A stretch of DNA of 64,000 nt. Origin: an uncultured Fibrobacterota bacterium (lineage in GTDB: Bacteria > Fibrobacterota > Chitinivibrionia > Chitinivibrionales > CAYFVL01). The stretch lies in contig CAYQOU010000003.1 in the NCBI GenBank assembly GCA_964419255.1, positions 1,417 to 65,416 on the forward strand, written 5' to 3'. Both the position numbers and the translations under genes were made by a program. How positions within the stretch are numbered: the stretch's first letter is position 1; each line of letters starts with the position of its first letter. Positions 1 through 64,000 of the stretch are shown here, in pieces. The notes below the pieces were generated by a model. The model was not told the origin of the DNA. It did not search any database and saw nothing but the letters and a program-made list of their open reading frames with translations.

Positions 1-14
1 ACAGTCATGACATC

Positions 15-467
15 ATGAAAAATGTACTTCCTTTCTGGTTGGATGCAAAACACTACGCACTGGAGGCCGGTTGTGTCAGGAGTGTAGAGCCGGCAGTGGA
101 AATAACGCCGCTTCCAAAAGCACCGGATGTGATTATGGGTATAATCGATGTGCACGGAACGATTGTGCCCGTTTTTGACATTCGCAAACGGTTCCGGCTG
201 CCAAAAAAGGATCTTCAGCTGAGCGATATATTGATCCTTGCCGAAAGCAAACAGCGCATCATCGCACTGCCGGCTGATTCGGTCGAACCGGTCACTCGCT
301 ACCCTCAAAACATCATCGAGAGTCCCGAGGCTGTTCCGGGGCTTGAGTATGTAGGGGGTATAGTAAAGCTGCCGGAAGGTGTGATACTGATACATGATGT
401 GGATGCGTTTTTATCGCTTGAAGAAGAAAAAAGATTGGGCGAAGCGGTTGAGAATTATGAATCATAA
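15..467 (+). CDS. cheW: CheW-like chemotaxis coupling protein
   Basis: 150-aa single-domain ORF with CheW-type sequence (…PDVIMGIIDVHGTIVPVFDIRKRF…LIHDVDAFL). It is the first gene of a contiguous che operon. Confidence 0.85.
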   Translation: MKNVLPFWLDAKHYALEAGCVRSVEPAVEITPLPKAPDVIMGIIDVHGTIVPVFDIRKRFRLPKKDLQLSDILILAESKQRIIALPADSVEPVTRYPQNIIESPEAVPGLEYVGGIVKLPEGVILIHDVDAFLSLEEEKRLGEAVENYES

Positions 468-673
468 GTTAAAAAAAATAAGAAATTAAGAAGTAAGGAT
501 TTTTAGTCTGCCTCGTTTTTGCATGCTGGTGCAGGGTATGCGGGATCGGCACAAACGAAATGAGGCCCATGGTATTCGGAATGCAGCGACAAAGTATTCT
601 GGAAAATGATCTCTCGTTCGATTCTTCCTTCTTGCTTCTTAATTCTCAATTCTTTCTTAATGCTGTACCAGTT

Positions 674-2236
674 ATGCAAAACAGACACACCAAAACCGAA
701 CTGCTTGCACGAGTGCGGGAAGAAGTCCGCTTTTCCATAGGGCTGGATCTGTCGACAACCGACGATCAGCATCTGGAGAGGAAAATTGCGGCTGTGTGCA
801 CGCGGCTGGGTTATGACTCACTGGGCTCATGCCTCAGCCGGTTTGCCGGTGAGCATTTGAACAAGAAAGAAATAGAAGTGCTTGCCAGTCATTTGACCGT
901 CGGAGAAACATATTTTTTCCGCGACAGGAAATTGATAAACGCGCTTAGGCTTGGCGTCTTGCCGGAAATCATTCGAGAGCGGGAAAAAACAACCAGAACT
1001 ATCAGAATATGGAGCGCGGGATGCTGCTCAGGGGAAGAACCCTATACGATAGCGATGCTGCTTATATCGCTGTTGCCGGATTGGAAAACGTGGAACATAA
1101 CTATTTTAGCAACCGATATCAATACCGATTTTTTGTCAAGGGCACTGCGAGGCAGATACAGTAAATGGTCTTTTCGTGAGACTCCCGAATGGGCTAAAGC
1201 ACGTTTCTTTACACACGTGGACAAAAGCTATTATCAAATCGCCTCGGATGTACGGGATATGGTAAAATTTTCATATTTGAATCTGGCGGAAAACGTCTTC
1301 CCATCCGTGCAAAACAACACCAATGCCATGGATCTGATCTTTTGCCGCAATGTGCTTATGTACTTTTCCAAAGATGTGCAATCGCAGGTGGTTAACAGGC
1401 TCTATCGGTCACTGGCCGAAGGCGGAAAACTGATGGTCAGCCCCGCGGAAGCATCGGTGCATCGATTCGCTCAATTCGAAAAAAAATACTATGAAGGGGT
1501 GACTTTCTATACCAAACCCGAAGGAGAGCCAAATCTTGAGAATGCTCCTGCGCTTGATGCGCCATCCTCGGTCGAAACATTTTCAAAGCAGATGCATACC
1601 GAGCTGTATCCGACAAAGCGGGAAACGTATCTGACGGATACAACCGCGGGTAGGCCGGAAGAGAAGGACGCAAAGCAACGTAAACCAACGCAACCGTCGG
1701 CAGAGCGAAAGAAACCCCCGATACCGGCTGAAGTCGCTGGACGTAAGGGGAGTTATAACCATGCGGAGTTTCTGTATAAGCAGGGAAACTATCAGGCGGC
1801 GATCGATGAATTGATGCGCTGTGAGCCGGGAGTAAAAACCTTCTCGCTTATTACCCATAGCTACGCCAATATGGGGTATTTCGAGCACGCCTATACCTGG
1901 AGCAAGAAACTGATTGCGGCCGATCGGCTCATTGCCGACAGTCACTATCTTCAGGCAACCATCCTTCTTGAACTTCACAGGGAGCAGGATGCCGCCGAGG
2001 CGCTTCGGAGAACCACCTATCTTGACCAGGATTTTGTCATGGCTTACTTTACCTATGGTGCAACACTGAAGAAGCTGGGGCGACACAAAGAGGCGCACAT
2101 GGCCTTTAAAAATTGTAAATGGCTATTAAGTAAACTTCCGCGCGATACCGAGGTCCCATTTTCGGATGGTATACCAGCGGGTAGATTGGCGGAGATGATC
2201 GAGATGATAAACCGGGAGGAAAACGGTGGCGCATAG
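674..2236 (+). CDS. cheR: CheR-type MCP methyltransferase with C-terminal TPR repeats (WspC/FrzF-like)
   Basis: CheR SAM-binding region (IRIWSAGCCSGEEPYTIAML…ILATDIN…DLIFCRNVLMYF), a Pro/Lys-rich linker, then TPR-like repeats (YKQGNYQAAIDEL…, LKKLGRHKEAHMAF). The ORF track starts at 560. I prefer the ATG at 674 (MQNRHTKTELL) because the upstream 38 aa look non-coding. Confidence 0.85.
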   Translation: MQNRHTKTELLARVREEVRFSIGLDLSTTDDQHLERKIAAVCTRLGYDSLGSCLSRFAGEHLNKKEIEVLASHLTVGETYFFRDRKLINALRLGVLPEIIREREKTTRTIRIWSAGCCSGEEPYTIAMLLISLLPDWKTWNITILATDINTDFLSRALRGRYSKWSFRETPEWAKARFFTHVDKSYYQIASDVRDMVKFSYLNLAENVFPSVQNNTNAMDLIFCRNVLMYFSKDVQSQVVNRLYRSLAEGGKLMVSPAEASVHRFAQFEKKYYEGVTFYTKPEGEPNLENAPALDAPSSVETFSKQMHTELYPTKRETYLTDTTAGRPEEKDAKQRKPTQPSAERKKPPIPAEVAGRKGSYNHAEFLYKQGNYQAAIDELMRCEPGVKTFSLITHSYANMGYFEHAYTWSKKLIAADRLIADSHYLQATILLELHREQDAAEALRRTTYLDQDFVMAYFTYGATLKKLGRHKEAHMAFKNCKWLLSKLPRDTEVPFSDGIPAGRLAEMIEMINREENGGA

Positions 2237-2831
2237 TAAAGGCTCACAACGGTATGATGCACTGCGGGAGAAAATCAAACAAGCCCGCAAATCAATCCAT
2301 GCGGCCTGGGAGCCGTCGAAAGAGGAGAGCCGCCAGCTTCTGCGTGAGCGCGCACGCGCTCTTGCAGCCAGACCTCCCGAGAAACCCGCCGACGATAAAA
2401 TCATGGAATTGCTGGTCTTTGAGCTGTCCGGAGAACACTACGGCCTGGAAACATCGTATATCGCTGAGGTTTTCTTTCTCGATGAATATACACCGCTTCC
2501 TTTCACGCCGGCATGGCTTGTGGGGATCTGTTCGCTGCGAGGGCGGTTCGTGTCGATCACCGACATTCGGGGAATTCTTGGGATGCCGATAAAAGGGATT
2601 GGAGAATTCAACAAGGTGATTCTGCTGCAGTCGCAAACAATGGAGTTTGGTATCCTTGCCGACGCGGTGGTTGGCATTCAAAATCTTCCGCAAAGGGATC
2701 TGCAGAAAGAATTCCATCTGCCCGGAGAACATGCGGAAAACTACATCGCCGGAGTCACCCCTTCTCGTCTGATCGTACTTGACAGTAAGAAACTATTAAC
2801 GGATGAAAAAATGATCGCCGGTACGGAGTAG
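2226..2831 (+). CDS. CheW-like protein with N-terminal extension (WspB/D-like)
   Basis: CheW domain (MELLVFELSGEHYGLETSYIAEV…LVGICSLRGRFVSITDIRGILG). GTG start overlaps the cheR stop by 11 nt, suggesting coupling. Confidence 0.8.
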   Translation: MAHSKGSQRYDALREKIKQARKSIHAAWEPSKEESRQLLRERARALAARPPEKPADDKIMELLVFELSGEHYGLETSYIAEVFFLDEYTPLPFTPAWLVGICSLRGRFVSITDIRGILGMPIKGIGEFNKVILLQSQTMEFGILADAVVGIQNLPQRDLQKEFHLPGEHAENYIAGVTPSRLIVLDSKKLLTDEKMIAGTE

Positions 2832-2880
2832 TCCGGATGCGATATGAAAAATGGACAACTATCAGGAAGGATGATGAGGT

Positions 2881-4356
2881 ATGAAACTATCGTTGCGAAT
2901 CAAACTGCTGTCGGCGTTCAGCATAATGTTGCTGGCGCTCGTTATAATCACTGTCGTTTCTTTCTATACCATTACCCAAATGCAGATGGTACTCAACGAT
3001 ACCTTCCGCAATGATTTTATTCCGTTTCAGGAAATCGTGCATGCTCGTCAGTCATACTTCCAGTGGGTTCGCAGAGTCGACCATATGGTAGAGGCCGAAA
3101 GCACGGAAGACTATTTTCGAGACCAGCGTGAGGCTGCGCAGTTTCGGGAGGAGATGCTCAAACAGGTGCAGGGCAAAATCTCAGGCAGAATCACCCCGGA
3201 AGGGCAGATAAAAATTGCCCGGATACAGGAGTTGATGGGGATCTTGGAGCAAATAATTCAACGTCTGAATAACGCGGCACGACAGAATACGCTTGAGAGT
3301 GCACTGGAGCAGCTTGCCCCTGAGGTGGATGACTTGACGCAACAGCTTGAAACGGCTATGAATGATTTTCTGGCACTGCAGGAACAACAGTTCAGCGTCC
3401 AGGTTGCGACTTCCGAAAAGAATGTGGCGCAAATGGTTACCATAATCGGGGTGGTGGTATTTCTTATCCTTCTTGGAACTATTATAACAATGTTTGTCAT
3501 ATACCGCGATCTGAGCAAGATACTCAATAAGGTTCGCAAGTCAACCGATGAGCTTGCGGTTTCAACAAACCAGATCGCCGCGACGACCGCTCAGCTGACA
3601 TCAAATGCTTCGGAAACCGCCACCGCACTTACGGAGGTGACCTCAACGGTGGAAGAGACGCGACAGACAGCCCGTTTGTCAAACGATAAGGCCAAGCATG
3701 TTTCCGATAGTGCTCAGAAAGTCTCTCATGTATCCCAAAACGGCCGCACGAGTGTCTCCCAGACCATAGAGGCGATCAAGGCGATACGAAATGAGATGAG
3801 CCAGGTGGCGCAGAGTATCATGCGTTTGAGTGAGCAGACACAATCGGTTGGTCAGATTATCGGCTCGGTTAACGAGCTCGCCGAGGCCACCAATATTCTT
3901 TCTGTAAACACATCGATCGAAGCGGCGCGTGCGGGAGAACACGGAAAAGGTTTTACCGTGATTGCCCAGGAGATCCGAAGTCTTGCCGATCGAAGCAAAC
4001 AGGCCACGGGTAGAATTCGGGAGATTCTCACCGATATTCAGAAAGCAAGCAGCTCGACGGTTCTTTTAACCGAGCAGGTCGATAAGAAAGTGGAAAACGG
4101 GGTGGAACTTTCGGCTCAGGCGGGAGATACGATTGAAGTGCTTGCCGGCAGTGTCAACGAATCCGCTCAGGCTGCGACCCAGATCGCGGCATCCAGTTCC
4201 CAGCAGCTTGCCGGTATGGATCAGATTGCCGAAGCGATGAGCAATATCAACGAGGCAAGTAATCAGAATGCAAACAGTCTGCAGCAGCTCGAAAGCGCTA
4301 TGCGGAACCTTGACAGGCTGGGTGAAAATCTCAAAGAACTGGTTGTGGTGCTCTAA
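2881..4356 (+). CDS. Methyl-accepting chemotaxis protein (two TM segments, periplasmic helical sensor)
   Basis: N-terminal TM, about 160-aa periplasmic region and second TM (IIGVVVFLILLGTIITMFVIY). MCP signalling hairpin is present (…LSVNTSIEAARAGEHGKGFTVIAQEIRSLADRS…). Confidence 0.9.
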   Translation: MKLSLRIKLLSAFSIMLLALVIITVVSFYTITQMQMVLNDTFRNDFIPFQEIVHARQSYFQWVRRVDHMVEAESTEDYFRDQREAAQFREEMLKQVQGKISGRITPEGQIKIARIQELMGILEQIIQRLNNAARQNTLESALEQLAPEVDDLTQQLETAMNDFLALQEQQFSVQVATSEKNVAQMVTIIGVVVFLILLGTIITMFVIYRDLSKILNKVRKSTDELAVSTNQIAATTAQLTSNASETATALTEVTSTVEETRQTARLSNDKAKHVSDSAQKVSHVSQNGRTSVSQTIEAIKAIRNEMSQVAQSIMRLSEQTQSVGQIIGSVNELAEATNILSVNTSIEAARAGEHGKGFTVIAQEIRSLADRSKQATGRIREILTDIQKASSSTVLLTEQVDKKVENGVELSAQAGDTIEVLAGSVNESAQAATQIAASSSQQLAGMDQIAEAMSNINEASNQNANSLQQLESAMRNLDRLGENLKELVVVL

Positions 4357-4357
4357 T

Positions 4358-6784
4358 ATGTCGGACAATAATGACGATTTGATGGGGAAGCTGTTTGAGA
4401 TCTTCAAGGCAGAGGTGGAGGAGCATCTGACGGCTCTTTCAGATGGACTTCTGCAGCTGGAGAAAAGGCCTTGCGGCCAAACGGAACTACTTGAACATCT
4501 TTTTCGTGAAGCACACACGCTCAAAGGTGCTGCCCGGTCGATAAATCATCTGGATATTGAATCCATCGCCGCATCTCTTGAGAATGCACTTGCTGCCTGG
4601 AAAAAAACTGAGGCTCGCCCGACACGAGAGATATTTGATCTATTCAGTAAAGCCCTGGATCTGATAAACGCTGTCTTAGCGGGGAACCATCCTTATCAGG
4701 AGATTCGCGATATTTCCGATCGACTGGATGCTGTGGAGTTTGGCTTAGAGAACAGACCCGATCTCCATAAGCAACAGGAGAAGAGAGATGGTGATGAGAC
4801 AAGGGATCAAAAGCCGTTAACGGCGGGAGGGAAACAAGAGCAAAAAGAATCAGAGCCGGAGAAGCCGCAGACGATTGCCGCAAAAGAGCATACACCTCAA
4901 TCCGGTGAGGCCACCACCGGGAGGGAACCTTCGTTTCAATCTGCGGATTACAGCTATGCGCAGGGGCGAGATTTTCTTACCGGAATGGTAAAGGTGCATG
5001 CCGAACAGATCAATGAGTTGATGGGAGAGGCCGAGGAGATGAGCGCCAAAAAGGCATTCATCGAAGAAAATCTCGCTGAACTCGGCAATCTCCTGCAACA
5101 GCTCAGCGCGCTGCAGAGGGATATCGGTCAGTCGGGCAGAGAAACTCTCCCGGGGTATCCGCTTAGGCGAGGAATACCTGTGGCGGGCGCATCAGGCCAT
5201 GTTTCCTCGATCGGCACTTTACACCGGCAGCCCAGTGCCATTTCAGGCGGTGAAATCGCCGAGCGGTTTGAATATATCAGCCTGCGTATAGGACACCTTC
5301 ATGACAAGCTTGGGCAATCCTACGATTCGGTAATCCAGCATTTCACCTCATTGAGTGCCATGATACAACGCCATCAGGAATCGGTCAGGAAGACCGGCAT
5401 GGAGCCGTTCGCCTCTCTGGCAGATTCGCTTCGGCGCATGGCACGTAATATTGGCGGCGACCAGGGTAAATCGGTCGCGGTAGATATCAGCGGTGAAGAT
5501 ATTGAGCTTGACAGAAGAATTCTTCAGGAGCTTCGAACCCCGCTTCTTCACCTGATAAGAAACTCGGTGGATCATGGAATCGAATCACCCGATCACCGTC
5601 GATCCTCCGGGAAAAATCCCGAAGGTCACATACGGGTCAGTCTGAATGCTCTGGATAACGGACGATTCAGTCTGGTTGTGGAAGATGACGGCGCGGGAAT
5701 CGATCCACACACGATCCGAAAAGCAGCGGTAGAGAGAAATGTTCTCTCGCCGACAAAAGCTGAATCGATGGGCAGGAGTGAAACTCTGGATCTGATTTTT
5801 GTATCCGGCTTCTCCACGCGCGCCGATGTAAGTTCGTTGTCTGGTCGTGGTCTGGGGCTTGCGATTGTGCGGGAAAATATCCGTAAAATGGCCGGGCAGG
5901 TTCGGGTGGAAAGTACTCCCGGCAAGGGCACTCGTTTCACCATGCAACTGCCGTCATCGGTATCCGCACTGCGTGGCATCCTTATCGGGGTCGGTGACAG
6001 GGAATTTATTCTTCCGACGACGTTTATTGATCGGGTGGTGCGAGTCGCGGTGGACACAATAAAAACCATCGAAGGGAAAAGAACCATAACCAGCGCTAAC
6101 GAAGCCATTGCCCTTGTCGAGCTGGCAGCCGTGCTGGGTACCGGCACCCGCAAACGGGAGATGCCGGTGGTGCCGGTGGTAATCATCAGCTTTGCCGGCA
6201 ACAAGCTGGCGTTCTCGGTCGACAGGATCATAGAAGAAAATGACTACGTTGTAAAGCCGCTTGGTCCGCAGTTGTCCCGCGTGCGCATGATCACCGGTGC
6301 GGTTGTTTCGGCCGGCGGTCAAAGCATCCCGGTGCTTAATATCACTGATATGCTTTTGGCAGAGCGCATGCAGCTGTCCAGCGCGAAATCCGGCTATGCT
6401 TTAGAAAAGCAACCGGTGAAGCACAAAGTCGTGCTGGTCGTGGAGGATTCGGTGACCTCACGGACTCTGCTTAAGGCTGTTCTCCAGTCGGCGGGCTACA
6501 CTGTCAAAACGGCGGTAGACGGCGCGGATGCGTACGCAGTGGTCAAAAGTGAACCGGTGGATGTGGTGGTGTCTGACATCGACATGCCCCGGATGAACGG
6601 CCTGGAGCTGACCCGTAAGATAAGAGCGGATAAGGACATTTCAAACCTGCCAATCGTTCTGGTGTCGGCTCTTGATTCCCGGCAGGATCAGGAAGCGGGG
6701 ATCGAGGCGGGTGCCGATGCCTACATCGTAAAGAGCCGGTTTGATAATGCCAATCTGATTGATACGGTGAAGAGACTCGTTTGA
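4358..6784 (+). CDS. cheA: Hybrid CheA histidine kinase with C-terminal receiver (WspE-like CheA-REC)
   Basis: HPt (FREAHTLKGAARS), HATPase (VEDDGAGIDP…SGRGLGLAIV), CheW-like regulatory domain and REC (VLVVEDSVTSR…DVVVSDIDMPRMNG…). The ATG at 4358 lies 1 nt after the MCP stop. The track start at 4268 overlaps the MCP. Confidence 0.9.
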   Translation: MSDNNDDLMGKLFEIFKAEVEEHLTALSDGLLQLEKRPCGQTELLEHLFREAHTLKGAARSINHLDIESIAASLENALAAWKKTEARPTREIFDLFSKALDLINAVLAGNHPYQEIRDISDRLDAVEFGLENRPDLHKQQEKRDGDETRDQKPLTAGGKQEQKESEPEKPQTIAAKEHTPQSGEATTGREPSFQSADYSYAQGRDFLTGMVKVHAEQINELMGEAEEMSAKKAFIEENLAELGNLLQQLSALQRDIGQSGRETLPGYPLRRGIPVAGASGHVSSIGTLHRQPSAISGGEIAERFEYISLRIGHLHDKLGQSYDSVIQHFTSLSAMIQRHQESVRKTGMEPFASLADSLRRMARNIGGDQGKSVAVDISGEDIELDRRILQELRTPLLHLIRNSVDHGIESPDHRRSSGKNPEGHIRVSLNALDNGRFSLVVEDDGAGIDPHTIRKAAVERNVLSPTKAESMGRSETLDLIFVSGFSTRADVSSLSGRGLGLAIVRENIRKMAGQVRVESTPGKGTRFTMQLPSSVSALRGILIGVGDREFILPTTFIDRVVRVAVDTIKTIEGKRTITSANEAIALVELAAVLGTGTRKREMPVVPVVIISFAGNKLAFSVDRIIEENDYVVKPLGPQLSRVRMITGAVVSAGGQSIPVLNITDMLLAERMQLSSAKSGYALEKQPVKHKVVLVVEDSVTSRTLLKAVLQSAGYTVKTAVDGADAYAVVKSEPVDVVVSDIDMPRMNGLELTRKIRADKDISNLPIVLVSALDSRQDQEAGIEAGADAYIVKSRFDNANLIDTVKRLV

Positions 6785-6911
6785 GGGGATTTTTAATCAA
6801 AACAAACGAAGGTTACGCGCGAAAAGCCGGCTGCAATGTTTTTTCGCGAGAGTGTCATGGTTTACATATTTTCTCATTGCAGCTCAGATTTGTTATTTAG
6901 AAAGTAACGCA

Positions 6912-7961
6912 ATGATACATTTACTGATCGTCGAAGATATTCAAAATATGCGGGATTCTTTACGGAAGCTGTTTGAGGCGGTGGAAGACATTTCCATTGC
7001 AGATGTTGTGAGCAGTGATGATGCTGTTGAGAGCGTCATACGGAAAAACCCCGATGTGCTTCTTTTGGATACCGTTGCAGATGCTGAAAAGAGCATGGAA
7101 ATTATAGAATATCTTATGGAAGAAATGGCTCTGCCGATCGTTGCACTAACAGAGAACTGGCAAGATGTAGGCACGGGAGATGCTCGCAGTGCACTCCGAT
7201 CGGGAGCGGTAGCAGAGGTGAATTATTCATCGGAAAAGGAATTTTCCGATACTGAGGAAGTTGCAAAACAGATTGTATATGTGGTAAAGGCAATGGCGGA
7301 AGTGAAAGTGGTGACCCGACGCAGGCGCAGAAAGATGAATGCAGCTTTTCGGATAGCACCGACAACTCTGGACCTGCCGATTGTGGCAATCGGTGCTTCC
7401 ACCGGGGGACCGTCTGTTTTACAGGTGCTTCTCTCAAAACTGCCCGTAAAGCTCAGAGCCGCGGTTCTTATCGTCCAGCACATAAGCCCCGGCTTTATCG
7501 GTGCTCTGCGAGGGTGGCTGCAGAGATCGTCAAACATTCCGGTGTATATGGGCGAACATGGCATGAAAATGGAAACCGGGTGCGTCTATATTGCCCCCGA
7601 TGGCTATCACATGGCGGTGAATAAAGAAAGCGAAATCGTGTTGGAGGATTCATCGCCGGAAAACCATGTAAAGCCCTCCATAGGGCATCTTTTCAGGTCA
7701 CTTGCTCAATGCAATGCTCGTATGTCGATCTGTATTCTTCTGAGCGGCATGGGAAGAGATGGGGCGAAGGAAATGCTTGACATTAAAAAGGCCGGAGGAG
7801 TTACCATCGTGCAGGATAAAGAAACGTCGGTGGTCTATGGCATGCCGGGAGCGGCGCTTGAGCTTGGTGCTGCCATGTATGTAATGGATCCGGTGCGTAT
7901 CGCCCAATCGCTGGAGAGCTTTCTTGATTCAATGGAGAGTAAATGGAAACACGAAAAATGA
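6912..7961 (+). CDS. cheB: CheB-type protein-glutamate methylesterase with atypical receiver domain
   Basis: Catalytic triad contexts are present (IGASTGGP, VQHISPGF, SGMGRDGA). The N-terminal REC-like domain starts at MIHLLIVEDIQ (ATG 6912). Confidence 0.85.
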   Translation: MIHLLIVEDIQNMRDSLRKLFEAVEDISIADVVSSDDAVESVIRKNPDVLLLDTVADAEKSMEIIEYLMEEMALPIVALTENWQDVGTGDARSALRSGAVAEVNYSSEKEFSDTEEVAKQIVYVVKAMAEVKVVTRRRRRKMNAAFRIAPTTLDLPIVAIGASTGGPSVLQVLLSKLPVKLRAAVLIVQHISPGFIGALRGWLQRSSNIPVYMGEHGMKMETGCVYIAPDGYHMAVNKESEIVLEDSSPENHVKPSIGHLFRSLAQCNARMSICILLSGMGRDGAKEMLDIKKAGGVTIVQDKETSVVYGMPGAALELGAAMYVMDPVRIAQSLESFLDSMESKWKHEK

Positions 7962-8016
7962 CATGGGATATGCTTCAAAGCGGTTTGGATACCTTCTATA
8001 GTGATATGGAGATCAA

Positions 8017-9762
8017 ATGAAACAAAAAGGTGGTCAACAGCAGCGATCGATTCTGATCGTTGAAGACAGTCCGACGCAGCGTGAGCGTCTGAGAATTCTT
8101 CTTCAGGATAAAAATTTTGACGTACATACCGCAAAAAACGGCGAAGAGGCGCTGGCAAAAGCACGTGAGCTGCGGCCGGAGGTGGTTGTCAGCGATGTTA
8201 TGATGCCGGTGATGAGCGGGTATGATCTGTGCCGAGCGATCAAGGATGATCCGCAGCTCAAGGATGTTACCGTTGTGCTTCTTACCGCTCTTTCCGATCC
8301 GCAGGACGTAATAAACGGGCTGACCAGCGGTGCCGATAATTTTATCACCAAACCGTATAGTGATTCGTTCCTTCTGTCACGAATAGAGTATATTTTTGTC
8401 AACAAAAGCATTCAACACGCCCGTATGAGTGATCTGGGAGTGGAGATTGTTTTTGGCGGAAAAAGACATCTGATCAATTCAAACCGTCTGCAGATAATCG
8501 ACCTGCTGCTTTCAACCTATGAGAATGCGATACAGAAAAACCATGAGCTTGACAGTGCCAATCGGGAGCTGGCCAGGACAAAGCAGGATCTGCAGTCTCT
8601 TAACACGCGGCTGCGCTCTCAAACCGACCAGCTTCAGTCTATATTGGAAAGCATATCCGATGGTGTGTTGGTGGTTACCCCCGATGGTAAGCCAGTTATC
8701 ATGAATCCGGCTGCCAGGGAGATGTCCGGAATCACCGATATTTCGGAGATTGAGGATTTTGAATCTCACGCTCACAGGCAGAAGTTTTTCGATGTAAACG
8801 ATCAGCCGGTACCATTCGAGCAGTGGCCCCATCGCAGGGCTTTACGAGGGGAAGAATTCACCGGTCTTCAATACCGAAGCCAAATCGCAGGTCAGAGAGA
8901 AACACGATTTCTGGAATTCAGCACCTCACTGATTCGTGATGCGGGAGGAGAAATCTCATCGGTGCTTATAACGGCACATGACATAACGCAGCAGAAACAC
9001 CATGAGGGGCGTCTGAGAGAGTCAAAACAGCTTGCCGAGCAACGCGCCGATGAGCTGGATGTGTCAAACAAAGAGCTGGAGTCCTTCTCCTATTCACTCT
9101 CCCACGATCTTCGATCCCCTCTTCATTCCATGAAATTGATTGCGGATTTGCTCAAGGATGATTACAGCGAGAACCTGGGGGAAGAGGGTAAACAGTACCT
9201 TGAACATATAGCAATGAACACCGATAAGATGAATGCCTTGATCGATGATATGTTGAGTCTGGCAAGAATAAGTCGGCAGGAGATGGAATGTTCACAAGTA
9301 GACCTGCGCAAAATTTCAGAAACGCTGATTTTTGAGCTGCAGCAGGCGGAGCCCCAGCGGAATGTGGACGTCAAGATGCATGGAACGCTCACTGCATTCT
9401 GTGATGAGCAACTGGTGAGAATCGCCCTGAGAAATTTACTGGGCAATGCCTGGAAATATACCGGTAAAACAGAGAATCCCCACATAGAAATCGGCTCAAT
9501 ATACCGAAACGGGGAAAACGTTTACTATGTGCGGGACAACGGCGCGGGGTTTTCCATGGACAATACAAAGGACCTGTTTAAGCCCTTTCAACGCCTTCAC
9601 CCGGAAAAAGAATTTTCAGGAACCGGTATCGGGCTCGCTATCGTAGAGCGTGTGATGGCCCGTCACGGGGGAAGAGTGTGGGCGGAGGGTGAAGTGGGAA
9701 AAGGGGCAACTTTCTATTTTACGTTGGCCAGAGCGCAAAATCATAACGAAGGTACGGCTTGA
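8017..9762 (+). CDS. Hybrid response regulator-PAS-histidine kinase (REC-PAS-HisKA-HATPase)
   Basis: REC (ILIVEDSPTQRE…VVVSDVMMPVMSGYDL…FITKP), coiled coil, PAS, H-box (SLSHDLRSPL) and the ATPase N/G boxes (NLLGNAWKY…RDNGAGF…GTGIGLAIV). Confidence 0.85.
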   Translation: MKQKGGQQQRSILIVEDSPTQRERLRILLQDKNFDVHTAKNGEEALAKARELRPEVVVSDVMMPVMSGYDLCRAIKDDPQLKDVTVVLLTALSDPQDVINGLTSGADNFITKPYSDSFLLSRIEYIFVNKSIQHARMSDLGVEIVFGGKRHLINSNRLQIIDLLLSTYENAIQKNHELDSANRELARTKQDLQSLNTRLRSQTDQLQSILESISDGVLVVTPDGKPVIMNPAAREMSGITDISEIEDFESHAHRQKFFDVNDQPVPFEQWPHRRALRGEEFTGLQYRSQIAGQRETRFLEFSTSLIRDAGGEISSVLITAHDITQQKHHEGRLRESKQLAEQRADELDVSNKELESFSYSLSHDLRSPLHSMKLIADLLKDDYSENLGEEGKQYLEHIAMNTDKMNALIDDMLSLARISRQEMECSQVDLRKISETLIFELQQAEPQRNVDVKMHGTLTAFCDEQLVRIALRNLLGNAWKYTGKTENPHIEIGSIYRNGENVYYVRDNGAGFSMDNTKDLFKPFQRLHPEKEFSGTGIGLAIVERVMARHGGRVWAEGEVGKGATFYFTLARAQNHNEGTA

Positions 9763-9950
9763 GAGATAAGAGTAAAAATTACGAGAAAAAAACAGCTTGC
9801 AAACATGTACCATATGTGAAAAAGTAGCGAGTCGCCTTTAGTACGAATGTCAAATTCATATCGAAAACCCGCACTTTCCACCCCTCGAGATACTTCGTCA
9901 TCCTTGAGCCGTGAATGCATATTTAGAGACACACGGGAAGGAAAAGGTTT

Positions 9951-10580
9951 ATGACCACACTGATTGACCTGAGCCAGAAGATCCAGCATTCCATGCCGGT
10001 ATATCCGGGCGACAGCCCGGTGAATCTGTCCCGGGATCGCTCCCTGCACACAGACGGCTATACCTGCTTTCGGTTGGAATCGAACACCCACGCTGGAACT
10101 CATATCGATACCCCCATGCATCTTACCCAAAGCGCCAGCTATGTTCTGGATTATCCTCTCGAAAAATTCTTCGGACGGGGATGTCTGCTGGATGTGCGTG
10201 GAGAGGAGAGGATCGGGTATGCAGAGGAATATGAAGAGATAGTACAGGAAGGCGATATCGTGCTTGTCTTCACCGGGCGGGGGGAAACATTTTTGGACAG
10301 GGATTATTTCAAGAATTATCCCGTTATGGAAGAATCTCTCGTACGATTTCTGATCACGCGCAACATTAAGCTGCTTGGTCTCGATTCCCCATCTCCCGAC
10401 AGGTACCCCTTTGACATCCATAAGATCCTGTTTGAAAGTGGTATTCTGATTATCGAGAACCTGACAAATCTGGATGCCCTTCTCTCGGCAAAATCTTTCG
10501 AAATTATGGCCTTTCCCCTGAAAATCAGGGCTGATGCATCGCCGGTGCGTGTCGTGGCGCGGATGGAGAACGCGGGGTAG
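9951..10580 (+). CDS. Putative cyclase / arylformamidase (kynurenine formamidase) family protein
   Basis: HxGTHxDxPxH metal-binding signature (THAGTHIDTPMH). Size of 209 aa is typical of the family. Confidence 0.75.
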   Translation: MTTLIDLSQKIQHSMPVYPGDSPVNLSRDRSLHTDGYTCFRLESNTHAGTHIDTPMHLTQSASYVLDYPLEKFFGRGCLLDVRGEERIGYAEEYEEIVQEGDIVLVFTGRGETFLDRDYFKNYPVMEESLVRFLITRNIKLLGLDSPSPDRYPFDIHKILFESGILIIENLTNLDALLSAKSFEIMAFPLKIRADASPVRVVARMENAG

Positions 10581-10749
10581 TCACATACCTTTTCGCCACG
10601 GCGGTTCTCGTTTGTACCGCGGTTTTCCAAGCCCGCCATTGCCGATAATTGCACCAGAAGAATCTGATGGAAAAAGAAACAATTCCCATTTCTGGTACAC
10701 TATATGCTCCAAAAATTATTACTCGAACTCCTCTGATATAGAAAAAAGA

Positions 10750-11469
10750 ATGGTTTTTATGAATAGAGTCTCCCGACAACTGCTTCTTGCCTGGGGCATC
10801 GCGATGCTGAGTTGCGCAAGATACTTGGAAATGGGAAATTACAACCTGTCTATCTATCAGGATCTCCATTATAAAAAAGAAACGGTAAATAAGGAGAACA
10901 TGATCGTGGACCTGAATATAAAAGATCGGGACTGGGATCCCAAGAGACCCAACAAACGGGTCGGCTGGTGTGCGGAGGCCTGTATTCAGATGGCAATGGG
11001 GTATTACGGGGTGGAAATCACGCAAAAGGAGGTCAACAAGGCGGGCTCGCCTCGTCATGCGGACCTTTACATGGATGATATCGATGAAGCGCTTAAAAAC
11101 CTTTCGGTACATTTTGTCGCCTGGGACTATAACATACGAAATCTGGATGAGTTTATCGTATGGATCAAATCGATGCTCGAGAGAGGCTATCCGGTCATTT
11201 CGGGCGTAAAGATCTATCCCGACAAGTACCGTCGCTGGTTTCTGGATCATTTTGTTCTAGTGGTAGGCTACAGTAAAGAGGGGCTTCTCATTAATACCAA
11301 TATCAAAGGACAGCAGCTTATTTCGTATTCGCAGTTGAAATCATACAATCGGGGTTTTGCCATTAAAAACAGACACGATCGGTATTACGCACGCGCCATA
11401 ATCGGCCTGTCCAAGAAAAGCACTTCAGTTTCCGCCACCGACAGGTTATCGGGATTTACAATCGAATGA
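10750..11469 (+). CDS. Secreted C39-like (Peptidase_C39_2-type) papain-fold cysteine peptidase
   Basis: Signal-like N-terminus (MVFMNRVSRQLLLAWGIAMLSCA). Nucleophile context GWCAEACIQMAMGYYGVEITQKEVNKA and His context DHFVLVVGYSKEGLLINTN. The track ORF starts at 10534 and overlaps the previous gene, so I prefer the ATG at 10750. Confidence 0.65.
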   Translation: MVFMNRVSRQLLLAWGIAMLSCARYLEMGNYNLSIYQDLHYKKETVNKENMIVDLNIKDRDWDPKRPNKRVGWCAEACIQMAMGYYGVEITQKEVNKAGSPRHADLYMDDIDEALKNLSVHFVAWDYNIRNLDEFIVWIKSMLERGYPVISGVKIYPDKYRRWFLDHFVLVVGYSKEGLLINTNIKGQQLISYSQLKSYNRGFAIKNRHDRYYARAIIGLSKKSTSVSATDRLSGFTIE

Positions 11470-11481
11470 CAGTAAAGAACA

Positions 11482-11539
11482 CGCCAGGCTCCATTGTATT
11501 GAACACCGATCGGGCGCCTTGACAATGGAGCCTTGGCGT
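11482..11539. terminator. Long imperfect inverted repeat between convergent genes (bidirectional terminator candidate)
   Basis: The arm cgccaggctccattgt (11482-11497) pairs with acaatggagccttggcg (11522-11539), with one bulge. It lies between the stops at 11469 (+) and 11543 (-). Confidence 0.5.
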
Positions 11540-11542
11540 CTG

Positions 11543-12952
11543 TCATTGTCCCGCGTCGAGATATGTCATCCTGCTGTCTTTTGACCAGTTTCCATTCAGT
11601 GCGGTTCTTTTCCAGACATAATTGGTCCGTTTTTCTATCTTACCCTTGTCATTCAACTGCACTACATACATTGAATCATATATCCAATCCCCTGTCTCGA
11701 GGTCCATAATCTCCGTAGTAATGATGGTGCTGTCGGAGTCGCCTCTTTCTCTGAAATGTACCAGTGGAAGCCATCTCTTTTTCTCCTTGTCATAGTACTG
11801 CTCTGCTTTGATCTTTATGCCGCACGAGGTGAGAGTATCGAAAGAGCGCACCTGTTCCCACTCTTCAGACTCGGCAAAATAGCCCCACTCAGTGGCTTTT
11901 TTGTCGGTAGAAATGTTGCAACGCTGATTTTCGTAATATAATAATTCCCACCTGCCTGTCGACCCGTCATATGTGAAGGTCGATTCCGCAATGGTAAATT
12001 GGTTCTGGTGCAGATGCCCTCTTTCCCATTTGTAAAAGGACCCTGATACCGGTTCTCCTTTTTTATCATAGCTTTTGTACATAACTCTGTGGCGAAGAGT
12101 ATTCCCGCTGTTATCTCTAAGTTCCGACTCCACATATACTGGAACAGGACGTTTGTTGATCAACTCGACGATACTGTCGTATGCCAGGCCGGCACTGTCT
12201 TTCATACTGAACAGCATTGCCGTGTTAGAAAGCCAGCCCTTTATTGAGCTGTCCCAATAATCGATGGTAAATGTTTGCATTATGCTGTCGCCGACCTGCC
12301 TGTATCGGCAGCGCTCCAAGGTCGTTTGTTTCGAATCTGAGCGCTTTGTATATGTATCCTCTACCCAGTTTGTTTTACCCTGCCAGGTGTTTTCTATTGT
12401 CTTAATTATCAAAACGCTGTCTCTGCCACTGTTGGAAACATCGTAAGACCTGTTGGTCATTTTGACAACTCTTCCCCGCTTATCATAAATAACACTGTCG
12501 CCGGCAACCCAGAAGCTGCGCATGGGATCCCACTGTGCGTTGTAAAGAACCACTCTGTTTCCCGACGCATTCGTCGTATCGATTCTTGCATTTGCTCCTC
12601 CGATTAGCTTCCAGTTACCGGTTTTATCCCACAGGTATATCAGCCCGGCAGTTTGATAGTGAAGATCGTCGTAGAGGAAACGTTCTAACCGATCTTTTTT
12701 CCATCGTAATCCGTTCCACCGCTCATGCAAAATGCCGATGCATTTACCATTTGAATCATGTGTGTGTGTTTGCCGATAATCGCTTGTCCAGCTAAAGCCC
12801 CTCCAGGCATCTTTAAGGATAACCTGCTGTCGGTGCGATTGAGGCAGCTCTCCAATGGCAGGGAGGTTGAGTACCATTAGTAGAGAAAAGATAACTGAAA
12901 GGGCCTGAAGGTTCATGCCGAAAGCAGCAAAGGTATGATAGGATTTTCTCAT
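11543..12952 (-). CDS. Secreted Trp/Tyr/Asp-rich repeat protein, paralog A (unknown function)
   Basis: Hydrophobic signal-like N-terminus. Clear paralogy to 19266-20681, for example ERWNGLRWKKDRLERFLYDDLHYQ vs EKWTGTKWVNDLWERFSYDDLHYP, and DSTIITTEIMDLETGDWIYDSMYVVQLNDKGKIEKR vs DSTIITADLFDVKTGKWTQDSMYIIHLNKHGKIVDK. I recognise no family. Confidence 0.7.
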   Translation of the reverse strand: MRKSYHTFAAFGMNLQALSVIFSLLMVLNLPAIGELPQSHRQQVILKDAWRGFSWTSDYRQTHTHDSNGKCIGILHERWNGLRWKKDRLERFLYDDLHYQTAGLIYLWDKTGNWKLIGGANARIDTTNASGNRVVLYNAQWDPMRSFWVAGDSVIYDKRGRVVKMTNRSYDVSNSGRDSVLIIKTIENTWQGKTNWVEDTYTKRSDSKQTTLERCRYRQVGDSIMQTFTIDYWDSSIKGWLSNTAMLFSMKDSAGLAYDSIVELINKRPVPVYVESELRDNSGNTLRHRVMYKSYDKKGEPVSGSFYKWERGHLHQNQFTIAESTFTYDGSTGRWELLYYENQRCNISTDKKATEWGYFAESEEWEQVRSFDTLTSCGIKIKAEQYYDKEKKRWLPLVHFRERGDSDSTIITTEIMDLETGDWIYDSMYVVQLNDKGKIEKRTNYVWKRTALNGNWSKDSRMTYLDAGQ

Positions 12953-13076
12953 GTCCTTACTCCTGTAATGTTGAGAATTAAATGTGTCGATTCAAATGAT
13001 AATTTATCTGCTACTCTTTCGACCTGCTCAAAGGGAAAGAGTGCCGGGACACATACATGATAGTCTTGTCAGGCAA

Positions 13077-13856
13077 TTACCACTTTGCCAGCCCGATTTT
13101 GAATCCGAATCTGCTTTTATTCTCATATTGCGGGAACCGATAATTAAATTCCGTCTGAATCTGCAGACCATTAAACACCATCATATTATATCCCAATCTC
13201 AGGGCATCTATTTCATAGCCCCGTTCATTTCCAAGAGGGTTGTTTCTGAAACGCTGATCGAAGCGCAGGTGGAGTTGTTGGCCGGCGATGAAGCTGTAGT
13301 AGAAACCGAGTTTCAATTCGGTCTCTGGTGCAAATACATGTTTCGGGCTCGATTCATCATGGGGTGTGGTGGTGTCATCCTCTGCCCAGGCCGTATCCCT
13401 TCCGGTCAACTGTTCAGCCGCCGAAAGGTAAAAACCCATAAACTGCTGATCCGGAGCCAGGTCGAAGTTGACCTCTACACCCGGGCTGGCGTAGAAATAG
13501 TAGTCGTATAATCCTACCTCCACCGTTACATCAAGAGAAAGAGGCAAATGCTTGTAAATCCCGGCTATCGATCCCATAAAAAAACCACCTGATCCTCCAC
13601 TGAAATATCTGTTTCCCTGAACGATTACTCCCATATACCCAGAAATAAAGCTGTTTAATCCCCGGCCTAAAATGGCAGTGCCGGTTGTCTTTGGTCCGAG
13701 TGAGCCGGGACCCAATTCCTGCAACCCAAGTTCAATTGAGAAATAATCGTTGTATTGATCGAAGGTTTCAATAGTGTTGAGTGAATATGCCTTTCCGGCA
13801 TTTGTCAAAATGGTCAGCATAGTGAAAACTGAAATGAGTGTTCTTATTCCGGTCAT
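13077..13856 (-). CDS. Small outer-membrane beta-barrel protein (putative)
   Basis: Signal peptide (MTGIRTLISVFTMLTILTNAGKAYS). Alternating hydrophobic/aromatic strands and a C-terminal aromatic signal (…FGFKIGLAKW). Confidence 0.6.
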   Translation of the reverse strand: MTGIRTLISVFTMLTILTNAGKAYSLNTIETFDQYNDYFSIELGLQELGPGSLGPKTTGTAILGRGLNSFISGYMGVIVQGNRYFSGGSGGFFMGSIAGIYKHLPLSLDVTVEVGLYDYYFYASPGVEVNFDLAPDQQFMGFYLSAAEQLTGRDTAWAEDDTTTPHDESSPKHVFAPETELKLGFYYSFIAGQQLHLRFDQRFRNNPLGNERGYEIDALRLGYNMMVFNGLQIQTEFNYRFPQYENKSRFGFKIGLAKW

Positions 13857-13934
13857 GCGTGTCTCTCCTTTTAGAGGGTTATGTGTGTAATTTTATACCT
13901 ATTGGTATTCTCCGATCATGATGACACAGGCTGT

Positions 13935-16900
13935 TTAATCAGTTGCCTGCAAATCAGCTCCCATATGAGGCTGCGACCGTGCAGGAATACCAAACCATGC
14001 AGTGGAGGAGGGAAGGGTCTCTCCTTTCATCACAAGTGACAAACCATCCAGAACAGTTCCCTTTCTAATGTGGGTATCATAAAGAACCACCGACATGGGC
14101 CCGATGGTCACACTGTCTTCAATATGTAAGTTAGACATCTTCATCACCCTGTCCTCAAACAGGTGGGTCTGAATCGTACAGCCGTAATTAAGCGTCGCAT
14201 TGTCACCGATTCGCACCAGGTCAAACTCGGTGATCTCCGTAGTCTCCATATACACATGCTTTCCGATCCTGCTGCCAAGCAGCCTGAAATAGGCAGGAAG
14301 AAAAGGGGTCCCCTGTATCATTTGCGTAAGCAGCGGGTATACCATATTCTCACACAGTGAGTTGATAAATTCATTTTTCCACAGATACAGGCTCCACAGG
14401 GGAATCTGAACCTGACGGTACCTGCCCACAAGAAGCCATTTAGCCACCACCGTAAGTAGCGCCAGCGCCAGTGATCCTCCAAAGATCACCAGCGGCGAAA
14501 AAAAGATGTACCATCGCAGTAACGCAACCGGTCCCAGAATTTCCGATACAAACCAATACGAGAGAATGTAGCAGCAGCTGGTCAGGGCCGCGGGCATGGT
14601 AATCTTGAAAAACTCGATTAGCCCCCGCAGAACAACCAGATAAGCCGGGGGGTCGAAGGTCAACCGCAGTTTGAATTTTTGACTCTCCTGGCGGTGAGGC
14701 AGAACCATGGGGGGAGAGCCCAGCCAGTTGGTGTTATTGATGATTTTCCGGCACGTGTCCTGTGGAGGTTTGGAAAGAACGCCGACAAGACAGTTGTCGC
14801 CGATGCGCGTGCCGATAGGAATAAGGGCACTGTTACCTATAAAGGAGCGTCTGCCTACTTCGGCTTTACCCACATACATCTTTCCTTTTCTCACAACCGT
14901 CGGGCCGACACTCGCGGAGTCGGCGATGAAACTGCCATCCCCCAGGCTCAACAGATCCGCACTGATATGATCCACGGTAGATATCTCCGCTCGTTTGCCT
15001 ATTTTTGCACCCAACAGCCGCAGCCAGTGCGGAAGATAAATAGTCGCATACAGCGGCTGTACCGTAAACAGACTCATTTGTACCAAAGTATCGACAAGCC
15101 ATTTCCGGATATACGTGATGCTGTATATGTCATAGCAGCTTTCTTTGTCGCAGGGGAATATGAGCTTCTTTATCCCCGCAACTGCCAGACAAAAGGATAT
15201 GGTGTAGGTCGCGGCCATGGGGATGGTGGCCGGAAGCGTATAGGCAAGGCTCGTGTTTACATAAAGATAAAAAGCTGCTACAATCCAGGGTAAAAGAAGG
15301 GCGCAAGGGATTATGACAGCCGATAAAAACGCACAGGCAAAGACTGTCAAATAGAAAATCGAAGCTTTGTTTCGACTCTTCTGCTCGATGTTTTCGGAAT
15401 TATTCGCTGCACCCATTGTTTTAGCCGCAGGGGAGCCCTCCCAGTATTCGCCTTCACCGACTATCATTCCCGAGGGAAGCAGCGCAAGTTCTCCCAGCTC
15501 CGAATGGTCCTTCATGACAGTGTTTTCATCCAGAACGGAACGAGTCCCGACCGTGCACTCTTGTCCTATGGCTATAGATCCGATGTGAAGCATTCCTCTG
15601 GTTACCCGATATGCCATTAGATGAGCATCCGCATTAATGGAGCTATTATCTCCAATAGATACGAGGTCACATACCCGGAACTTGTCAGATCCGATGTGAA
15701 CATTTTTGCCTATTCTTGCACCCATCAGTCTATAATACCAAACCAGAAACGGTGTACCTCGCATCATGCGGGTGGGTACCAGATCCATGAGACGACTGAC
15801 AAACCAGAATCGCAAATAAAAGAAACCCCACAACTTGTATACCCCGCTTTTGTATCGTCCGATCAGGAGCCATTTCGATATTATTGAAACGATCGTGAGC
15901 ACGGGAAGCAGTGCGAGCATTGAGACAAAGGACACCACCGCCCAGGCAACAACCCCGATAGCCGGATTAAACCAGTCGATAACAAAAGGTATGAGAAGCG
16001 GAGTTGAAAAAAGCATGAATATGGGATAAAGTGCGATTGCCTGGGAAGATCCGCAGAGGATAAATCTGAGCCACAGCAGCTTCTGTTCCTGGTCACTTGT
16101 GGCCGATTCTTTCGCCTCAATAGTGTGGGGCTGAAGAGAAAAGTTTTTCTCCACAGCCGCTGCCATCTCCTCTATGGTGCGGTATTGGTACATGTATTGA
16201 AGTGGAAGCTCCCCCATCCCCTGCTGCGTACGCAGCTCTGAAATGATGTTTGCCGCCAGTAAAGAATGGCCGCCGAGATCAAAGAAATTGTCTGTCACGC
16301 TAATGTCTTTACGATCAAAAAACTTTGCCCATGCCGCATGAATAGTTTTTTCAAGCCCGGTGCGCGGCTGCACTAACTTTATTTCCTCCCGCGTTTCCTC
16401 CACCTGAAGAGATGCCAGACGTTTCCGGTCAACCTTGCCACTGGGGAGAACGGGAAGCTCCTCCACCGAACAGAACTTCGAAGGTACCATATAGGAGGGA
16501 AGGAAACTGTTCAGCGCACTTTTCAGCCGCTTTTCATCTATATTCTTTCCTTTCTCCGACACCAAATATCCGACCAGCGATTGAATTCCCTGAGCATTGG
16601 TACTCAAAGCCACCGCCGCCTGAGAGGCATCGCAGGCTTTCACAAGCGCAGCCTCGATTTCACCCAGCTCTATACGCTGTCCCCGGAGTTTGATTTGACT
16701 GTCGATGCGTCCGCCAAACTCTAAGCTTCCGTCAGACGCAAAACGGGCTCGGTCTCCCGAACGGTACAAACGTTGGGGGAAGCCGTTACCTACTGTAAAC
16801 GGAGGCGTTACGAATTTTTTACTGGTAAGCTCCGGTCGGTTGAGGTACTCTCGAGCAAGACAGTGCCCACCGATACAAAGCTCTCCATACATTCCTTCCG

Positions 16901-18542
16901 GGACCGGCTGCAGGTTTCGGTCCAGAATGTATACGGCGTAGTTTGGCGCCGGCTTGCCGATGCCTGGTTTCATTTCCCGTATGCATTCACCACAAGTGGC
17001 TATCACTGTTGCTTCTGTCGGACCATAGGTGTTGTATATCTTCCTTTTACCGTCAAGCCACGGTTCGATGGCTCTCAGATGACACTCTTCACCGCCAAGA
17101 ATAAGTATCCGAACCGATTCCGCCGGCGTCTGCATCATCGATATCTGCGTCGGTACCGTGGAAAAGACAGTGATTTTTTCCGTTTGAAGAAACGTGACTA
17201 GATCCGGCCCGGAAAGCGCTTCCGCTTTGGTGGCGGCAACAAGCACCGCCCCACTGTACCAGGCAAGCCACATCTCCTCCACCGAAGCATCGAAAGATAT
17301 TGAAAAGCCCTGATAGATCCTGTCGCGATTATTCACGCAAAAGAGATTGCTTTCGCCACCAATGAGATTGGATACGGTTTTGTGCATAAGCACAACACCT
17401 TTGGGTTTGCCGGTTGTTCCTGATGTATAGATGATGTACGCCGGATCATCCGGTACCACACCAGTCTCTTCGGGAAGAAGATTGTGGGTGCTAAACGCCT
17501 TCAGACATTCGGGAAAATCTTCCACGCAAACACATTCGCAAGACAGCTGATTTTTATTTTTCAGCTGTGTATCGGTTATGACCAGCCTCGCTTGGGCATC
17601 ATCCAGTATATACCCGATACGCTCGGCGGGAGATCGTGGGTCTATTGGCACGTAAGCCGCCCCAGCCTTGAGAACACCCATGATTGCGATAAAAACATCC
17701 AAAGCTCGGGGAAGCAGGATTGCGATAAAATCACCCGTATTGACGCCATGGGACCTGAGATAGCGTGCCAGAGCATTGGCCTTTATGTTGAATTCATCAT
17801 AGGTGAGTTCGTTTCCCATACAACGCAGAGCAGGATTGTCGCCAAAAGCATTTACGGTGTGCTCGAACAGCTGGTGAAGACACTGCGGTTGCGCAATTAC
17901 AGGGTCGACCAGCGATACACTCCACTGATCTAATGTCTCTTGTTCCTGTCTGGAAAGCAGAGGAAGCAGAGAAATGCTTTGATCGGGCTCAGAAAACATA
18001 TGAGAAAAGAGAATCGAGAAATGTTCCGTCCACCGTTTCAGATAATGGTCGGATGATGTCGAGTCCAGGGAACTGACTATAATATTACCATCGAGAGATA
18101 TCTCAAACAGGGCGGTGATATTTCCAGAGGAATTGTCACCTGAGCTATACAGGCAATAAAACGGCTCAAGAAGTCTGGCTGGTGCAATATTATCGAAATG
18201 CACCCCGTTTATTTCTAAAGCCGATGATACCCTGTCAACAAGGCCGGAGGCGGTGACCTGATCGTCAAGAGGTAGCTCCAGAGAAAACAGCGGGGCCGAA
18301 ATCAGATTTTTTTTAACATGAAGGACTATCTGAAACTGTTCTTCATTTTGATAACGGTAAACAAGCCCCGCAAATGTCGCGATAAGAACAGCATTAAGAG
18401 AAACGTTGTGTTTCTGTGCGTAAAGTTGAGTTGCCGATATGGGGTCGGGGGAAATTATATTGAAATCAAAATCAAAATCGATGGCCTGTGTATCTTTTTT
18501 GTTGATAGCATGGTGTGCGATTTCTGTAATGTGTGCATCCAT
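13935..18542 (-). CDS. Membrane-bound NRPS-like homopoly(amino acid) synthetase, Pls-type (A-T-[2TM + hexapeptide-repeat domain]x3)
   Basis: Adenylation core motifs (YIIYTSGTTGKPKGV, FDASVEEM, NTYGPTE, GELCIGG, YRSGD, GRIDSQIKLRGQRIELGEIE, PSGKVDRK). PCP motif FFDLGGHS (Ser codon 16263-16265). There is no canonical C or TE domain. The C-terminal 700 aa hold three blocks, each with hydrophobic helices followed by a hexapeptide-like domain (RLMGARIGKNVHIGSD…, LRLLGAKIGKRAEIST…, FRLLGSRIGKHVYMETT…). Confidence 0.85.
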   Translation of the reverse strand: MDAHITEIAHHAINKKDTQAIDFDFDFNIISPDPISATQLYAQKHNVSLNAVLIATFAGLVYRYQNEEQFQIVLHVKKNLISAPLFSLELPLDDQVTASGLVDRVSSALEINGVHFDNIAPARLLEPFYCLYSSGDNSSGNITALFEISLDGNIIVSSLDSTSSDHYLKRWTEHFSILFSHMFSEPDQSISLLPLLSRQEQETLDQWSVSLVDPVIAQPQCLHQLFEHTVNAFGDNPALRCMGNELTYDEFNIKANALARYLRSHGVNTGDFIAILLPRALDVFIAIMGVLKAGAAYVPIDPRSPAERIGYILDDAQARLVITDTQLKNKNQLSCECVCVEDFPECLKAFSTHNLLPEETGVVPDDPAYIIYTSGTTGKPKGVVLMHKTVSNLIGGESNLFCVNNRDRIYQGFSISFDASVEEMWLAWYSGAVLVAATKAEALSGPDLVTFLQTEKITVFSTVPTQISMMQTPAESVRILILGGEECHLRAIEPWLDGKRKIYNTYGPTEATVIATCGECIREMKPGIGKPAPNYAVYILDRNLQPVPEGMYGELCIGGHCLAREYLNRPELTSKKFVTPPFTVGNGFPQRLYRSGDRARFASDGSLEFGGRIDSQIKLRGQRIELGEIEAALVKACDASQAAVALSTNAQGIQSLVGYLVSEKGKNIDEKRLKSALNSFLPSYMVPSKFCSVEELPVLPSGKVDRKRLASLQVEETREEIKLVQPRTGLEKTIHAAWAKFFDRKDISVTDNFFDLGGHSLLAANIISELRTQQGMGELPLQYMYQYRTIEEMAAAVEKNFSLQPHTIEAKESATSDQEQKLLWLRFILCGSSQAIALYPIFMLFSTPLLIPFVIDWFNPAIGVVAWAVVSFVSMLALLPVLTIVSIISKWLLIGRYKSGVYKLWGFFYLRFWFVSRLMDLVPTRMMRGTPFLVWYYRLMGARIGKNVHIGSDKFRVCDLVSIGDNSSINADAHLMAYRVTRGMLHIGSIAIGQECTVGTRSVLDENTVMKDHSELGELALLPSGMIVGEGEYWEGSPAAKTMGAANNSENIEQKSRNKASIFYLTVFACAFLSAVIIPCALLLPWIVAAFYLYVNTSLAYTLPATIPMAATYTISFCLAVAGIKKLIFPCDKESCYDIYSITYIRKWLVDTLVQMSLFTVQPLYATIYLPHWLRLLGAKIGKRAEISTVDHISADLLSLGDGSFIADSASVGPTVVRKGKMYVGKAEVGRRSFIGNSALIPIGTRIGDNCLVGVLSKPPQDTCRKIINNTNWLGSPPMVLPHRQESQKFKLRLTFDPPAYLVVLRGLIEFFKITMPAALTSCCYILSYWFVSEILGPVALLRWYIFFSPLVIFGGSLALALLTVVAKWLLVGRYRQVQIPLWSLYLWKNEFINSLCENMVYPLLTQMIQGTPFLPAYFRLLGSRIGKHVYMETTEITEFDLVRIGDNATLNYGCTIQTHLFEDRVMKMSNLHIEDSVTIGPMSVVLYDTHIRKGTVLDGLSLVMKGETLPSSTAWFGIPARSQPHMGADLQATD

Positions 18543-19265
18543 ATGCCAAATCCTTTGTTGCGAAATGTAATGATGGCCTTAAACAGAATCGATAATGAAA
18601 ACTGGCGTATCCTCCGGCAGATCTTTGGAGACAAAGAGAAATGTTCGTTCTGCCGGTGGCGTTTAATAAAAAAACCAGACATAGCTGGTATTAAGTAAAC
18701 CAAATATCGCACCAGAGAGTATGCATCTGGTTTTATTACAGGACATAAATGGTTGACTATAGCGGGTAAGCGGATCAATAGAGAAACCGAATTGGGCATT
18801 GTACCGATTAAAAAGGGCAAATGCTGAATGTAAAAAAGCGCACAATATGAGTGGCGCTATTTCGCCAAAAAAGAATGGCGTGTTTATCATGTCATCGGTA
18901 AAACAAAAGACTTAATCATTTTGAAAAGGATAGGTGTCAAGAAGCATAGAGTTGGGAAATGTAAGTATGCAGAACAGCTGGGGCATTAAAGGAGATCTGT
19001 GTGTTTTGCGCCTTTTTCTCTCAGCACATGAAGCGTGACGGGGTAAAAAAGGCAACTTTCTCGAGGTGCTTTTCTAAGATAGTTTTCTTTTCTAACAGTC
19101 GACCTGCGATACCAGTATATCCGCCAATTCTGAAGGACAAGGAAAACAGTCTGTAAAACGAAAGGTTTACAGAACCAGAGATAAGGGTTTCAGGAAAAAA
19201 TCCTTAGTTTTAAAGTGGATGATAGGTTTTAAACTTAACCTTTATAAAGAATAGTTGATATAAAA

Positions 19266-20681
19266 CTATCTATTTGGATCCTTGTATATAATTCGTCTGT
19301 ATTTTTGCCAGCCATTTGAAAGGGCGTCTTCCGCAGTTCTGGTATAGATGATCTTATCTACTATTTTACCGTGTTTGTTTAGATGTATTATGTACATCGA
19401 ATCCTGAGTCCATTTGCCTGTTTTTACATCAAATAGGTCAGCGGTTATTATGGTGCTGTCCTGTTGTCTGTTTTCTGAAAAGGTAATCAGCGGTATCCAC
19501 TCCCTTTTTGATGAATCGAAATATTTGCGTCCCTTTATCTTTAAGCCGTAAGGGGTGATGAAATCAAACTGCCTGGTCTGCCCCCATTTTCCGGTTTCTT
19601 TGCCGTAGTATCCCCATTCATCTATGCCCAAATCGGAGGAGATATCGCGCGTCTGCCTGTAATAGTGCAGCAGTTTCCATCCTGACACTTCAAGGGTATA
19701 TGTCGACTCGGCTACGGTATACTGGTGTTTGTCGGGGTTATATTTACGCTTCCAAATGTAGTGAATTCCTGTATGGCCGTCGCGTGAGTCTCCGGAAAAA
19801 TTCAGACATAACCGGTGTGTCAACAGGTTGCCCCGTTCGTCTCGTTTTACAAGCTCTACATACAGAGGCGTAACACCACTATCTCTTAATTCCACCAGGC
19901 TGTCGTACACAATGCCGGCACTGTCCTTTACCCGAAAAAGTTTCGCTTTATCCACGAGCCATGCTTGGCTCTCTTCATCCCAGTAATCTACGGAAATGGT
20001 ACTAAGCTCCCGGGATATCGAATCACTGTTTTCCCGATACTGTCTGCGTGTCGCAGTCGTTTCCCGGGTATCGGAGCGCCAGATGGTACTGTTTTGAATC
20101 CACCGGGCATCATTACTCCAGCTGTTTTCGGTAGTATAAATTATTGTGGTAGTATCCCATCCGTATTGAGACGAAATGGTTTGGGTGATAACCCGCTTCT
20201 TTACCCTGTCGTAACTGTCATACACGGTAAGATCTTCGGCACACCACCTCTTTTCTGCCGCATCCCATGCCGCATCCCGCAGCACTACCCTGTTTCCCAC
20301 GATATCGATTGTATCGATCTCTTTACGCGTGCCCTCTATCATCCTCCAGCCACTGTCCTGAAACCACCTATACACTAGCCAGCTAACCGGGTAGTGAAGA
20401 TCATCATAGGAGAATCGCTCCCATAGGTCATTAACCCATTTTGTACCAGTCCACTTCTCATGCATGATACTGATGCACTGACCGGAGGTGTCAAAGGTAT
20501 AGGTAAGGCGTACATCACTACACCAATGGTAGGTGTTCCACTTCTCCTTTACAACTATACTCTGTCTAAACAATCCGGTAGTGCTGCCCGTGGTATGAAA
20601 AACTATGCCTTGCAGAAAAAAAAGTATGAAAACGAATAGACGATGTACAGAGGCAAAAGTAAAGGATGAGCGTGTATTCAT
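19266..20681 (-). CDS. Secreted Trp/Tyr/Asp-rich repeat protein, paralog B (unknown function)
   Basis: Paralog of 11543-12952 along the full length. I prefer the ATG at 20681 (MNTRSSFTFASVHRLFVFILFFLQG, signal-like) to the track start at 20762. Confidence 0.7.
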   Translation of the reverse strand: MNTRSSFTFASVHRLFVFILFFLQGIVFHTTGSTTGLFRQSIVVKEKWNTYHWCSDVRLTYTFDTSGQCISIMHEKWTGTKWVNDLWERFSYDDLHYPVSWLVYRWFQDSGWRMIEGTRKEIDTIDIVGNRVVLRDAAWDAAEKRWCAEDLTVYDSYDRVKKRVITQTISSQYGWDTTTIIYTTENSWSNDARWIQNSTIWRSDTRETTATRRQYRENSDSISRELSTISVDYWDEESQAWLVDKAKLFRVKDSAGIVYDSLVELRDSGVTPLYVELVKRDERGNLLTHRLCLNFSGDSRDGHTGIHYIWKRKYNPDKHQYTVAESTYTLEVSGWKLLHYYRQTRDISSDLGIDEWGYYGKETGKWGQTRQFDFITPYGLKIKGRKYFDSSKREWIPLITFSENRQQDSTIITADLFDVKTGKWTQDSMYIIHLNKHGKIVDKIIYTRTAEDALSNGWQKYRRIIYKDPNR

Positions 20682-21085
20682 GGTTTTTCCCCTGAAGGTC
20701 ATATGATGATAACGGGATATGCGCCGTTTTATGTCCTGCTTCGCCATGTTCTTGTAGTCCAAAAATCAGACCAGTGAGCGGGGTAACGGGTAAGGCAAAA
20801 TTGCAAAACACAGAGTAGATTGAGCTATAAATTCCTCAAACCAACTTCAAATCACAATTTTTGCGCTTAAAAGAAGGATGGCGCCGGATTGATAAAATGC
20901 GCATGCGCGAAAGTGAAAAAGGTGGGAAAGAGAAGGGGTGATAAGCAAGAATGGGGAGTCTGCACAGGAAAATAGCAGCTCCGGCATTATGAGATGAAAT
21001 AACCGCCTTGTAGATGCGTCTGTGCAGAGAGGAATACTTTTTCGCACGAATGAACAGAAACAAATCTACCCGCGGCACATCATTT

Positions 21086-22069
21086 TCATCCTGAAAAGGA
21101 GTCCCTTTTTTGTGAAGCTCGGAACAGCCGATCGTTTATGGCTCTCCCCAGACCGGTGTCGGGAACTGATGTCGCGACTATTAGATCCAGATGAGCAGCA
21201 TCGAGCCGCTTGAGCGCGGAAAAAAGATTACAGGCGGCTTCCGAAAGATCCTCGGTCGGCGAGAGGTTCTCGACTCTATGAAAAAATGCATCTTCAACCG
21301 GCTTGCCTATGGTCAGCAGTCCCATGCGCTTGCCTTCCGGCAGCTCGGTGATGGTGTCGGTTAGTATCAAAGGAGTGCCGGGAGCATAATGTCTGCTGAA
21401 CCGTCCAGGGGAGGCATGCTTGAGCTCATCGCGCTCGGGAACATGTACGGTCCCGATTATTTCCTCTATATCCTCCAGAGCAATACCCCCTGGCCGCAGC
21501 AGGGTAGGCCTTGATTCCATAAAGGAGACAATGGTTGATTCAACTCCCACATCGCAGCATCCACCATCGATTATCAGATCCACCGCATCGCCAAGATCTG
21601 CTCTGACATGATCGGCACAGGTAGGACTGATACAGCCAAAGGAGTTGGCACTGGGAGCAGAAATCGCTGCGTGGGACGAGTTGATCAACTCCAGGGCAAT
21701 CGGATTATCAGGCATGCGGATTCCAACTCCGGGGAGGCCCGCGGTGACCAGGTCGGGAATCGAGGACCTTTTTCTTACAATCATGGTCAAAGGGCCGGGC
21801 CAGAATTGGTCCATGAGCCTTCGTGCCTCCGGCGGTATCTCGGCAGCAACATGCTCAGCCTGATCGGGAGAGCCGATATGCACAATCAGCGGATCGAATT
21901 CGGGACGTTTCTTTATGGCGAAAATCTTTGCCACTGCCTGTTCATTGCGTGCATCTGCTCCAAGTCCGTATACCGTCTCGGTGGGAAATGCAACCGTTCC
22001 CCCGGAAACAATTATGGAAGCTGCTTTCTCAATTATTCTGTTCACTGTACTCTCCACTGGTTTTCTCAC
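21086..22069 (-). CDS. tsaC: L-threonylcarbamoyladenylate synthase, long Sua5 form (YrdC domain + Sua5 C-terminal domain)
   Basis: YrdC/Sua5 signature (GGTVAFPTETVYGLGADA, …SAPSANSFG…). The 327-aa length fits the two-domain form. Confidence 0.85.
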   Translation of the reverse strand: MRKPVESTVNRIIEKAASIIVSGGTVAFPTETVYGLGADARNEQAVAKIFAIKKRPEFDPLIVHIGSPDQAEHVAAEIPPEARRLMDQFWPGPLTMIVRKRSSIPDLVTAGLPGVGIRMPDNPIALELINSSHAAISAPSANSFGCISPTCADHVRADLGDAVDLIIDGGCCDVGVESTIVSFMESRPTLLRPGGIALEDIEEIIGTVHVPERDELKHASPGRFSRHYAPGTPLILTDTITELPEGKRMGLLTIGKPVEDAFFHRVENLSPTEDLSEAACNLFSALKRLDAAHLDLIVATSVPDTGLGRAINDRLFRASQKRDSFSG

Positions 22070-22470
22070 ATCTAACCGGCTTTCCCGGCGCAGATTGACA
22101 TCTCTATTCTTCGCACAATCCGTCTGGCGGTATTACTTCTGATAATCACCCCATAATCATCGGGAGGGAAATGTCACATGCTATCACGGAAGAGTTTTTG
22201 TCGGCAAGGTCCCGATCAAAGATGCTCAGTAACCATTGCAGAGATTTGCTGCCTGATAGAATGGGTTTTTCCGACCGGATATAATATATCGGAGTAGTAA
22301 GATTTGGCCCTTTGTCTGCGCAAAAGAAAAATATATCATTTCTCCATTTATTTCGTATCAATGCCGCTATTATGCAGCTGCATGAGCTGAAGTTGAATGA
22401 AAATACTCCACGATCAGAAATAGAATGGGATTTAGTTTCTTTGTCTTAAACCTGTCCTCTGTATCCTCGC

Positions 22471-22523
22471 TCCCGTCTCTTCCCGCTTGCGGGCCAGAAG
22501 GACGGGAAGAAAAGCTTTTTTTT
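22471..22523 (+). terminator. Intrinsic-terminator-like hairpin plus T8 in the 5' leader of the methyltransferase gene
   Basis: tcttcccg (22478-22485) pairs with cgggaaga (22503-22510). An alternative pairing is tcccgtc (22471-22477) with gacggga (22501-22507). The hairpin is followed by aaaagctttttttt. No plus-strand ORF lies upstream. Confidence 0.4.
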
Positions 22524-22604
22524 ATAGAAAACGCGTGTCATTTCAGGATCTGATTCATATACTTTATCAGGGTGTTTCCGATCATATATAGATGAGGTTT
22601 TCTC

Positions 22605-23468
22605 ATGGATAACGTATTGAATCAGGCTCAGATCGAAGAGTGTAAAAGCCGTTTTAATTTGACCTATCATGTTTCTTATGCCGCCATGTGCCGAAAAATG
22701 GCGGGATTTGCCGGAAAGGATGTTCTGGAGGTAGGAGGAAGCCTTCCTCCAGAATTTGTATTCGACTATCTGAAGGTCAGAACCTGGACCGCTATGGAAA
22801 CTCCTGAATATGATCAGGCACTCAAAGAAACCGGTGGAATCACTCACAAGGGGACAATCCTGGGAAATGAAGGCATGGACTATGTGCCGGGAGCTGATAC
22901 TATCATCAAGGAAAATTATCGTTTTATTTACGGCAATATCGAGGAGCTGTCAGAGCGGCTTTACGAGCAATTCGACCTGATTTTCTCGATAGCAACATTC
23001 GAACATATCCATAAGATGCCGATGGCTCTGGAACAAATGTATAATGCTCTAAAAGCCGACGGAAAGGTGTTTAGCATGTTTTCACCGGTATGGTCATCCT
23101 TTGACGGCCATCACCTGCCCAAGATTACCGATATTGATGGAAAGAGCTACAATTTTGGGAATAGCCCGATACCTGCCTGGGGACATTTACTCATGGGGCC
23201 GGCGGAGATGTATGAATACCTGTGCACAAAAACCGACAAGGTGACAGCCGCACACATGGCCTATTATGTATACAACTCAACGCACATCAACCGATTCTTT
23301 GTGGAAGACTATATACGGTTTTTCTCGCTGAGTCCCTTTACTGTGGAAACCTGTAATCTTACATTTCCCGCCAGCATGCCTCCGGGGATGCAAAAAAGAT
23401 TGCAAGAGCTATTTCCGGGGAAAAAGCATTTCGCATACAATGGCATTCTGGTTATTCTAAAAAAATAG
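22605..23468 (+). CDS. Putative class I SAM-dependent methyltransferase
   Basis: Motif I-like GKDVLEVGGSLPPE and motif post-I/II-like FDLIFSIATFEHI…LKADGKVF. This is a weak assignment by eye. Confidence 0.5.
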   Translation: MDNVLNQAQIEECKSRFNLTYHVSYAAMCRKMAGFAGKDVLEVGGSLPPEFVFDYLKVRTWTAMETPEYDQALKETGGITHKGTILGNEGMDYVPGADTIIKENYRFIYGNIEELSERLYEQFDLIFSIATFEHIHKMPMALEQMYNALKADGKVFSMFSPVWSSFDGHHLPKITDIDGKSYNFGNSPIPAWGHLLMGPAEMYEYLCTKTDKVTAAHMAYYVYNSTHINRFFVEDYIRFFSLSPFTVETCNLTFPASMPPGMQKRLQELFPGKKHFAYNGILVILKK

Positions 23469-23479
23469 TTGCAAGTTGA

Positions 23480-26400
23480 TTATTTGACTGAAAGCTGTTC
23501 AAAAATCTCCTCTATTTGATCTACCGAACGCTTGATGTCGAAGGTGTCGAAAGCACGTTTTTGCCCCTGCCTTCTGAGTCGGTCCCAAAGAGGATGATCG
23601 TGGTGCAGAGTAAGCAGTTTTCCTGTGAGCGAGAGGTGATCGCCCGATTTAAACACCAGTCCCGATTGCATGTCCTGTACAATCTCAGCGGCTCCACCGG
23701 TTGCACTCGTGATTACACATGCCCCGGAAGCCATCGCTTCAACCTGGCTGATACCGAATGCCTCCGAAACCAGGGAGGGAAAGACCAGTACATTATGGCT
23801 TTTGTACATCCTCACCAGCTCATCCCGCGTGAGATTGCCGGTGAAATGCACCTGATTTGACAGTCCTGCACGGGCACATATCCTCTTGAGATTCTCAACG
23901 AAAGTCATGTCCGTGCTGGTGCCGGCGATCGTCGCACTGAAGGGTATTCCACGCGACTCGAGTTCGAGGAGCGCCTTTATTAAAATCTGCGGTCCCTTGT
24001 AGGGGAGAACGATGCCGGCATAGGCAATGGATAGCGAGCCGGGTTCTTCCAGGTCAGCCTGGTAGAACCTGTCGACCAGCGCTCCGGGGTAGATGACGTC
24101 GATGTGCTTGAGCGGATAGCCTTTTCGCCATATCTCGTCCCGAAGCCATCGACTGGCTGTCGCGAGTCGGTAGAGGGGATCTCCCGGTGACTGCTCCGGT
24201 GGATATCCCGGTTGTGGATTACCCAGATGCTGTAAAACCGGTACGCGACGGTTGATAAGTTCAAAAATCAGATCTGCACCAATGAAATCAGCATTTCCAA
24301 ACAGGCACACATCGGGTTTGTATGCTTGCAGTGCAGCATTGAGAGTGTGAACATTCTTCTCAATAACCTGCCTCACCACCTCAGCATCGAAAGAGTTGGT
24401 GATACCGTTTTTCCATTCACCAAACAATTCCAGATCTCTCGATATGTCCTTTTCTTCCGAAGGCGCTTGTCCCAGATAGGCTGTATCAGAGGTTAATACC
24501 TGTACCTGATAACCGCGGCCGCGCAACAGTTCGGTAAAATCGAAAAGCAGTCTGCCATAGCCACCCAGCTCCTGCGGTGGGAACAGGTTATTGATGATCA
24601 GTATCCGCTGGGCAGCTGTGCCTTTGGATAATCGTCCTTTTTGTGGAGCAGTATGTTGCAGGTGCTCGACTGCAGCCTTAATGTGGAGCTGATCGGCCTT
24701 GAGTCGGAGTGATTGACGAAATGTTTCAAGCGCCTGGTGTGTAGAAGAGATTTCCAGAAACAGATTTCCCAACATATTCAGGTAATCCACTCTTTCGGGA
24801 AACAGCGCTGTGAGTCGTTGGAGGTAGGGAATCGCTTTGGTCACTAGACCTGCTGCGCAGTAGTGATCAACGGTTGACAAAAGAAGCGTTTTATCTTTGG
24901 GTGAGATAAACACAGCCTGCTCCAAAAGCTCCCCGGCCGTTTCTTTATCTTGAAATCGATACGCTAACAGACCAAGAATATGGATACGTTTGCCGTCGGA
25001 TGTGTTGCCGGTAAGCTGCGAACGCAAGGTCGACAACAAATCGACCGGCGAGAAAGAGGTGAGCAGTATGCTGAGAAAATCAGAGTAATTTTTCCATTGC
25101 CATATCTGTGGGTTATTCTGAAACTTCTCCAATCCTGCGGATATTAATGATTCTTCGCATTTGTCGCAGCATTCACCCAAAAGGGCAATCCGCAAGGACG
25201 GATAGGTATGAATCAGCCTTGCGATATAATCTTCTTCCCAATCGCCCGGTTTAATTACCAACAAATCCCACAATTTTTTTGTTTCCGGATTAATTTCGAT
25301 GTGAGCACCAGTGGTACCGTCGTATTGATGCTCCTCGAGGAAGGCTGCCCAGCTGATCGGATCGTTAGTATCGATACCCATGTTCAGACGCGGTAGATCG
25401 TGACAGTCATCTATCAGGTGCCGGTCGGCTTCCGAGGCGAAGCAGACCAGAGGGGTCGGACTCTGCAGATGCAGCTCCTGAATATGCTCATATAATGAGA
25501 CGCGTTCGTAAAGGCTCCGAAAAGATGATGTGTGAATGTGAGCACGTTTGTCTCGCTCTATTTTATATTCAGGTGTCAGATCTCCCCCAAAGACGCAACT
25601 GAACAATTCTTGGGCTTTTTGTTCGGGGCGATGTTTTTCCCAGAATTTTTGTTTGCCCGCTCTTGATATTTTCTCTCTTTGACCGGAATTTTCCATGTAG
25701 AACTGGATTAGCTGCTGCAGATCCGACGGACTTTTATAGGTGCGAAGATGCACGCCATCCTCAAACAGCAGATCGAGTCCTGATTCTTTGCTCAGTTGAT
25801 CGGTAAGAAGAAAGCCACCGCTTGAAAGCACTTCAAAGATACGGAGATTCATATCCCCGTTGAGGCTGCAGTTTAGATTTATTTTAGATTCGGCATATAC
25901 TTGCGCGGCCTTTTGCTGTGGCAGCTGCATATGCTCTACCGCTTGACTTTTTTTACGGAGATAATCAAGAACATATCTTCGGTATGGATGCCATTGCGCC
26001 GTCTGGCCGATAAAGCTTACAGAGTGTTTGTACTCCATAACCTCCGGCTGTGGGTGGGGAAAGACATTGAAGCCGGGTATCCAGTGCACATTTCGAAAAC
26101 CCGCCTCACAGAAGTAATGCAGGTGATGCCGCTTGTGATCAGTTATTACCCAGTCAAACTTCTCCTGTCGTGCGTAGTCAAGAAGCATCCGCAGGGGGCG
26201 ATTGAGATGTTGAGTATTTCCGAGGATCAGTACCTTCGGACATGGTGCACTTCTCAGACCAACGGGAAAATTGCGTGCAGTTGCATCTGCTTTGATAATG
26301 ATAACATCTGGTTGTTGATTGGGCGGCAGCGTTTTTATAACAGGTTCGATGGAATATACCCCTGATGGTGTGCGAAAGCTTTTTATCATCGACTGGTGTT

Positions 26401-26551
26401 CAACCGACTGGCAATCAGGGCCGCAGAAAATTTCATTGGGAGAAAAAATGATCGGACGGTAGGCTTCCCTTTGTGCAAGAAAAAACAGCAAAGCTTTACA
26501 ATCGGGATAAAGTGCAGGGTCGTGAAGGTTGTATGAGTTGAGCTCAGTCAT
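23480..26551 (-). CDS. Multi-module glycosyltransferase (CgeB-like GT module - TPR region - GT4/GT1-family module)
   Basis: N-terminal CgeB/Glyco_trans_1_2-like region (INLNCSLNGDMNLRIFEVLSSGGFLLTD…). TPR-like repeats lie in the middle. The C-terminal GT4 module carries the EX7E-type motif (PSLVSEAFGISQVEAMASGACVI). Confidence 0.7.
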   Translation of the reverse strand: MTELNSYNLHDPALYPDCKALLFFLAQREAYRPIIFSPNEIFCGPDCQSVEHQSMIKSFRTPSGVYSIEPVIKTLPPNQQPDVIIIKADATARNFPVGLRSAPCPKVLILGNTQHLNRPLRMLLDYARQEKFDWVITDHKRHHLHYFCEAGFRNVHWIPGFNVFPHPQPEVMEYKHSVSFIGQTAQWHPYRRYVLDYLRKKSQAVEHMQLPQQKAAQVYAESKINLNCSLNGDMNLRIFEVLSSGGFLLTDQLSKESGLDLLFEDGVHLRTYKSPSDLQQLIQFYMENSGQREKISRAGKQKFWEKHRPEQKAQELFSCVFGGDLTPEYKIERDKRAHIHTSSFRSLYERVSLYEHIQELHLQSPTPLVCFASEADRHLIDDCHDLPRLNMGIDTNDPISWAAFLEEHQYDGTTGAHIEINPETKKLWDLLVIKPGDWEEDYIARLIHTYPSLRIALLGECCDKCEESLISAGLEKFQNNPQIWQWKNYSDFLSILLTSFSPVDLLSTLRSQLTGNTSDGKRIHILGLLAYRFQDKETAGELLEQAVFISPKDKTLLLSTVDHYCAAGLVTKAIPYLQRLTALFPERVDYLNMLGNLFLEISSTHQALETFRQSLRLKADQLHIKAAVEHLQHTAPQKGRLSKGTAAQRILIINNLFPPQELGGYGRLLFDFTELLRGRGYQVQVLTSDTAYLGQAPSEEKDISRDLELFGEWKNGITNSFDAEVVRQVIEKNVHTLNAALQAYKPDVCLFGNADFIGADLIFELINRRVPVLQHLGNPQPGYPPEQSPGDPLYRLATASRWLRDEIWRKGYPLKHIDVIYPGALVDRFYQADLEEPGSLSIAYAGIVLPYKGPQILIKALLELESRGIPFSATIAGTSTDMTFVENLKRICARAGLSNQVHFTGNLTRDELVRMYKSHNVLVFPSLVSEAFGISQVEAMASGACVITSATGGAAEIVQDMQSGLVFKSGDHLSLTGKLLTLHHDHPLWDRLRRQGQKRAFDTFDIKRSVDQIEEIFEQLSVK

Positions 26552-26694
26552 TTTGTATCACCTCTGTTTGTCGAATTCGCTTATACAAAAATATACAACC
26601 TTGCCGACCACGAGGCGGAATGGATTCTCAGAGCTTTTTTCAGGCTGTTCAAAACACACCGGTCTGAGATTGTTCCTCTCCCGAAGCGTTTTTA

Positions 26695-27651
26695 TCAAAA
26701 CAGTTCAAAGGAGAAGTATTTTTTGGGATTCTTCTGAATATCCTCGACCAGGGCGTTAAGCACTTTGACCGTGGTGCGTAGCTCATGTGCCAGCTGCTCA
26801 TCTTTAACCAGTGTGCCGGCTGTACCCTGCCCCTGTTGAATTTCTTGCAGAATGGAGGAGAGCTGCTGTGCCGATTGATTTAGATTATTGTACAGCTGTG
26901 CATCGTGGGTGAGCTGGTATAGTGTGCCGGAGCTGTCGTTTAGTCGATTGCCGAATTGGGCAAGCGATTGGCCGGCTTGTGTGACCGAGCGATATAAGCT
27001 TGGATCCTCAATCAGTTTTTGAAAGGTGCCGTCTTCGTTCATCATCCATTGGGTCAATGTTCGGAAATTTTTCATGGTGGCGGCAAGATTTTCATAAAGT
27101 GTAGAATCCTGAAGAAGTCTGGCCAGATTTCCCTGACCTTTTTGAATGCTTGCGACCAGCGTATCCAACCTTATTATAAACGACTCCACCTTGTTTACCG
27201 ATTCTGCGCCGTATTCGATTATCTCTCCGAGCCCCGGTGAAATTTCTCCCTGTATTTGAGCGTTGGGCTCGATCGGTTCTCCTTGGGGCGATCCGGGATC
27301 AATCGAAACAAACTTGTCGCCCAGAAGCCCCATGGTCATTATTGAAGCTTTAGCGTCCCGGTGAATGAACTTCAGTTTACTTTTTTTCACCGACAGAGTA
27401 ACAACAGTGCCTTCCTGCGTGAGTTCGATATCGCTAACGGTGCCAATTTCCACACCTAAAAGCCACACCGGTGCGCCGTTTCTCAGACCGGCGACCTCAT
27501 TCATGTTGACGGTAAGCTCTGCGTTGGGAGAAAAGAGGCCGAAAAATGCTCCCGAAAAAAAGACGGTAATAAATAAGATGACCAGTGTGGTAGTGACTAC
27601 GATACCAACCTTAAACCGTGCCCATACAAGTCTTTTCTGGTGTTCGTTCAT
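26695..27651 (-). CDS. mlaD: MlaD/MCE-domain protein with long C-terminal helical extension
   Basis: N-terminal TM followed by an MCE domain (…VAGLRNGAPVWLLGVEIGTVSDIEL…). It is the last gene of the mlaE-mlaF-mlaD string. Confidence 0.75.
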   Translation of the reverse strand: MNEHQKRLVWARFKVGIVVTTTLVILFITVFFSGAFFGLFSPNAELTVNMNEVAGLRNGAPVWLLGVEIGTVSDIELTQEGTVVTLSVKKSKLKFIHRDAKASIMTMGLLGDKFVSIDPGSPQGEPIEPNAQIQGEISPGLGEIIEYGAESVNKVESFIIRLDTLVASIQKGQGNLARLLQDSTLYENLAATMKNFRTLTQWMMNEDGTFQKLIEDPSLYRSVTQAGQSLAQFGNRLNDSSGTLYQLTHDAQLYNNLNQSAQQLSSILQEIQQGQGTAGTLVKDEQLAHELRTTVKVLNALVEDIQKNPKKYFSFELF

Positions 27652-27653
27652 GG

Positions 27654-28394
27654 CTACCTCGATGCTCCAACAGTCGACTCATCAATAAACTTACGAATTT
27701 CGGGTATATCAGATTTTTCAAACGGCTCCCGGGGACCGTCAAAAAGGGCTTTGCCGCCTTTTATGAACATAAACCGATCTGCGATAGCAAACGCATCATG
27801 CATCTCATGGGTTACGATAATAAACCCCCTGCCTTCATCGGCTAAATCGACGATCAGCCGGCGAATGGTTCCCGCACTTATAGGGTCCAGATCACTGGTG
27901 GGCTCATCGTAGAGAAACATCTTCGGATCCCGTACCGCCAACGACCGCGCTATCGCCACACGTCTCTGCATCCCTCCGCTCAACTCCTCGGGCATAAGAC
28001 CGTAAGCGTTTTCTACTCCCACCCTGGCCAGAAGCTTTCTCACTCGGTTGTCGAGTTGCTGCTCGTCAAGATGGGTATATTCACGAAGAAAGAAGGCTAC
28101 ATTTTCTTTTACCGAAAGAGAATCGAACAATGCACCTTCCTGAAAAACGATGCTGAACTTCATTCTGACATCTCGCATATGCTTTTCCGATACCTCGGTG
28201 ATATCGACGCCGTCAATACGAATGCTCCCGCTATCAGGATGTAACAGCCCCATAACCAGTTTCAGTATGGTTGTCTTTCCCGCCCCGCTTCCACCAATAA
28301 CAGCGACACGTTCCAGTTCATTAATACCAAAACTCATATGACTGATAATCGGGCGGCCATTACGCCGGAATGTAACATCATCAAATTCGATCAT
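27654..28394 (-). CDS. mlaF: ABC transporter ATP-binding protein MlaF
   Basis: Walker A (GGSGAGKTT), signature (LSGGMQRRVAIAR) and Walker B (FLYDEPTSDLD). The start overlaps the mlaE stop as ATGA at 28391-28394. Confidence 0.85.
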   Translation of the reverse strand: MIEFDDVTFRRNGRPIISHMSFGINELERVAVIGGSGAGKTTILKLVMGLLHPDSGSIRIDGVDITEVSEKHMRDVRMKFSIVFQEGALFDSLSVKENVAFFLREYTHLDEQQLDNRVRKLLARVGVENAYGLMPEELSGGMQRRVAIARSLAVRDPKMFLYDEPTSDLDPISAGTIRRLIVDLADEGRGFIIVTHEMHDAFAIADRFMFIKGGKALFDGPREPFEKSDIPEIRKFIDESTVGASR

Positions 28395-29155
28395 ATGCTA
28401 TATCCCAGGGCCGAAAGGATAATTTTCGTAACCACAAAATCCATGATTATGATCAGAATGGTTGACGTGACAAAGGCTCGTGTAGTGGAACTTTTGAGGC
28501 CTACGGCACCTCCTTTGGTGGACAGACCCGCATAGCAGCTCACCGATGCGATAATAAAGCCGAACACAAAAGGCTTCAGAGTGCCGGGGAGTAGGTAGCG
28601 GTTCAGAAGAATCAGATCGAGCTGGTTCCAGTACACGGACGCACTCTGGTTGTTGACCACTACAGCAATGTAGGCACCCCCTACGATCGATACGAAATTG
28701 CCTATAATGGTAAGCGCCGGTAGCATAATCAGGGAGCTGAGGATGCGCGGCCCGATCAGCTTTTTGATCGGATCTACCCCGAAGGCCCGCAAGGAGTCGA
28801 GCTGGTTGCGCAGCACCATGCTTCCCAACTCGCTGGCCATGCCCGATCCTGCACGCCCCGCATATATTAACGCAATGGTCACCGGCCCGATTTCGCTGAT
28901 GATCGAGATCCCTACTACTCTTCCCGTATACATCTGAAGTCCGAGTATGGCAAATTCGGCCGATATCTGAAGAGACAACGCCATACCCACAAACAACATC
29001 ACCAGTATAACGATACTCAACGAGCCTGCCCCCGCATATGACATCTGATCGATGGTGTCGTTAAGGTAAAACGGGCGTTTACCCATTGCCAGGACGCCTC
29101 GGAAAGTCATCAGGTAGTAGTTTTGAAAGTGTTCCAGTATTGTCTTAGGATTCAT
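28391..29155 (-). CDS. mlaE: ABC transporter permease MlaE
   Basis: A 254-aa polytopic protein with MlaE-type sequence (…GAGSLSIVILV…GRVVGISIISEIGPV…AGRAGSGMASELGSM…). Confidence 0.85.
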   Translation of the reverse strand: MNPKTILEHFQNYYLMTFRGVLAMGKRPFYLNDTIDQMSYAGAGSLSIVILVMLFVGMALSLQISAEFAILGLQMYTGRVVGISIISEIGPVTIALIYAGRAGSGMASELGSMVLRNQLDSLRAFGVDPIKKLIGPRILSSLIMLPALTIIGNFVSIVGGAYIAVVVNNQSASVYWNQLDLILLNRYLLPGTLKPFVFGFIIASVSCYAGLSTKGGAVGLKSSTTRAFVTSTILIIIMDFVVTKIILSALGYSI

Positions 29156-30121
29156 TTACACCGCCTGAGTCTGTCTCTTTCGACTGCGCTTATCGGCGAG
29201 CTGCCTGATCAGAGCTTTTTCTTCATCGCTGAGATTGTGCGGAATATGCACACGAACTCTGACCAGCAGGTCGCCTGATTTTCGACCATCTGTGCCGACC
29301 ATTCCTTTTTCGGGTATTCGCAACAGTGTGTCGTTGTCGGTCTCGGGCGGAATCGTCAGGTTTATCTTCTTACCGTTGAGAAGCTGGAACTGTTTTCTCC
29401 CACCCAGAAGTGCGGTAAACAGATCGATATCCATGGTGTATACCAAATCACGATCGTGTTGTTCGAAATGGGGATGTTTATCGATATGTATTGTGAGAAA
29501 CAGATCTCCCCGCGGTCCGCCGGCAATACCCTGTGCACCCTGACCCTGCAAACGGAGTCTCTGGCCGCTGACCGTACCCGGTGCGATGCGAATACGAAGC
29601 TTCTTGTCACCTACCTGAATGACTCTGTTAGCCCCGTTGGCCGCCTCTTCCAGAGAGATATGAAGATCCGCTTCATAATCACCTCCCTTTCGAGGACGCC
29701 GAACACCTCGATGAGTGGTACTTCCAGCAAATCCGCCCCCCCCGAAGATACTTTCAAAGAAATCGGAAAAACCTCCAAGGTTTTCAAACAGATCTTCCGC
29801 ATTGGCTGAATAGGAGTAATAATTTCCCTCGCCTCTGTAATCGCCTCCGTGTTGTCGAAACCAATCTCCCCAGTCGGCGGCGCCGGTTTGCTGATATCGT
29901 TGCCAGTCGCTACCCATGGTGTCGTATTTTTTCTTTTTCTCGGGATCACTGAGCACCTCATGTGCCTCGGTTATCTCCCTGAACCTTTCGGACGCCTGGG
30001 GATTATCCGGATTTTTATCCGGATGATATTTCATGGCAAGCTTGCGGTATGCCTTCTTAATATCCTCGGGTGAGGCACTTTTTTCGATTCCCAGTACCTT
30101 GTAATAATCTTTGTACTCCAT
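29156..30121 (-). CDS. cbpA: J-domain co-chaperone, CbpA-like (DnaJ without zinc finger)
   Basis: J domain ([33 protein letters not shown]), a G/F-like region and DnaJ C-terminal domains. There are no CxxCxGxG repeats. The ATG at 30121 has a GGAGG RBS. The stop abuts the mlaE start. Confidence 0.85.
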
Positions 30122-30227
30122 AGTAGATACCTCCGGGCTGTAAGTCAGTGTCTCTTTGCATATCCAAAACCATGCCAAAACCCCGCCGGAAAGGCTGTCG
30201 ATTCAACCACTCATCACGATCCTACCA

Positions 30228-30257
30228 TTGAGCGATTCTCTCGCGGAAGTTCACAAC
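30228..30257 (+). repeat. Copy 1 of a ~30-nt intergenic repeat (TGAGCGATTCTCYCGCGG…)
   Basis: ttgagcgattctctcgcggaagttcacaac. It shares the first 19 nt with the copies at 39431 and 40751. Confidence 0.55.
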
Positions 30258-30570
30258 CTCTTGGGGCATAAGGGGGGCAACCAATCGGGGATATTTCGCG
30301 TGATTAAGGTCGAAGGTACCACTAAAAGTGACATAAATGTGAAACTTAAGCTGCTTAGACCGGCAATACGTATGGAGAAATAGTCGTGGTGAGCTGATAT
30401 AGAACTCTGTTTACCGGCGGGGAAATAGCTGCATCGCTGCGGTTAGCTGTTCAGCACTACTCGGTTTATGTACCAAAAAGAAATGCTACTCTGAGAAGTA
30501 TGACACTCATGGTTATCCGGGGGAAGTTAATCAAATGAGATTCGATGAATGGTATAAAAAAGAATGATAT

Positions 30571-30599
30571 AAAAAAGAAAAGGCGGTTTTCACCGCCTT
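30571..30599 (-). terminator. Rho-independent terminator downstream of the porin-like gene
   Basis: aaggcggt-tttc-accgcctt hairpin (30580-30599). On the minus strand it is followed by a T-run (complement of aaaaaagaa at 30571-30579). Confidence 0.65.
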
Positions 30600-30734
30600 C
30601 TCTCATCAGGCTCGCGCCTGATAACCCCATCATCATCACACACAGCGTCCACGTCTCATGGCACTACATTGATTACTAAATTAGTCATGTACAGAAAAAG
30701 TGTCAAGCATTTTTTTCCCTTTGTTTCAGTTTTG

Positions 30735-31925
30735 TTAAAAATGCGCAATGAATTGGAATTCGGGGCGAATTTCTGTCTTCATCTCGTTTTGCTCATCAGA
30801 TTCGCCAAACAGTGTCGTGAACACTCTAACCCGTGGCATGAGGGTCATGTATGGATTTAGCTTCCAGCCATAATTAAAATCTCCGAACAGGTAGTGTGTC
30901 ATCGCATCGTCCAGGTCCTGGTTATCGTTTGAGCTATAGGCCAGCTCGAAAATAAAACTACCCGGTCCGGCTTCGACCGATCCTCTCAGCCCGGCTATCA
31001 GTGCGGCTTTGTCTAAGGCGGTTTCGTCTGCAATGAGCGTATCCCGACCGACGGCCACTCTGTTTGTGGTGGTATCTATAAATTCATACTCATCGATGAT
31101 TACAGTAGCTGCACCGCTGTTTTCATTGCTAAGCTGGGCATACCCGAATTTTGCTGATAACTGAAACTTGTCACTGAAAGCATATCGGGCGGAAAAACCT
31201 CCCGCATACTCATGGTCGGACTCTTCGGTGTTTGCATTGTGCAGACGATTGAAAATCACGGACGCCTGCGGGGTGAGACTAAATTTGGCCACGTTTAGGG
31301 GAATATCCAGCACAAACATAACCGCATTCGGCTGATCTGGCGAATCCTCTGACAATGCTGGTGTGCGGTTTGTGATTATTGTCGAGAACAGATCAAATCC
31401 CAGCTTGAGTGTATTATTCACAATCGGTGCGCCGACTTTAATTCCCATGCTGCTTGCATTCGTACCAACCGCCCATCCCAGAAGTGCCGCTCCCCCATAG
31501 GTGTCTGCATTCAAAGATCTCTCGAGCAGGTCCAGCGGGCCATGTGATTGCACCGGTACGATACCCCCCATCAGGTAAAAGAGGCCAGGGTTCCAGTTAA
31601 AAAACGCAAGATGAAAATAGGGGTATAGCCCCTGCCTTTTCAGCCACGCCTCGTTTGCTTCCCAGTCCACATCCTCGGTTGCAATCCAGTCATTTCCAAC
31701 CTGGAACTGAAAGGACATACTCTCCGAAACGGAGGCCCGAATTCCCGCATGGTAAGCAATCTGATTACGGTATTCATTCGTGGTAACATTGTCTCCTTCA
31801 TCGGGACTGAGAATATGATATCTCATGCGCAGTCGGTATTGCGCATGAGCGTAGGGTTTAACTTCGATCTGAGCCGTTGCGGACAGTGCCGTAAGCAAAA
31901 TGATGCTCACAATAAGTCTTCGCAT
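30735..31925 (-). CDS. Porin-like outer-membrane beta-barrel protein
   Basis: Signal peptide (MRRLIVSIILLTALSATAQ). Alternating strand pattern and a C-terminal Phe (…PEFQFIAHF). Confidence 0.6.
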   Translation of the reverse strand: MRRLIVSIILLTALSATAQIEVKPYAHAQYRLRMRYHILSPDEGDNVTTNEYRNQIAYHAGIRASVSESMSFQFQVGNDWIATEDVDWEANEAWLKRQGLYPYFHLAFFNWNPGLFYLMGGIVPVQSHGPLDLLERSLNADTYGGAALLGWAVGTNASSMGIKVGAPIVNNTLKLGFDLFSTIITNRTPALSEDSPDQPNAVMFVLDIPLNVAKFSLTPQASVIFNRLHNANTEESDHEYAGGFSARYAFSDKFQLSAKFGYAQLSNENSGAATVIIDEYEFIDTTTNRVAVGRDTLIADETALDKAALIAGLRGSVEAGPGSFIFELAYSSNDNQDLDDAMTHYLFGDFNYGWKLNPYMTLMPRVRVFTTLFGESDEQNEMKTEIRPEFQFIAHF

Positions 31926-32133
31926 AGTTCCTCCTTGTATCGAGGGAAATTATCTGTAACGCTGCTTGTTCCGATTCTAAATCGGTGCTGCGGTGTAGTG
32001 AATATAAATAAAAAAGTAGGAATTTTGAACTTATTTGCAGAACAGCGGTTTGCGGGTTGGGTTATTTACTCTGTATATGTTATTTTATGGCTTTGTCGTC
32101 TATGGGCTTTACTCATGAAAGGGGTATGTTCCG

Positions 32134-33198
32134 GTGATTTTGCTGGTTGCGGTTATTTCCGCTCTCATCCTTATTTCCTTTACCTGTTCTATCCTCGAAT
32201 CAATCATACTGTCGATCACCGAACCGTACATCCAGCTGCTGATCGACCAGAACCGTAAATCCGGCCAGTTGCTCCGGAAACTAAAAGAACGAATCGATGA
32301 TCCGATCTCGGCTATTCTTACGCTTAACACCATAGCCAATACTGCGGGGGCGACGATCGCGGGGGCTATTGCACTGAGACTTTTCGGTTCACAGTGGATG
32401 GCACTTTTCTCCGGTGTACTGACTCTGGCCATACTGATTTTCGCCGAAATTATCCCCAAGACGCTTGGCGCCAGCTATTGGAAGACCATCGCACCTGCTG
32501 CAGGCTGGGTTCTCAACGGGATGGTGATAATTTTGCGTCCGATAACCATTCCGGTCAATTTTATCGCCCGTCTGCTGTCCCGTCAGAATCAGGCGATTCG
32601 GGTGAGTAAAGAGGAGGTGATAAATACTATCCGTCTGGGATACCTTCAGGGGGTGATAGAATCATCCGAGTTTGAAATAGTAGAGAATCTCTTCCAACTG
32701 AAAACGATCACCGTAAACAAGATCATGACACCCCGCACCGTGGTGCTATGGTTGCTTCCCGAGCAGACAACCGGCTCTCTTCTCGGTGACAGCCGTTTCC
32801 TTCAGTTCTCCCGCCTTCCTTTGTATGATCCCTCAGAAAATCGGGTGACCGGTATAGTGCTGCGGCGTGACATCATGAATCGAATCGCTCACGACGTCAT
32901 GGATCAGAAACTCTATACGCTTGCCGCGAAGCCGGAATTTGTAGCAGAAACCATGTCGGTCTATACTCTTCTGGACCGGCTCATTTCCCGCAAGATGCAT
33001 CTTGCGGTTGTGTTAAACGAGTATGGTGACTACACCGGAATCGTCACCATGGAGGATGCGGTCGAAACCCTTCTGGGCAGGGAAATCGTCGATGAGTCCG
33101 ATAGGGTCATTAACATGAGAGAGCTGGCAAGGCAGAGGATGAGCACCTGGCTCAGCGAGATTAAGAGGGGAAACAGGAGAGGTGGCCGGGTGGAATAA
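32134..33198 (+). CDS. CNNM/DUF21-CBS family transporter (HlyC/CorC-like, without the CorC_HlyC tail)
   Basis: Four N-terminal TM helices with DUF21-type sequence (…NTIANTAGATIAG…FAEIIPKTLG…), followed by a CBS pair. Confidence 0.8.
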   Translation: MILLVAVISALILISFTCSILESIILSITEPYIQLLIDQNRKSGQLLRKLKERIDDPISAILTLNTIANTAGATIAGAIALRLFGSQWMALFSGVLTLAILIFAEIIPKTLGASYWKTIAPAAGWVLNGMVIILRPITIPVNFIARLLSRQNQAIRVSKEEVINTIRLGYLQGVIESSEFEIVENLFQLKTITVNKIMTPRTVVLWLLPEQTTGSLLGDSRFLQFSRLPLYDPSENRVTGIVLRRDIMNRIAHDVMDQKLYTLAAKPEFVAETMSVYTLLDRLISRKMHLAVVLNEYGDYTGIVTMEDAVETLLGREIVDESDRVINMRELARQRMSTWLSEIKRGNRRGGRVE

Positions 33199-33245
33199 CT
33201 TTTGCTTTATAAGCCTTCCCAAAAATAGAAAATAAGGAGGCGGCG

Positions 33246-33755
33246 ATGGCAAAGGTTGCGGTGGTCATTGATGATTTCTTCGAGGACGTAGAATATACCG
33301 AGCCGGTGGGAGCATTTCAGGAGAAGGGTCACGAAATCACCACCGTGGGCCTTGTGGCCGGAAGGCAGGTGAAGGGGAAAAAGAATTCGACTCCGGTCGA
33401 CGTCATGAAAAGCTTCGATGAGGTGACGGCAGGCGATTTCGATGCCCTCTTGATTCCCGGCGGATACTCTCCCGACAGACTTCGCGCGCATCACAAGCCG
33501 GTAGCATTTGTAGCCGATTTTCTCAAAAGTGGTAAACCGGTTTTTGCTATTTGTCATGCCCCCCAGCTTCTAATAACTGCGGATGTACTGGCCGGCCGTA
33601 AGGTCACCGGCTACAAATCTATTATTCAAGACATTAAAAATGCGGGGGCCGAGTTTGTGGACCACAAGGTTGTGGAAGATGGAAACCTGATCTCCAGCCG
33701 GGGGCCGCAGGACATTCCTGCATTTATTCGCGCCTGTCTGAACAGGTTAGGTTAG
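33246..33755 (+). CDS. DJ-1/PfpI family protein (PfpI/YhbO-type)
   Basis: Nucleophile elbow AICHAPQLL. Also DALLIPGGYSPD and a 169-aa length. Confidence 0.85.
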   Translation: MAKVAVVIDDFFEDVEYTEPVGAFQEKGHEITTVGLVAGRQVKGKKNSTPVDVMKSFDEVTAGDFDALLIPGGYSPDRLRAHHKPVAFVADFLKSGKPVFAICHAPQLLITADVLAGRKVTGYKSIIQDIKNAGAEFVDHKVVEDGNLISSRGPQDIPAFIRACLNRLG

Positions 33756-33812
33756 TAAAAAGATTATATCGGTTTTGTTTTCTTTTCACTCGGCCTGCAG
33801 TGGAGATGGTTT

Positions 33813-36527
33813 ATGGTTCAGCAGAGTAGTGACACACGGGAAAAACCGGTCGTTGAGCCCTGGGGTAAAAAAGTTGACGAGGTGCTCAAACAGCTTGAGG
33901 TAGATCAGCAAAATGGTCTTAATGGCCATCAGGTACGTAACCGTCTTCAACACTGGGGAACAAACCGGCTTCAAGCTGACAAAAAAAGGGGAGTCCTGGC
34001 GATACTGATCGACCAGTCGAAAAGCATCCTGGTCATAATTCTTTTTGTGGCTGCGGTCCTGTCGTTTCTGTTTGGCAATATCGTCGAGGGTATTGCCATT
34101 CTGGCAGTGGTGGTTTTGAATGTCCTGGTTGGCTTTATCATGGAGCTGCGGGCTGTGCGCTCGATGGAGGCATTGCAGAAGCTGGGCCAGACAACAACCA
34201 CGGTTCTCCGTGAGGGACAGCCCGATGAGATTTCCGCCGAGCAACTGGTGCCTGGAGACATCGTTTTGATTGAAAGCGGAGATGTGGTCACCGCCGACAT
34301 TCGCCTTCTGGAGGCCAATAAGCTTCAGGCAGATGAGTCGGTGTTGACAGGGGAGTCGATGCCGGTGACAAAAAAAGTCGAGCCGATAGAGGCCGAAGCA
34401 TCTATGGCGGATCGTACAAACATGCTGTATAAGGGAACCGCTGTTACAAGGGGCAGTGGAGCGGGAGTGGTTGTCGGCACCGGTACCCTGACTGAGCTGG
34501 GGCGGATCTCTACATTGACTAAAGGAATCGAATCAAAAGGGACCTTACTGCAAAAGCAGATAGACCATCTGGGTAAGCGTCTCATCTGGTTAACCATCGG
34601 GGTCACGATTCTGATTGCGCTTGTAGGGATTCTGGCGGGAAAAGAGCTGGTGCTTATCATAGAAACCGCGGTCGCTCTGGCCGTGGCCACGGTTCCTGAG
34701 GGGCTCCCTATAGTGGCAACAATAGCTCTTGCCCGCGGGATGTGGCGCATGGCGCAGCGAAATGCCCTGATACGGCGTCTCTCGGCCGTCGAGACTCTGG
34801 GCTCCACCAGCATAATCCTGACCGATAAAACCGGTACACTCACCGAAAATCGCATGAGAGTGCAGAGGTACACTCTTGCGGACGGGCTAGTGGATATCTC
34901 TCAAAACGGGGAGACTTTCACACGCGATGACAAACAAACATCCGCAAAAGATGACCCTCTGCTGGAAAAAGCCCTCAGGGTCGGTGTTCTTTGCAATAAT
35001 GCGGCGATTACAACCGAGGATGAAGAGGTCGGCGAGCCGATGGAGGTTGCGCTGCTGCGGGCCGGGACGGTCGCCCAAATGGACAGAGAGGAAATCGTCG
35101 AACACATGCCGGAGGAGCGTGAGGAGGCTTTCGATCCGGATACGAAGATGATGGCAACTTTTCACAGGCAGGATGAAGAATATTTTGTCGCTGTCAAGGG
35201 GGCTCCGGAAGCGGTTTTGGCAAAATGTAGGGCTGTCGCATCGCCAGAAGGGTCGCCATCCCGATTGAGCGATTCGGGAAGAGAAAAATGGCTCGAGAAA
35301 AACAAAGAGATGGCGCAGGATGGACTGCGGGTGCTTGCCCTGGCAAGTAAGGAGGTGGAATCTGCGGATGTCGATCCGTATGAAAATCTGATTCTGCTTG
35401 GTTTGGTAGGTTTGGTTGATCCGCCGCGAGAGGATGTTCGTGAGGCTATACGGGTGTGTCACAAGGCGGGCATTCGGGTGGTTATGGTTACGGGTGATCA
35501 GCCTGAGACTGCCCGGAATGTCGCGAAAGCGGTGGCTGTTTCGGAAGGTTCGGTGGATGATCATGTTCATACGGGCAAGGCGCTGCAGGGTATCGATGAA
35601 AGCAGCGAAGAGGAAAAACAAAGACTGGTAGACACCTCGATATTCGCGCGAATCAGTCCGGAACAGAAACTTGATCTTATAAGGCTTCATCAGCAGCATG
35701 GCTCTATTGTGGCAATGATCGGTGACGGAGTAAACGATGCCCCTGCATTGAAGAAGGCAGATATCGGTGTGGCAATGGCTAAGCGGGGAACTCAGGTTGC
35801 CAAAGATGCCGCAGACATGCAGCTTCAGGACGATCGTTTCGCAACCATAATTGTTGCGGTTGCGCAGGGGCGTGCCATATTCGGAAACATCAGGAAGTTT
35901 ATCGAGTATCTGCTCTCACTGAATCTCAGCGAGGTGCTGGCGGTGGGGGCCGCATCGGTTGCCGGTCTCCCGTTACCGATTCTTCCCCTGCAGATTCTCT
36001 ATGTAAACCTGATAACCGATGTGTTTCCGGCTCTGGCTCTTGGAGTTGGTGAGGGGGAATCAAATATTATGGAAGGCGATCCCAGAGATCCTAAAGAGCC
36101 GATCCTGGCCGCCAAGCACTGGGCCGCCCTCAGCGGACTCGGGTTCATAATTGCGATTATCACGCTGGCGGCACTCGTTTTGGCTCTTAAGTGGTTTGGT
36201 GTCCCGCAAGAGAGGGCGGTCACCATCTCCTTTCTGACCATGGCACTGTCTCAGATATGGCAAGTGTTGAATGTGCGATCCAGAAAATCAAACATTATCA
36301 AAAATGAAATCACCAGAAACAAATGGGTGTGGGGATCGATTCTTTTATGTGTCGGATTAATAATATTTGCTGCATATATGCCCGGATTATCAAAGGTCTT
36401 GTCTCTGGTGCCGCCTACTTTAGACGAATGGCTGTTTATCGGGGGGATGAGCCTGCTGACAATCGTATTCGGTCAAATCTCGGTTGAAATAGCCGGCCTT
36501 TTCGGCTCTAAAAAGTCCAAGGAGTAA
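33813..36527 (+). CDS. P-type cation-transporting ATPase, P2 (Ca2+/cation) type
   Basis: DKTGTLTEN phosphorylation motif, TGES, VPEGLP in TM4, MVTGD and GDGVNDAPALKKADIG. Confidence 0.9.
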   Translation: MVQQSSDTREKPVVEPWGKKVDEVLKQLEVDQQNGLNGHQVRNRLQHWGTNRLQADKKRGVLAILIDQSKSILVIILFVAAVLSFLFGNIVEGIAILAVVVLNVLVGFIMELRAVRSMEALQKLGQTTTTVLREGQPDEISAEQLVPGDIVLIESGDVVTADIRLLEANKLQADESVLTGESMPVTKKVEPIEAEASMADRTNMLYKGTAVTRGSGAGVVVGTGTLTELGRISTLTKGIESKGTLLQKQIDHLGKRLIWLTIGVTILIALVGILAGKELVLIIETAVALAVATVPEGLPIVATIALARGMWRMAQRNALIRRLSAVETLGSTSIILTDKTGTLTENRMRVQRYTLADGLVDISQNGETFTRDDKQTSAKDDPLLEKALRVGVLCNNAAITTEDEEVGEPMEVALLRAGTVAQMDREEIVEHMPEEREEAFDPDTKMMATFHRQDEEYFVAVKGAPEAVLAKCRAVASPEGSPSRLSDSGREKWLEKNKEMAQDGLRVLALASKEVESADVDPYENLILLGLVGLVDPPREDVREAIRVCHKAGIRVVMVTGDQPETARNVAKAVAVSEGSVDDHVHTGKALQGIDESSEEEKQRLVDTSIFARISPEQKLDLIRLHQQHGSIVAMIGDGVNDAPALKKADIGVAMAKRGTQVAKDAADMQLQDDRFATIIVAVAQGRAIFGNIRKFIEYLLSLNLSEVLAVGAASVAGLPLPILPLQILYVNLITDVFPALALGVGEGESNIMEGDPRDPKEPILAAKHWAALSGLGFIIAIITLAALVLALKWFGVPQERAVTISFLTMALSQIWQVLNVRSRKSNIIKNEITRNKWVWGSILLCVGLIIFAAYMPGLSKVLSLVPPTLDEWLFIGGMSLLTIVFGQISVEIAGLFGSKKSKE

Positions 36528-36530
36528 TAC

Positions 36531-39374
36531 ATGTTTTTCCTTTTTGGTCTGATCCTGGTGATCGCCGGAGCCATACCCCTTATTATTACACTGTCGCGCA
36601 GGCAGAAAATGGCACATGATCGTTTTCAAAAGAGGGTTGTTTTTTCGGTGTGGTTTCTGGTGTGGGTAGTTTTAGCACTGATTGGCTCTAACATATTTTT
36701 CCATTTCTATACCGAATATCTGTGGTTTTCAAATCTCGACTATACCCGGCGTTTTTGGACGGTACTTACGGCAGAGTCTACGCTGTATGCGATCGGTGCC
36801 GCTGTTACATTTCTCTTTTTCTTCATTGTCATAAAGGTTGCTCTAGGCAAATCTTCCGGCTTCTCCTCCTGGCGCCCGGCAGCGATAACTGCTGCTCTTC
36901 TGGCGGCTTTTACCGGTCTGGGCGCCGGCGCATTATGGGAGAAGGCGCTTCTGTATATATACCAGGTTCAGTCACCGGTTAGTGAGCCCGTTTTCAACCG
37001 TCCTGTTAGTTATTATCTCTTTTCACTCCCCTTTTATTCAGAGTTGATTCCGTTGGTAGTCACTCTGCTTGTAGTAGGTACAGGCACCGCTGCGGTAACA
37101 TCGATGGTAAGCACGGCAGGCATACGTTCGGGAAATTTTGATTCGGGCCAGGCATCAAAACGCATGTGGAAAGTTGCGGGGCTGTTGATGTTTCTTGTGG
37201 GGGCGCTGTTACTGGTGCTTGCATTTAACTCTTATCTAGATCTCTTCCGGCTGTTATTTAACCGCAGCGGACCGGTGGTCGGAGCCGATTATGTTGATGT
37301 GAATTACCGGACAATAGGATTATATCTTACTATCGGAGCGTATCTGCTGGGTGCAATACTGCTTGTCGGTGGGGGTGTCTCAAAGACGTTTCGAAGAAAA
37401 GTACTTGGGTTTCAAATCCAACAAAGACCGGGTGGAAAATCGATCCGGAAAAGAACTCTGGTGATTCCTGCCGTCCTGGTTGGACTGGTGATTCTGTTCA
37501 GATGGGCAATACCTCAATTGGTAGCCTCCCTTTATGTTGAGCCAAACGAAATATCTTTGCAGTTACCATATGTCAAAAGAAATATCACCTATACCCGTTA
37601 TGCTTTTTCAATTGATTCAGCGCGCATAGACCAGGTGCAGTATAATGTAGGTGGCGATGTTACTCCACAGGTGGCGGATGAGAACCCACAGGCCCTCCAA
37701 AATGTGAGACTGTGGGACTGGCGGGCCTTGATGGACAACCTTCGTGAAAAGCAGGAGATACGACTGTACTATGTATTTAATGATGTCGATATCGATCGGT
37801 ATAACCTTCAGGATTACCATCAGACAATGCTCTCGGTGCGGGAGCTGGATAAATCAGCACTCTCTCCACAATCACAAAACTGGGTAAGTCGTCACCTTAA
37901 ATATACCCACGGATTTGGATTGGTGATGCTTCCGGTGCACGATTTTTTGCCACAAGGCGGTCCGGATTTTCTCATTAAAAGCATTCCACCCGAGGTGGAA
38001 ACTCCTCATTTACAGGTAGCACAGCCGAGAATCTATTATGGAGAGCTGACCGATGATGTGGTGTATGTAAATACAACCGAACCGGAGTTTGATTTTCCCG
38101 CCGGTGATACCAATCAGTACAACACCTATGATGGTCATGGTGGTGTAGGTATCGGCTCTCTTTTCCGTCGATTCGCCTTTGCGTTGAAAAACGCAGATTA
38201 TAGATTGTTATTATCTACCTACTTTACAGAAGATTCGAGAATCCTTTTTGATCGGCAGATAAAGACCCGAATACAAAAATTAGCTCCCTTTTTGCATCTT
38301 GACCGCGATCCTTATGCTGTCTTGACCGAGCGGGGGCGCATCGTTTTCATCGCCGACGCCTATACCACCTCGGAAGCATATCCATATGCTGAAAAGTACA
38401 GGGGACGCCTCGCTGACTATCTCGGTGTCAATTACATACGTAACTCGGTTAAAGTTGTCGTCGATGCATACCATGGAGATGTGGATTTTTATGTCGCCGA
38501 TACAAGCGATGTTATCATCAAAACCTATGAGCGTATTTTCCCCGGGCTTTTGAAGCCCATCTCCAGGATGCCCGATGATCTGCATCAGCATATACGGTAC
38601 CCTGTCGATTATTTTACTATTCAGGCAGAGATGTATGCGACCTATCATATGGCAGATCCCAATGTCTTTTACCAGAGGGAGGATGTCTGGGAGTTTGCCA
38701 CCGAGAGGTATCGGGAAAATTTTCAGTCGGTCACTCCCTATTATGTCATGGTGCATTTTCCGGAGGAAGAGAATATCGAAATGGTTCTGATGCTTCCCTT
38801 TACTCCTAAGAATAAGAATGTGATGAATGCATGGATGGCCGCTCGCTGTGATCCGCCGCATTACGGAAAATTGCGAGTTTTTCCGTTTCCCAAGGGAGTC
38901 GAGGTATTGGGGCCTCGTCAGATAGAGGCCAGGATAGATCAGGATACTCAAATGTCTCAGTTGATGACGTTGTGGGGGCAGCGCGGCTCATCGGTCATTC
39001 GGGGCAATTTACTGGCAATACCTCTTTTCAGTGAAAATACACTCTACATAATGTATGCGGAGCCGATTTTCATACAAGCCGAAAACGCTCAGCTTCCTGA
39101 AATAAAAAGAATCGTCCTCGCCGACCAGCAGAGAGTGGTATGGGCTGATAATTTCGAAAATGCACTTGAGCGGCTCACCGGCCGGAAGGAGGCACAGGCT
39201 GAGGAGGCTCCACCGCAGGCAACCGGACAGGCTCAACCCTCACTGCCGCTGATCAGGCGTGCGGTCGATCAGTTCGAACAGTATCAGAGCGCCCTGCGGG
39301 CAGGAAACTATGAAGAGGCGGGCAGAGCGCTGGATCGGTTGAAGCAGACGATGCGGCAGCTTGAAAAAAGTTGA
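36531..39374 (+). CDS. UPF0182 (COG1615) family large membrane protein
   Basis: The N-terminus has about 7 TM helices and the characteristic YTEYLWFSNLDY segment, followed by a large soluble C-terminal region. The start lies 3 nt after the ATPase stop, with an AAGGAG RBS inside the ATPase 3' end. Confidence 0.65.
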   Translation: MFFLFGLILVIAGAIPLIITLSRRQKMAHDRFQKRVVFSVWFLVWVVLALIGSNIFFHFYTEYLWFSNLDYTRRFWTVLTAESTLYAIGAAVTFLFFFIVIKVALGKSSGFSSWRPAAITAALLAAFTGLGAGALWEKALLYIYQVQSPVSEPVFNRPVSYYLFSLPFYSELIPLVVTLLVVGTGTAAVTSMVSTAGIRSGNFDSGQASKRMWKVAGLLMFLVGALLLVLAFNSYLDLFRLLFNRSGPVVGADYVDVNYRTIGLYLTIGAYLLGAILLVGGGVSKTFRRKVLGFQIQQRPGGKSIRKRTLVIPAVLVGLVILFRWAIPQLVASLYVEPNEISLQLPYVKRNITYTRYAFSIDSARIDQVQYNVGGDVTPQVADENPQALQNVRLWDWRALMDNLREKQEIRLYYVFNDVDIDRYNLQDYHQTMLSVRELDKSALSPQSQNWVSRHLKYTHGFGLVMLPVHDFLPQGGPDFLIKSIPPEVETPHLQVAQPRIYYGELTDDVVYVNTTEPEFDFPAGDTNQYNTYDGHGGVGIGSLFRRFAFALKNADYRLLLSTYFTEDSRILFDRQIKTRIQKLAPFLHLDRDPYAVLTERGRIVFIADAYTTSEAYPYAEKYRGRLADYLGVNYIRNSVKVVVDAYHGDVDFYVADTSDVIIKTYERIFPGLLKPISRMPDDLHQHIRYPVDYFTIQAEMYATYHMADPNVFYQREDVWEFATERYRENFQSVTPYYVMVHFPEEENIEMVLMLPFTPKNKNVMNAWMAARCDPPHYGKLRVFPFPKGVEVLGPRQIEARIDQDTQMSQLMTLWGQRGSSVIRGNLLAIPLFSENTLYIMYAEPIFIQAENAQLPEIKRIVLADQQRVVWADNFENALERLTGRKEAQAEEAPPQATGQAQPSLPLIRRAVDQFEQYQSALRAGNYEEAGRALDRLKQTMRQLEKS

Positions 39375-39430
39375 AATCGATATGCAGGCGGATTACCAGT
39401 CGCCGATTTAAAGACTGTGTATATCCCAAA

Positions 39431-39460
39431 TTGAGCGATTCTCCCGCGGTGATTCGCACA
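39431..39460 (+). repeat. Copy 2 of the ~30-nt intergenic repeat
   Basis: ttgagcgattctcccgcggtgattcgcaca. It matches the copy at 40751-40780 at 27 of 30 positions. Confidence 0.6.
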
Positions 39461-39611
39461 GTTGCTTTTGGTCATAAGGGGTTTTCGGCATCTGGAAAAT
39501 CTACAGAGGATATTCCAAACGATTGCACGATTGCTTCAACCCTTCTGCCCTCGAGAAATTGCGCGAATCATCCGCTCCGAACCGCACAGCTTTGGAATTT
39601 ATTTTTTTGCC

Positions 39612-39646
39612 GAATCCTTGATCCCTGATTCTCCGGCTTTGCCCGG
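39612..39646 (+). promoter_or_regulatory. Conserved start-proximal motif with a small hairpin (GATTCTCCGGCTYTGCC)
   Basis: gaatccttgatccctgattctccggctttgcccgg, ending about 15 nt before the ATG at 39661. A related sequence lies at 63630-63671, before the ATG at 63685. Confidence 0.3.
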
Positions 39647-39660
39647 ATTTAGGAGAACGT

Positions 39661-40668
39661 ATGAAAAAAGAGGCGATGCTGTACGAAAAGAGTGGTGAGA
39701 GGGTGCACTGTTTTCTGTGTGCACATCACTGCAAGATTTCCAACGGGAAATTTGGTTTCTGTGGTGTTCGTGAGAATATCGACGGGAAACTCTATACCTA
39801 TGTCTATGGAGATGTTATGGCCCGCCAGGTAGACCCTGTTGAAAAGAAGCCTCTCTACCATTTTCTGCCCGGTACCCAGACCTATTCGATCGCCACTCCG
39901 GGGTGCAATTTCCATTGTGATTTCTGTCAGAACTGGCAAATCTCGCAACGTAGTTTCAGGGATGGAACGGCGGGGCGGGGTATTCCGATGACACCCCGGA
40001 CTATCGTAGAGGCGGCAAAAGAGGCCGGATGTAAGAGCATCAGCTACACCTATACCGAGCCGACCATATTTTTTGAATATGCCTACGATATTGCAGTGCT
40101 TGCACACGAAGCAGGCTTACGAAATGTCTTTGTTTCAAATGGGTTCATGACATCTCAGGCGATCGAAAAGATTTCTTCATATCTGGATGCAATCAATATC
40201 GATGTGAAAGCGTTTACCGACTCTTTTTATCATGACCAATGTGCCGCGAGATTGCAGCCAGTACTGGATTCGATTAAATTGATTAAAGAAAAGGGCATCT
40301 GGCTTGAGGTGACGACGCTTTTGATACCGGGCCGCAATGACTCCACGGAAGAGCTGAATGCTATCGCATCCTTTATCGCCAAAACCGGCAAAGGCATTCC
40401 CTGGCATATCTCACGTTTTCATCCCGACTACCAATACACAGACGCACCGGTTACCCCATCGGAATCGCTTCATAAAGCACGGGAAATCGGAAAAAAACAT
40501 GGGCTTGAATATGTATACCTGGGTAATATCGCTGAAGATACGAGTAGCTTTTGTCCGCGATGTGACAGTCGTGTGATCGATCGATCCCGGGCCTATGGTG
40601 CACGGTCGCTCTTACAAGAAGGCCACTGTCCGTCCTGCGGTTTTCTGATAAATGGCGTCTGGGAGTAG
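39661..40668 (+). CDS. AmmeMemoRadiSam-system-type radical SAM enzyme
   Basis: N-terminal Cys cluster (VHCFLCAHHCKISNGKFGFCGVR), radical SAM CxxxCxxC (GCNFHCDFCQNW) and a C-terminal Cys pair (FCPRCDS…HCPSCG). Confidence 0.75.
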   Translation: MKKEAMLYEKSGERVHCFLCAHHCKISNGKFGFCGVRENIDGKLYTYVYGDVMARQVDPVEKKPLYHFLPGTQTYSIATPGCNFHCDFCQNWQISQRSFRDGTAGRGIPMTPRTIVEAAKEAGCKSISYTYTEPTIFFEYAYDIAVLAHEAGLRNVFVSNGFMTSQAIEKISSYLDAINIDVKAFTDSFYHDQCAARLQPVLDSIKLIKEKGIWLEVTTLLIPGRNDSTEELNAIASFIAKTGKGIPWHISRFHPDYQYTDAPVTPSESLHKAREIGKKHGLEYVYLGNIAEDTSSFCPRCDSRVIDRSRAYGARSLLQEGHCPSCGFLINGVWE

Positions 40669-40750
40669 ACGGTTAAAAGCTCATAGAACCTGCGCTTCTT
40701 TCAGGACAGGGCTTGGAAAAAGTGGTGCAAAAGCTCAGGTTATAGGTAAA

Positions 40751-40780
40751 CTGAGCGATTCTCTCGCGGCGATTCGCACA
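40751..40780 (+). repeat. Copy 3 of the ~30-nt intergenic repeat
   Basis: ctgagcgattctctcgcggcgattcgcaca, in the convergent gap between 40668 (+) and 40788 (-). Confidence 0.6.
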
Positions 40781-40787
40781 ACTCTGG

Positions 40788-41699
40788 TTAAAGATCGTAA
40801 TCTGCGTTGAGATCACGATCGCTCCACTCGAAATCGTTGGGTGTGAGTGGCTCGGCGTCTGTTTCTTTTCTGATGATAAGTATATCTGCAATATTATCAA
40901 GAAATAAATCGACCAGTTCGGGGTCGAAGTATTTTTCACGCTCCTTGCGTATGATACGGCAGGCAACATCGATGGGGTATGGCTTCTTATAGGGACGCCT
41001 CGTGGTAAGTGCATCGAATGTGTCTGCAAGAGCAACAATTCGCGCGGTCAACGGTATCGAATAGGATTCTTTCTGATATGGATACCCATTACCATCCCAG
41101 CGCTCATGATGATATAAGGCTATTTCGCTACCCATCTGAAGAACAGGGGCGGAAGCGTTACGAAGTATGTTGGCACCAATAATGGTGTGTGACTTCATGA
41201 TTTCGAATTCCTGAGAAGTCAGAGTACCTTCCTTGAGAAGAATATCATCAGGGATTCCGATTTTTCCGACGTCATGCATGGATGAAGCATGAAACAGCTG
41301 CTCGGCGGCATCGTCATTGAGTCCATACTTTCTGGCGACAAACGCACTGTATCGACTGATTCGGGCGATGTGCTTGCCTGTTTCTCTGTCTTTATATTCT
41401 GCGGCGGTAACAAGTCGGTTTATAGTATCATAGTAGGCTTCTCGAAGCTTGTGATTGTTTTTTCTGAGTTCGGTGATCGTCCTTCGCAGATCAACGGCGT
41501 ACTGAGTGAGTTGACTGTTTGTCTGGGCAAGTTCACGCTTATGATCTTTGGCTTCGCGGTAAATTGTGGCTAAATCGGTCGCAAACCGCAGTGACTGTTC
41601 GCAGTGGTGGGCGTGTTCGCTTTCCATCTGTCGCAGGCGTTTTTGCAGGGCATACGTGTCGGGCAGTTTGTAATTATCGGCTGTATCTGGTGAAGTCAT
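40788..41699 (-). CDS. HD-GYP domain protein (probable c-di-GMP phosphodiesterase)
   Basis: HD (SSMHDVGKIGIPD) and GYP (HHERWDGNGYPY) motifs. The N-terminus is coiled coil. Confidence 0.85.
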   Translation of the reverse strand: MTSPDTADNYKLPDTYALQKRLRQMESEHAHHCEQSLRFATDLATIYREAKDHKRELAQTNSQLTQYAVDLRRTITELRKNNHKLREAYYDTINRLVTAAEYKDRETGKHIARISRYSAFVARKYGLNDDAAEQLFHASSMHDVGKIGIPDDILLKEGTLTSQEFEIMKSHTIIGANILRNASAPVLQMGSEIALYHHERWDGNGYPYQKESYSIPLTARIVALADTFDALTTRRPYKKPYPIDVACRIIRKEREKYFDPELVDLFLDNIADILIIRKETDAEPLTPNDFEWSDRDLNADYDL

Positions 41700-41737
41700 A
41701 TGCGATGTTCTTTCCGGGAATGGAAAAGTATATCGGA

Positions 41738-42127
41738 TTATTGACAGGAGCCCTCGAGGATCGTTTCGACTTTCTCGATTAATTCGAGCGGACTGAACGG
41801 TTTTGTCAGATAATCGTAGGCGCCGGCATCCAGTGCTCTTCTGATATTAGTCTTGTCTCTGTCACCCGATAGCATTATCACCACACAATCTTTTGTTTGG
41901 TGATCAGCCTTGATTTGTCTGGTTGCCTCTATGCCGTTTATCTTCCCTGGCATGCCGACATCCATGATGATGAGATGTGGCTTGTGTTTGCGGCTCATCT
42001 GAAGGGCTTCGATGGCATCTTCAGCAATGAGAACAATGCTTTCTTCGTTCTCCAGAGTAGTTGCAACCAGTTCCCTGATCTCTTTGCTGTCGTCTACAAC
42101 CAGAATAGTTTTGGATCCGCTGTTCAT
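41738..42127 (-). CDS. Single-domain response regulator (CheY-like)
   Basis: ILVVDDSKEIRE…HLIIMDVGMPGKINGIE…VVIMLSGD…DYLTKP. All REC signature residues are present. Confidence 0.85.
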   Translation of the reverse strand: MNSGSKTILVVDDSKEIRELVATTLENEESIVLIAEDAIEALQMSRKHKPHLIIMDVGMPGKINGIEATRQIKADHQTKDCVVIMLSGDRDKTNIRRALDAGAYDYLTKPFSPLELIEKVETILEGSCQ

Positions 42128-42709
42128 TTGTGCACTCCAGGTTTCACCTGTCTCCGGGAGTATGTGACCCGGGTTTCATAATTTTTTCAGATGGCGCAAT
42201 CATTTGCAGGGCATGAGAATGCAGCTGCAAGCTTCTAATGGTACGCATCCTAAATGACTAAAGTCAAGATGAAAATTGGCTCGCTTGTGTTTTTTTTGGA
42301 TCGACTGTATAGGGAAAAATCGCTCTGCTCTATGCCTGATGCTCCATTGAGGCTGCGGTGCTGCCTATAGGGACATTAGATTTGGTGTCGAAGAATATCT
42401 TCTTACACAACATCTTGTAACCCGTCCACCCCTCATAAAGGTTTTTGGAAAGATTATACTACATGGTGCAATTATTTGATTCTCATAAGTATAAAAAACA
42501 GGGTATATTGAGAACTCTGACAGTTCTTGTGTAGAGATCGATTCGGATTTTTCACTAAAAATGCAAGGGTTTGTGCGGGTAAAGGCTGCCGAAAGGAGCT
42601 AATATGGGTCGGGAAATTGAAATGGCATGACTCTTGTTTGTGCTATGGGCGGGAAAAATAGGTTTTTAGAACCTGACACATGTAAAACTTGACCAAAGGA
42701 GACCAGCCT

Positions 42710-42991
42710 ATGGAAATGCCAAAGATAATCGATTGCGACGCTGAAGATTGTGCCTATAATAAGGAAAAACAGTGTCATGCCTGGGCTATCAACGTGGGGG
42801 GAAAGGAGCCAATCTGTGACACCTTCTTGAAGAGCAGCAGTAAGGGGGGAATCAAAGATGTCATTGGTGGAGTAGGAGCGTGCAAGGTGGAAAGCTGCGC
42901 TTATAACGACAACTTCGAATGTTCAGCACAAGGCATTCATGTCAAGCAGCAGGGAAGCCATGCAGATTGCAGTACATATAAATCTCGATAG
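42710..42991 (+). CDS. DUF1540-like Cys-rich small protein
   Basis: Two repeats of the C..(E)(D/S)CAYN…C.A motif (CDAEDCAYNKEKQCHA and CKVESCAYNDNFECSA). The ATG at 42710 follows an AAGGAG. Confidence 0.6.
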   Translation: MEMPKIIDCDAEDCAYNKEKQCHAWAINVGGKEPICDTFLKSSSKGGIKDVIGGVGACKVESCAYNDNFECSAQGIHVKQQGSHADCSTYKSR

Positions 42992-42996
42992 GTGAA

Positions 42997-43191
42997 TCAT
43001 TCGGTTATGATGATAGCGTGCTCGGGACACTCCCGAGCAGCTCTTAAAACATCTTCCCGGTATTTCCTGGGGATTTCATCGGCAGTAACGTATGCTTTTT
43101 TGTTGCCGGTGGCAAATCTAAACATACGGGGGCAAATTTGGACACAAGTGCCAACCGTTTTGCATCGGTTCGGATCAACGTAAGCTTTCAT
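42997..43191 (-). CDS. Small ferredoxin, Cx5C…CP (3Fe-4S-like) type
   Basis: 64 aa with CKTVGTCVQICP…ECPEHAI. Confidence 0.7.
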   Translation of the reverse strand: MKAYVDPNRCKTVGTCVQICPRMFRFATGNKKAYVTADEIPRKYREDVLRAARECPEHAIIITE

Positions 43192-43283
43192 GGAATTTTC
43201 CCGAAGTTAAAAACTATCTGTCGTGCAAATGGCGGGCCAGTCGATCATCCGACAGAGTCAATTTTCAATGGAGGTATACGGCA

Positions 43284-43478
43284 ATGAGAGCGAAAGTGGA
43301 CGAAGGGCAGTGCATCGGGTGTGGGTTATGTTCCAACATCTGTCCCGAGGTGTTTAAAATGGCTGGAGATGAGCAGAAAGTAGAGGTGTATGTTGAAAGC
43401 GTGCCGGATACGGTAAGGGACCGGTGTCGTGAGGCCGCTCACGATTGTCTGTTTAGTGCAATCGATGTGATGGTTTAA
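43284..43478 (+). CDS. Small ferredoxin, CxxCxxC type
   Basis: 64 aa with CIGCGLCSNICPEVF…AAHDCLFSAI. The distal Cys is followed by Leu rather than the usual Pro. Confidence 0.7.
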   Translation: MRAKVDEGQCIGCGLCSNICPEVFKMAGDEQKVEVYVESVPDTVRDRCREAAHDCLFSAIDVMV

Positions 43479-43653
43479 AAACGGCCCCGGAAACAAATCG
43501 TGGTGTATTATTTGACCGGTCATTTGTTCTGCGGGGCAGGTAAATCAAGGTAAAACATTTTGCTTTATTCTCAACATAGAAACTATTTTCAGCTTAACTG
43601 CATGCCGCTCCCGAAAGTGGAGGCAAGTTTAATAACCTCCTGCTTATGGATTT

Positions 43654-45879
43654 ATGAGGAACACATCTCTTATGACATCTCGAACAACAAAGTTTTTCAT
43701 TGACGCCGAAGACCAGACTGTTTTACCAAAAACAAGAAAAATCAAGAGGCTTTCTGAGCATGAACAGTTTTTCATCTACGATGTTCATCTTCATCGTTTA
43801 CAACTGAGCAAAGAAAACCGTCAGCTTAGAGAGGTTCAGGCATCTTTAGAATCCTCGCATAGACGCTATCACGATTTCTACCTAAATGCTCCTACTGCGT
43901 TTTTAACCATTTCGGAAGATGGTACTGTTTCGGACGCTAACAATACTGCAGCTCGCCTTCTTCAAACAGACAGAGCCGAAATCGTTGGGTGCAACATTAT
44001 AACCTTCTGTGTTCCTGCCGATCGGCAAAACTTTCACGCGCATATAAAACGGGTTTTTGAAGAAAAAAGACCACTGACCTGTCAGATAACCATGGAAAAA
44101 AAAGGGGGGCAACGAGTCTGTATTCACACGGAAAGTGTAGCGCGGTATGTAAATGATCGCTGGGAGGTCCACAGCACCATGTTGGACATCGGTGATCGGG
44201 TAAAAATCGAAAACGCTCTGCGCCAGAGTGAACAGAAATACCGTGAGATTGTTGAGACTACTCTTGAAGGCGTATGGATTTTTGACAGTCGGCTCAGAGT
44301 CAGCTATGTCAATCCACGCCTGTCGACATTGCTGGGATACTCGGTCACCGAACTTATCGGCAAACATCTGTTTGATTTCATAGATGTGCAGGAAAGGCAG
44401 TTTCTGCAAAAACATCACTATGATCGCAGACAAAGGGGGGTTCGCGAGAAAAGACTTCTGAAAAAGGATAAAACATGGATCTGGGTTCTTGAATCTCTAA
44501 ATCCGCTCATACATCAGGATGGCTACTATCTCGGGCGTCTGGGCATGCTAACCGATATATCCCAGCAAAAGAGAGTGGAGATGGAGCTTAAGAAGGCTCA
44601 AACTCAGTTGGAGCAGAAAATTCAGATGCAGTCCACCGACCTTAAAAGTGCCGAGTTGTCTCTCAGGGAGCAAACCACGCACAGGGTCAGGGCCGAGGCC
44701 GAACTGACTCGCCGTCAACAGGCGCTTGAGGCGGTGTACGCAATCGCGATAGCTCACCAGGGAACTCCCAGTGCAATACTTGAGCGGGTGGTCACAAGTG
44801 TATCGGACGTCTTGGCCGTGCCGTATTGTGCGATTGGTATCGCGGATGGAAGACAATTCTCGCTGTATGTGGAAAGATGTGACGGTCAGATAAAAACGGT
44901 GGAGGCTCTGCCCGCAGCTTCCGGTTTCTGTTGTATACTGCAGGAGCATGACTCGGTGCTAAATATCCGGCGCGGTTCCTCTCGTTGGGAAAACATTAGT
45001 ATTCTCGATTCCTCTCCTTATAATACTTTCCTGGGCATGCCGATAACCGGACCCACCGGGGAAGTTTTGGGAAGCATGTGTGTTCTCGATACCGAAGATC
45101 GGATATTTACCAGGAGCGATTATAAGTTTATCGAGATATTCGCCGGATACATCGCCAATAGCATCCTGCAGGAGCAGATGCAAAATCAGCTTCTGCATTC
45201 GCAGGAGATGCGCATGTTGGGGCAGTTGACCTCCGGAGTCGCCCACGAGGTCAGAAACCCACTTAATGCCATCGTTGCAATCACCGAAGCTCTCTTTCAG
45301 GACATCGGGGGTGATTCGCAATATGCTCCTTATCTTCAGCATGTGCGCTCACAGGTGGAGCGGCTTTCCGCACTGATGCAGGATCTGCTCGATCTGGGTA
45401 AACCGGAACGGCAGTTTAATCTGGCCACCATTCCCGTGCGGACTGTCATCGACTCTTCCATCGACTCCTGGCGCCAGTCTTCACCACACAAGCATCGGTG
45501 CGTACGGGCAATATTTCCCGAGACAATCGACACCTGTTTCATAAAAGCCGATTCACTGAAAATACAGCAGGTCTTTTCCAATCTCATCGATAATGCCTGT
45601 CATCATAGCGATATATCGACACGTATTCTCATCGTGGTTATGGCTCCCGAGAATGGGCATATTCGTATACGGGTGGTCGACAATGGCTGCGGAGTTCCTC
45701 CCGAAAAATTAACTCGCCTGTTTGAACCCTTTTACACGACGCGAAAGGGAGGCACCGGATTAGGGCTCAGTGTGGTGAGGCATATTGTTGCGGTGCATGG
45801 CGGCAGGCTTACCATCGCCAATAATGATCCGGCTCCCGGTCTCACCGTAGAGATCTCTTTTCCGGCTCTGGCCCAATAG
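43654..45879 (+). CDS. Cytoplasmic PAS-PAS-GAF sensor histidine kinase
   Basis: Two PAS-like regions, a coiled coil and a GAF-like region. H-box (GVAHEVRNPLNAI) and ATPase boxes (NLIDNACHH…DNGCGVP…GTGLGLSVV). No TM segment is visible. Confidence 0.85.
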   Translation: MRNTSLMTSRTTKFFIDAEDQTVLPKTRKIKRLSEHEQFFIYDVHLHRLQLSKENRQLREVQASLESSHRRYHDFYLNAPTAFLTISEDGTVSDANNTAARLLQTDRAEIVGCNIITFCVPADRQNFHAHIKRVFEEKRPLTCQITMEKKGGQRVCIHTESVARYVNDRWEVHSTMLDIGDRVKIENALRQSEQKYREIVETTLEGVWIFDSRLRVSYVNPRLSTLLGYSVTELIGKHLFDFIDVQERQFLQKHHYDRRQRGVREKRLLKKDKTWIWVLESLNPLIHQDGYYLGRLGMLTDISQQKRVEMELKKAQTQLEQKIQMQSTDLKSAELSLREQTTHRVRAEAELTRRQQALEAVYAIAIAHQGTPSAILERVVTSVSDVLAVPYCAIGIADGRQFSLYVERCDGQIKTVEALPAASGFCCILQEHDSVLNIRRGSSRWENISILDSSPYNTFLGMPITGPTGEVLGSMCVLDTEDRIFTRSDYKFIEIFAGYIANSILQEQMQNQLLHSQEMRMLGQLTSGVAHEVRNPLNAIVAITEALFQDIGGDSQYAPYLQHVRSQVERLSALMQDLLDLGKPERQFNLATIPVRTVIDSSIDSWRQSSPHKHRCVRAIFPETIDTCFIKADSLKIQQVFSNLIDNACHHSDISTRILIVVMAPENGHIRIRVVDNGCGVPPEKLTRLFEPFYTTRKGGTGLGLSVVRHIVAVHGGRLTIANNDPAPGLTVEISFPALAQ

Positions 45880-45983
45880 CTTCTTTCCTTCGCTTCCGCT
45901 AAACGCCCCCTGGAAGACAGCCTTTCCTTGAGAATGCCTGTGGCATTTTAATTGCTTAACGTGGAGTGGGGAGAGATGCACCG

Positions 45984-47366
45984 ATGGATATTGGTTACTA
46001 CTATCGTAAACCTCACGTGCGGTCGAGGATAATCGATTTTCTGGGAGGAAGTACACCCGATAACGCAACCGCTATGTTTATCAGTGAAGGCATGCAGCCT
46101 TGCGAAACCGGCTATGAGGTACATAGTCCCAGGGCTCTGGATTCTCTTTTATCCCGAGGTGGAGAGGTCTATCGATCTCTGTGGGATAATCGATTCTTTC
46201 TCATTCATCTGGATATCGAATATGTCAACTTTGATTTCCCGGCGGAACCATACCTGGATCCGATTCGCGCATTCGGATTGCAGCAGCCGGCTGTCAGGAG
46301 TATTCAAAAGATTCTGCTGTCATCCGGCATATCCCCTCTTCACATACTCACCGGAAGAGGCCATCATTTTATCTGGAAGATAGATACCAGGTCACCGGCA
46401 TTTTTCCGCCTCGAATCGATCGGTCATGTTCCCTCTCATTTGAAAAAGACCTATGCCAGGCCTCATCCCCCGGATGACGAACCGGTGGGAGGGCAGCTGA
46501 GTCGAGCGTTTTCCGGAGTCGGCTTGCTCATGGAGTTTTTCGCACATCGAATCCTGGATGATGCCAGGCGGGAGACTGCCATTCCACTTGAGGTCACCGC
46601 GGTGAATACAGGCGAGCGGATGCGCGGATGTGAAATAGTTTCGTTGGACATAACCGAGTATGGCGATCCTCTTTACACGCGCTCGATACGGGTGCCTTAC
46701 AGTCTGTACCTCAAGCCCTGGCATCACTACGGGGTAATCACCCAAAAAACCGCACCGCATATCCCGGTCATGTTCCTGATCCCACAGCATGAGTGTACCG
46801 TCGAGGAGGGAATTCGTATCATGCGGGACATGGACGGGGTGGCGGATCTTGCGCAGGTTGGTGGCACACATATTCCCGAATTCTCGGATGAAATGCTGAC
46901 GCTGGTCGAGCAGTATATGCACTCAGATGTTCGAAGGTTTCATCAGTATTTCTATGCACAGGACTACCACCCGCCCGAGCGTTGGGCGCAAACCTATGAC
47001 CGATTCTCTTACGATAGCCTCCCCGACTTTGTCTCGGGTGTCCTGTCAAATCCAAACGATTCTCTGTTGACACCGACCGGTATACGCAATGTGGTTCGCA
47101 CGTTGATGGCCCAACAATGGCATCCACATCACATCACCGGCCTGATTCAATCGAAATATGAGCGGGATTTCGGGTGGGGGAACCAGTGGTATGTATATGA
47201 TGCATCCATGCGGGCTGAGTTTTACACCCGTTTGTTTGCGGGGTTGCTCCTGTGTGGTCGAGACAATCTGGACGGCTTTTCTGGCCGGAAGACAGCAGCA
47301 GGAGACCGATCAATCGACACCATTCGCGAAAAATTAAAGAGCCTGGCGGCCGGGGGGGTAATATGA
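45984..47366 (+). CDS. Uncharacterised protein with archaeo-eukaryotic primase (AEP/PrimPol)-like catalytic motifs
   Basis: Confidence as a real CDS comes from its length, the ATG at 45984 after GGGGAGAG, and the ATGA overlap with the next gene. Motif-like strings occur in AEP order: FLIHLDIEY (DxE), LTGRGHHFIW (sGxGhH), VSLDITEY (hD) and SIRVPYSLYLK. The family call is inference only. Confidence 0.6.
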   Translation: MDIGYYYRKPHVRSRIIDFLGGSTPDNATAMFISEGMQPCETGYEVHSPRALDSLLSRGGEVYRSLWDNRFFLIHLDIEYVNFDFPAEPYLDPIRAFGLQQPAVRSIQKILLSSGISPLHILTGRGHHFIWKIDTRSPAFFRLESIGHVPSHLKKTYARPHPPDDEPVGGQLSRAFSGVGLLMEFFAHRILDDARRETAIPLEVTAVNTGERMRGCEIVSLDITEYGDPLYTRSIRVPYSLYLKPWHHYGVITQKTAPHIPVMFLIPQHECTVEEGIRIMRDMDGVADLAQVGGTHIPEFSDEMLTLVEQYMHSDVRRFHQYFYAQDYHPPERWAQTYDRFSYDSLPDFVSGVLSNPNDSLLTPTGIRNVVRTLMAQQWHPHHITGLIQSKYERDFGWGNQWYVYDASMRAEFYTRLFAGLLLCGRDNLDGFSGRKTAAGDRSIDTIREKLKSLAAGGVI

Positions 47367-48250
47367 GTGACTGGGCGGTGGGTATTTCCACGGGTTGTTT
47401 TTATCATTCCACTATTTTCAGTAGTCTGGAGAGCATTCGACGGGGAGGTTTTTGTATGCTGGAGGTTTGTTCTTCCCCGCGTCATCTCGATTATCATGAT
47501 CAGGGAGCCGTCAAAAAAGCAGCTCGCCTCATCGATGAGCTTGGCATGGAGGCCTATTCTTTTCACGCTCCCTTTGCGGAGAATATCGATATCACATCCA
47601 TGCATGACAAACAGCGTGAATATTCGAAACACGAGCTGATAAAGGCTGCGGACGCGGCGGCGACACTTCATGCCCGTTATTTTGTCACCCATCCGGGGCC
47701 TGAGAAAAGCATAGAGGCCGCGCCGGCCGAAAGGATGCATAGAATGTATAATGCCGCGGAAGTTTTGGATGCCGTCAGTGAGCACTGTCACCGATTGGGG
47801 ATCGGGCTTATACTGGAGAATATGCTGCCTCATCTTTTCTTCGGAAACACGCGAGACATGCTGTGGATCATGGGAGCGATCAATCACGTGAATGTGGGAA
47901 CCTGTCTGGATACGGGGCATGCGACCCTGTCGGGTGATATCTACCGTGTGATGTATAAATTATCAGGACATCTCAAGCTGATACATGCCAATGACAACAA
48001 CCGGCACGGCGATGATCATCTCCCGCCGGGCAAGGGCTGCATCGACTGGAAACGTCTGCTCACCGAGTTGAATCAAACGGGGTTTCAGGGAGGGTTGATA
48101 TTGGAGTTATCGGGGGATACAAATGAAACGCCCGAGCAGATACTGAATCATGCCCGTAGTGCTCGCCAACTTATTCGAAAACTGTCGCGGCAAATAGCAC
48201 TCTCGAGTCCGCCGACGGTCTCCGCGGGTAATCAGCCTCCGCTTGATTAA
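47363..48250 (+). CDS. Xylose-isomerase-like TIM-barrel protein (AP endonuclease 2 / sugar phosphate isomerase-epimerase superfamily)
   Basis: Family motifs are in order: SFHAPF, FVTHPG, LILENM, CLDTGHA and IHANDN…DDHLPPGKGCIDW. The ATG at 47363 overlaps the upstream stop (ATGA). Confidence 0.8.
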   Translation: MSDWAVGISTGCFYHSTIFSSLESIRRGGFCMLEVCSSPRHLDYHDQGAVKKAARLIDELGMEAYSFHAPFAENIDITSMHDKQREYSKHELIKAADAAATLHARYFVTHPGPEKSIEAAPAERMHRMYNAAEVLDAVSEHCHRLGIGLILENMLPHLFFGNTRDMLWIMGAINHVNVGTCLDTGHATLSGDIYRVMYKLSGHLKLIHANDNNRHGDDHLPPGKGCIDWKRLLTELNQTGFQGGLILELSGDTNETPEQILNHARSARQLIRKLSRQIALSSPPTVSAGNQPPLD

Positions 48251-48443
48251 GGCCTCCGGGACAGCGCTCCATAATATCTTCCGATATGGTTATTTTTTCT
48301 TCCATATCGTCTTTTTTTGCGCGAAGGCTCTAAACGATCATCCTCTCATCTCCTGTGGCGTATCCAGCCTGCTGCTGGCGGAAACGGGAGGATAAAAGCT
48401 TTCTACTGCGGTGATATCATTCTGTGTTTGTTGTTTTCTTCAC

Positions 48444-48704
48444 TTACTCGGCCGTTGCACTCACTGTTTTTTTCGCATCTACCCTTCGAACGGTTATGGT
48501 GGCCATCTGGGGAGAGTCGCCGAAGGCGATGGCCCGTGCGGGACACAGTCGGGCAAGAAGCAGACATCGGTTGTATTCGTCAGGTGGTATGGAGGAGACC
48601 TTTATCCGTGCCTTGCCGAAGGCGTTTTTCTCAAAAATAGATGGACGAATAGATATACACATGCCGCATCCTTGACAGAGAAAGTGGTTGACAGCAGCTT
48701 TCAT
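48444..48704 (-). CDS. Ferredoxin-like small protein with a C-terminal tail
   Basis: CQGCGMC…LCPARAI provides four Cys ligands. About 25 extra C-terminal residues follow. Confidence 0.55.
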   Translation of the reverse strand: MKAAVNHFLCQGCGMCISIRPSIFEKNAFGKARIKVSSIPPDEYNRCLLLARLCPARAIAFGDSPQMATITVRRVDAKKTVSATAE

Positions 48705-49242
48705 GGTAATCTCCTTTAATATTATCTGTAGAGTTCACTTCTCTATTCAGGTAACCAAATTATGTGCCACATATCCGCACAGAACCGCTCAGACAAGCCT
48801 CCATATTCGAGACCTGTCCTCGGTTGCTCGGTTTGTGGGCTCTGTCGGATCAAAATGTTTGTTTTCTGATTCGGTGATCTATAATCCTTGATTATCCGGC
48901 TGTGCCGGACTTGGGTGTGATTCGTCTGAAAGAGCGTTTCAGGTGGTCGATCTTACTGAGGTGGGGATGAGGCAAAGCATTTTCATAATCGAAAACGGGG
49001 ATTCTCACTTTTGAGCAAAATTTTTCGCTCTGATATATCATGCCTTTGGTTTGAAACCCGAAAGGAGGGGAAAATCGTCAATGGAACGGGTTTTGCTAAA
49101 TCTCCCAAATGTTTGTCGAGTTTGGATTAGGTATGCGTTCTTGCTGCGGTATCGATTGTTTTCCCGGGGCCAAACGAATCGCATCCTGTACGACACCTGA
49201 TCCCGGCTTTTTGTGTCACACCATCTTGTAAGGAGTCGGATT

Positions 49243-49521
49243 ATGACTAAGAAGTTGTTTCTGGGTAACCTGCCTTTTAGCTCTACCGAGGATGATGTCA
49301 AGAACCTTTTCGAAAACTACGGACCGGTTCAATCCGCAAACATCGTGATCGATCGGGAGACCGGACGGTCACGCGGGTATGGCTTTATCGAGTTGCCCGA
49401 ACATATGGCCGAAGCTGCCAAAGTGGAGATGAATGGTGCGGTGCTGGGTGGTCGTAACATCAGAATCGGTGACGCTTTCGAACGGGGGGTACGTCAGCGC
49501 AAACCTGTAATGGCATTATAG
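49243..49521 (+). CDS. RRM-type RNA-binding protein
   Basis: RNP-2 (LFLGNL) and RNP-1 (RGYGFIEL). The ATG at 49243 follows AAGGAG. Confidence 0.85.
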   Translation: MTKKLFLGNLPFSSTEDDVKNLFENYGPVQSANIVIDRETGRSRGYGFIELPEHMAEAAKVEMNGAVLGGRNIRIGDAFERGVRQRKPVMAL

Positions 49522-49572
49522 GAAGATGATCACTCGTATCGATGTTTATCGCAGACTCGTGTCATTATGTCA

Positions 49573-49612
49573 ACAGGAGCTTTGGTCGCCAGGGCTCCTG
49601 TTTGATGTTTTT
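49573..49612 (+). terminator. Terminator-like hairpin after the RRM gene
   Basis: acaggagc (49573-49580) pairs with gctcctgt (49594-49601), followed by ttgatgttttt. Confidence 0.5.
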
Positions 49613-49632
49613 CTACCGTTTTGAGTGTATGT

Positions 49633-50745
49633 ATGAAACAGCTCGAAAAATCATCCAAGCGTGGATTTCTGACACCGGAGCATTTTGCCGAACAGCAGCG
49701 CCGTCGAATGCATTCCATGCGCGGACCGCTGGTGGTTGCATCCTGCCGATCGGCAAATGACCTGGCCCAAAGAATCGTTTCCAAGTATAACAGATTATTG
49801 AGGGAGGCCGGAAGTGGCGAAACGGTAACTTTCCTGCCGGATATCGACAGTCAGTTCTCCGATTCAGAAACCAGGGTCCGCCTGAAAAGCCACATAGGAG
49901 GGGGGGATGTTTACCTTCTGCAGTCGCTTTACAACCCGCGACAAACCGGAGGGGTAGACCACAACTACATGGCATTTCTGATAGCGGCACGGACATTCAG
50001 AGAACATGGCGCACGGCATGTTACGGCGATATTGCCTTACCTGGCGTATGCGCGTCAGGATAAGCCCACCCGGTTTAGCCGGGAGCCGACAACCGCCAAG
50101 CTCATGAGCGATCTGTCCATCGCTGCGGGAATAGACCGAATCATCTCCTGGCACCCCCATAGTGGACAGATACGTGGATTCTACAGTGGCAGGCCTGCAA
50201 ATATGCTTGATCCGACCACGCTTTTTTCTGAAGAGTTTAGCCGGTTGCACAAACGGGACGATGTCGTGGTGGTGGCGCCGGATGCCGGTGCGTCTAAATT
50301 TGTCACGCATCTGGCGCGGGTTATGGGCGTCAGGAGTGCTATTGCTGCCAAATACAGACCGGAGGCCGAGGAGGTTGTCACCTCAGAGGTGATCGGCAGT
50401 TTCGAGGGAAAGCAAATCGCCCTGATTATCGATGATATCATCAGCAGCGGTGGCACTCTCTTTGCCGTTGCCAGGCGGTTGGTGGAGCAAAAAGGGATAG
50501 AGGAGTTGTACATTGGGGCATCCCACAACCTGTGTACGGAAAGTGCAAAGGAAAAACTACTGCACATGCATCGCGAATACGGGCTGAAGCAGGCTGTCTT
50601 TACGAACAGTATTCCTCAAACCCGCTCGTACGAAGATCTACCGTTTGTAAAAGTATGTTGTCTCTCCGATACAATCAGTCGGACTATCAACAGGATTCAT
50701 TACAACAAATCGGTCAGTGAGGTCTTTTCTCAGGAGTGGAGTTAG
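49633..50745 (+). CDS. prs: Ribose-phosphate pyrophosphokinase (divergent PRPP synthetase)
   Basis: PRPP-binding loop (ALIIDDIISSGGTL) and VVVVAPDAGASKF. The variant flexible-loop region reads SWHPHSGQIRGFY. The first ATG is at 49633; the track start at 49621 is TTG. Confidence 0.8.
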   Translation: MKQLEKSSKRGFLTPEHFAEQQRRRMHSMRGPLVVASCRSANDLAQRIVSKYNRLLREAGSGETVTFLPDIDSQFSDSETRVRLKSHIGGGDVYLLQSLYNPRQTGGVDHNYMAFLIAARTFREHGARHVTAILPYLAYARQDKPTRFSREPTTAKLMSDLSIAAGIDRIISWHPHSGQIRGFYSGRPANMLDPTTLFSEEFSRLHKRDDVVVVAPDAGASKFVTHLARVMGVRSAIAAKYRPEAEEVVTSEVIGSFEGKQIALIIDDIISSGGTLFAVARRLVEQKGIEELYIGASHNLCTESAKEKLLHMHREYGLKQAVFTNSIPQTRSYEDLPFVKVCCLSDTISRTINRIHYNKSVSEVFSQEWS

Positions 50746-50748
50746 CGT

Positions 50749-52290
50749 ATGGCTTCAAACAAACCCCCGCTTTCCTGCGGATTTTTGTATACCGATTTCT
50801 ATCAGCTTACTATGGCGCAACTGTATTTCAAGGCGGGGCTGGCAACACGACCCGTGCAGTTTGATTATTTCTTCCGAAAATATCCCGACTACGGATCTCA
50901 CAGCGCCGGCTATTGCATACACGCGGGTATGCAGTGGTTGTTGAACTGGATGGATACCGCACGGTGTGGAGAGGAGGAAATCCAACACTTACGAGTCCAG
51001 AAGGGGCGCGATGGGAAACCGCTGTTTGGAAACGATTTTCTGCGCTGGCTACGGGATAACGGATCATTTGACGGGATGTCTTTGCAGGCAATCGCGGAAG
51101 GACGCGTAGTTCATCCGGATGTGCCACTGGTTGTGGCTCGTGGTCCGCTTGCCGCGGCACAGCTGCTGGAATCATCTCTTCTCAATCACCTCAATTATCA
51201 GACGCTTATTGCAACGAAAGCCGCGCGGATAAAACATGCCGGCGCCGGAAGACCGGTTCTGGAGTTTGGTATGCGGCGTGCCTCCTATCTGGCCGCCAAT
51301 GCAGGTGTCCGCGCAGCCCTGATCGGTGGCGCCGACTTCTCTTCCAATGCAGGAATATCCTATGAGCTGGGTTTTCCGCCCCGGGGGACGCATGCCCACA
51401 GCATGGTACAGGTGTTTATGGCGCTTGGTGAAGGGGAGCTGGGGGCTTTTAGGGCGTATGCCGAGCTGTATCCGGAAGACTGTCTGTTGCTGGTAGACAC
51501 AATCAACACCCTGGAAAGCGGGGTGCCAAATGCTATTGTCGTGTTTGAAGAGCTTAAGAGGAAAGGCCACACCCCATATGGCATTCGGCTGGATTCGGGA
51601 GATCTCGCCTATCTGAGTATCAAATCCGCAAAGATGCTTAACGATGCCGGTTTCGAGGATGTCAATATCATTCTTTCGAACAAGCTTGATGAGATGGTTT
51701 TGTTGCAGATCATCTCCCAGATACGGGAGGATTCGTCGAAAAGCGGTGTCGATCCGGATCATCTTATCAATCGCTTGATGTATGGTGTCGGCACCAGACT
51801 TATCACCTCAAAGGGACAGGGCTCTTTAGACGGCGTATATAAACTGGTGGCGGTAAAGGACGGAAACAGCTGGCGTCCGGCGTATAAGATTTCCGAAACA
51901 CCATCGAAGACACTCAACCCCGGGAGCAAGAAGGTTTGGCGAATATATGATTCTGAGGGAAAAGCCACTGCCGATCTGGTAGGTTTAGCGCATGAGAATC
52001 CCGAAAAGATGGATCCGGTCATTCTTCAGCATCCTGCCCAATCCGCAACCAGACGGGTACTAAAAAAGGAGGCTGTCTCCAAAATCGAACCGCTGCTCGA
52101 AGATGTTCTTCTTGATGGGAAAAGAGTGGGTGAGAGCAGCAGTATTCCATTATTGAGAAACAGGGTCGCCAAAGATCTTTCTCACCTGAATTCGGGCGTC
52201 AAAAGAATCGTCAATCCTCATCGCTATCACGTCTCGTTAACCGAGGAGCTGTTTTCTTTGAAAATGGATCTGGTGAATTCGGTTCGGTGA
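50749..52290 (+). CDS. pncB: Nicotinate phosphoribosyltransferase
   Basis: N-terminal LYTDFYQLTMAQLYF, then FGMRRA, GTHAHS and GIRLDSGDL. The start lies 3 nt after the prs stop. Confidence 0.85.
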   Translation: MASNKPPLSCGFLYTDFYQLTMAQLYFKAGLATRPVQFDYFFRKYPDYGSHSAGYCIHAGMQWLLNWMDTARCGEEEIQHLRVQKGRDGKPLFGNDFLRWLRDNGSFDGMSLQAIAEGRVVHPDVPLVVARGPLAAAQLLESSLLNHLNYQTLIATKAARIKHAGAGRPVLEFGMRRASYLAANAGVRAALIGGADFSSNAGISYELGFPPRGTHAHSMVQVFMALGEGELGAFRAYAELYPEDCLLLVDTINTLESGVPNAIVVFEELKRKGHTPYGIRLDSGDLAYLSIKSAKMLNDAGFEDVNIILSNKLDEMVLLQIISQIREDSSKSGVDPDHLINRLMYGVGTRLITSKGQGSLDGVYKLVAVKDGNSWRPAYKISETPSKTLNPGSKKVWRIYDSEGKATADLVGLAHENPEKMDPVILQHPAQSATRRVLKKEAVSKIEPLLEDVLLDGKRVGESSSIPLLRNRVAKDLSHLNSGVKRIVNPHRYHVSLTEELFSLKMDLVNSVR

Positions 52291-52543
52291 TCAGCTTCGA
52301 TTCTGATCCAATTTGCGCGATTGCTGGCGGATGAGTGACGCAATTCGGGCCACAAATAAAGATGATCATATCCTTTTTATCCTCGCCGACGTCAACACTC
52401 GTTTGGGAGTTATGCTTTTTTGGAGTGGCTCAAAACATATGCGTGCCCCCCCGGCATCATAGCTGGTAAAGTATTTGCTACTCATTAGGCAAATTTGGAA
52501 TAAATACCGTAAAACATAAGTATGAAAAGAGCATGGAGGGGAA

Positions 52544-53515
52544 ATGTCGATTTTTTCACACGCTGCCGCAGCGCTTAATATACCGTATGGCTGTGACACA
52601 TTCGGGAAACTTGACTGTGTGATGGTACACACTCCCGGGGAGGAGTTGAAGCTGATAACGCCCGAAAACCGCAGACGATGGCTGTTTGCCGAAGCTCCCG
52701 ATTTTCAGCGCTTTCGCGATGAGCATATACGATATCAGACATTGTTGAAAGTCCACGGTGTCAATGTACTGGAATTGTCAGACTACGTTTCTGTAAACCA
52801 GGATCTTATAAGCACACTGCCCAATCTCACCTTTATTCATGATGCCGCGGTGATATCCAGCAAGGGTGCTGTTCTTTCGAGCATGGCTTCCGCGGCTCGA
52901 AAAGACGAAACCCTCGTCGTACGGGAGGCACTTGAGAAGCTCGGTATTCCTCTCCTTGTCGAGTTCGATGATTATCGGGACGCCTTTGAGGGATGTATCC
53001 TGCTGTCGCCGGAGACGATACTGGTATTTGGCACCGATCGTCATAAGTATGCATCGGTTTACACATTTATCCGTATGGCTCTGGAATACTTCGATGACAT
53101 ACTTTTCGTGAATGTTCCCCAAAAAAATAATTTTAATCATCCCGATACGATTTTTAACAGAATAAGTCCGACACTGGCATTGGCTTATCTGCCGGCGTTT
53201 AAGGACGCCTTCCAATTCAGACGGGGAGTTGTGCGGGAGATAGACTTTGCGAAGCATATGATGGATATTGGAATTGAGCTGGTTCCCATCTCAGAAAGCG
53301 AGCAGCGCAGAGACGGGTGTTCGTTTGTATCCCTTGAAAGTGGATTGATCATTCACGAAGACGGGGCTTTGGATAAGCAAACCAGGCACTGCCTGTCGAG
53401 AAAAGGTGTAGAATTCATATTCCATAACAATCGGCATCTGAAAGCGGGATTTGGAAATGTTAGCAGCCATACTTTACAGGTGAAGCGTGAAAACTATTGC
53501 TCGTTGGATTGGTAG
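52544..53515 (+). CDS. Arginine deiminase / amidinotransferase (GME-fold) family protein, short form
   Basis: ADI-like blocks appear in order: VMVHTPGEEL, FRDEHIRYQTLLKVHGVNVLEL, FNHPDTIFNRIS (compare HLDTVF) and EQRRDGCSFVSLESGLIIHEDG. The C-terminal block is GFGNVSSHT. Confidence 0.6.
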   Translation: MSIFSHAAAALNIPYGCDTFGKLDCVMVHTPGEELKLITPENRRRWLFAEAPDFQRFRDEHIRYQTLLKVHGVNVLELSDYVSVNQDLISTLPNLTFIHDAAVISSKGAVLSSMASAARKDETLVVREALEKLGIPLLVEFDDYRDAFEGCILLSPETILVFGTDRHKYASVYTFIRMALEYFDDILFVNVPQKNNFNHPDTIFNRISPTLALAYLPAFKDAFQFRRGVVREIDFAKHMMDIGIELVPISESEQRRDGCSFVSLESGLIIHEDGALDKQTRHCLSRKGVEFIFHNNRHLKAGFGNVSSHTLQVKRENYCSLDW

Positions 53516-53536
53516 GGCAAAAGGAAGGGGGTAGAC

Positions 53537-53977
53537 ATGGCCACTATGACAGGACTAAGCGTGTTTGACAGTACCATACAGAAATCAAATCTCTGGCTTA
53601 ACGAGATAATGGATGAGCTTAACTGGAACAGTCGTCAAAGGGCATATCTGGCTTTGCGTGCAGTCTTGCATACGCTTCGTGACACGATGAGCGTGGATGA
53701 GGCGGCCAATTTTAGTGCCCAACTACCCATGCTGATTCGGGGAATATTCTATGAGGACTGGCAACCATCCTATGCTCACGTGGGTAGTATTAGCAGGGAG
53801 GAATTTCTCACCCGTATACGATCATACTTCAAGGATGATCTGCAGATCGATGCAGAGCCGATAGTACGTGCGGTGTTTACCATGCTGGATAAGAAAATAT
53901 CGGAGGGAGAGACCAAAAAACTAAAGCAGATGCTGCCTGCGCAGATACTTGCGTTTTGGAAGCCTATGGGAGATTGA
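53537..53977 (+). CDS. DUF2267 family protein
   Basis: Typical N-terminus (…FDSTIQKSNLWLNEIMDEL…RQRAYLALRAVLHTLRD…EAANFSAQLP…). 146 aa. Confidence 0.65.
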   Translation: MATMTGLSVFDSTIQKSNLWLNEIMDELNWNSRQRAYLALRAVLHTLRDTMSVDEAANFSAQLPMLIRGIFYEDWQPSYAHVGSISREEFLTRIRSYFKDDLQIDAEPIVRAVFTMLDKKISEGETKKLKQMLPAQILAFWKPMGD

Positions 53978-54042
53978 GAGTGGGAAGAAAGGATGTGTTT
54001 GGAAGTAATCTCATCGCGTGCGCAGCGCCCATCGTGTAACGT

Positions 54043-54215
54043 CCAAGGTTTGGTGAAGTGCCGCGCCTACTAACCAACCGCTCGACGGAAGCCTGACGGA
54101 GCGAGTCTTCGAGCGACATGACAGGGCGACATGACAAGCGTTTGATTTCATTAGTTCAGCGCGGCATTTGCCGAAGGTCAAAGGCGGTACTCCGCCTGCG
54201 GCATCCAAACCTTTG
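54043..54215. repeat. GC-rich structured intergenic element bounded by an imperfect inverted repeat
   Basis: ccaaggtttggtgaagtgccgc (54043-54064) faces gcggcatccaaacctttg (54198-54215). Internally there is a tandem cgacatgaca x2 (54113-54135) and hairpins at cggcatttgccg and ggcggtactccgcc. Confidence 0.4.
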
Positions 54216-54388
54216 TTGGTGGCTGTATGTAAACCACTGCCATTTTTCAATTCTTTGCGCGCGCATTCCAAGTTTTTTCTACCATTCCTGTGATTGGGCG
54301 CACCATAGTCTCACATTTTGTTTCTGCAATTTGCATAATCAATCGGTCATTAATCTATTATTTCTTCTTATTATCCGGAGTAAGCGCA

Positions 54389-54754
54389 TTATAAGTTTGC
54401 CATCAGCAAAGCCTTTGATGAAGTTGTCGCGCCAGAGACAGCATCTACATCAGTGTTTTGCGCTTCGATAACTCTTGGTATCACTCCTTCGGCCATTTTA
54501 GCCCATTTACGTTTGCCGTTTTTAATTACCAGGATTTCTTTGATTTTCTGTTCTTCGACAGTTACTGCAACTCGGTGTGACATGCCAATGTAAGAATAAG
54601 AACCTTTGTATGTTGAATCTTTCAATTGAGAAATATCAACAGAAGGAATTTCTAATCCATGAACATGGCGCATATTTTTTTCTGCGGCTTTGTATAATCC
54701 GAAGGAACCACCCACGGTAACTGCGACAATAGCGATGATTAAAGCCGAACTCAT
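54389..54754 (-). CDS. Membrane-anchored FMN-binding domain protein
   Basis: N-terminal TM and the FMN_bind signature DAVSGATTSSKAL. Confidence 0.65.
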   Translation of the reverse strand: MSSALIIAIVAVTVGGSFGLYKAAEKNMRHVHGLEIPSVDISQLKDSTYKGSYSYIGMSHRVAVTVEEQKIKEILVIKNGKRKWAKMAEGVIPRVIEAQNTDVDAVSGATTSSKALLMANL

Positions 54755-55021
54755 CGAAACTCCTTTGTTGATTGAAAAATGAATTTGTCGATCTTAAATA
54801 CATTGTACAACGTCACTCAAGCATGCTTTGTTACATAAATTGCATTCTGAATCCGAGCTTCCATATTTTCATCAAGAAGTAAGAGTTAATAAGTGCTGGT
54901 GGGCCTTTCTATTTAGCTGATTGCATTTTGATGATTTATTTCTCGCGCGGATTGCGCAAATCATTGCATGTGTACCCAATTGATGGTATCAGGTTTCAGA
55001 TGCATATCGGTCCTCCCAACA

Positions 55022-55051
55022 AAAAAGGCAGCCCGTGTGCGCTGCCTTTTT
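55022..55051 (-). terminator. Rho-independent terminator after htrA
   Basis: aaaaaggcagc-ccgtgtgc-gctgccttttt. A/T runs on both sides allow bidirectional function. Confidence 0.7.
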
Positions 55052-55071
55052 CCTATTCATGAGAACGGTTT

Positions 55072-56649
55072 TTATTCTCCCCGGTATCGAAATGAGATAA
55101 AGTTGGTCCTGCCTCTTCTGTTTATCAACAGCACCACCGAATCCCCACTCTCTATGGCTTGCGCCGCCTGGCGGAAATCCTGCGCGGAGTTGATCTCCTG
55201 CGTGCCCTTCCCTTCTATCTTAACCTGCGTGATAACATCCCCCGGCTGAAGCGCCCTGCGGGTATCGGTTACGCTTCGTTTCACTCCCTCGACCACCGCT
55301 CCCTGAACATCGGATGATATGCCGAACTGCTGTCTGATCTGTGGGGACATATCAACCACATCGATACCGGTTTTGTTCTCGGGGTCGACCTCTTCCCTCT
55401 GCGGTATTTGAGGCTCCTGAGTGGGTCGGTCAGCCTGAGAGAGCTGCTCGTCGGTTCTTTCGACAGGTGTGAGCTTCACCTTCTGTTCTTGCCCGTCGCG
55501 AACGATTGTAGCCGGTACCGTGGTTTCCGGCGGAATGCGCGCGACCAGGTTTCTCAACTCATTGGCATTGCCGATATTGATATTGTTGATTGAAACTATG
55601 ACATCTCCCCTTTTGATACCGGCCTTGTCGGCGGGCTGATCTTCGAATACATCCGCAACCAGAACACCGTCGGTGTTCTCCGGCAGGTCAAGTGCCTGTC
55701 GGGTGTTCGCGTCGATATCCTGAATCGATACCCCTATCCACCCGCGAATAACTCTTCCTTCCGTGATCAGATCGCGCATGACCCGCTGAGCCATGTTGAT
55801 AGGGATGGCAAAGCCGATTCCCATAAATCCGCCTGTGCGGGAAAAAATCATGGTATTGATACCTATAAGTTCTCCATCCAGATTCACCAGCGCACCTCCG
55901 GAGTTGCCGGGATTGATGGCCGCATCGGTTTGAATGAAGCTCTGATACATCTCGGTTTGTGCCACCTGCCGGTTGAGTGCCGAAACGATACCGGCGGTCA
56001 CCGTGGAGCTGAGGCTGAAAGGATTTCCGATGGCAATCGTCCAGTCACCGACCCGAAGATCATCCGAATCCCCCAGGTGCACAACCGGAAGGTCGTCGGG
56101 CGCATCCTGAATCTTGATGACGGCAACATCGCTGAGTGAATCGGATCCCACGATTTCCGCCTCGAAGGAGCGGTCGTCGTTGAGCCTGATCTCGATCTGC
56201 TGAGCCCCTGCGACAACATGATAATTGGTGAGAATGTATCCATCCTGAGAAACAATTACCCCCGAGCCAAGCCCCTCTCGTCTCCGATAGAATTCTTCGG
56301 GTTGTTGTTGCTGCTGACGTCCCTGACCGGGAGGGCCGAAAAAGTCGAAGGGGTCTTCTCGGAAAAACCGGTAGAACGGATTCTGCTGGTAGCGCACGGT
56401 GTCGATAATGGTTGGAATCACCGAAACCACCGTAGGGATAATAATCTCAGCAACTTCGGCGAAAATGGTCCGGAATGTGGCTTCCCCATCCAGTGAAGGT
56501 ACATCGGGCTTTCCTTCTGCTCCAAACCTAATGTCTCCCTCCTCCTGTCGTGGTTGACCGTTTGTCCCCTGACAATCGATCAGAGCGAAGCTGCCAACCA
56601 GCATGATAAATGTGATCATGGGGGCAACTGTTTTACCTAAAAAATTCAT
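55072..56649 (-). CDS. htrA: Periplasmic serine endoprotease HtrA/DegQ family (protease domain + 2 PDZ)
   Basis: Signal peptide, His/Asp contexts, catalytic GNSGGALVN and two PDZ-like regions. Confidence 0.9.
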   Translation of the reverse strand: MNFLGKTVAPMITFIMLVGSFALIDCQGTNGQPRQEEGDIRFGAEGKPDVPSLDGEATFRTIFAEVAEIIIPTVVSVIPTIIDTVRYQQNPFYRFFREDPFDFFGPPGQGRQQQQQPEEFYRRREGLGSGVIVSQDGYILTNYHVVAGAQQIEIRLNDDRSFEAEIVGSDSLSDVAVIKIQDAPDDLPVVHLGDSDDLRVGDWTIAIGNPFSLSSTVTAGIVSALNRQVAQTEMYQSFIQTDAAINPGNSGGALVNLDGELIGINTMIFSRTGGFMGIGFAIPINMAQRVMRDLITEGRVIRGWIGVSIQDIDANTRQALDLPENTDGVLVADVFEDQPADKAGIKRGDVIVSINNINIGNANELRNLVARIPPETTVPATIVRDGQEQKVKLTPVERTDEQLSQADRPTQEPQIPQREEVDPENKTGIDVVDMSPQIRQQFGISSDVQGAVVEGVKRSVTDTRRALQPGDVITQVKIEGKGTQEINSAQDFRQAAQAIESGDSVVLLINRRGRTNFISFRYRGE

Positions 56650-57032
56650 ACCGTACTCCTTTCACAAAACTCAGCCATATATTGAAAGTATGTTGCTCGC
56701 ATGTGATTTGAATGCAAATTTAAGCAACCATTATGCCAAAGCTCTGTCCTCGCTGTCGCCTGCATGTACTGAAATCATGTTCGGTGGGTGTAGCTGCCCT
56801 CGGGGCGGGACTGTCGGAGCGAAAAAGAAACGGCTCAGGTGACTAACCCCCGGTTATCCTGCCATCACGATCATCTCCGGCAGGAGCTTTTGTGTAGATG
56901 ATGATGCGGATATCGAAGGACCTTTGAATCCGTATGGCTTGTCAGAAAGAGAAATGCCGGTTTCCTCTCTGTTCTGAAAGGACGGGAAAACCGGCATATT
57001 TGACTGGAGATACTTTTCCGCACGATGATTTA

Positions 57033-58334
57033 TTAAAACTGTACGTTTACATGTACCATCGGAAGCTGCATGTTTTTGTTTTTTGCACTTCTCTTATCCG
57101 CCGCAAGCGCTAATGGCAGATTGAGCGCCGCGGGCAATGTCACATGAAAGGAGGAATTTTCCCGTTGCGCCGATTTCTCTCTGATCGTGTTCACCAGCTC
57201 ATTTCCGACTGCCAGCCCCAACCAGCTTCCGGCCATGGCGGCAAGCATATAGGTGGATTCTTTCTTGACATCAGTATAATAGGGTATGCTTGTCCCGATG
57301 AGTCCGCCGGCGATGGCACTGCCTCCGATGAAAAGAGCCTGACGAAACGTTATGCCGGTATGCTCGTTGAGATTCACGCCGATGTAGCTTCCCAGAAGGT
57401 ATCCGGCCGTGGATGCACCCAGGTACAGATACCGACGTTCCTGTTCGGTCATATCCTTATCGAAATCCAGCGCCTGAGGAAGAAACAGTCCGGTGGCGGC
57501 TCCCATGGCACCGGTGACATAGAGCAATACCCCGTTACCCGAGGAGAAATTATGATTCTCCGTGACTCTCCTTCCCACCATCAAACCGATGGGCACTAAT
57601 GCCATGGTTGCAGCAGAGGAGGCGATGTGATAATCGTCCTTCTGCTCCTGCAGCGCCGGATCCCAGCGAAGCAGAGGAAGGATATAGCCCAGGGCACCCA
57701 GCGTCTGACTGAAATAAATCATCACGGATGCATCACCGAAGCTGATGTCGTCCTCTGCGGCGCGCCATCCGGCGTAAATTCCATAGGGAACGGAAAGCAG
57801 CGTGCTCCATGCTCTGATCTTTTCGCTGAGTAAAAAGTCCTGATTCTCAGAAGTAATATCATCACTATTGTCCATTTGATCAAGGTCTGTTGCATAATGT
57901 AATAGACGGGAAATCTGGAGTGGATACAGGTATCCGATAGTAGCGCCGTAATTCATTAATGCTGCACGGCCATAGCCTATGTCAATATTTTGTGTAAGAC
58001 CATATGTACCAAAGAGTGTCGCTCCGATTGAAAAATAGGTAAGTCCTGTTCTGGTTTTTTCTTCAAGCCCGCTCAGCGCAATGGAATACAGATCGGGAAG
58101 CATATACGCGGTTTTGGCGGTCGTGGCGGCGATAAGCCAGGTCCGCCCCCGATGGTCGATCGGAGAGGTGGCGTTAAAAAGCCACTCCCCGGAAGTCTGG
58201 CCGCTGTAATCATCACGATGCGAGGACTGATACAGGCTGACATCGGACAAGGCTGCCGAAGCGAAGTTTTCGGAATAAGCGTCGGGGGACAGTAATCCCA
58301 CAATGACAACACATGTCAATAATGCATGTTTCAT
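57033..58334 (-). CDS. Hypothetical Gly-rich membrane protein with signal peptide
   Basis: The ATG at 58334 follows AGGAGG and gives a signal-like N-terminus (MKHALLTCVVIVGLLSPDAYS). There are repeated glycine-zipper-like hydrophobic segments and a C-terminal …VHVNVQF. I recognise no family. Confidence 0.5.
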   Translation of the reverse strand: MKHALLTCVVIVGLLSPDAYSENFASAALSDVSLYQSSHRDDYSGQTSGEWLFNATSPIDHRGRTWLIAATTAKTAYMLPDLYSIALSGLEEKTRTGLTYFSIGATLFGTYGLTQNIDIGYGRAALMNYGATIGYLYPLQISRLLHYATDLDQMDNSDDITSENQDFLLSEKIRAWSTLLSVPYGIYAGWRAAEDDISFGDASVMIYFSQTLGALGYILPLLRWDPALQEQKDDYHIASSAATMALVPIGLMVGRRVTENHNFSSGNGVLLYVTGAMGAATGLFLPQALDFDKDMTEQERRYLYLGASTAGYLLGSYIGVNLNEHTGITFRQALFIGGSAIAGGLIGTSIPYYTDVKKESTYMLAAMAGSWLGLAVGNELVNTIREKSAQRENSSFHVTLPAALNLPLALAADKRSAKNKNMQLPMVHVNVQF

Positions 58335-58626
58335 AAAAAACCTCCTGTAAATGCCGAAAAAGTGTGTAAAACGATCCAATGACACACGCCGGCTTACGGA
58401 GGTTTTTTGCATTATATGCAGCTACCCCGTATGCCGGATGTAAATGTATGGGAGCACCGGTACCTCCTGTCATGTCCTTGTCAAAGACGACTCCTGTCTG
58501 AGATAATTAGTAGTGCAAACGATGGTCCAAACACATCGACATGGCAGCTTGTCTCTCTGAGTCTGGCACAGGCTTTGCACTGGCTAGGCCATCGAAAATA
58601 GTGCAACCTTTTGCCAGAGGGGACCG

Positions 58627-59367
58627 ATGGTGACCGACAGACACACTCTCTCCCGCATGCAGCAGGAGCATCAACCCGAAGAAATCCGCCGACGGCTAAA
58701 CAACAATCGTTCAAGCTATCTGGGAGATGCCGTTTTGGGAGGCATGGACGGATGTGTAACAACCTTTGCCATCGTCGCGGGAACGGTTGGGGGAGGCTTT
58801 GGTGCTTCGGTGGCGCTGATCCTCGGTGTCGCCAATCTTATGGCCGATGGGTTCAGTATGGCGGTGAGCAACTATCAGAAAACCAAGGTGGAGCGCGATG
58901 AGGTGGAGGGGGCGCGACGGCGGGAGGAGACGCATATCGAGGTAGTGCCGGAGGGCGAAAAGGAGGAGGTGCGTCAAATCTTTGCACAAAAAGGCTTTGA
59001 GGGAAAAACTCTGGAGAAGATCGTAGAGGTGATCACCGCAAACAAGGATCTGTGGCTGGATACGGTGCTCACAGAGGAGATGGGCCTTCAGGTGCAGGGG
59101 GCATCGCCTGTACGAGCCGGCGTGTCGACGTTTGTCGCTTTTGTTCTCATCGGGCTTATACCACTGATTCCGTTTATGATTCCGGAACTGACCCTGGCGA
59201 TGCGCTTTCTGAGCAGCGCGACCATTACAGCATTGGCCTTTGGGGGTATCGGAGTCGCGAAAGGACTGATTCTGGGACAAGAGGTGATCAGATCATCCCT
59301 GCAGACGCTTCTGACCGGCGGAGGAGCCGCGGCCCTGGCATTCGGGGTAGGCTACTGGCTGCGATGA
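58627..59367 (+). CDS. VIT1/CCC1 family iron/manganese transporter
   Basis: YLGDAVLGGMDGCVTTFAIVAG N-terminal signature, a central acidic cytoplasmic loop and C-terminal TM helices. Confidence 0.8.
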   Translation: MVTDRHTLSRMQQEHQPEEIRRRLNNNRSSYLGDAVLGGMDGCVTTFAIVAGTVGGGFGASVALILGVANLMADGFSMAVSNYQKTKVERDEVEGARRREETHIEVVPEGEKEEVRQIFAQKGFEGKTLEKIVEVITANKDLWLDTVLTEEMGLQVQGASPVRAGVSTFVAFVLIGLIPLIPFMIPELTLAMRFLSSATITALAFGGIGVAKGLILGQEVIRSSLQTLLTGGGAAALAFGVGYWLR

Positions 59368-59516
59368 GGGGGCGGATTATGAGCGATGGACGATCAGCTG
59401 TAATCGGGGGCAAGAAAAGCTTTTCGTCTTGATACTTCTCATTTCGCTGTTCGCTCATCGCACATCGTCCTTCAACCGTCCATCAACCGATATTCACTCC
59501 AAAAAAGGAATAATAC

Positions 59517-60281
59517 ATGCGAATGAAAATGAAAAACCTGATGCTGCTGCCTGTCGCGGCGGCGCTGATTTTTGCGCAGGATCCGTCCACCCCCGATGCC
59601 GCTGCTATAGTCGAGGCGGCCGATCAGATTATGCGCGGCGAGACAAGCACGGGCGAGATGAGCATGACGATCACCAAGCCCGCCTGGAAACGCAGCATCT
59701 CCATGCGATTTTGGAGCAAGGGGGATGAGTTTATGCTTATTCGTATCACCGCCCCCGCTCGCGATCAGGGCATGATGTATCTGAAACGCTACGATGAACT
59801 CTGGCAGTGGGTGCCCTCGGTGGAAAGAACCATAAAGATACCGCCATCCATGATGATGCAGTCGTGGATGGGCAGCGACTTTACAAACGACGACCTTGTG
59901 CGGAGTGCATCGATCGTGCAAGACTATACCCACACCTATGTGGGTGATACCACCATACGTGATCATCCCGCCTTTATCATACGTATGGTGCCAAAACCGC
60001 AGGCACCTGTGGTGTGGGATCATGTAAAGATGTGGGTGAGCAAAGAAGACAGCCTGTGGCTTCGGGCGCAATACTACGGGGAGGAAGGAGATCTGACAAA
60101 TACGCTTGTCCTTTCCGAAATTCGGGAGATGGGCGGTCGGAGCATTCCGACCCATTGGGAGATGATTCCCGCCGACAAGGAGCAACAGCGCACGATTCTG
60201 CAATACGAATCCATGGAGTTTAATGTGCCTGTAGAAGACTCGTTTTTCTCACTTCAGAACATGAGGCGTATGCGAAAATGA
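59517..60281 (+). CDS. LolA-like outer-membrane lipoprotein-sorting family protein
   Basis: Signal peptide and family-typical sequence (…MYLKRYDELWQWVPSVERTIKIPPSMMMQSWMGSDFTNDDL…). It sits immediately upstream of two FtsX-type permease genes. Confidence 0.7.
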   Translation: MRMKMKNLMLLPVAAALIFAQDPSTPDAAAIVEAADQIMRGETSTGEMSMTITKPAWKRSISMRFWSKGDEFMLIRITAPARDQGMMYLKRYDELWQWVPSVERTIKIPPSMMMQSWMGSDFTNDDLVRSASIVQDYTHTYVGDTTIRDHPAFIIRMVPKPQAPVVWDHVKMWVSKEDSLWLRAQYYGEEGDLTNTLVLSEIREMGGRSIPTHWEMIPADKEQQRTILQYESMEFNVPVEDSFFSLQNMRRMRK

Positions 60282-61501
60282 ACATGTATCTGACGCTTGC
60301 CTGGCGAAATCTGTGGCGAAACAAGCGCCGTACGATCATCACCATGGCATCTGTGTATTTTGCGGTGATCCTGGTTCTGTTTACCCGCTCGATGCAGCTT
60401 GGTACCTACGAGCATATCATCAATAACACCCTGAGAATGTACACCGGATATATACAGATACAGGGAGAAGGCTACTGGGAGCACCGTTCTCTGGAAAACA
60501 GCATGGCAATAGCCGATTCCATAATCGATGCGATCCGCCGGTTGCCCTCGACCACGGATGTGGTTCCCCGCCTCGAATCGTTTGCGCTGGCATCATCGGG
60601 CCGGCAGACCCGGGGAGCTATAGTCATGGGAGTAGATCCGCGGCGGGAAAACGATATGGCCGGGCTGAGAAAGAGGATTCAGAAAGGCGATTATCTGGGT
60701 CAAACCGATACGGGGGCGCTGATCGGCTTGCAGCTTTCCGAAAAACTGAAAATAGGGGTAGGAGATACGGTGGTTCTGATCGGCCAGGGCTACTACGGGG
60801 TGAGTGCGGCGGGCAAGTATGCGGTCGAAGGGATAGTGGAGATCCCCGAGGGCAGTTTTGATGCGGGAGTGGTCTACTTGACGCTGCCGGAGGCTCAGTG
60901 GCTGTATTCAGCCGACGGCAGATTGACCTCGGTGGCAATCATGCTCGAGGGGCCCGAGCACATGCAGGATGCCATGCAGACTATCATGGGCCTGGTGGAT
61001 ACGGCCACATACGATGTGATGGGATGGCGCGAGATGGTGCCGGAGCTGGTGCAGTCCATCGAGCTTGACAATGTGAGCGGACTGATCATGCTGGGCATAC
61101 TCTATCTGGTGATCGGCTTTGGTGTGTTCGGGACGGTTATGATGATGGTGGCTGAACGTCGACGGGAGTCGGCGGTACTGGTCGCAGCGGGGATGCGTCG
61201 CAGCCGGTTGAGTCTGCTGGTATTTCTGGAGACATTGATCATCGGGACCGTGGGTACGATCGTCGGTGCCTTGACCGCATGGCCGATTCTTGTTTACATG
61301 AGAGCAAACCCGATTGTGATGACCGGAAATGCCGCCGATGCGATGCGGGAGTATGGCTATGAGCCGCTGATACCTTTTCTGGTGGAGCCGTCCATATTTA
61401 TTAACCAGGCGCTGGTTGTTCTGTTTATCGCCGTGGTTGCCGTTTTGTATCCGGTCTATTCCATTACCCGTTTCAAACTGGTCGATACTCTGCGATCGTA
61501 A
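60278..61501 (+). CDS. ABC transporter permease, FtsX/LolC/E-like
   Basis: N-terminal LAWRNLWRNKRRT, a large periplasmic loop and a C-terminal 3-TM FtsX domain. The start overlaps the upstream stop by 4 nt. Confidence 0.85.
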   Translation: MNMYLTLAWRNLWRNKRRTIITMASVYFAVILVLFTRSMQLGTYEHIINNTLRMYTGYIQIQGEGYWEHRSLENSMAIADSIIDAIRRLPSTTDVVPRLESFALASSGRQTRGAIVMGVDPRRENDMAGLRKRIQKGDYLGQTDTGALIGLQLSEKLKIGVGDTVVLIGQGYYGVSAAGKYAVEGIVEIPEGSFDAGVVYLTLPEAQWLYSADGRLTSVAIMLEGPEHMQDAMQTIMGLVDTATYDVMGWREMVPELVQSIELDNVSGLIMLGILYLVIGFGVFGTVMMMVAERRRESAVLVAAGMRRSRLSLLVFLETLIIGTVGTIVGALTAWPILVYMRANPIVMTGNAADAMREYGYEPLIPFLVEPSIFINQALVVLFIAVVAVLYPVYSITRFKLVDTLRS

Positions 61502-61512
61502 AGGAGATTGCG

Positions 61513-62727
61513 ATGCTAATGTCTCTGGCATGGAAAAACATCTGGCGAAACAAGACGCGCAGTCTTATCATACTGACCGCGATAGCCCTGGGTATTCTGG
61601 GGGGGATGTTGGCAAGCGGGTTCAGTTATGGAATGGTCGAGCAAATGATATCGGCGGCCATCGGCACCCGTCTGGCTCATATACAGATTCATCACCCGGA
61701 ATTCTCCGACCAGCAGGACCCCTCCCTGACCATTGAACGTTACGATAGTATCCTTGCCGCGGCCGAGGGTGTGGAGTCGGTTGTCGGTATCTCCCCGCGT
61801 CTGGTGGTCAACGGGATGGCGGTTTCTCCGAAGACAAGCTCGGGGGCTGTGATTCAGGGCGTCGATCCGCAACGGGAACGCAGGGTCAGCGATGTCGCCG
61901 CAAATATTGTAAGCGGCGTGTGGTTTGGCGACGATGCGCTAAACCCGGTGGTTATCGGCACTCAGCTGGCGGAGAAACTTGATATCGATGTCGGATCGAA
62001 AATCGTGTTTACATTCCAGGACGTAAATAACACCATAACCGGTGCGGCCTTTAAGGTGACCGGAACCTATGAAACGGTTTCTTCCCAGTATGATGTTACC
62101 CACGTTTTTGTGCGTCAATCCGACCTGCGAGACCTTCTCGAGCTGCCCCGCGGCCTTCATGAAATAGCGATACTTTTAAGCTCGTCGAGGAATGTGACGC
62201 ACATCGCAGACAGGCTAAAGATGCGGTTTCCATCCGCAAAGGTCCAGACCTGGCGGGAGCTTGCTCCGGAGCTTCAATACATCTCCGAGATGATGGACAC
62301 CAGCCTGCTTATCTTCATGGGGGTAATTCTTCTGGCCCTTGCCTTCGGGATAATCAATACGATGTTGATGGTGGTGCTGGAGCGCAGGCGGGAGTTGGGG
62401 ATGCTTATGGCGGTGGGAATGCACAGAAAAAGCGTCTTCCAGACAATCATGCTGGAGACCATACTTTTGTCGTTGACCGGAGCGGTGACGGGTATGGTTC
62501 TTAGTATGACATCGGTACTGGTTCTTGCCGAAACGGGAATCGATCTAACGCTTTTTTCGGAGGGACTCAGGGATCTGGGGCTCAGCGAGATTTTGTATCC
62601 TACGCTTCCATGGCGGCTCTACCCGATAATAACTTTGATGATGATTGTGACTGCGGTTTTGGCGGCGGTGTATCCGGCGGTGATCGCTCTGCGTCTCAAA
62701 CCGGCATCTGCACTGCGAACCATGTGA
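61513..62727 (+). CDS. ABC transporter permease, FtsX/LolC/E-like (second copy)
   Basis: LAWKNIWRNKTRS. The topology matches the preceding gene. Confidence 0.85.
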   Translation: MLMSLAWKNIWRNKTRSLIILTAIALGILGGMLASGFSYGMVEQMISAAIGTRLAHIQIHHPEFSDQQDPSLTIERYDSILAAAEGVESVVGISPRLVVNGMAVSPKTSSGAVIQGVDPQRERRVSDVAANIVSGVWFGDDALNPVVIGTQLAEKLDIDVGSKIVFTFQDVNNTITGAAFKVTGTYETVSSQYDVTHVFVRQSDLRDLLELPRGLHEIAILLSSSRNVTHIADRLKMRFPSAKVQTWRELAPELQYISEMMDTSLLIFMGVILLALAFGIINTMLMVVLERRRELGMLMAVGMHRKSVFQTIMLETILLSLTGAVTGMVLSMTSVLVLAETGIDLTLFSEGLRDLGLSEILYPTLPWRLYPIITLMMIVTAVLAAVYPAVIALRLKPASALRTM

Positions 62728-62740
62728 AAGGTGGATCCAA

Positions 62741-63424
62741 ATGCATGTGATTGTCACCGAGAAGCTGACAAAGATCTACAACGAATCGAGTGTGCCGGTG
62801 AAGGCACTCTCTGATGTTAACCTGACGGTTGAGGAGGGCGAATTCACTTCTATTGTGGGCCCGTCGGGCTCGGGCAAGAGTACTCTTCTGAACATGATCG
62901 GAGGACTCGACTCACCATCCCGGGGCAGGGTAGAGATCAGAGACAAGGATCTGAACACCCTGGGGGGAGGGGAGCTGATCGATTTTCGTCTTCATAATAT
63001 CGGCTTTGTGTTCCAGGCGTATAATCTTATACCGGTGTTGACTGCACGGGAGAACATCGAATTTATCATGCTGCTTCAGAAGCGGTCGAAAAAGGAGCGC
63101 CACGAACGTGCCTCGGAACTTCTTGCGGCGGTGGGGCTGAAGGGCCGGGGCAACCACCGCCCTTCCCAGCTGTCCGGTGGCGAGCAGCAGCGTGTGGCCG
63201 TGGCCCGGGCCCTGGCGGCCAAGCCGGCCTTTATCCTGGCAGACGAGCCCACCGCCAATCTGGACAGCCATTCGGCGGAAAATCTGTTGGATATGATGGC
63301 GGAGCTGAATAGAAATTCGGGGACGACTTTTCTCTTCTCCACACACGACGATCGGGTCATTCGACGCGCCCGCAGGGTGGTGACACTCAGAGACGGTGCG
63401 ATCGAATCAGATAAATCGGGGTGA
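62741..63424 (+). CDS. ABC transporter ATP-binding protein (LolD/MacB-type)
   Basis: Walker A GPSGSGKST, Q-loop, LSGGEQQRVAVARAL and Walker B ILADEPTANLD. Confidence 0.9.
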   Translation: MHVIVTEKLTKIYNESSVPVKALSDVNLTVEEGEFTSIVGPSGSGKSTLLNMIGGLDSPSRGRVEIRDKDLNTLGGGELIDFRLHNIGFVFQAYNLIPVLTARENIEFIMLLQKRSKKERHERASELLAAVGLKGRGNHRPSQLSGGEQQRVAVARALAAKPAFILADEPTANLDSHSAENLLDMMAELNRNSGTTFLFSTHDDRVIRRARRVVTLRDGAIESDKSG

Positions 63425-63629
63425 TTAGTTTTTTGGCGAGGATGACAGAGCAATCGGCTCTGATCATCCTGAAAAGATAATAAGCAGCAAATCCTTTGAT
63501 TCGGCGTAATAATTGCTGAAAATTATCACCCGAATCGGTAATCGTGCCGAAGATGGTTTCATCAGGCCCTGTGCTCCAAAAGAGCAGGTTTTTGTGTCAC
63601 CATTTTTTAGTCTATGGTCTTTTATTTCC

Positions 63630-63671
63630 TAATCCCTCGATCCTCGATCGCAGATTCTCCGGCTCTGCCGG
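63630..63671 (+). promoter_or_regulatory. Second copy of the start-proximal GATTCTCCGGCTYTGCC motif
   Basis: taatccctcgatcctcgatcgcagattctccggctctgccgg, ending about 14 nt before the ATG at 63685. It contains a ccggc/gccgg hairpin. Confidence 0.3.
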
Positions 63672-63684
63672 CCAGGGGTGTGCT

Positions 63685-64000
63685 ATGAACAGAGTGCTTT
63701 TAGTGACCATTTTTGTCTTATCGGCAGTATACGGGCAGAATGCCACCTGGGTTCCAAACCGGGAAAACACCGACCTTGGTGGTTACGTACAGGAAGTCGC
63801 AGTCGTTTCGATAAACGACACATCCGCAGGCTACAACAACGTCCTGCAGAGCCGTTTCAATGCAGACTATTACCCCGGCAGCTTTATTAGTACCACCCTG
63901 GAGGGTAGACTGCTTCTTTACAGTGGCGATTTTTTGGACAACCCCGCCTTTGGCGGCATAAACGCCGCGGCCCGGCAGCTGGCCGTGGATGCGCAATACC
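63685..64000 (+). CDS. Secreted protein, 5' partial (runs off the window end)
   Basis: This frame is not in the ORF track because it has no stop in the window. The ATG at 63685 gives MNRVLLVTIFVLSAVYGQNATWVPNRENTDLGGYVQEV… with a clean signal peptide, and stays open for 105 codons to the window end. Confidence 0.45.
   Translation, partial: MNRVLLVTIFVLSAVYGQNATWVPNRENTDLGGYVQEVAVVSINDTSAGYNNVLQSRFNADYYPGSFISTTLEGRLLLYSGDFLDNPAFGGINAAARQLAVDAQY

Follow-up and report, generated by a model that had tools for sequence, protein, structure and literature searches.

How a bacterium with two membranes might handle poly-lysine, an antimicrobial polymer, is the question raised by the locus analysed here, which lies in a 64,000-nt stretch of DNA (the window; all coordinates are positions within it). 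In known producers the product of Pls synthetases lies outside the cell, and epsilon-PL shows toxicity towards Gram-negatives at concentrations of 1-2 ug/ml (PMC8506220), so that a diderm producer plausibly needs a controlled exit for it. On the minus strand, the window carries a gene for a 471-aa repeat protein, paralog B (19266-20681), placed between the Sua5 and Pls genes, followed by those for a Pls-like synthetase of 1535 aa (13935-18542), a 259-aa outer-membrane beta-barrel (13077-13856) and a second repeat protein of 469 aa, paralog A (11543-12952). The positions and order of these reading frames given in an earlier note on this DNA match the ORF list exactly, as do the gaps it gives (723, 78 and 124 bp). 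Convergent with paralog A, a C39-like cysteine peptidase is encoded on the plus strand (10750-11469); this fourth gene lies outside the block described in the earlier note, which had missed it. The arrangement is best explained, and this we put forward with moderate confidence, as an envelope module that is conserved within one clade, specific to it and centred on a Pls-type synthetase, with export of the polymer as the working model; the module is a good candidate for how the polymer is managed by a two-membrane cell.

The synthetase matches TIGR02353 with 624.5 bits against a cut-off of 423 and contains AMP-binding, PP-binding and Hexapep domains. A condensation-domain remnant of about 220 aa at its N-terminus precedes the adenylation and thiolation domains, after which hydrophobic membrane segments (clusters at residues 827-897, 1059-1097 and 1335-1374) alternate with three hexapeptide-repeat domains. 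The specificity code, DAESIGTVIK, is identical at nine of ten positions to the lysine code of Streptomyces albulus Pls (DAESIGTVVK), and orthologues in related loci are 58-67% identical. The protein is predicted to be a single-module NRPS of the Pls/PosA family, of the epsilon-poly-L-lysine type. In the working model it would join L-lysine units at the inner membrane through isopeptide bonds and would extrude the resulting polycationic chain through its own membrane domain.

The assignment of the 259-aa protein as a beta-barrel OMP in the earlier note is upheld by an AlphaFold2 model (pLDDT 71, pTM 0.62) and by Foldseek matches to FapF, NanC, KdgM, autotransporter beta-domains and OmpG (E 1e-7 to 1e-5, TMq 0.5-0.62). 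The model has about 12 strands with alternating hydrophobic and polar faces and a polar lumen that is about charge-balanced; the net acidity of the protein may reside largely in a loop absent from four family members. A signal peptide and a C-terminal Trp are present. Neither Pfam nor NCBIfam has a model for this family, and a sequence search against the PDB gave no match. Among 5.8 billion proteins the family amounts to 11 clusters, and all nine members whose contigs were examined are encoded directly after a Pls gene or inside the module. The best structural matches are the 12-stranded channels FapF and KdgM/NanC (E 1.7e-7 to 1.6e-6; TMt up to 0.85, for KdgM), which pass linear polymers and whose fold the barrel resembles, although it shares just 7-13% sequence identity with them; FapF has in addition an N-terminal plug and a coiled coil, and the KdgM/NanC pores are lined for acidic sugars. 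We propose that the barrel would be the outer-membrane exit for the chain.

The absence of synteny elsewhere had been named beforehand as the observation that would speak against a module. The barrel and repeat-protein families are in fact syntenic with Pls-like genes in about 12 independent contigs of uncultured Fibrobacterota, wherever context suffices, and neither protein matches an unrelated family that is well known, for example PUL lipoproteins. The usual order is Pls, barrel, one repeat protein and C39-like cysteine peptidase. All four genes occur together in the window and in L001, L003, L005, L006, L008, L012, L090, L093 and L099, as well as in L098, where the contig ends within the last gene, which is unannotated; in L100, whose contig begins just upstream of the barrel, the three partners are present. 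The intergenic gaps are short or the genes overlap; the genes may be co-transcribed. The barrel family is very rare, and so is the full-length repeat family. A partial version is found in L022, a 66%-GC MAG from another lineage, where Pls is followed by a barrel homologue (hhalign probability 99.4%) and then by a papain-like protein whose N-terminus is hydrophobic and signal-like and whose fold resembles that of phytochelatin synthase (Phytochelatin family match). No repeat protein lies within 10 kb in L022, and homology between its papain-like enzyme and the window peptidase is not demonstrable (hhalign probability 0.2%).

It could be argued that these genes are neighbours merely by descent within a narrow clade and serve unrelated envelope processes. 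Complete modules were found in a single phylum-level clade, the Fibrobacterota, so that their conservation could partly reflect inheritance, and distant C39-like homologues (44-51% identical) occur without Pls nearby. However, the four-gene core is retained while its flanking genes vary among loci and while protein identities fall as low as 25-40%; the rearranged locus L093, in which the peptidase gene is divergent and upstream of Pls, is still complete, with Pls, barrel and repeat protein together; part of the module recurs in the unrelated high-GC lineage of L022; and neither the barrel nor the repeat family was seen away from Pls. The absence of any functional link is, in our judgement, very unlikely. 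The set does not accompany diderm Pls systems in general: of 56 further Pls loci with 3 kb or more of downstream sequence, 55 have none of the module genes, many of these being from diderms and some from monoderms, and hence the module is not required for Pls function in diderms generally. It is confined to Chitinivibrionia/Chitinispirillia-type Fibrobacterota, plus the partial version in one other lineage.

The repeat proteins A and B are homologous as had been noticed, their identity of 40% over 475 aligned positions (E 1e-116) lying at the lower end of the roughly 40-45% estimated by eye, and their signal-like N-termini are likewise hydrophobic and Sec-like by sequence reading, with a helix at residues 12-28 in the model. 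Their family, previously unrecognised, can now be named: they belong to the YD/RHS-like, DUF3836-like repeat superfamily, and their distant relatives are type IX secretion cargo. A paralog profile retrieved about 10 full-length clusters and then 1545 repeat-protein relatives, of which those tested carry RHS_repeat, DUF3836 and Por_Secre_tail domains; whole-protein E-values against YD/DUF3836-type repeat proteins reach 1e-49 to 1e-16, and the profile matches the DUF3836 structure 4r8o (E 0.0014). On the paralogs themselves no Pfam model reached threshold, and the type IX C-terminal domain, when looked for, was absent. The recurring W/Y/D hairpin units of the earlier description hold in part, since residues ~45-95 match the 29-aa tandem repeat (YTYDxxGN...W.G.QWV) of the Bacteroidota type IX cargo proteins, but sub-profile searches within A and B detected no statistically significant internal repeats. 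Differently from these YD/RHS and DUF3836 relatives, the paralogs have degenerate repeats and lack an RHS core, a toxin domain and the type IX C-terminal domain. A structural model is all beta-hairpin but of low confidence (pLDDT 46). We class the paralogs as divergent, all-beta repeat proteins of the YD/DUF3836-like hairpin type, predicted to be Sec-exported, and in the export model such a protein would serve the chain as scaffold or chaperone, in the periplasm or at the surface.

Paralog A is the conserved module member, with orthologues in all related loci (39-47% identical in L001, L003, L005, L006 and L008) and 72 invariant alignment columns rich in W, D and Y. No other locus has paralog B, not even the closest, L003, which keeps the Sua5/methyltransferase/glycosyltransferase neighbours. 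An NJ tree places B on a long branch as sister to (A, L003), and B retains all family-invariant residues; it is a lineage-specific, faster-evolving duplicate inserted between the Sua5 and Pls genes. The bracketing of the synthetase by two paralogs is therefore peculiar to this genome, the other loci having one copy, downstream of the barrel.

These relationships bring up another role for the barrel, that of a translocator devoted to the repeat protein, comparable to FapF, autotransporters or two-partner systems. The repeat protein would then be the real surface product, for instance an adhesin that binds or displays the polymer and whose covalent attachment might be catalysed by the papain-like enzyme in the role of a transpeptidase. 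The best barrel matches include the protein-secreting FapF and autotransporter beta-domains, the relatives of the repeat protein are type IX-tagged secreted surface proteins whose tag this subfamily lost, the two genes are adjacent with frames that abut or overlap in L090, L093 and L100, and it is the repeat protein, not the barrel, that is duplicated here. Yet KdgM and NanC, which are non-protein channels, match the barrel equally well, and the L022 homologue, encoded right after Pls where the repeat protein is lacking, ties the barrel to the synthetase instead. We regard this role as improbable.

The peptidase gene is found in every module locus. Its product matches Peptidase_C39_2 (32.8 bits, cut-off 24) and Peptidase_C39 (27, cut-off 22) and, weakly, BtrH_N in Pfam. 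Identity among orthologues is 54-65%, and the GWCAE and LDHF.L.VGY motifs, which supply the candidate Cys and His, are invariant; the N-terminus, where called, is hydrophobic and ends in Cys, and this C39-like papain-fold protein is probably a lipoprotein. We read the gene from 10750, which avoids overlap with the cyclase gene (9951-10580); a longer ORF from 10534 overlaps it. In the export model the enzyme would trim, release or clear polymer in the periplasm, in the way of PldII or PgdS. Export signals are present in all three partners. With pI values of 5.0-8.7 the repeat proteins are close to neutral, and the peptidase, at pI 9.1-9.5, is basic; the charge analysis of the partners gave no clear support for polycation binding.

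The same enzyme could instead be placed in a self-protection scheme, in which it destroys leaked or re-entering polymer while barrel and repeat protein shield or alter the envelope and the polymer leaves the cell otherwise. Gram-negatives are killed by low epsilon-PL (PMC8506220), the peptidase is extracytoplasmic with its Cys/His pair intact, Streptomyces producers carry the endo- and exo-type polymer-degrading peptidases PldII and Pld, and the barrel is missing from most diderm Pls loci, so export may not need one. Against this, a barrel of the channel type whose lumen is polar, encoded directly behind the synthetase, looks more like a conduit than a shield, a basic peptidase is unexpected for an enzyme that binds a polycation, and deletion of Pld and PldII in Streptomyces left yield and chain length unchanged. 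We consider self-protection possible but unlikely, and retain the export model.

The region upstream of the synthetase suggests how the locus may be controlled. The 723-bp gap between paralog B and Pls (18543-19265, minus strand) is AT-rich (38.6% GC), and an Rfam scan of it found no family at threshold; in orthologous loci the stretch ahead of Pls is likewise non-coding, over 540-830 bp. Its 3' part contains the Pls gene leader and a conserved motif, TGGTGCGATATTTGG (18700-18714, minus strand), about 160 nt upstream of the Pls start codon. In five orthologous loci the motif is identical, TGGCCTGATTTTTGGATGTTAA, at ~175-200 nt upstream of Pls, and nothing else in that region is strongly conserved. 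Another copy, TGGTCTGATTTTTGG (20759-20773, minus strand), stands 78 nt upstream of the paralog B start codon. The pattern has three exact matches in the window against 0.05 expected, and one in 1.2 Mb of unrelated loci. The motif is promoter-like and resembles a -24/-12 (sigma-54-type) element, departing from the sigma-54 consensus at the -12 C; a sigma-54 gene or activator was looked for in the sequence examined and none was found. As the same motif precedes both, the Pls operon and paralog B are probably co-regulated, and B would have its own transcription unit. An extension of paralog B to a TTG at 20762 was rejected, as this codon falls within the motif; gene calls in public data (P0014, 99% identical) have the same ATG start as the 471-aa protein. 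The impression that the block is AT-richer than its surroundings proved correct, the difference being small (46.8% GC against 49.5% in each flank): the accessory genes have 45.6-45.9% GC and the synthetase gene 49.2%, the window mean. In the compositional scan that had been suggested, the tetranucleotide distance of the block from the window (0.145 vs 0.099 +/- 0.014) is the largest among same-size blocks.

Several known systems help to place the module. The window synthetase shares its family, TIGR02353, and its domain plan with Pls of S. albulus and PosA, the delta-poly-L-ornithine synthetase of Acinetobacter baumannii, but differs in its N-terminal extension with a weak condensation-domain signal and in its setting, a diderm with barrel, repeat-protein and cysteine peptidase genes alongside. 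posA is reported as a single-gene operon, and the earlier statement that no accessory set is described for Pls is consistent with the literature searched. Among polymer-cutting enzymes, PldII adjoins Streptomyces pls and is a metalloprotease, not a papain-fold enzyme, and pgdS adjoins Bacillus pgsBCAE much as the window peptidase gene adjoins that of a poly-amino-acid synthetase. PgdS (NlpC/P60), phytochelatin synthase and BtrH act on isopeptide polymers and share the Cys/His papain fold with the window peptidase, a predicted enzyme that is basic and extracytoplasmic and has no ABC-transporter fusion of the kind seen in classical C39 peptidases. The component logic is shared with synthase-dependent exopolysaccharide secretion (alginate Alg8/44-AlgK-AlgE-AlgL, Pel, PgaABCD and BcsABZC), in which an inner-membrane polymerase-translocator works with an outer-membrane barrel, a periplasmic repeat scaffold and a periplasmic polymer-cutting enzyme, and where Pel and partly deacetylated PNAG are cationic. 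There is no sequence homology to these systems, the sole trace being a sub-threshold match to the PelB barrel (E 0.048). The module would differ from them in its materials: a predicted non-ribosomal poly-amino acid in place of a polysaccharide, a barrel of about 12 strands instead of 16-18, and a YD-like beta-sheet scaffold instead of TPR.

The synthetase gene of the window (13935-18542, minus strand; 1535 aa), carried by a MAG that NCBI labels as Chitinivibrionales bacterium, is followed after 78 bp by the gene of a 259-aa barrel protein (13077-13856, minus strand) and, after a further 124 bp, by the ORF of paralog A, one of two repeat proteins (11543-12952, minus strand). The ORF of the other repeat protein, paralog B (19266-20681, minus strand), is separated from the synthetase by a gap of 723 bp with a GC content of 38.6%. 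The gene positions and gaps claimed in the earlier note match the minus-strand ORFs exactly; the gene set was incomplete, as a conserved gene for a C39-like cysteine peptidase at 10750-11469 (plus strand, start placed by orthologue comparison) had been missed. The impression that the block is more AT-rich than its surroundings is correct, the effect being small (46.8% GC vs 49.5% in each flank): the accessory genes have a GC content of 45.6-45.9%, and the synthetase equals the window mean. No other block of this size in the window deviates as strongly in tetranucleotide content, a result not read as evidence of transfer, since the encoded proteins are themselves unusual in composition.

The synthetase is a new member of the known Pls/PosA family. 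It scores 624.5 bits over residues 834-1521 against the curated Pls/PosA model TIGR02353 (cut-off 423.1), and its AMP-binding, AMP-binding_C and PP-binding domains amount to one adenylation and one thiolation; as expected of a Pls/PosA enzyme, the domain search returned neither a complete condensation domain nor a thioesterase domain, the lone condensation signal being weak (E 0.0047) and confined to the N-terminal 225 aa. Pls/PosA enzymes have six transmembrane helices alternating with three tandem acetyltransferase-like (hexapeptide) domains. A simple hydropathy scan of the window enzyme, which cannot count six helices, shows three hydrophobic clusters between Hexapep-matching regions. Its specificity code, the ten positions of which were placed by motif alignment and not by structure, reads DAESIGTVIK here and in every orthologue, the code of the S. 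albulus epsilon-poly-lysine synthetase being DAESIGTVVK (PMC10522769). Codes of this family have Asp at position 1 and Glu at position 3, and position 2 sets the substrate length, an Ala there being reported as characteristic of Lys-activating enzymes (PMC10522769). The window synthetase carries all three of these residues, and on this code its predicted product is a lysine polymer; enzymes of the Pls/PosA class make isopeptide-linked cationic homopolymers. An N-terminal extension of about 220 aa is also seen (17868-18542, minus strand; Pls residues 1-225), and alignments of C-A didomain NRPSs to the synthetase start at residues 155-193. Judged from ORF lengths alone, this extension is apparently present in Fibrobacterota and Bacteroidota enzymes (about 1490-1540 aa) and apparently missing from those of Planctomycetota and Bacillus (about 1350-1400 aa).

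The 259-aa protein has no Pfam, NCBIfam or PDB sequence match and is, according to its predicted model, an outer-membrane channel-type barrel. AlphaFold2, using an 11-sequence alignment, builds a barrel of about 12 strands (pLDDT 71, pTM 0.62), to which Foldseek finds FapF, NanC, KdgM, autotransporter beta-domains and OmpG most similar. In the strands a strongly hydrophobic face alternates with a polar, highly charged one, a signal peptide is present and the C-terminal residue is Trp. Signal peptide, closed amphipathic antiparallel barrel and C-terminal aromatic residue thus agree with a 12-stranded outer-membrane channel, an assignment that concerns the fold class only. A cation-selective signature was sought in the lumen and not found, the lumen-facing residues being roughly charge-balanced; the family is acidic overall (pI 4.4-5.5), an acidity that may owe much to a loop absent from four members. 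Given the balanced lumen and the possibly loop-borne acidity, we make no claim of cation selectivity for this barrel.

Over their full length paralogs A and B share 40% identity (E 1e-116), in line with the whole-length homology at 40-45% estimated in the earlier note, and neither has a Pfam match at E <= 0.1. Across seven family members the best E-value for RHS_repeat is 0.097, short of the RHS/YD-repeat threshold (PF05593); the RHS core model Rhs_assc_core (TIGR03696) gives 17.3 bits against a cut-off of 32.5, in paralog B only, and is thus not reached; and the best DUF3836 score (PF12930, threshold 25 bits) is 20.7 bits, in the orthologue P0015. The DUF3836 model gives E 0.0059 in one of the seven members, and the family profile matches the DUF3836 structure 4r8o (E 0.0014), matches that indicate a superfamily relationship only. 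Word-indexed searches with paralog A alone or with an alignment of 7 sequences recovered no more than 2-3 proteins and overlooked family members already known; exhaustive profile searching across 1.84 billion representatives yielded about ten full-length clusters of the family, and then 1545 weaker relatives. In the latter, query residues ~45-95 match 5-11 times each, the proteins consisting of 29-aa units in tandem (YTYDxxGNxLTxLxExWxGTQWV); the relatives that were tested match RHS_repeat and DUF3836, and most have a type IX secretion C-terminal domain. The type IX sorting domain (Por_Secre_tail) is present in the distant relatives P0022, P0024, P0025, P0028, P0053 and P0106 and absent from A, B and their orthologues. 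From the profile relatives and the 4r8o match, the paralogs are classed on sequence grounds as divergent members of a YD/DUF3836-like hairpin-repeat superfamily that keep the Sec signal and lack the type IX tag. In A and B themselves, sub-profile searches found no statistically detectable internal repeats, these being too degenerate. The AlphaFold2 model of paralog A, built from three sequences, is poor (pLDDT 46) and its Foldseek TM-scores (below 0.2) are unusable, the top local matches being Rhs and DUF3836. Acidic repeat proteins were also sought and not found. A full-length distant homologue of the paralogs, P0060 (647 aa; E 4e-31 over residues 39-446), is very acidic and carries at its C-terminus an additional domain resembling a type IX tail.

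The best conserved partner is the C39-like peptidase (54-69% identity), a basic protein (pI 9.1-9.5). It scores 32.8 bits with Peptidase_C39_2 (PF13529, cut-off 24) and 27 with Peptidase_C39 (PF03412, cut-off 22), and the Cys in GWCAE and the His in LDHF are invariant in its orthologues; Pfam scores above threshold and a conserved catalytic Cys/His pair, assigned by motif position and not by structure, mark it as C39 or C39-like. Classical C39 peptidases form the N-terminal domain of ABC exporters and cleave double-glycine leaders. This context is missing here, the protein standing alone at ~240 aa with no ABC domains. Its N-terminus, where called, is a hydrophobic stretch closed by a Cys and is suggestive of a lipoprotein. 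The mechanical ORF of the gene (10534-11469, plus strand) overlaps a cyclase gene, and the orthologue-based start at 10750 (MVFMNRVSRQLLLAWGIAMLSC...) yields a lipoprotein-like signal. Homologues with 44-51% identity occur on other metagenome contigs (L091, L092, L094-L097); they share WDPxRPD and VGWCAE and mostly begin with a hydrophobic signal-like segment. The sequence available around them, which covers 10 kb on either side in the L095/L096 contig alone and less than 3 kb for L091 and L092, contains no Pls, barrel or repeat protein. The occurrence of such homologues without Pls points to a family broader than the module, with an ancestral role that would not be Pls-specific. In several module loci the gene of an FAD-dependent oxidoreductase (PF12831) directly precedes the C39-like gene in the same orientation (L001:3224-4831; L006:13453-15054, with a gap of only 14 bp; L008:12981-14720; L099:9131-10732), whereas in the window a putative cyclase (9951-10580) takes this place. 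In one subclade the oxidoreductase may belong to the module as an additional component.

Comparison of gene neighbourhoods across Fibrobacterota loci upholds the suggestion that the barrel and repeat families co-occur with Pls-like genes. All barrel family members with usable context lie directly after a Pls gene of 1519-1529 aa (the L100 contig begins just upstream of its barrel); the barrel is followed in each such locus by one repeat protein of 467-485 aa, and this by the C39-like cysteine peptidase, on the opposite strand in all but one locus. On a second contig the module proteins are 72%, 49%, 41% and 69% identical to those of the window. About twelve distinct instances were found (the window, L001, L003, L005, L006, L008, L012, L090, L093, L098, L099 and L100), the labelled genomes being 'Fibrobacteres', Chitinispirillaceae and Chitinivibrionales. 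Such an order might represent mere inherited adjacency of genes, an explanation weakened by three observations: the flanks vary (GH9 cellulase, sensor kinases, nitroreductase, FAD oxidoreductase or Sua5 gene); in L093 the peptidase has been relocated divergently upstream of Pls, the other module genes keeping their usual order; and part of the set recurs in L022, a locus outside the phylum.

Profiles of the three partners were run over the 80 nearest Pls loci among 185,579 species genomes. The whole set was found in the three Fibrobacterota loci only; of the 56 loci outside Fibrobacterota that extend at least 3 kb downstream, 55 had none of the partners. The exception, L022, has a partial set (L022:7538-13521) in which Pls is followed 21 bp later by a homologue of the Fibrobacterota barrel (hhalign probability 99.4%) and then by a very basic protein with a phytochelatin-synthase-like papain fold and a hydrophobic signal-like N-terminus; the profile scan detected no repeat protein there. 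The partial set, having recurred independently, links the barrel and a papain-fold enzyme to the synthetase, and not to the repeat protein. It thereby weakens the proposal that the barrel, whose gene directly precedes that of the repeat protein in Fibrobacterota, secretes the latter. Homology between the window C39-like enzyme and the papain-like enzyme of L022 was tested and is not demonstrable. L022 belongs to a 66%-GC MAG labelled 'uncultured Enterobacteriaceae', almost certainly wrongly.

Other genes accompany Pls elsewhere. An Sfp-type phosphopantetheinyl transferase is encoded downstream of Pls in 12 loci of Bacteroidota, Janthinobacterium, Hymenobacter and Bacillus (L025:12089-12778, L075:6281-6967, L052:12116-12802 and 9 further loci), starting in several of them within a few bases of the Pls stop codon; none lies within 10 kb of the Fibrobacterota module. 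Seven Bacteroidota loci (Bacteroidia, Hymenobacter) share downstream of Pls an unannotated protein of ~270-300 aa (L013:12776-13642, L014:6521-7360, L015:6815-7690, L032:12752-13690, L056:15717-16583, L063:13170-14042 and L074:6930-7787) with an N-terminal hydrophobic signal-like segment and a weak Gcw_chp match. It is not detectably homologous to the barrel (hhalign probability 1.3%) and may be an analogous outer-membrane protein. In Pedobacter an unexpected partner, SAM hydroxide adenosyltransferase (SAM_HAT_N/C), directly follows Pls (L017:12147-13082, L020:12150-13139 and, by position and size only, L021).

The bracketing of the synthetase by two paralogs, as described in the earlier note, is true of the window; it is not a property of the module, since the window alone has a second repeat protein. 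In L003, the closest relative, the same Sua5, methyltransferase and glycosyltransferase genes are kept, with a 55-aa ORF in the place of paralog B. The Sua5, methyltransferase and large TPR-glycosyltransferase genes are syntenic (window 21086-26551, L003:1-4520), paralog B being the sole insertion between them and Pls. A neighbour-joining tree places paralog B, with a long branch, as sister to the pair (A, L003), and it retains all 72 family-invariant residues; it is a lineage-specific and probably functional duplicate. Apart from a 15-nt motif, the regions upstream of B and of Pls have no duplicated DNA in common, and a search for inverted repeats indicative of a mobile element found none.

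The sole strongly conserved stretch upstream of Pls, TGGCCTGATTTTTGGATGTTAA, is identical in five loci and lies about 175-200 nt before the Pls start codon in orthologous loci. The 15-nt motif, TGGYNNGRTNTTTGG, which all related loci have upstream of Pls, occurs on the minus strand of the window upstream of Pls (18700-18714) and 78 nt before the ATG of paralog B (20759-20773); a third copy (16562-16576, minus strand), inside the Pls coding sequence where it encodes SLVGYLV, may be a chance match. The degenerate pattern derived from the sites upstream of Pls has 3 matches in the window vs 0.05 expected, and 1 in 1.2 Mb of unrelated loci. Its spacing and TGGC...TTGG bases resemble a -24/-12 promoter, with the -12 C missing; neither a sigma-54 activator (GAFTGA) nor an RpoN box was found near the module in the DNA examined. 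From the shared motif we infer that paralog B and the Pls operon are separately transcribed and co-regulated. A hairpin with a T-run (ACCAGCTATGTCTGGT TTTTTTA; 18674-18689, minus strand) starts ~11 nt past the promoter-like motif upstream of Pls and could be a leader, an attenuator or a stray terminator; orthologous leaders show no obvious conservation of it. A riboswitch was considered and dropped: no Rfam family reached its gathering score in the window, and the 723-bp gap yielded sub-threshold noise only.

In the literature searched, neither a conserved partner set, nor a role for Pls products in diderms, nor the exit of the polycation from its producer is described. Pls products are extracellular, epsilon-PL inhibits Gram-negatives at 1-2 ug/ml, and its producers carry polymer peptidases (PMC8506220); posA, the sole studied Gram-negative synthetase gene, has no partner genes (PMC10522769). 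The module could serve self-protection; we favour export or holding of the polymer, because a polymerase combined with a barrel, a periplasmic repeat protein and a hydrolase follows the logic of synthase-dependent exopolysaccharide systems. In the favoured export/holding model the synthetase would be the inner-membrane polymerase, the barrel the outer-membrane component, the repeat protein periplasmic and the peptidase an extracytoplasmic hydrolase. The proposal that the module trims the polymer and either carries it through the outer membrane or retains it there has, in our judgement, evenly balanced chances; the chief objections to it are the charge data and the lack of the module in most diderm Pls loci. 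A bolder and rather doubtful version is that the four genes constitute an undescribed trans-envelope apparatus for a non-ribosomal poly-amino acid, a protein-polymer counterpart of polysaccharide secretion, in which the YD-like beta-sheet protein would replace a TPR scaffold, the small barrel would be the exit pore, and the papain-fold lipoprotein would either fix the polymer to the cell surface or control its chain length.

Pls-type synthetases are widespread in diderms, and their polycation product is toxic to Gram-negative envelopes. The module offers a candidate pore, periplasmic partner and processing enzyme, and gives genomic context to three protein families that are currently without annotation; its interest is limited by a narrow, uncultured host range and by functional roles that are predicted only. 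If the parts work as proposed, they could aid the engineering of poly-lysine secretion in Gram-negative hosts. Synthase-dependent exopolymer systems combine a TPR scaffold with a 16-18-stranded porin (AlgK/AlgE, PelB, PgaA, BcsC). The module, in contrast, has no TPR match and a predicted barrel of only ~12 strands, whose match to the PelB barrel (E 0.048) is well below threshold; its proposed resemblance to synthase-dependent secretion is one of function only.

Follow-up and report, generated by a model that had tools for sequence, protein, structure and literature searches.

A Pls/PosA-family synthetase with a lysine-type code in a conserved gene block of Fibrobacterota

Known synthetases and the hosts of the family

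Homopoly(amino acid) synthetases of the Pls/PosA family are best known from two enzymes. Pls of Streptomyces albulus (BAG68864; A-domain structure 7WEW) combines an adenylation-carrier (A-T) module with six transmembrane (TM) helices and three tandem repeats, lacks functional condensation (C) and thioesterase (TE) domains, and carries the code DAESIGTVVK, for which Lys has been experimentally established (PMC10522769). PosA, the delta-poly-L-ornithine synthetase of Acinetobacter baumannii (ATY43264; 8G95-8G98), has the same architecture in a diderm host and was reported without co-transcribed neighbours; its code is DMEHNGTVSK, with Met2 accounting for the Orn specificity (PMC10522769). A published survey of the family lists Proteobacteria, Bacteroidetes, Planctomycetes and cyanobacteria among the hosts.

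The gene studied here lies in the window, the whole 64-kb stretch of DNA that was analysed, and its host belongs to the Chitinivibrionales (Fibrobacterota). In contrast to Pls, the Fibrobacterota protein resides in a diderm and bears an extra N-terminal half-condensation-domain of ~200 aa, with accessory genes for an outer-membrane (OM) barrel, for a papain-fold lipoprotein and for YD-like proteins. Named proteins of Bacteroidota, Verrucomicrobiota and Fibrobacterota are among its 120 best homologues in the database, and a genome scan shows further members in Planctomycetota, Acidobacteriota, Cyanobacteria and other groups. The original prediction had regarded a diderm host as new context, which does not hold: PosA has been characterised, and homologues with a lysine code are found across many diderm phyla.

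Architecture and substrate pocket of the synthetase

The following features were assigned to the synthetase gene:
13935..18542, minus strand: pls-like gene for a 1535-aa Pls/PosA-family homopoly(amino acid) synthetase (ORF coordinates exact)
17913..18542, minus strand: C-terminal-lobe remnant of an NRPS condensation domain with the C-A linker, aa 1-~210 (profile against the PDB)
16434..17867, minus strand: adenylation domain, aa 226-703, code DAESIGTVIK (domain matches and pocket alignments)
16152..16346, minus strand: carrier (PCP/T) domain, aa 733-797, FFDLGGHS (PF00550 and sequence)
13980..16043, minus strand: C-terminal polymerisation domain, aa 834-1521 (TIGR02353, hydropathy, internal repeats, weak left-handed beta-helix matches)

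The terminal domain matches TIGR02353 ("Pls/PosA family") with 624.5 bits against a curated cutoff of 423.1, spanning aa 834-1521 and model positions 3-695 of 695. It is preceded by AMP-binding (PF00501, aa 226-567) and AMP-binding_C (PF13193, aa 628-703), with TIGR01733 matching aa 247-644, and by PP-binding (PF00550, aa 733-797), which contains FFDLGGHS with the phosphopantetheine-attachment serine. The full family architecture of a single A domain, a single carrier and the terminal domain, without functional C or TE, is thus present, and the protein is collinear with PosA (OCR sequence copy) over aa 214-1526 at 33.6% identity. By its sequence, the protein is a further member of a known enzyme family, and the enzyme type is ordinary.

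The C-terminal domain consists of three repeats (aa 827-1055, 1056-1300 and 1301-1535; pairwise blastp E-values 9e-19, 5e-29 and 9e-11), across which the motifs RLMGARIGK, LRLLGAKIGK and FRLLGSRIGK align mutually. In each repeat, a pair of hydrophobic helices stands ahead of a soluble left-handed beta-helix (hexapeptide) part. Hydropathy gave six uncharged hydrophobic segments in three pairs (835-855/860-889, 1060-1095/1097-1124 and 1314-1333/1344-1367), Hexapep profiles also match the protein, and the domain shows weak left-handed beta-helix matches to gamma-carbonic-anhydrase and acyltransferase structures. Because Lys/Arg-rich stretches follow TM2, TM4 and TM6 (SKWLLIGRYK, KKLIF and AKWLLVGRYR), the soluble repeats are predicted to lie in the cytoplasm. 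Three claims made earlier from the letters alone, namely a single adenylation domain with a single PCP, a Pls-type architecture ending in a TIGR02353 domain, and three repeats with hydrophobic helices, were all confirmed by these results; the profiles proposed as a check (TIGR02353, AMP-binding and PP-binding) all match.

A fourth claim, that canonical condensation and thioesterase domains are absent, stood in part. The family profile search of the 1535-aa protein found no condensation or thioesterase family above threshold, but a half-C-domain remnant at aa 1-~210 had been overlooked. This region matched McyB (E 8.6e-17), SrfA-C residues 237-449 (E 8e-6) and the C domains of TycC and TomB. 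It aligns with C-domain residues ~237-450 only, without the lobe carrying the catalytic HHxxxDG, and is missing in PosA and in homologues of ~1340 aa. It is probably a non-catalytic structural leftover.

The code DAESIGTVIK, read by eye in the original prediction, proved correct: it was obtained from MAFFT columns and again by direct alignment to the A-domain structures of Pls and PosA. It is identical to the Pls code at nine of ten positions, including Asp1, Ala2 and Glu3, and differs at position 9 (I vs V). The opening D-A-E is that of a Lys-type pocket. In this family, Asp1 and Glu3 bind the two amines of the diamino acid, and position 2 distinguishes Lys (Ala) from Orn (Met) and Dap/Dab (Phe); an Acidobacteria homologue with the identical code has already been predicted to use Lys (PMC10522769 and its Suppl. 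Table 2). For the pocket segment, the nearest A-domain structures are those of PosA, its best PDB match (99 bits), and Pls (92 bits), the next match having 63 bits; when the entire A domain is compared, Pls reaches 274 bits, below generic NRPS A domains. The lysine-type specificity proposed earlier is therefore supported by the Pls and Acidobacteria codes, and L-lysine is the likely substrate, as judged from the pocket residues. The identical code is carried by 102 of the 120 best homologues. Codes are imperfect predictors, and the diderm clade with DAESIGTVIK has no characterised member.

A conserved block of putative envelope genes

The neighbours of the synthetase gene are as follows:
10759..11469, plus strand: papain-fold cysteine peptidase (Peptidase_C39_2-like), convergent (Pfam PF13529 and PF03412, alignment, position)
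11543..12952, minus strand: 469-aa secreted all-beta repeat protein with YD/RHS/DUF3836-like repeats of ~50 aa (conserved position and repeats)
13077..13856, minus strand: 259-aa secreted protein, predicted 12-stranded OM beta-barrel, ending in ...GLAKW (AF2, Foldseek and synteny)
18700..18714, minus strand: promoter-like motif TGGTGCGATATTTGG, sigma54-like in its -24/-12 spacing, located 158 nt before the start codon of pls
19266..20762, minus strand: 498-aa paralogue of the 469-aa repeat protein (40% identity), upstream of pls
20759..20773, minus strand: second motif copy TGGTCTGATTTTTGG, upstream of the 498-aa paralogue

The order pls, barrel, repeat protein and convergent C39-like gene was found in every Fibrobacterota-clade locus, seven distinct ones (counted as L001/L012, L002, L003/L004, L005/L006, L010 and L011), whose Pls proteins are 58-67% identical to that of the window. 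The flanking genes vary between those clade loci whose called genes were listed, while the block is kept. In two more distant loci, L008 (49% identity) and L032 (43% identity), pls is followed by a barrel gene and a phytochelatin-synthase-like papain-fold gene (PF05023); the barrel gene is directly downstream of pls in these two as in all clade loci. The cassette is missing from about 70 homologous loci of other phyla. Because most homologues from other diderm phyla lack it and PosA has no co-transcribed neighbours, the partners are not generally required. The context of pls, with genes for an OM barrel, for a papain-fold lipoprotein and for repeat proteins beside it, is apparently undescribed.

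The barrel gene lies 78 nt downstream of pls. Its AF2 model (pLDDT 71) retrieved FapF, OmpG, NanC (TMq 0.62) and KdgM (TMt 0.85) in Foldseek with E ~1e-7, and a Pfam/NCBIfam search of the protein found no family. FapF (amyloid subunit secretion), NanC and KdgM (acidic oligosaccharide porins) and autotransporter beta-domains resemble the predicted fold, with TMt to 0.85-0.86 (KdgM), but identities are 7-15% without a sequence family, and the substrate here would be a polycation instead of an acidic sugar or a protein. The conserved charges facing the lumen of the model are mixed, nine acidic and seven basic, without a clear cation-selective signature. The idea that the host brings its own outer-membrane partners thus gained support from the modelled 12-stranded barrel and its synteny with pls across lineages.

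The papain-fold protein matches PF13529 and PF03412, and BtrH_N weakly; Cys146, His239 and Asn279 (numbering of the listed ORF) are invariant in the alignment. Its true start is probably M76 of the listed ORF, which would give a lipoprotein-like signal ending in ...AMLSC, and the alignment of papain-fold peptidases shows lipobox-like signals with the invariant Cys and His. The Cys/His pair and the PF13529 and PF03412 matches (PF05023 in the two distant loci) are shared with Peptidase_C39/C39_2, phytochelatin synthase and BtrH. In contrast to bacteriocin C39 domains, it has no ABC exporter fused to it and appears as a small lipoprotein-like periplasmic enzyme. The AF2 model of the 469-aa repeat protein was poor. 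Its distant relatives are T9SS-tailed RHS_repeat/DUF3836 proteins, which are T9SS-sorted surface proteins; a T9SS tail was looked for in the 469-aa protein itself and was absent. For its 498-aa paralogue, an internal Met (M21 or M28) is the probable real start.

Sigma54-dependent promoters have GG at -24 and GC at -12 at fixed spacing and depend on an enhancer-binding protein. The spacing and the TGG...TTG core of our motif agree with this, but its -12 element reads GG where GC is canonical. The motif occurs three times in the window, where 0.10 matches are expected, forms an invariant block in the alignment of seven orthologous leaders, and precedes pls in each of the clade loci; in the other loci only three scattered matches were found, in three loci. 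The scanned window proteins included no bEBP.

Proposed mechanism and alternative explanations

We consider it probable, at about 0.65, that the protein is a single-module, NRPS-like inner-membrane synthetase of the Pls/PosA type, making poly-lysine within a conserved envelope module. Architecture, family membership, code, predicted barrel fold, synteny and motif conservation are directly supported. The A domain would adenylate L-lysine and attach it to the carrier's phosphopantetheinyl arm. The C-terminal domain, for which six TM helices and three left-handed beta-helix repeats facing the cytoplasm are predicted, would then pass the lysyl thioester repeatedly to a side-chain amine, either of a free lysine or of the chain being extended. 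The product would be an isopeptide-linked poly-lysine, most likely epsilon-poly-L-lysine; its linkage and length are inferred here and are not predictable. The dedicated 12-stranded barrel would pass the polycation through the outer membrane, the papain-fold lipoprotein would trim or degrade it within the envelope, and the shared sigma54-like motif appears to drive the module. Such trimming would be analogous to that by the Pld metallopeptidases that flank pls in Streptomyces. These roles of the barrel and the peptidase are possible but fall somewhat short of even odds. The polymer would most likely be a polycationic antimicrobial, which the partners may export or process.

A different monomer, such as L-ornithine, D-lysine, beta-lysine or a lysine with a hydroxyl group or another modification, seems unlikely, and so does a short oligomer in place of a 25-35-mer as the product. 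The code did mislead for PosA, which is nearest to a Lys domain yet uses Orn (PMC10522769), position 9 differs from Pls, PosA is only 33.6% identical, and chain length and linkage are determined by the uncharacterised C-terminal domain. However, Ala2 occurs in all Lys enzymes in place of Met, Phe or Gly, the match to the experimentally verified Pls code is nearly complete, and the code of the beta-Lys enzyme, DGESVSVVNK, is clearly distinct. It is similarly improbable that the polymer, instead of being released as an antimicrobial, stays on or is anchored to the envelope and serves there as a surface polycation or in the matrix or in adhesion; the papain-fold enzyme would then be a transpeptidase, and the YD-like proteins would be surface scaffolds. 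This reading could draw on the gamma-glutamyl (isopeptide-type) transferases among the families of the papain-fold partner (phytochelatin synthase, and BtrH_N weakly) and on the T9SS-sorted relatives of the repeat protein, but the 469-aa protein has no such tail, and characterised family members give soluble polymers (PMC10522769).

The synthetase might also act alone like PosA, with the barrel, repeat proteins and peptidase adjacent only through Fibrobacterota kinship. The many partnerless loci, the solitary posA, the mixed lumen charges and the family annotations of the partners, none of which points to polyamino acids, are in line with this explanation. It is nevertheless doubtful, as the block persists while both flanks change, the intergenic gaps are short with the barrel and repeat-protein genes on the strand of pls, the pairing of a barrel with a papain-fold enzyme, there of another papain-fold family, recurs at homologues of only 43-49% identity, and the upstream paralogue has the pls promoter-like motif. 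Returning to the envelope module, we tentatively suggest, at less than even odds, that Fibrobacterota and a few other diderms couple a polylysine-type synthetase to a dedicated envelope apparatus under sigma54-like co-regulation. Its parts would be 12-stranded OM channels of a new family that export a polycationic peptide, a papain-fold lipoprotein cutting or transferring isopeptide-linked chains, and YD/RHS-like repeat proteins, a reading that is just as tentative. If true, this would be the first described Gram-negative route for exporting the cell's own membrane-active polycation, together with self-protection. Counting against the main reading, no PPTase gene was found in the window, although such a gene lies directly downstream of pls at 20 other loci.

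The synthetase and its predicted substrate

The predicted synthetase coincides exactly with one ORF, pls, in which NCBIfam and Pfam scans, repeat comparison, and hydropathy bore out the originally proposed arrangement of a single adenylation (A) domain, a carrier domain, and a membrane region with three repeats. TIGR02353, the model for the "Pls/PosA family non-ribosomal peptide synthetase", was covered end to end at 624.5 bits, above its curated cutoff of 423.1 bits. The scans also gave hexapeptide-repeat matches, and no condensation, thioesterase, or reductase family matched the 1535-aa protein.

Features of pls (13935-18542, minus strand, 1535 aa)
aa 226-567: A domain, PF00501
aa 247-644: amino-acid adenylation domain, TIGR01733
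aa 628-703: A domain, PF13193
aa 733-797: carrier domain, PF00550, containing the FFDLGGHS attachment motif
aa 834-1521: TIGR02353
aa 835-855 and 860-889: first hydrophobic pair
aa 1060-1095 and 1097-1124: second hydrophobic pair
aa 1314-1333 and 1344-1367: third hydrophobic pair

The C-terminal 700 residues are built from three mutually similar segments (827-1055, 1056-1300, and 1301-1535; blastp E 9e-19, 5e-29, and 9e-11), and the three repeat motifs quoted in the original prediction align in register with one another. Hydropathy and charge-free-segment analysis identified six hydrophobic stretches forming three pairs, each directly before a soluble repeat. Because Lys/Arg-rich stretches follow TM2, TM4, and TM6, the positive-inside rule places the three beta-helix repeats in the cytoplasm, on the same side as the A-T part, a topology agreeing with the published Pls/PosA architecture (PMC10522769). 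A sequence search turned up no solved C-terminal domain of the Pls type, this domain giving only weak LbH matches, to gamma-carbonic anhydrases and acyltransferases, and our literature searches found no cryo-EM structure of Pls.

The ten Stachelhaus positions extracted from a MAFFT alignment read DAESIGTVIK, reproducing the code that had been read by eye. It is identical at nine of ten positions to DAESIGTVVK of the Streptomyces albulus Pls, for which lysine is experimentally established (PMC10522769), a closer match than the eight of ten given in the original prediction, which referred to a bacitracin code. The published codes for Orn (PosA, DMEHNGTVSK), Dab (DFECLSAVTK), Dap (DFEYVGTVTK), and beta-Lys (DGESVSVVNK) come from the same work, in which an Acidobacteria homologue with exactly DAESIGTVIK was predicted to use Lys, Asp1 and Glu3 of the code bind the two amines, and mutagenesis showed that position 2 (Ala, Met, or Phe) tunes side-chain length (PMC10522769). 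When the 141-aa pocket segment was aligned directly to the PDB with phmmer, PosA (8G95-98, 99 bits) and Pls (7WEW, 92 bits) ranked ahead of the next NRPS match (63 bits) and GrsA-PheA (49.5 bits); at the same nine positions, the printed alignment gives DAESIGTVV for Pls and DMEHNGTVS for PosA. The lysine call is well founded because the code is so nearly that of a real Pls enzyme, and we estimate a probability of about 0.7 that L-lysine is the monomer.

The first approximately 210 residues lack a Pfam match, and the original prediction had stated that no canonical condensation domain was present. This holds for family matches but overlooked a remnant of the C-terminal lobe. A profile from 20 homologous N-termini, compared with the PDB, matched only the C-terminal lobe of condensation domains, including SrfA-C (residues 237-449, E 8e-6), McyB (E 8.6e-17, in an alignment that also takes in the C-A linker), and those of TycC, TomB, surfactin, and bacitracin. 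The N-terminal lobe bearing the catalytic HHxxxDG motif is missing. PosA, by contrast, begins at about residue 196-214 of our protein, without the N-terminal piece. In the 120 best homologues the position of the A3 motif is about 325-440 with the extension and about 120-195 without it, so that the remnant defines a large subgroup, and many Bacteroidota and Fibrobacterota homologues share it. We infer that the half-condensation domain, which would be non-catalytic, is left over from a C-A-T ancestor and has been kept as structural support for the A domain; it hints at the origin of this single-module family from a canonical C-A-T module.

The closest homologues are found in Fibrobacterota MAGs (62-67% identity) and a Chitinispirillaceae MAG (58%), followed at 38-49% by Bacteroidota, Verrucomicrobiota, Planctomycetota, Acidobacteriota, Myxococcota, Cyanobacteria, and even a Methanosarcinaceae MAG. 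The code is identical in 102 of the 120 best homologues and DAES[IV]G[ST]V[IV]K in the remainder. To our knowledge, only a handful of such synthetases have been characterised, mainly actinomycete enzymes plus PosA, and none of them belongs to the diderm DAESIGTVIK clade. The suggestion that a diderm host would be new was mistaken, given the characterised PosA of Acinetobacter, a published survey, and this spread of homologues. The protein adds a new member to a known family that has already been well surveyed, and standard annotation would assign it there. At the enzyme level the locus adds little, as the family and the exact specificity code have already been catalogued.

A conserved cassette with a shared upstream motif

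Genes accompanying pls
10759-11469, plus strand: Peptidase_C39_2-like gene from its probable start, convergent on the next two genes
11543-12952, minus strand: 469-aa repeat protein, 124 nt downstream of the barrel gene
13077-13856, minus strand: 259-aa predicted barrel protein, 78 nt downstream of pls
19266-20762, minus strand: 498-aa paralogue of the 469-aa protein (40% identity), upstream of pls

The exact products of the two genes downstream of pls appear in NCBI records as hypothetical proteins from a MAG of the Chitinivibrionales, which belong to the phylum Fibrobacterota. In the contigs carrying the 58-67%-identity homologues, pls is followed by genes for about 250-276 aa and about 450-471 aa and then by the convergent C39-like gene; the genes flanking this block are completely different from one contig to the next. 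Searching all 89 fetched loci with profiles of the three partners (hmmsearch) detected all three in every Fibrobacterota-clade locus and none in about 70 loci from other phyla. At greater distance, L008 (49% identity) and L032 (43%) have the barrel gene directly after pls and then a phytochelatin-synthase-like gene, which belongs to a different papain-fold family. The case for functional linkage rests mainly on this recurrence of a barrel plus a papain-fold enzyme, with differing members and flanks. An Sfp-type 4'-phosphopantetheinyl transferase (PPTase; PF01648/PF22624) is instead encoded near the Pls homologue in 20 of the loci from other phyla that lack the partners (L014-L017, L020, L021, L025, L026, L031, L037, L046, L047, L055, L056, L060, L064, L071, L074-L076), directly downstream in most. 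No such gene was found within the 64-kb window, and the activating PPTase must therefore be encoded elsewhere.

The 259-aa protein carries a signal peptide, and its C-terminal GLAKW resembles an outer-membrane beta-signal. It falls in no Pfam or NCBIfam family, a weak Pfam hint to the PelB C-terminal barrel (E 0.048) being not significant. Its AlphaFold2 model (11 sequences, pLDDT 71, pTM 0.62) is an antiparallel barrel that in the PDB most resembles barrels of 12 strands and, with 14 strands, OmpG (E ~1e-7); the matches include FapF, OmpG, NanC (TMq 0.62), KdgM (TMt 0.85), and autotransporter beta-domains. Strand-phase analysis, used to look for an acidic lumen as a signature of polycation transport, showed mixed charges, 9 acidic vs 7 basic, among the conserved lumen-facing residues, a balance that points to no particular selectivity.

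Both repeat proteins, of 469 and 498 aa, are secreted and all-beta, rich in Trp/Tyr, and built from a Trp-rich repeat of about 50 aa. Run against 1.84 billion representative proteins, a profile retrieved only about ten full-length relatives and about 1500 proteins matching the repeat several times each; this repeat family appears to be unnamed. T9SS sorting tails occur in six of eight sampled relatives, namely the distant multi-repeat ones, five of which also carry RHS_repeat and/or DUF3836 signatures; this places the two proteins among the YD/RHS-like hairpin-repeat proteins that are typical of surfaces in the FCB group. A model of the 469-aa protein from three sequences (pLDDT 50, Foldseek matches at TM ~0.1) indicates nothing beyond all beta-hairpins.

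The C39-like protein has an invariant Cys and His (GWCAEACIQMA and DHFVLVVGY), and most orthologues carry a lipoprotein-like signal. The listed 311-aa ORF (10534-11469, plus strand) and the final part of a PF04199 cyclase/arylformamidase-like gene (9951-10580, plus strand) overlap. The orthologues span 180-250 aa, which makes M76 (nt 10759) the most likely start of the protein and gives it a lipoprotein-like signal.

An alignment of seven orthologous leaders contained a single strongly conserved block, TGGNNNGATNTTTGG, with the GG-N10-G spacing of a -24/-12 promoter. Its 15-nt consensus, TGGNNNG(A)TNTTTGG, matches the window three times against 0.10 expected.

Motif copies in the window
16562-16576, minus strand: inside the pls coding region, also at the equivalent position in the related locus L001
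18700-18714, minus strand: 158 nt upstream of pls
20759-20773, minus strand: just upstream of the 498-aa paralogue

A relaxed form of the motif precedes pls by 165-200 nt in every locus of the Fibrobacterota clade, and copies at about this distance were noted across L001-L012 and L050; among the other loci it matches only three times. Because the -12 dinucleotide is GG, not GC, and no enhancer-binding protein was found among the window ORFs scanned, assignment to sigma54 is tentative. Neither a lysine riboswitch nor another known RNA was detected at gathering thresholds in the 720-nt leader or the whole window, matches in 18400-19400 being at chance level, and generic sigma70 and terminator scans showed no enrichment worth interpreting.

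The half-condensation domain, the barrel/papain-fold/YD cassette, and the shared promoter motif together form a system-level variant of which we found no description in the literature searched; these searches likewise found nothing on accessory or export genes for Pls.

A possible export pathway and its alternatives

Epsilon-polylysine and its relatives are antimicrobials in commercial use. The domain evidence and the homology to characterised members of the family support an A-T-polymerase enzyme, in which a diamino acid is activated, loaded as a thioester, and polymerised via its side-chain amine by the membrane-embedded domain. With L-lysine as the probable monomer, the linked barrel might let the polymer out of the cell, the papain-fold lipoprotein might trim or degrade chains in the envelope, and the YD-like proteins might bind or shield the polymer. 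The Pld peptidases encoded beside pls in Streptomyces would then be functional analogues of this lipoprotein. The barrel and the lipoprotein are testable candidates for the passage of a membrane-disrupting polycation across the diderm outer membrane, and the same partners for the control of chain length or self-toxicity in a diderm producer.

Two observations qualify the lysine call: generic NRPS domains outscore Pls when the A domain is compared as a whole, and the code of PosA was itself at first closest to a Lys domain although the enzyme uses Orn. A different monomer or product is an alternative that, given the near-identity of our code to that of Pls, we consider improbable. The partners might also be unrelated to the enzyme, as their distribution within the Fibrobacterota clade could allow, but the recurring pairing in L008 and L032 makes this rather doubtful. 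The papain-fold enzyme could instead be a transpeptidase acting on a polymer retained by the cell; we regard retention as quite unlikely compared with release.

Genes beyond the cassette

In the related loci L002 and L003, a pair of genes for encapsulin (Linocin_M18) and rubrerythrin sits immediately past the C39-like gene, and L001 has ferritin/rubrerythrin and Fur genes in this place. Iron or oxidative-stress genes may be a recurring neighbourhood, which was not seen in the window. Three genes upstream of the window locus are syntenic in L001 (67% identity), where MlaE, an ABC ATPase, MlaD, and then DnaJ follow. A chemotaxis-type signalling cluster, with a hybrid kinase gene after it, occupies 560-9762 on the plus strand.

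Surrounding genes in the window
21086-22069, minus strand: Sua5/TsaC
22605-23468, plus strand: class I methyltransferase
23480-26551, minus strand: TPR plus GT4 glycosyltransferase fusion, 1023 aa
560-2236, plus strand: CheR-like
2881-4356, plus strand: MCP
4268-6784, plus strand: CheA-like Hpt-HATPase-CheW-REC
6852-7961, plus strand: CheB
8017-9762, plus strand: REC-PAS-histidine kinase hybrid, after the chemotaxis genes
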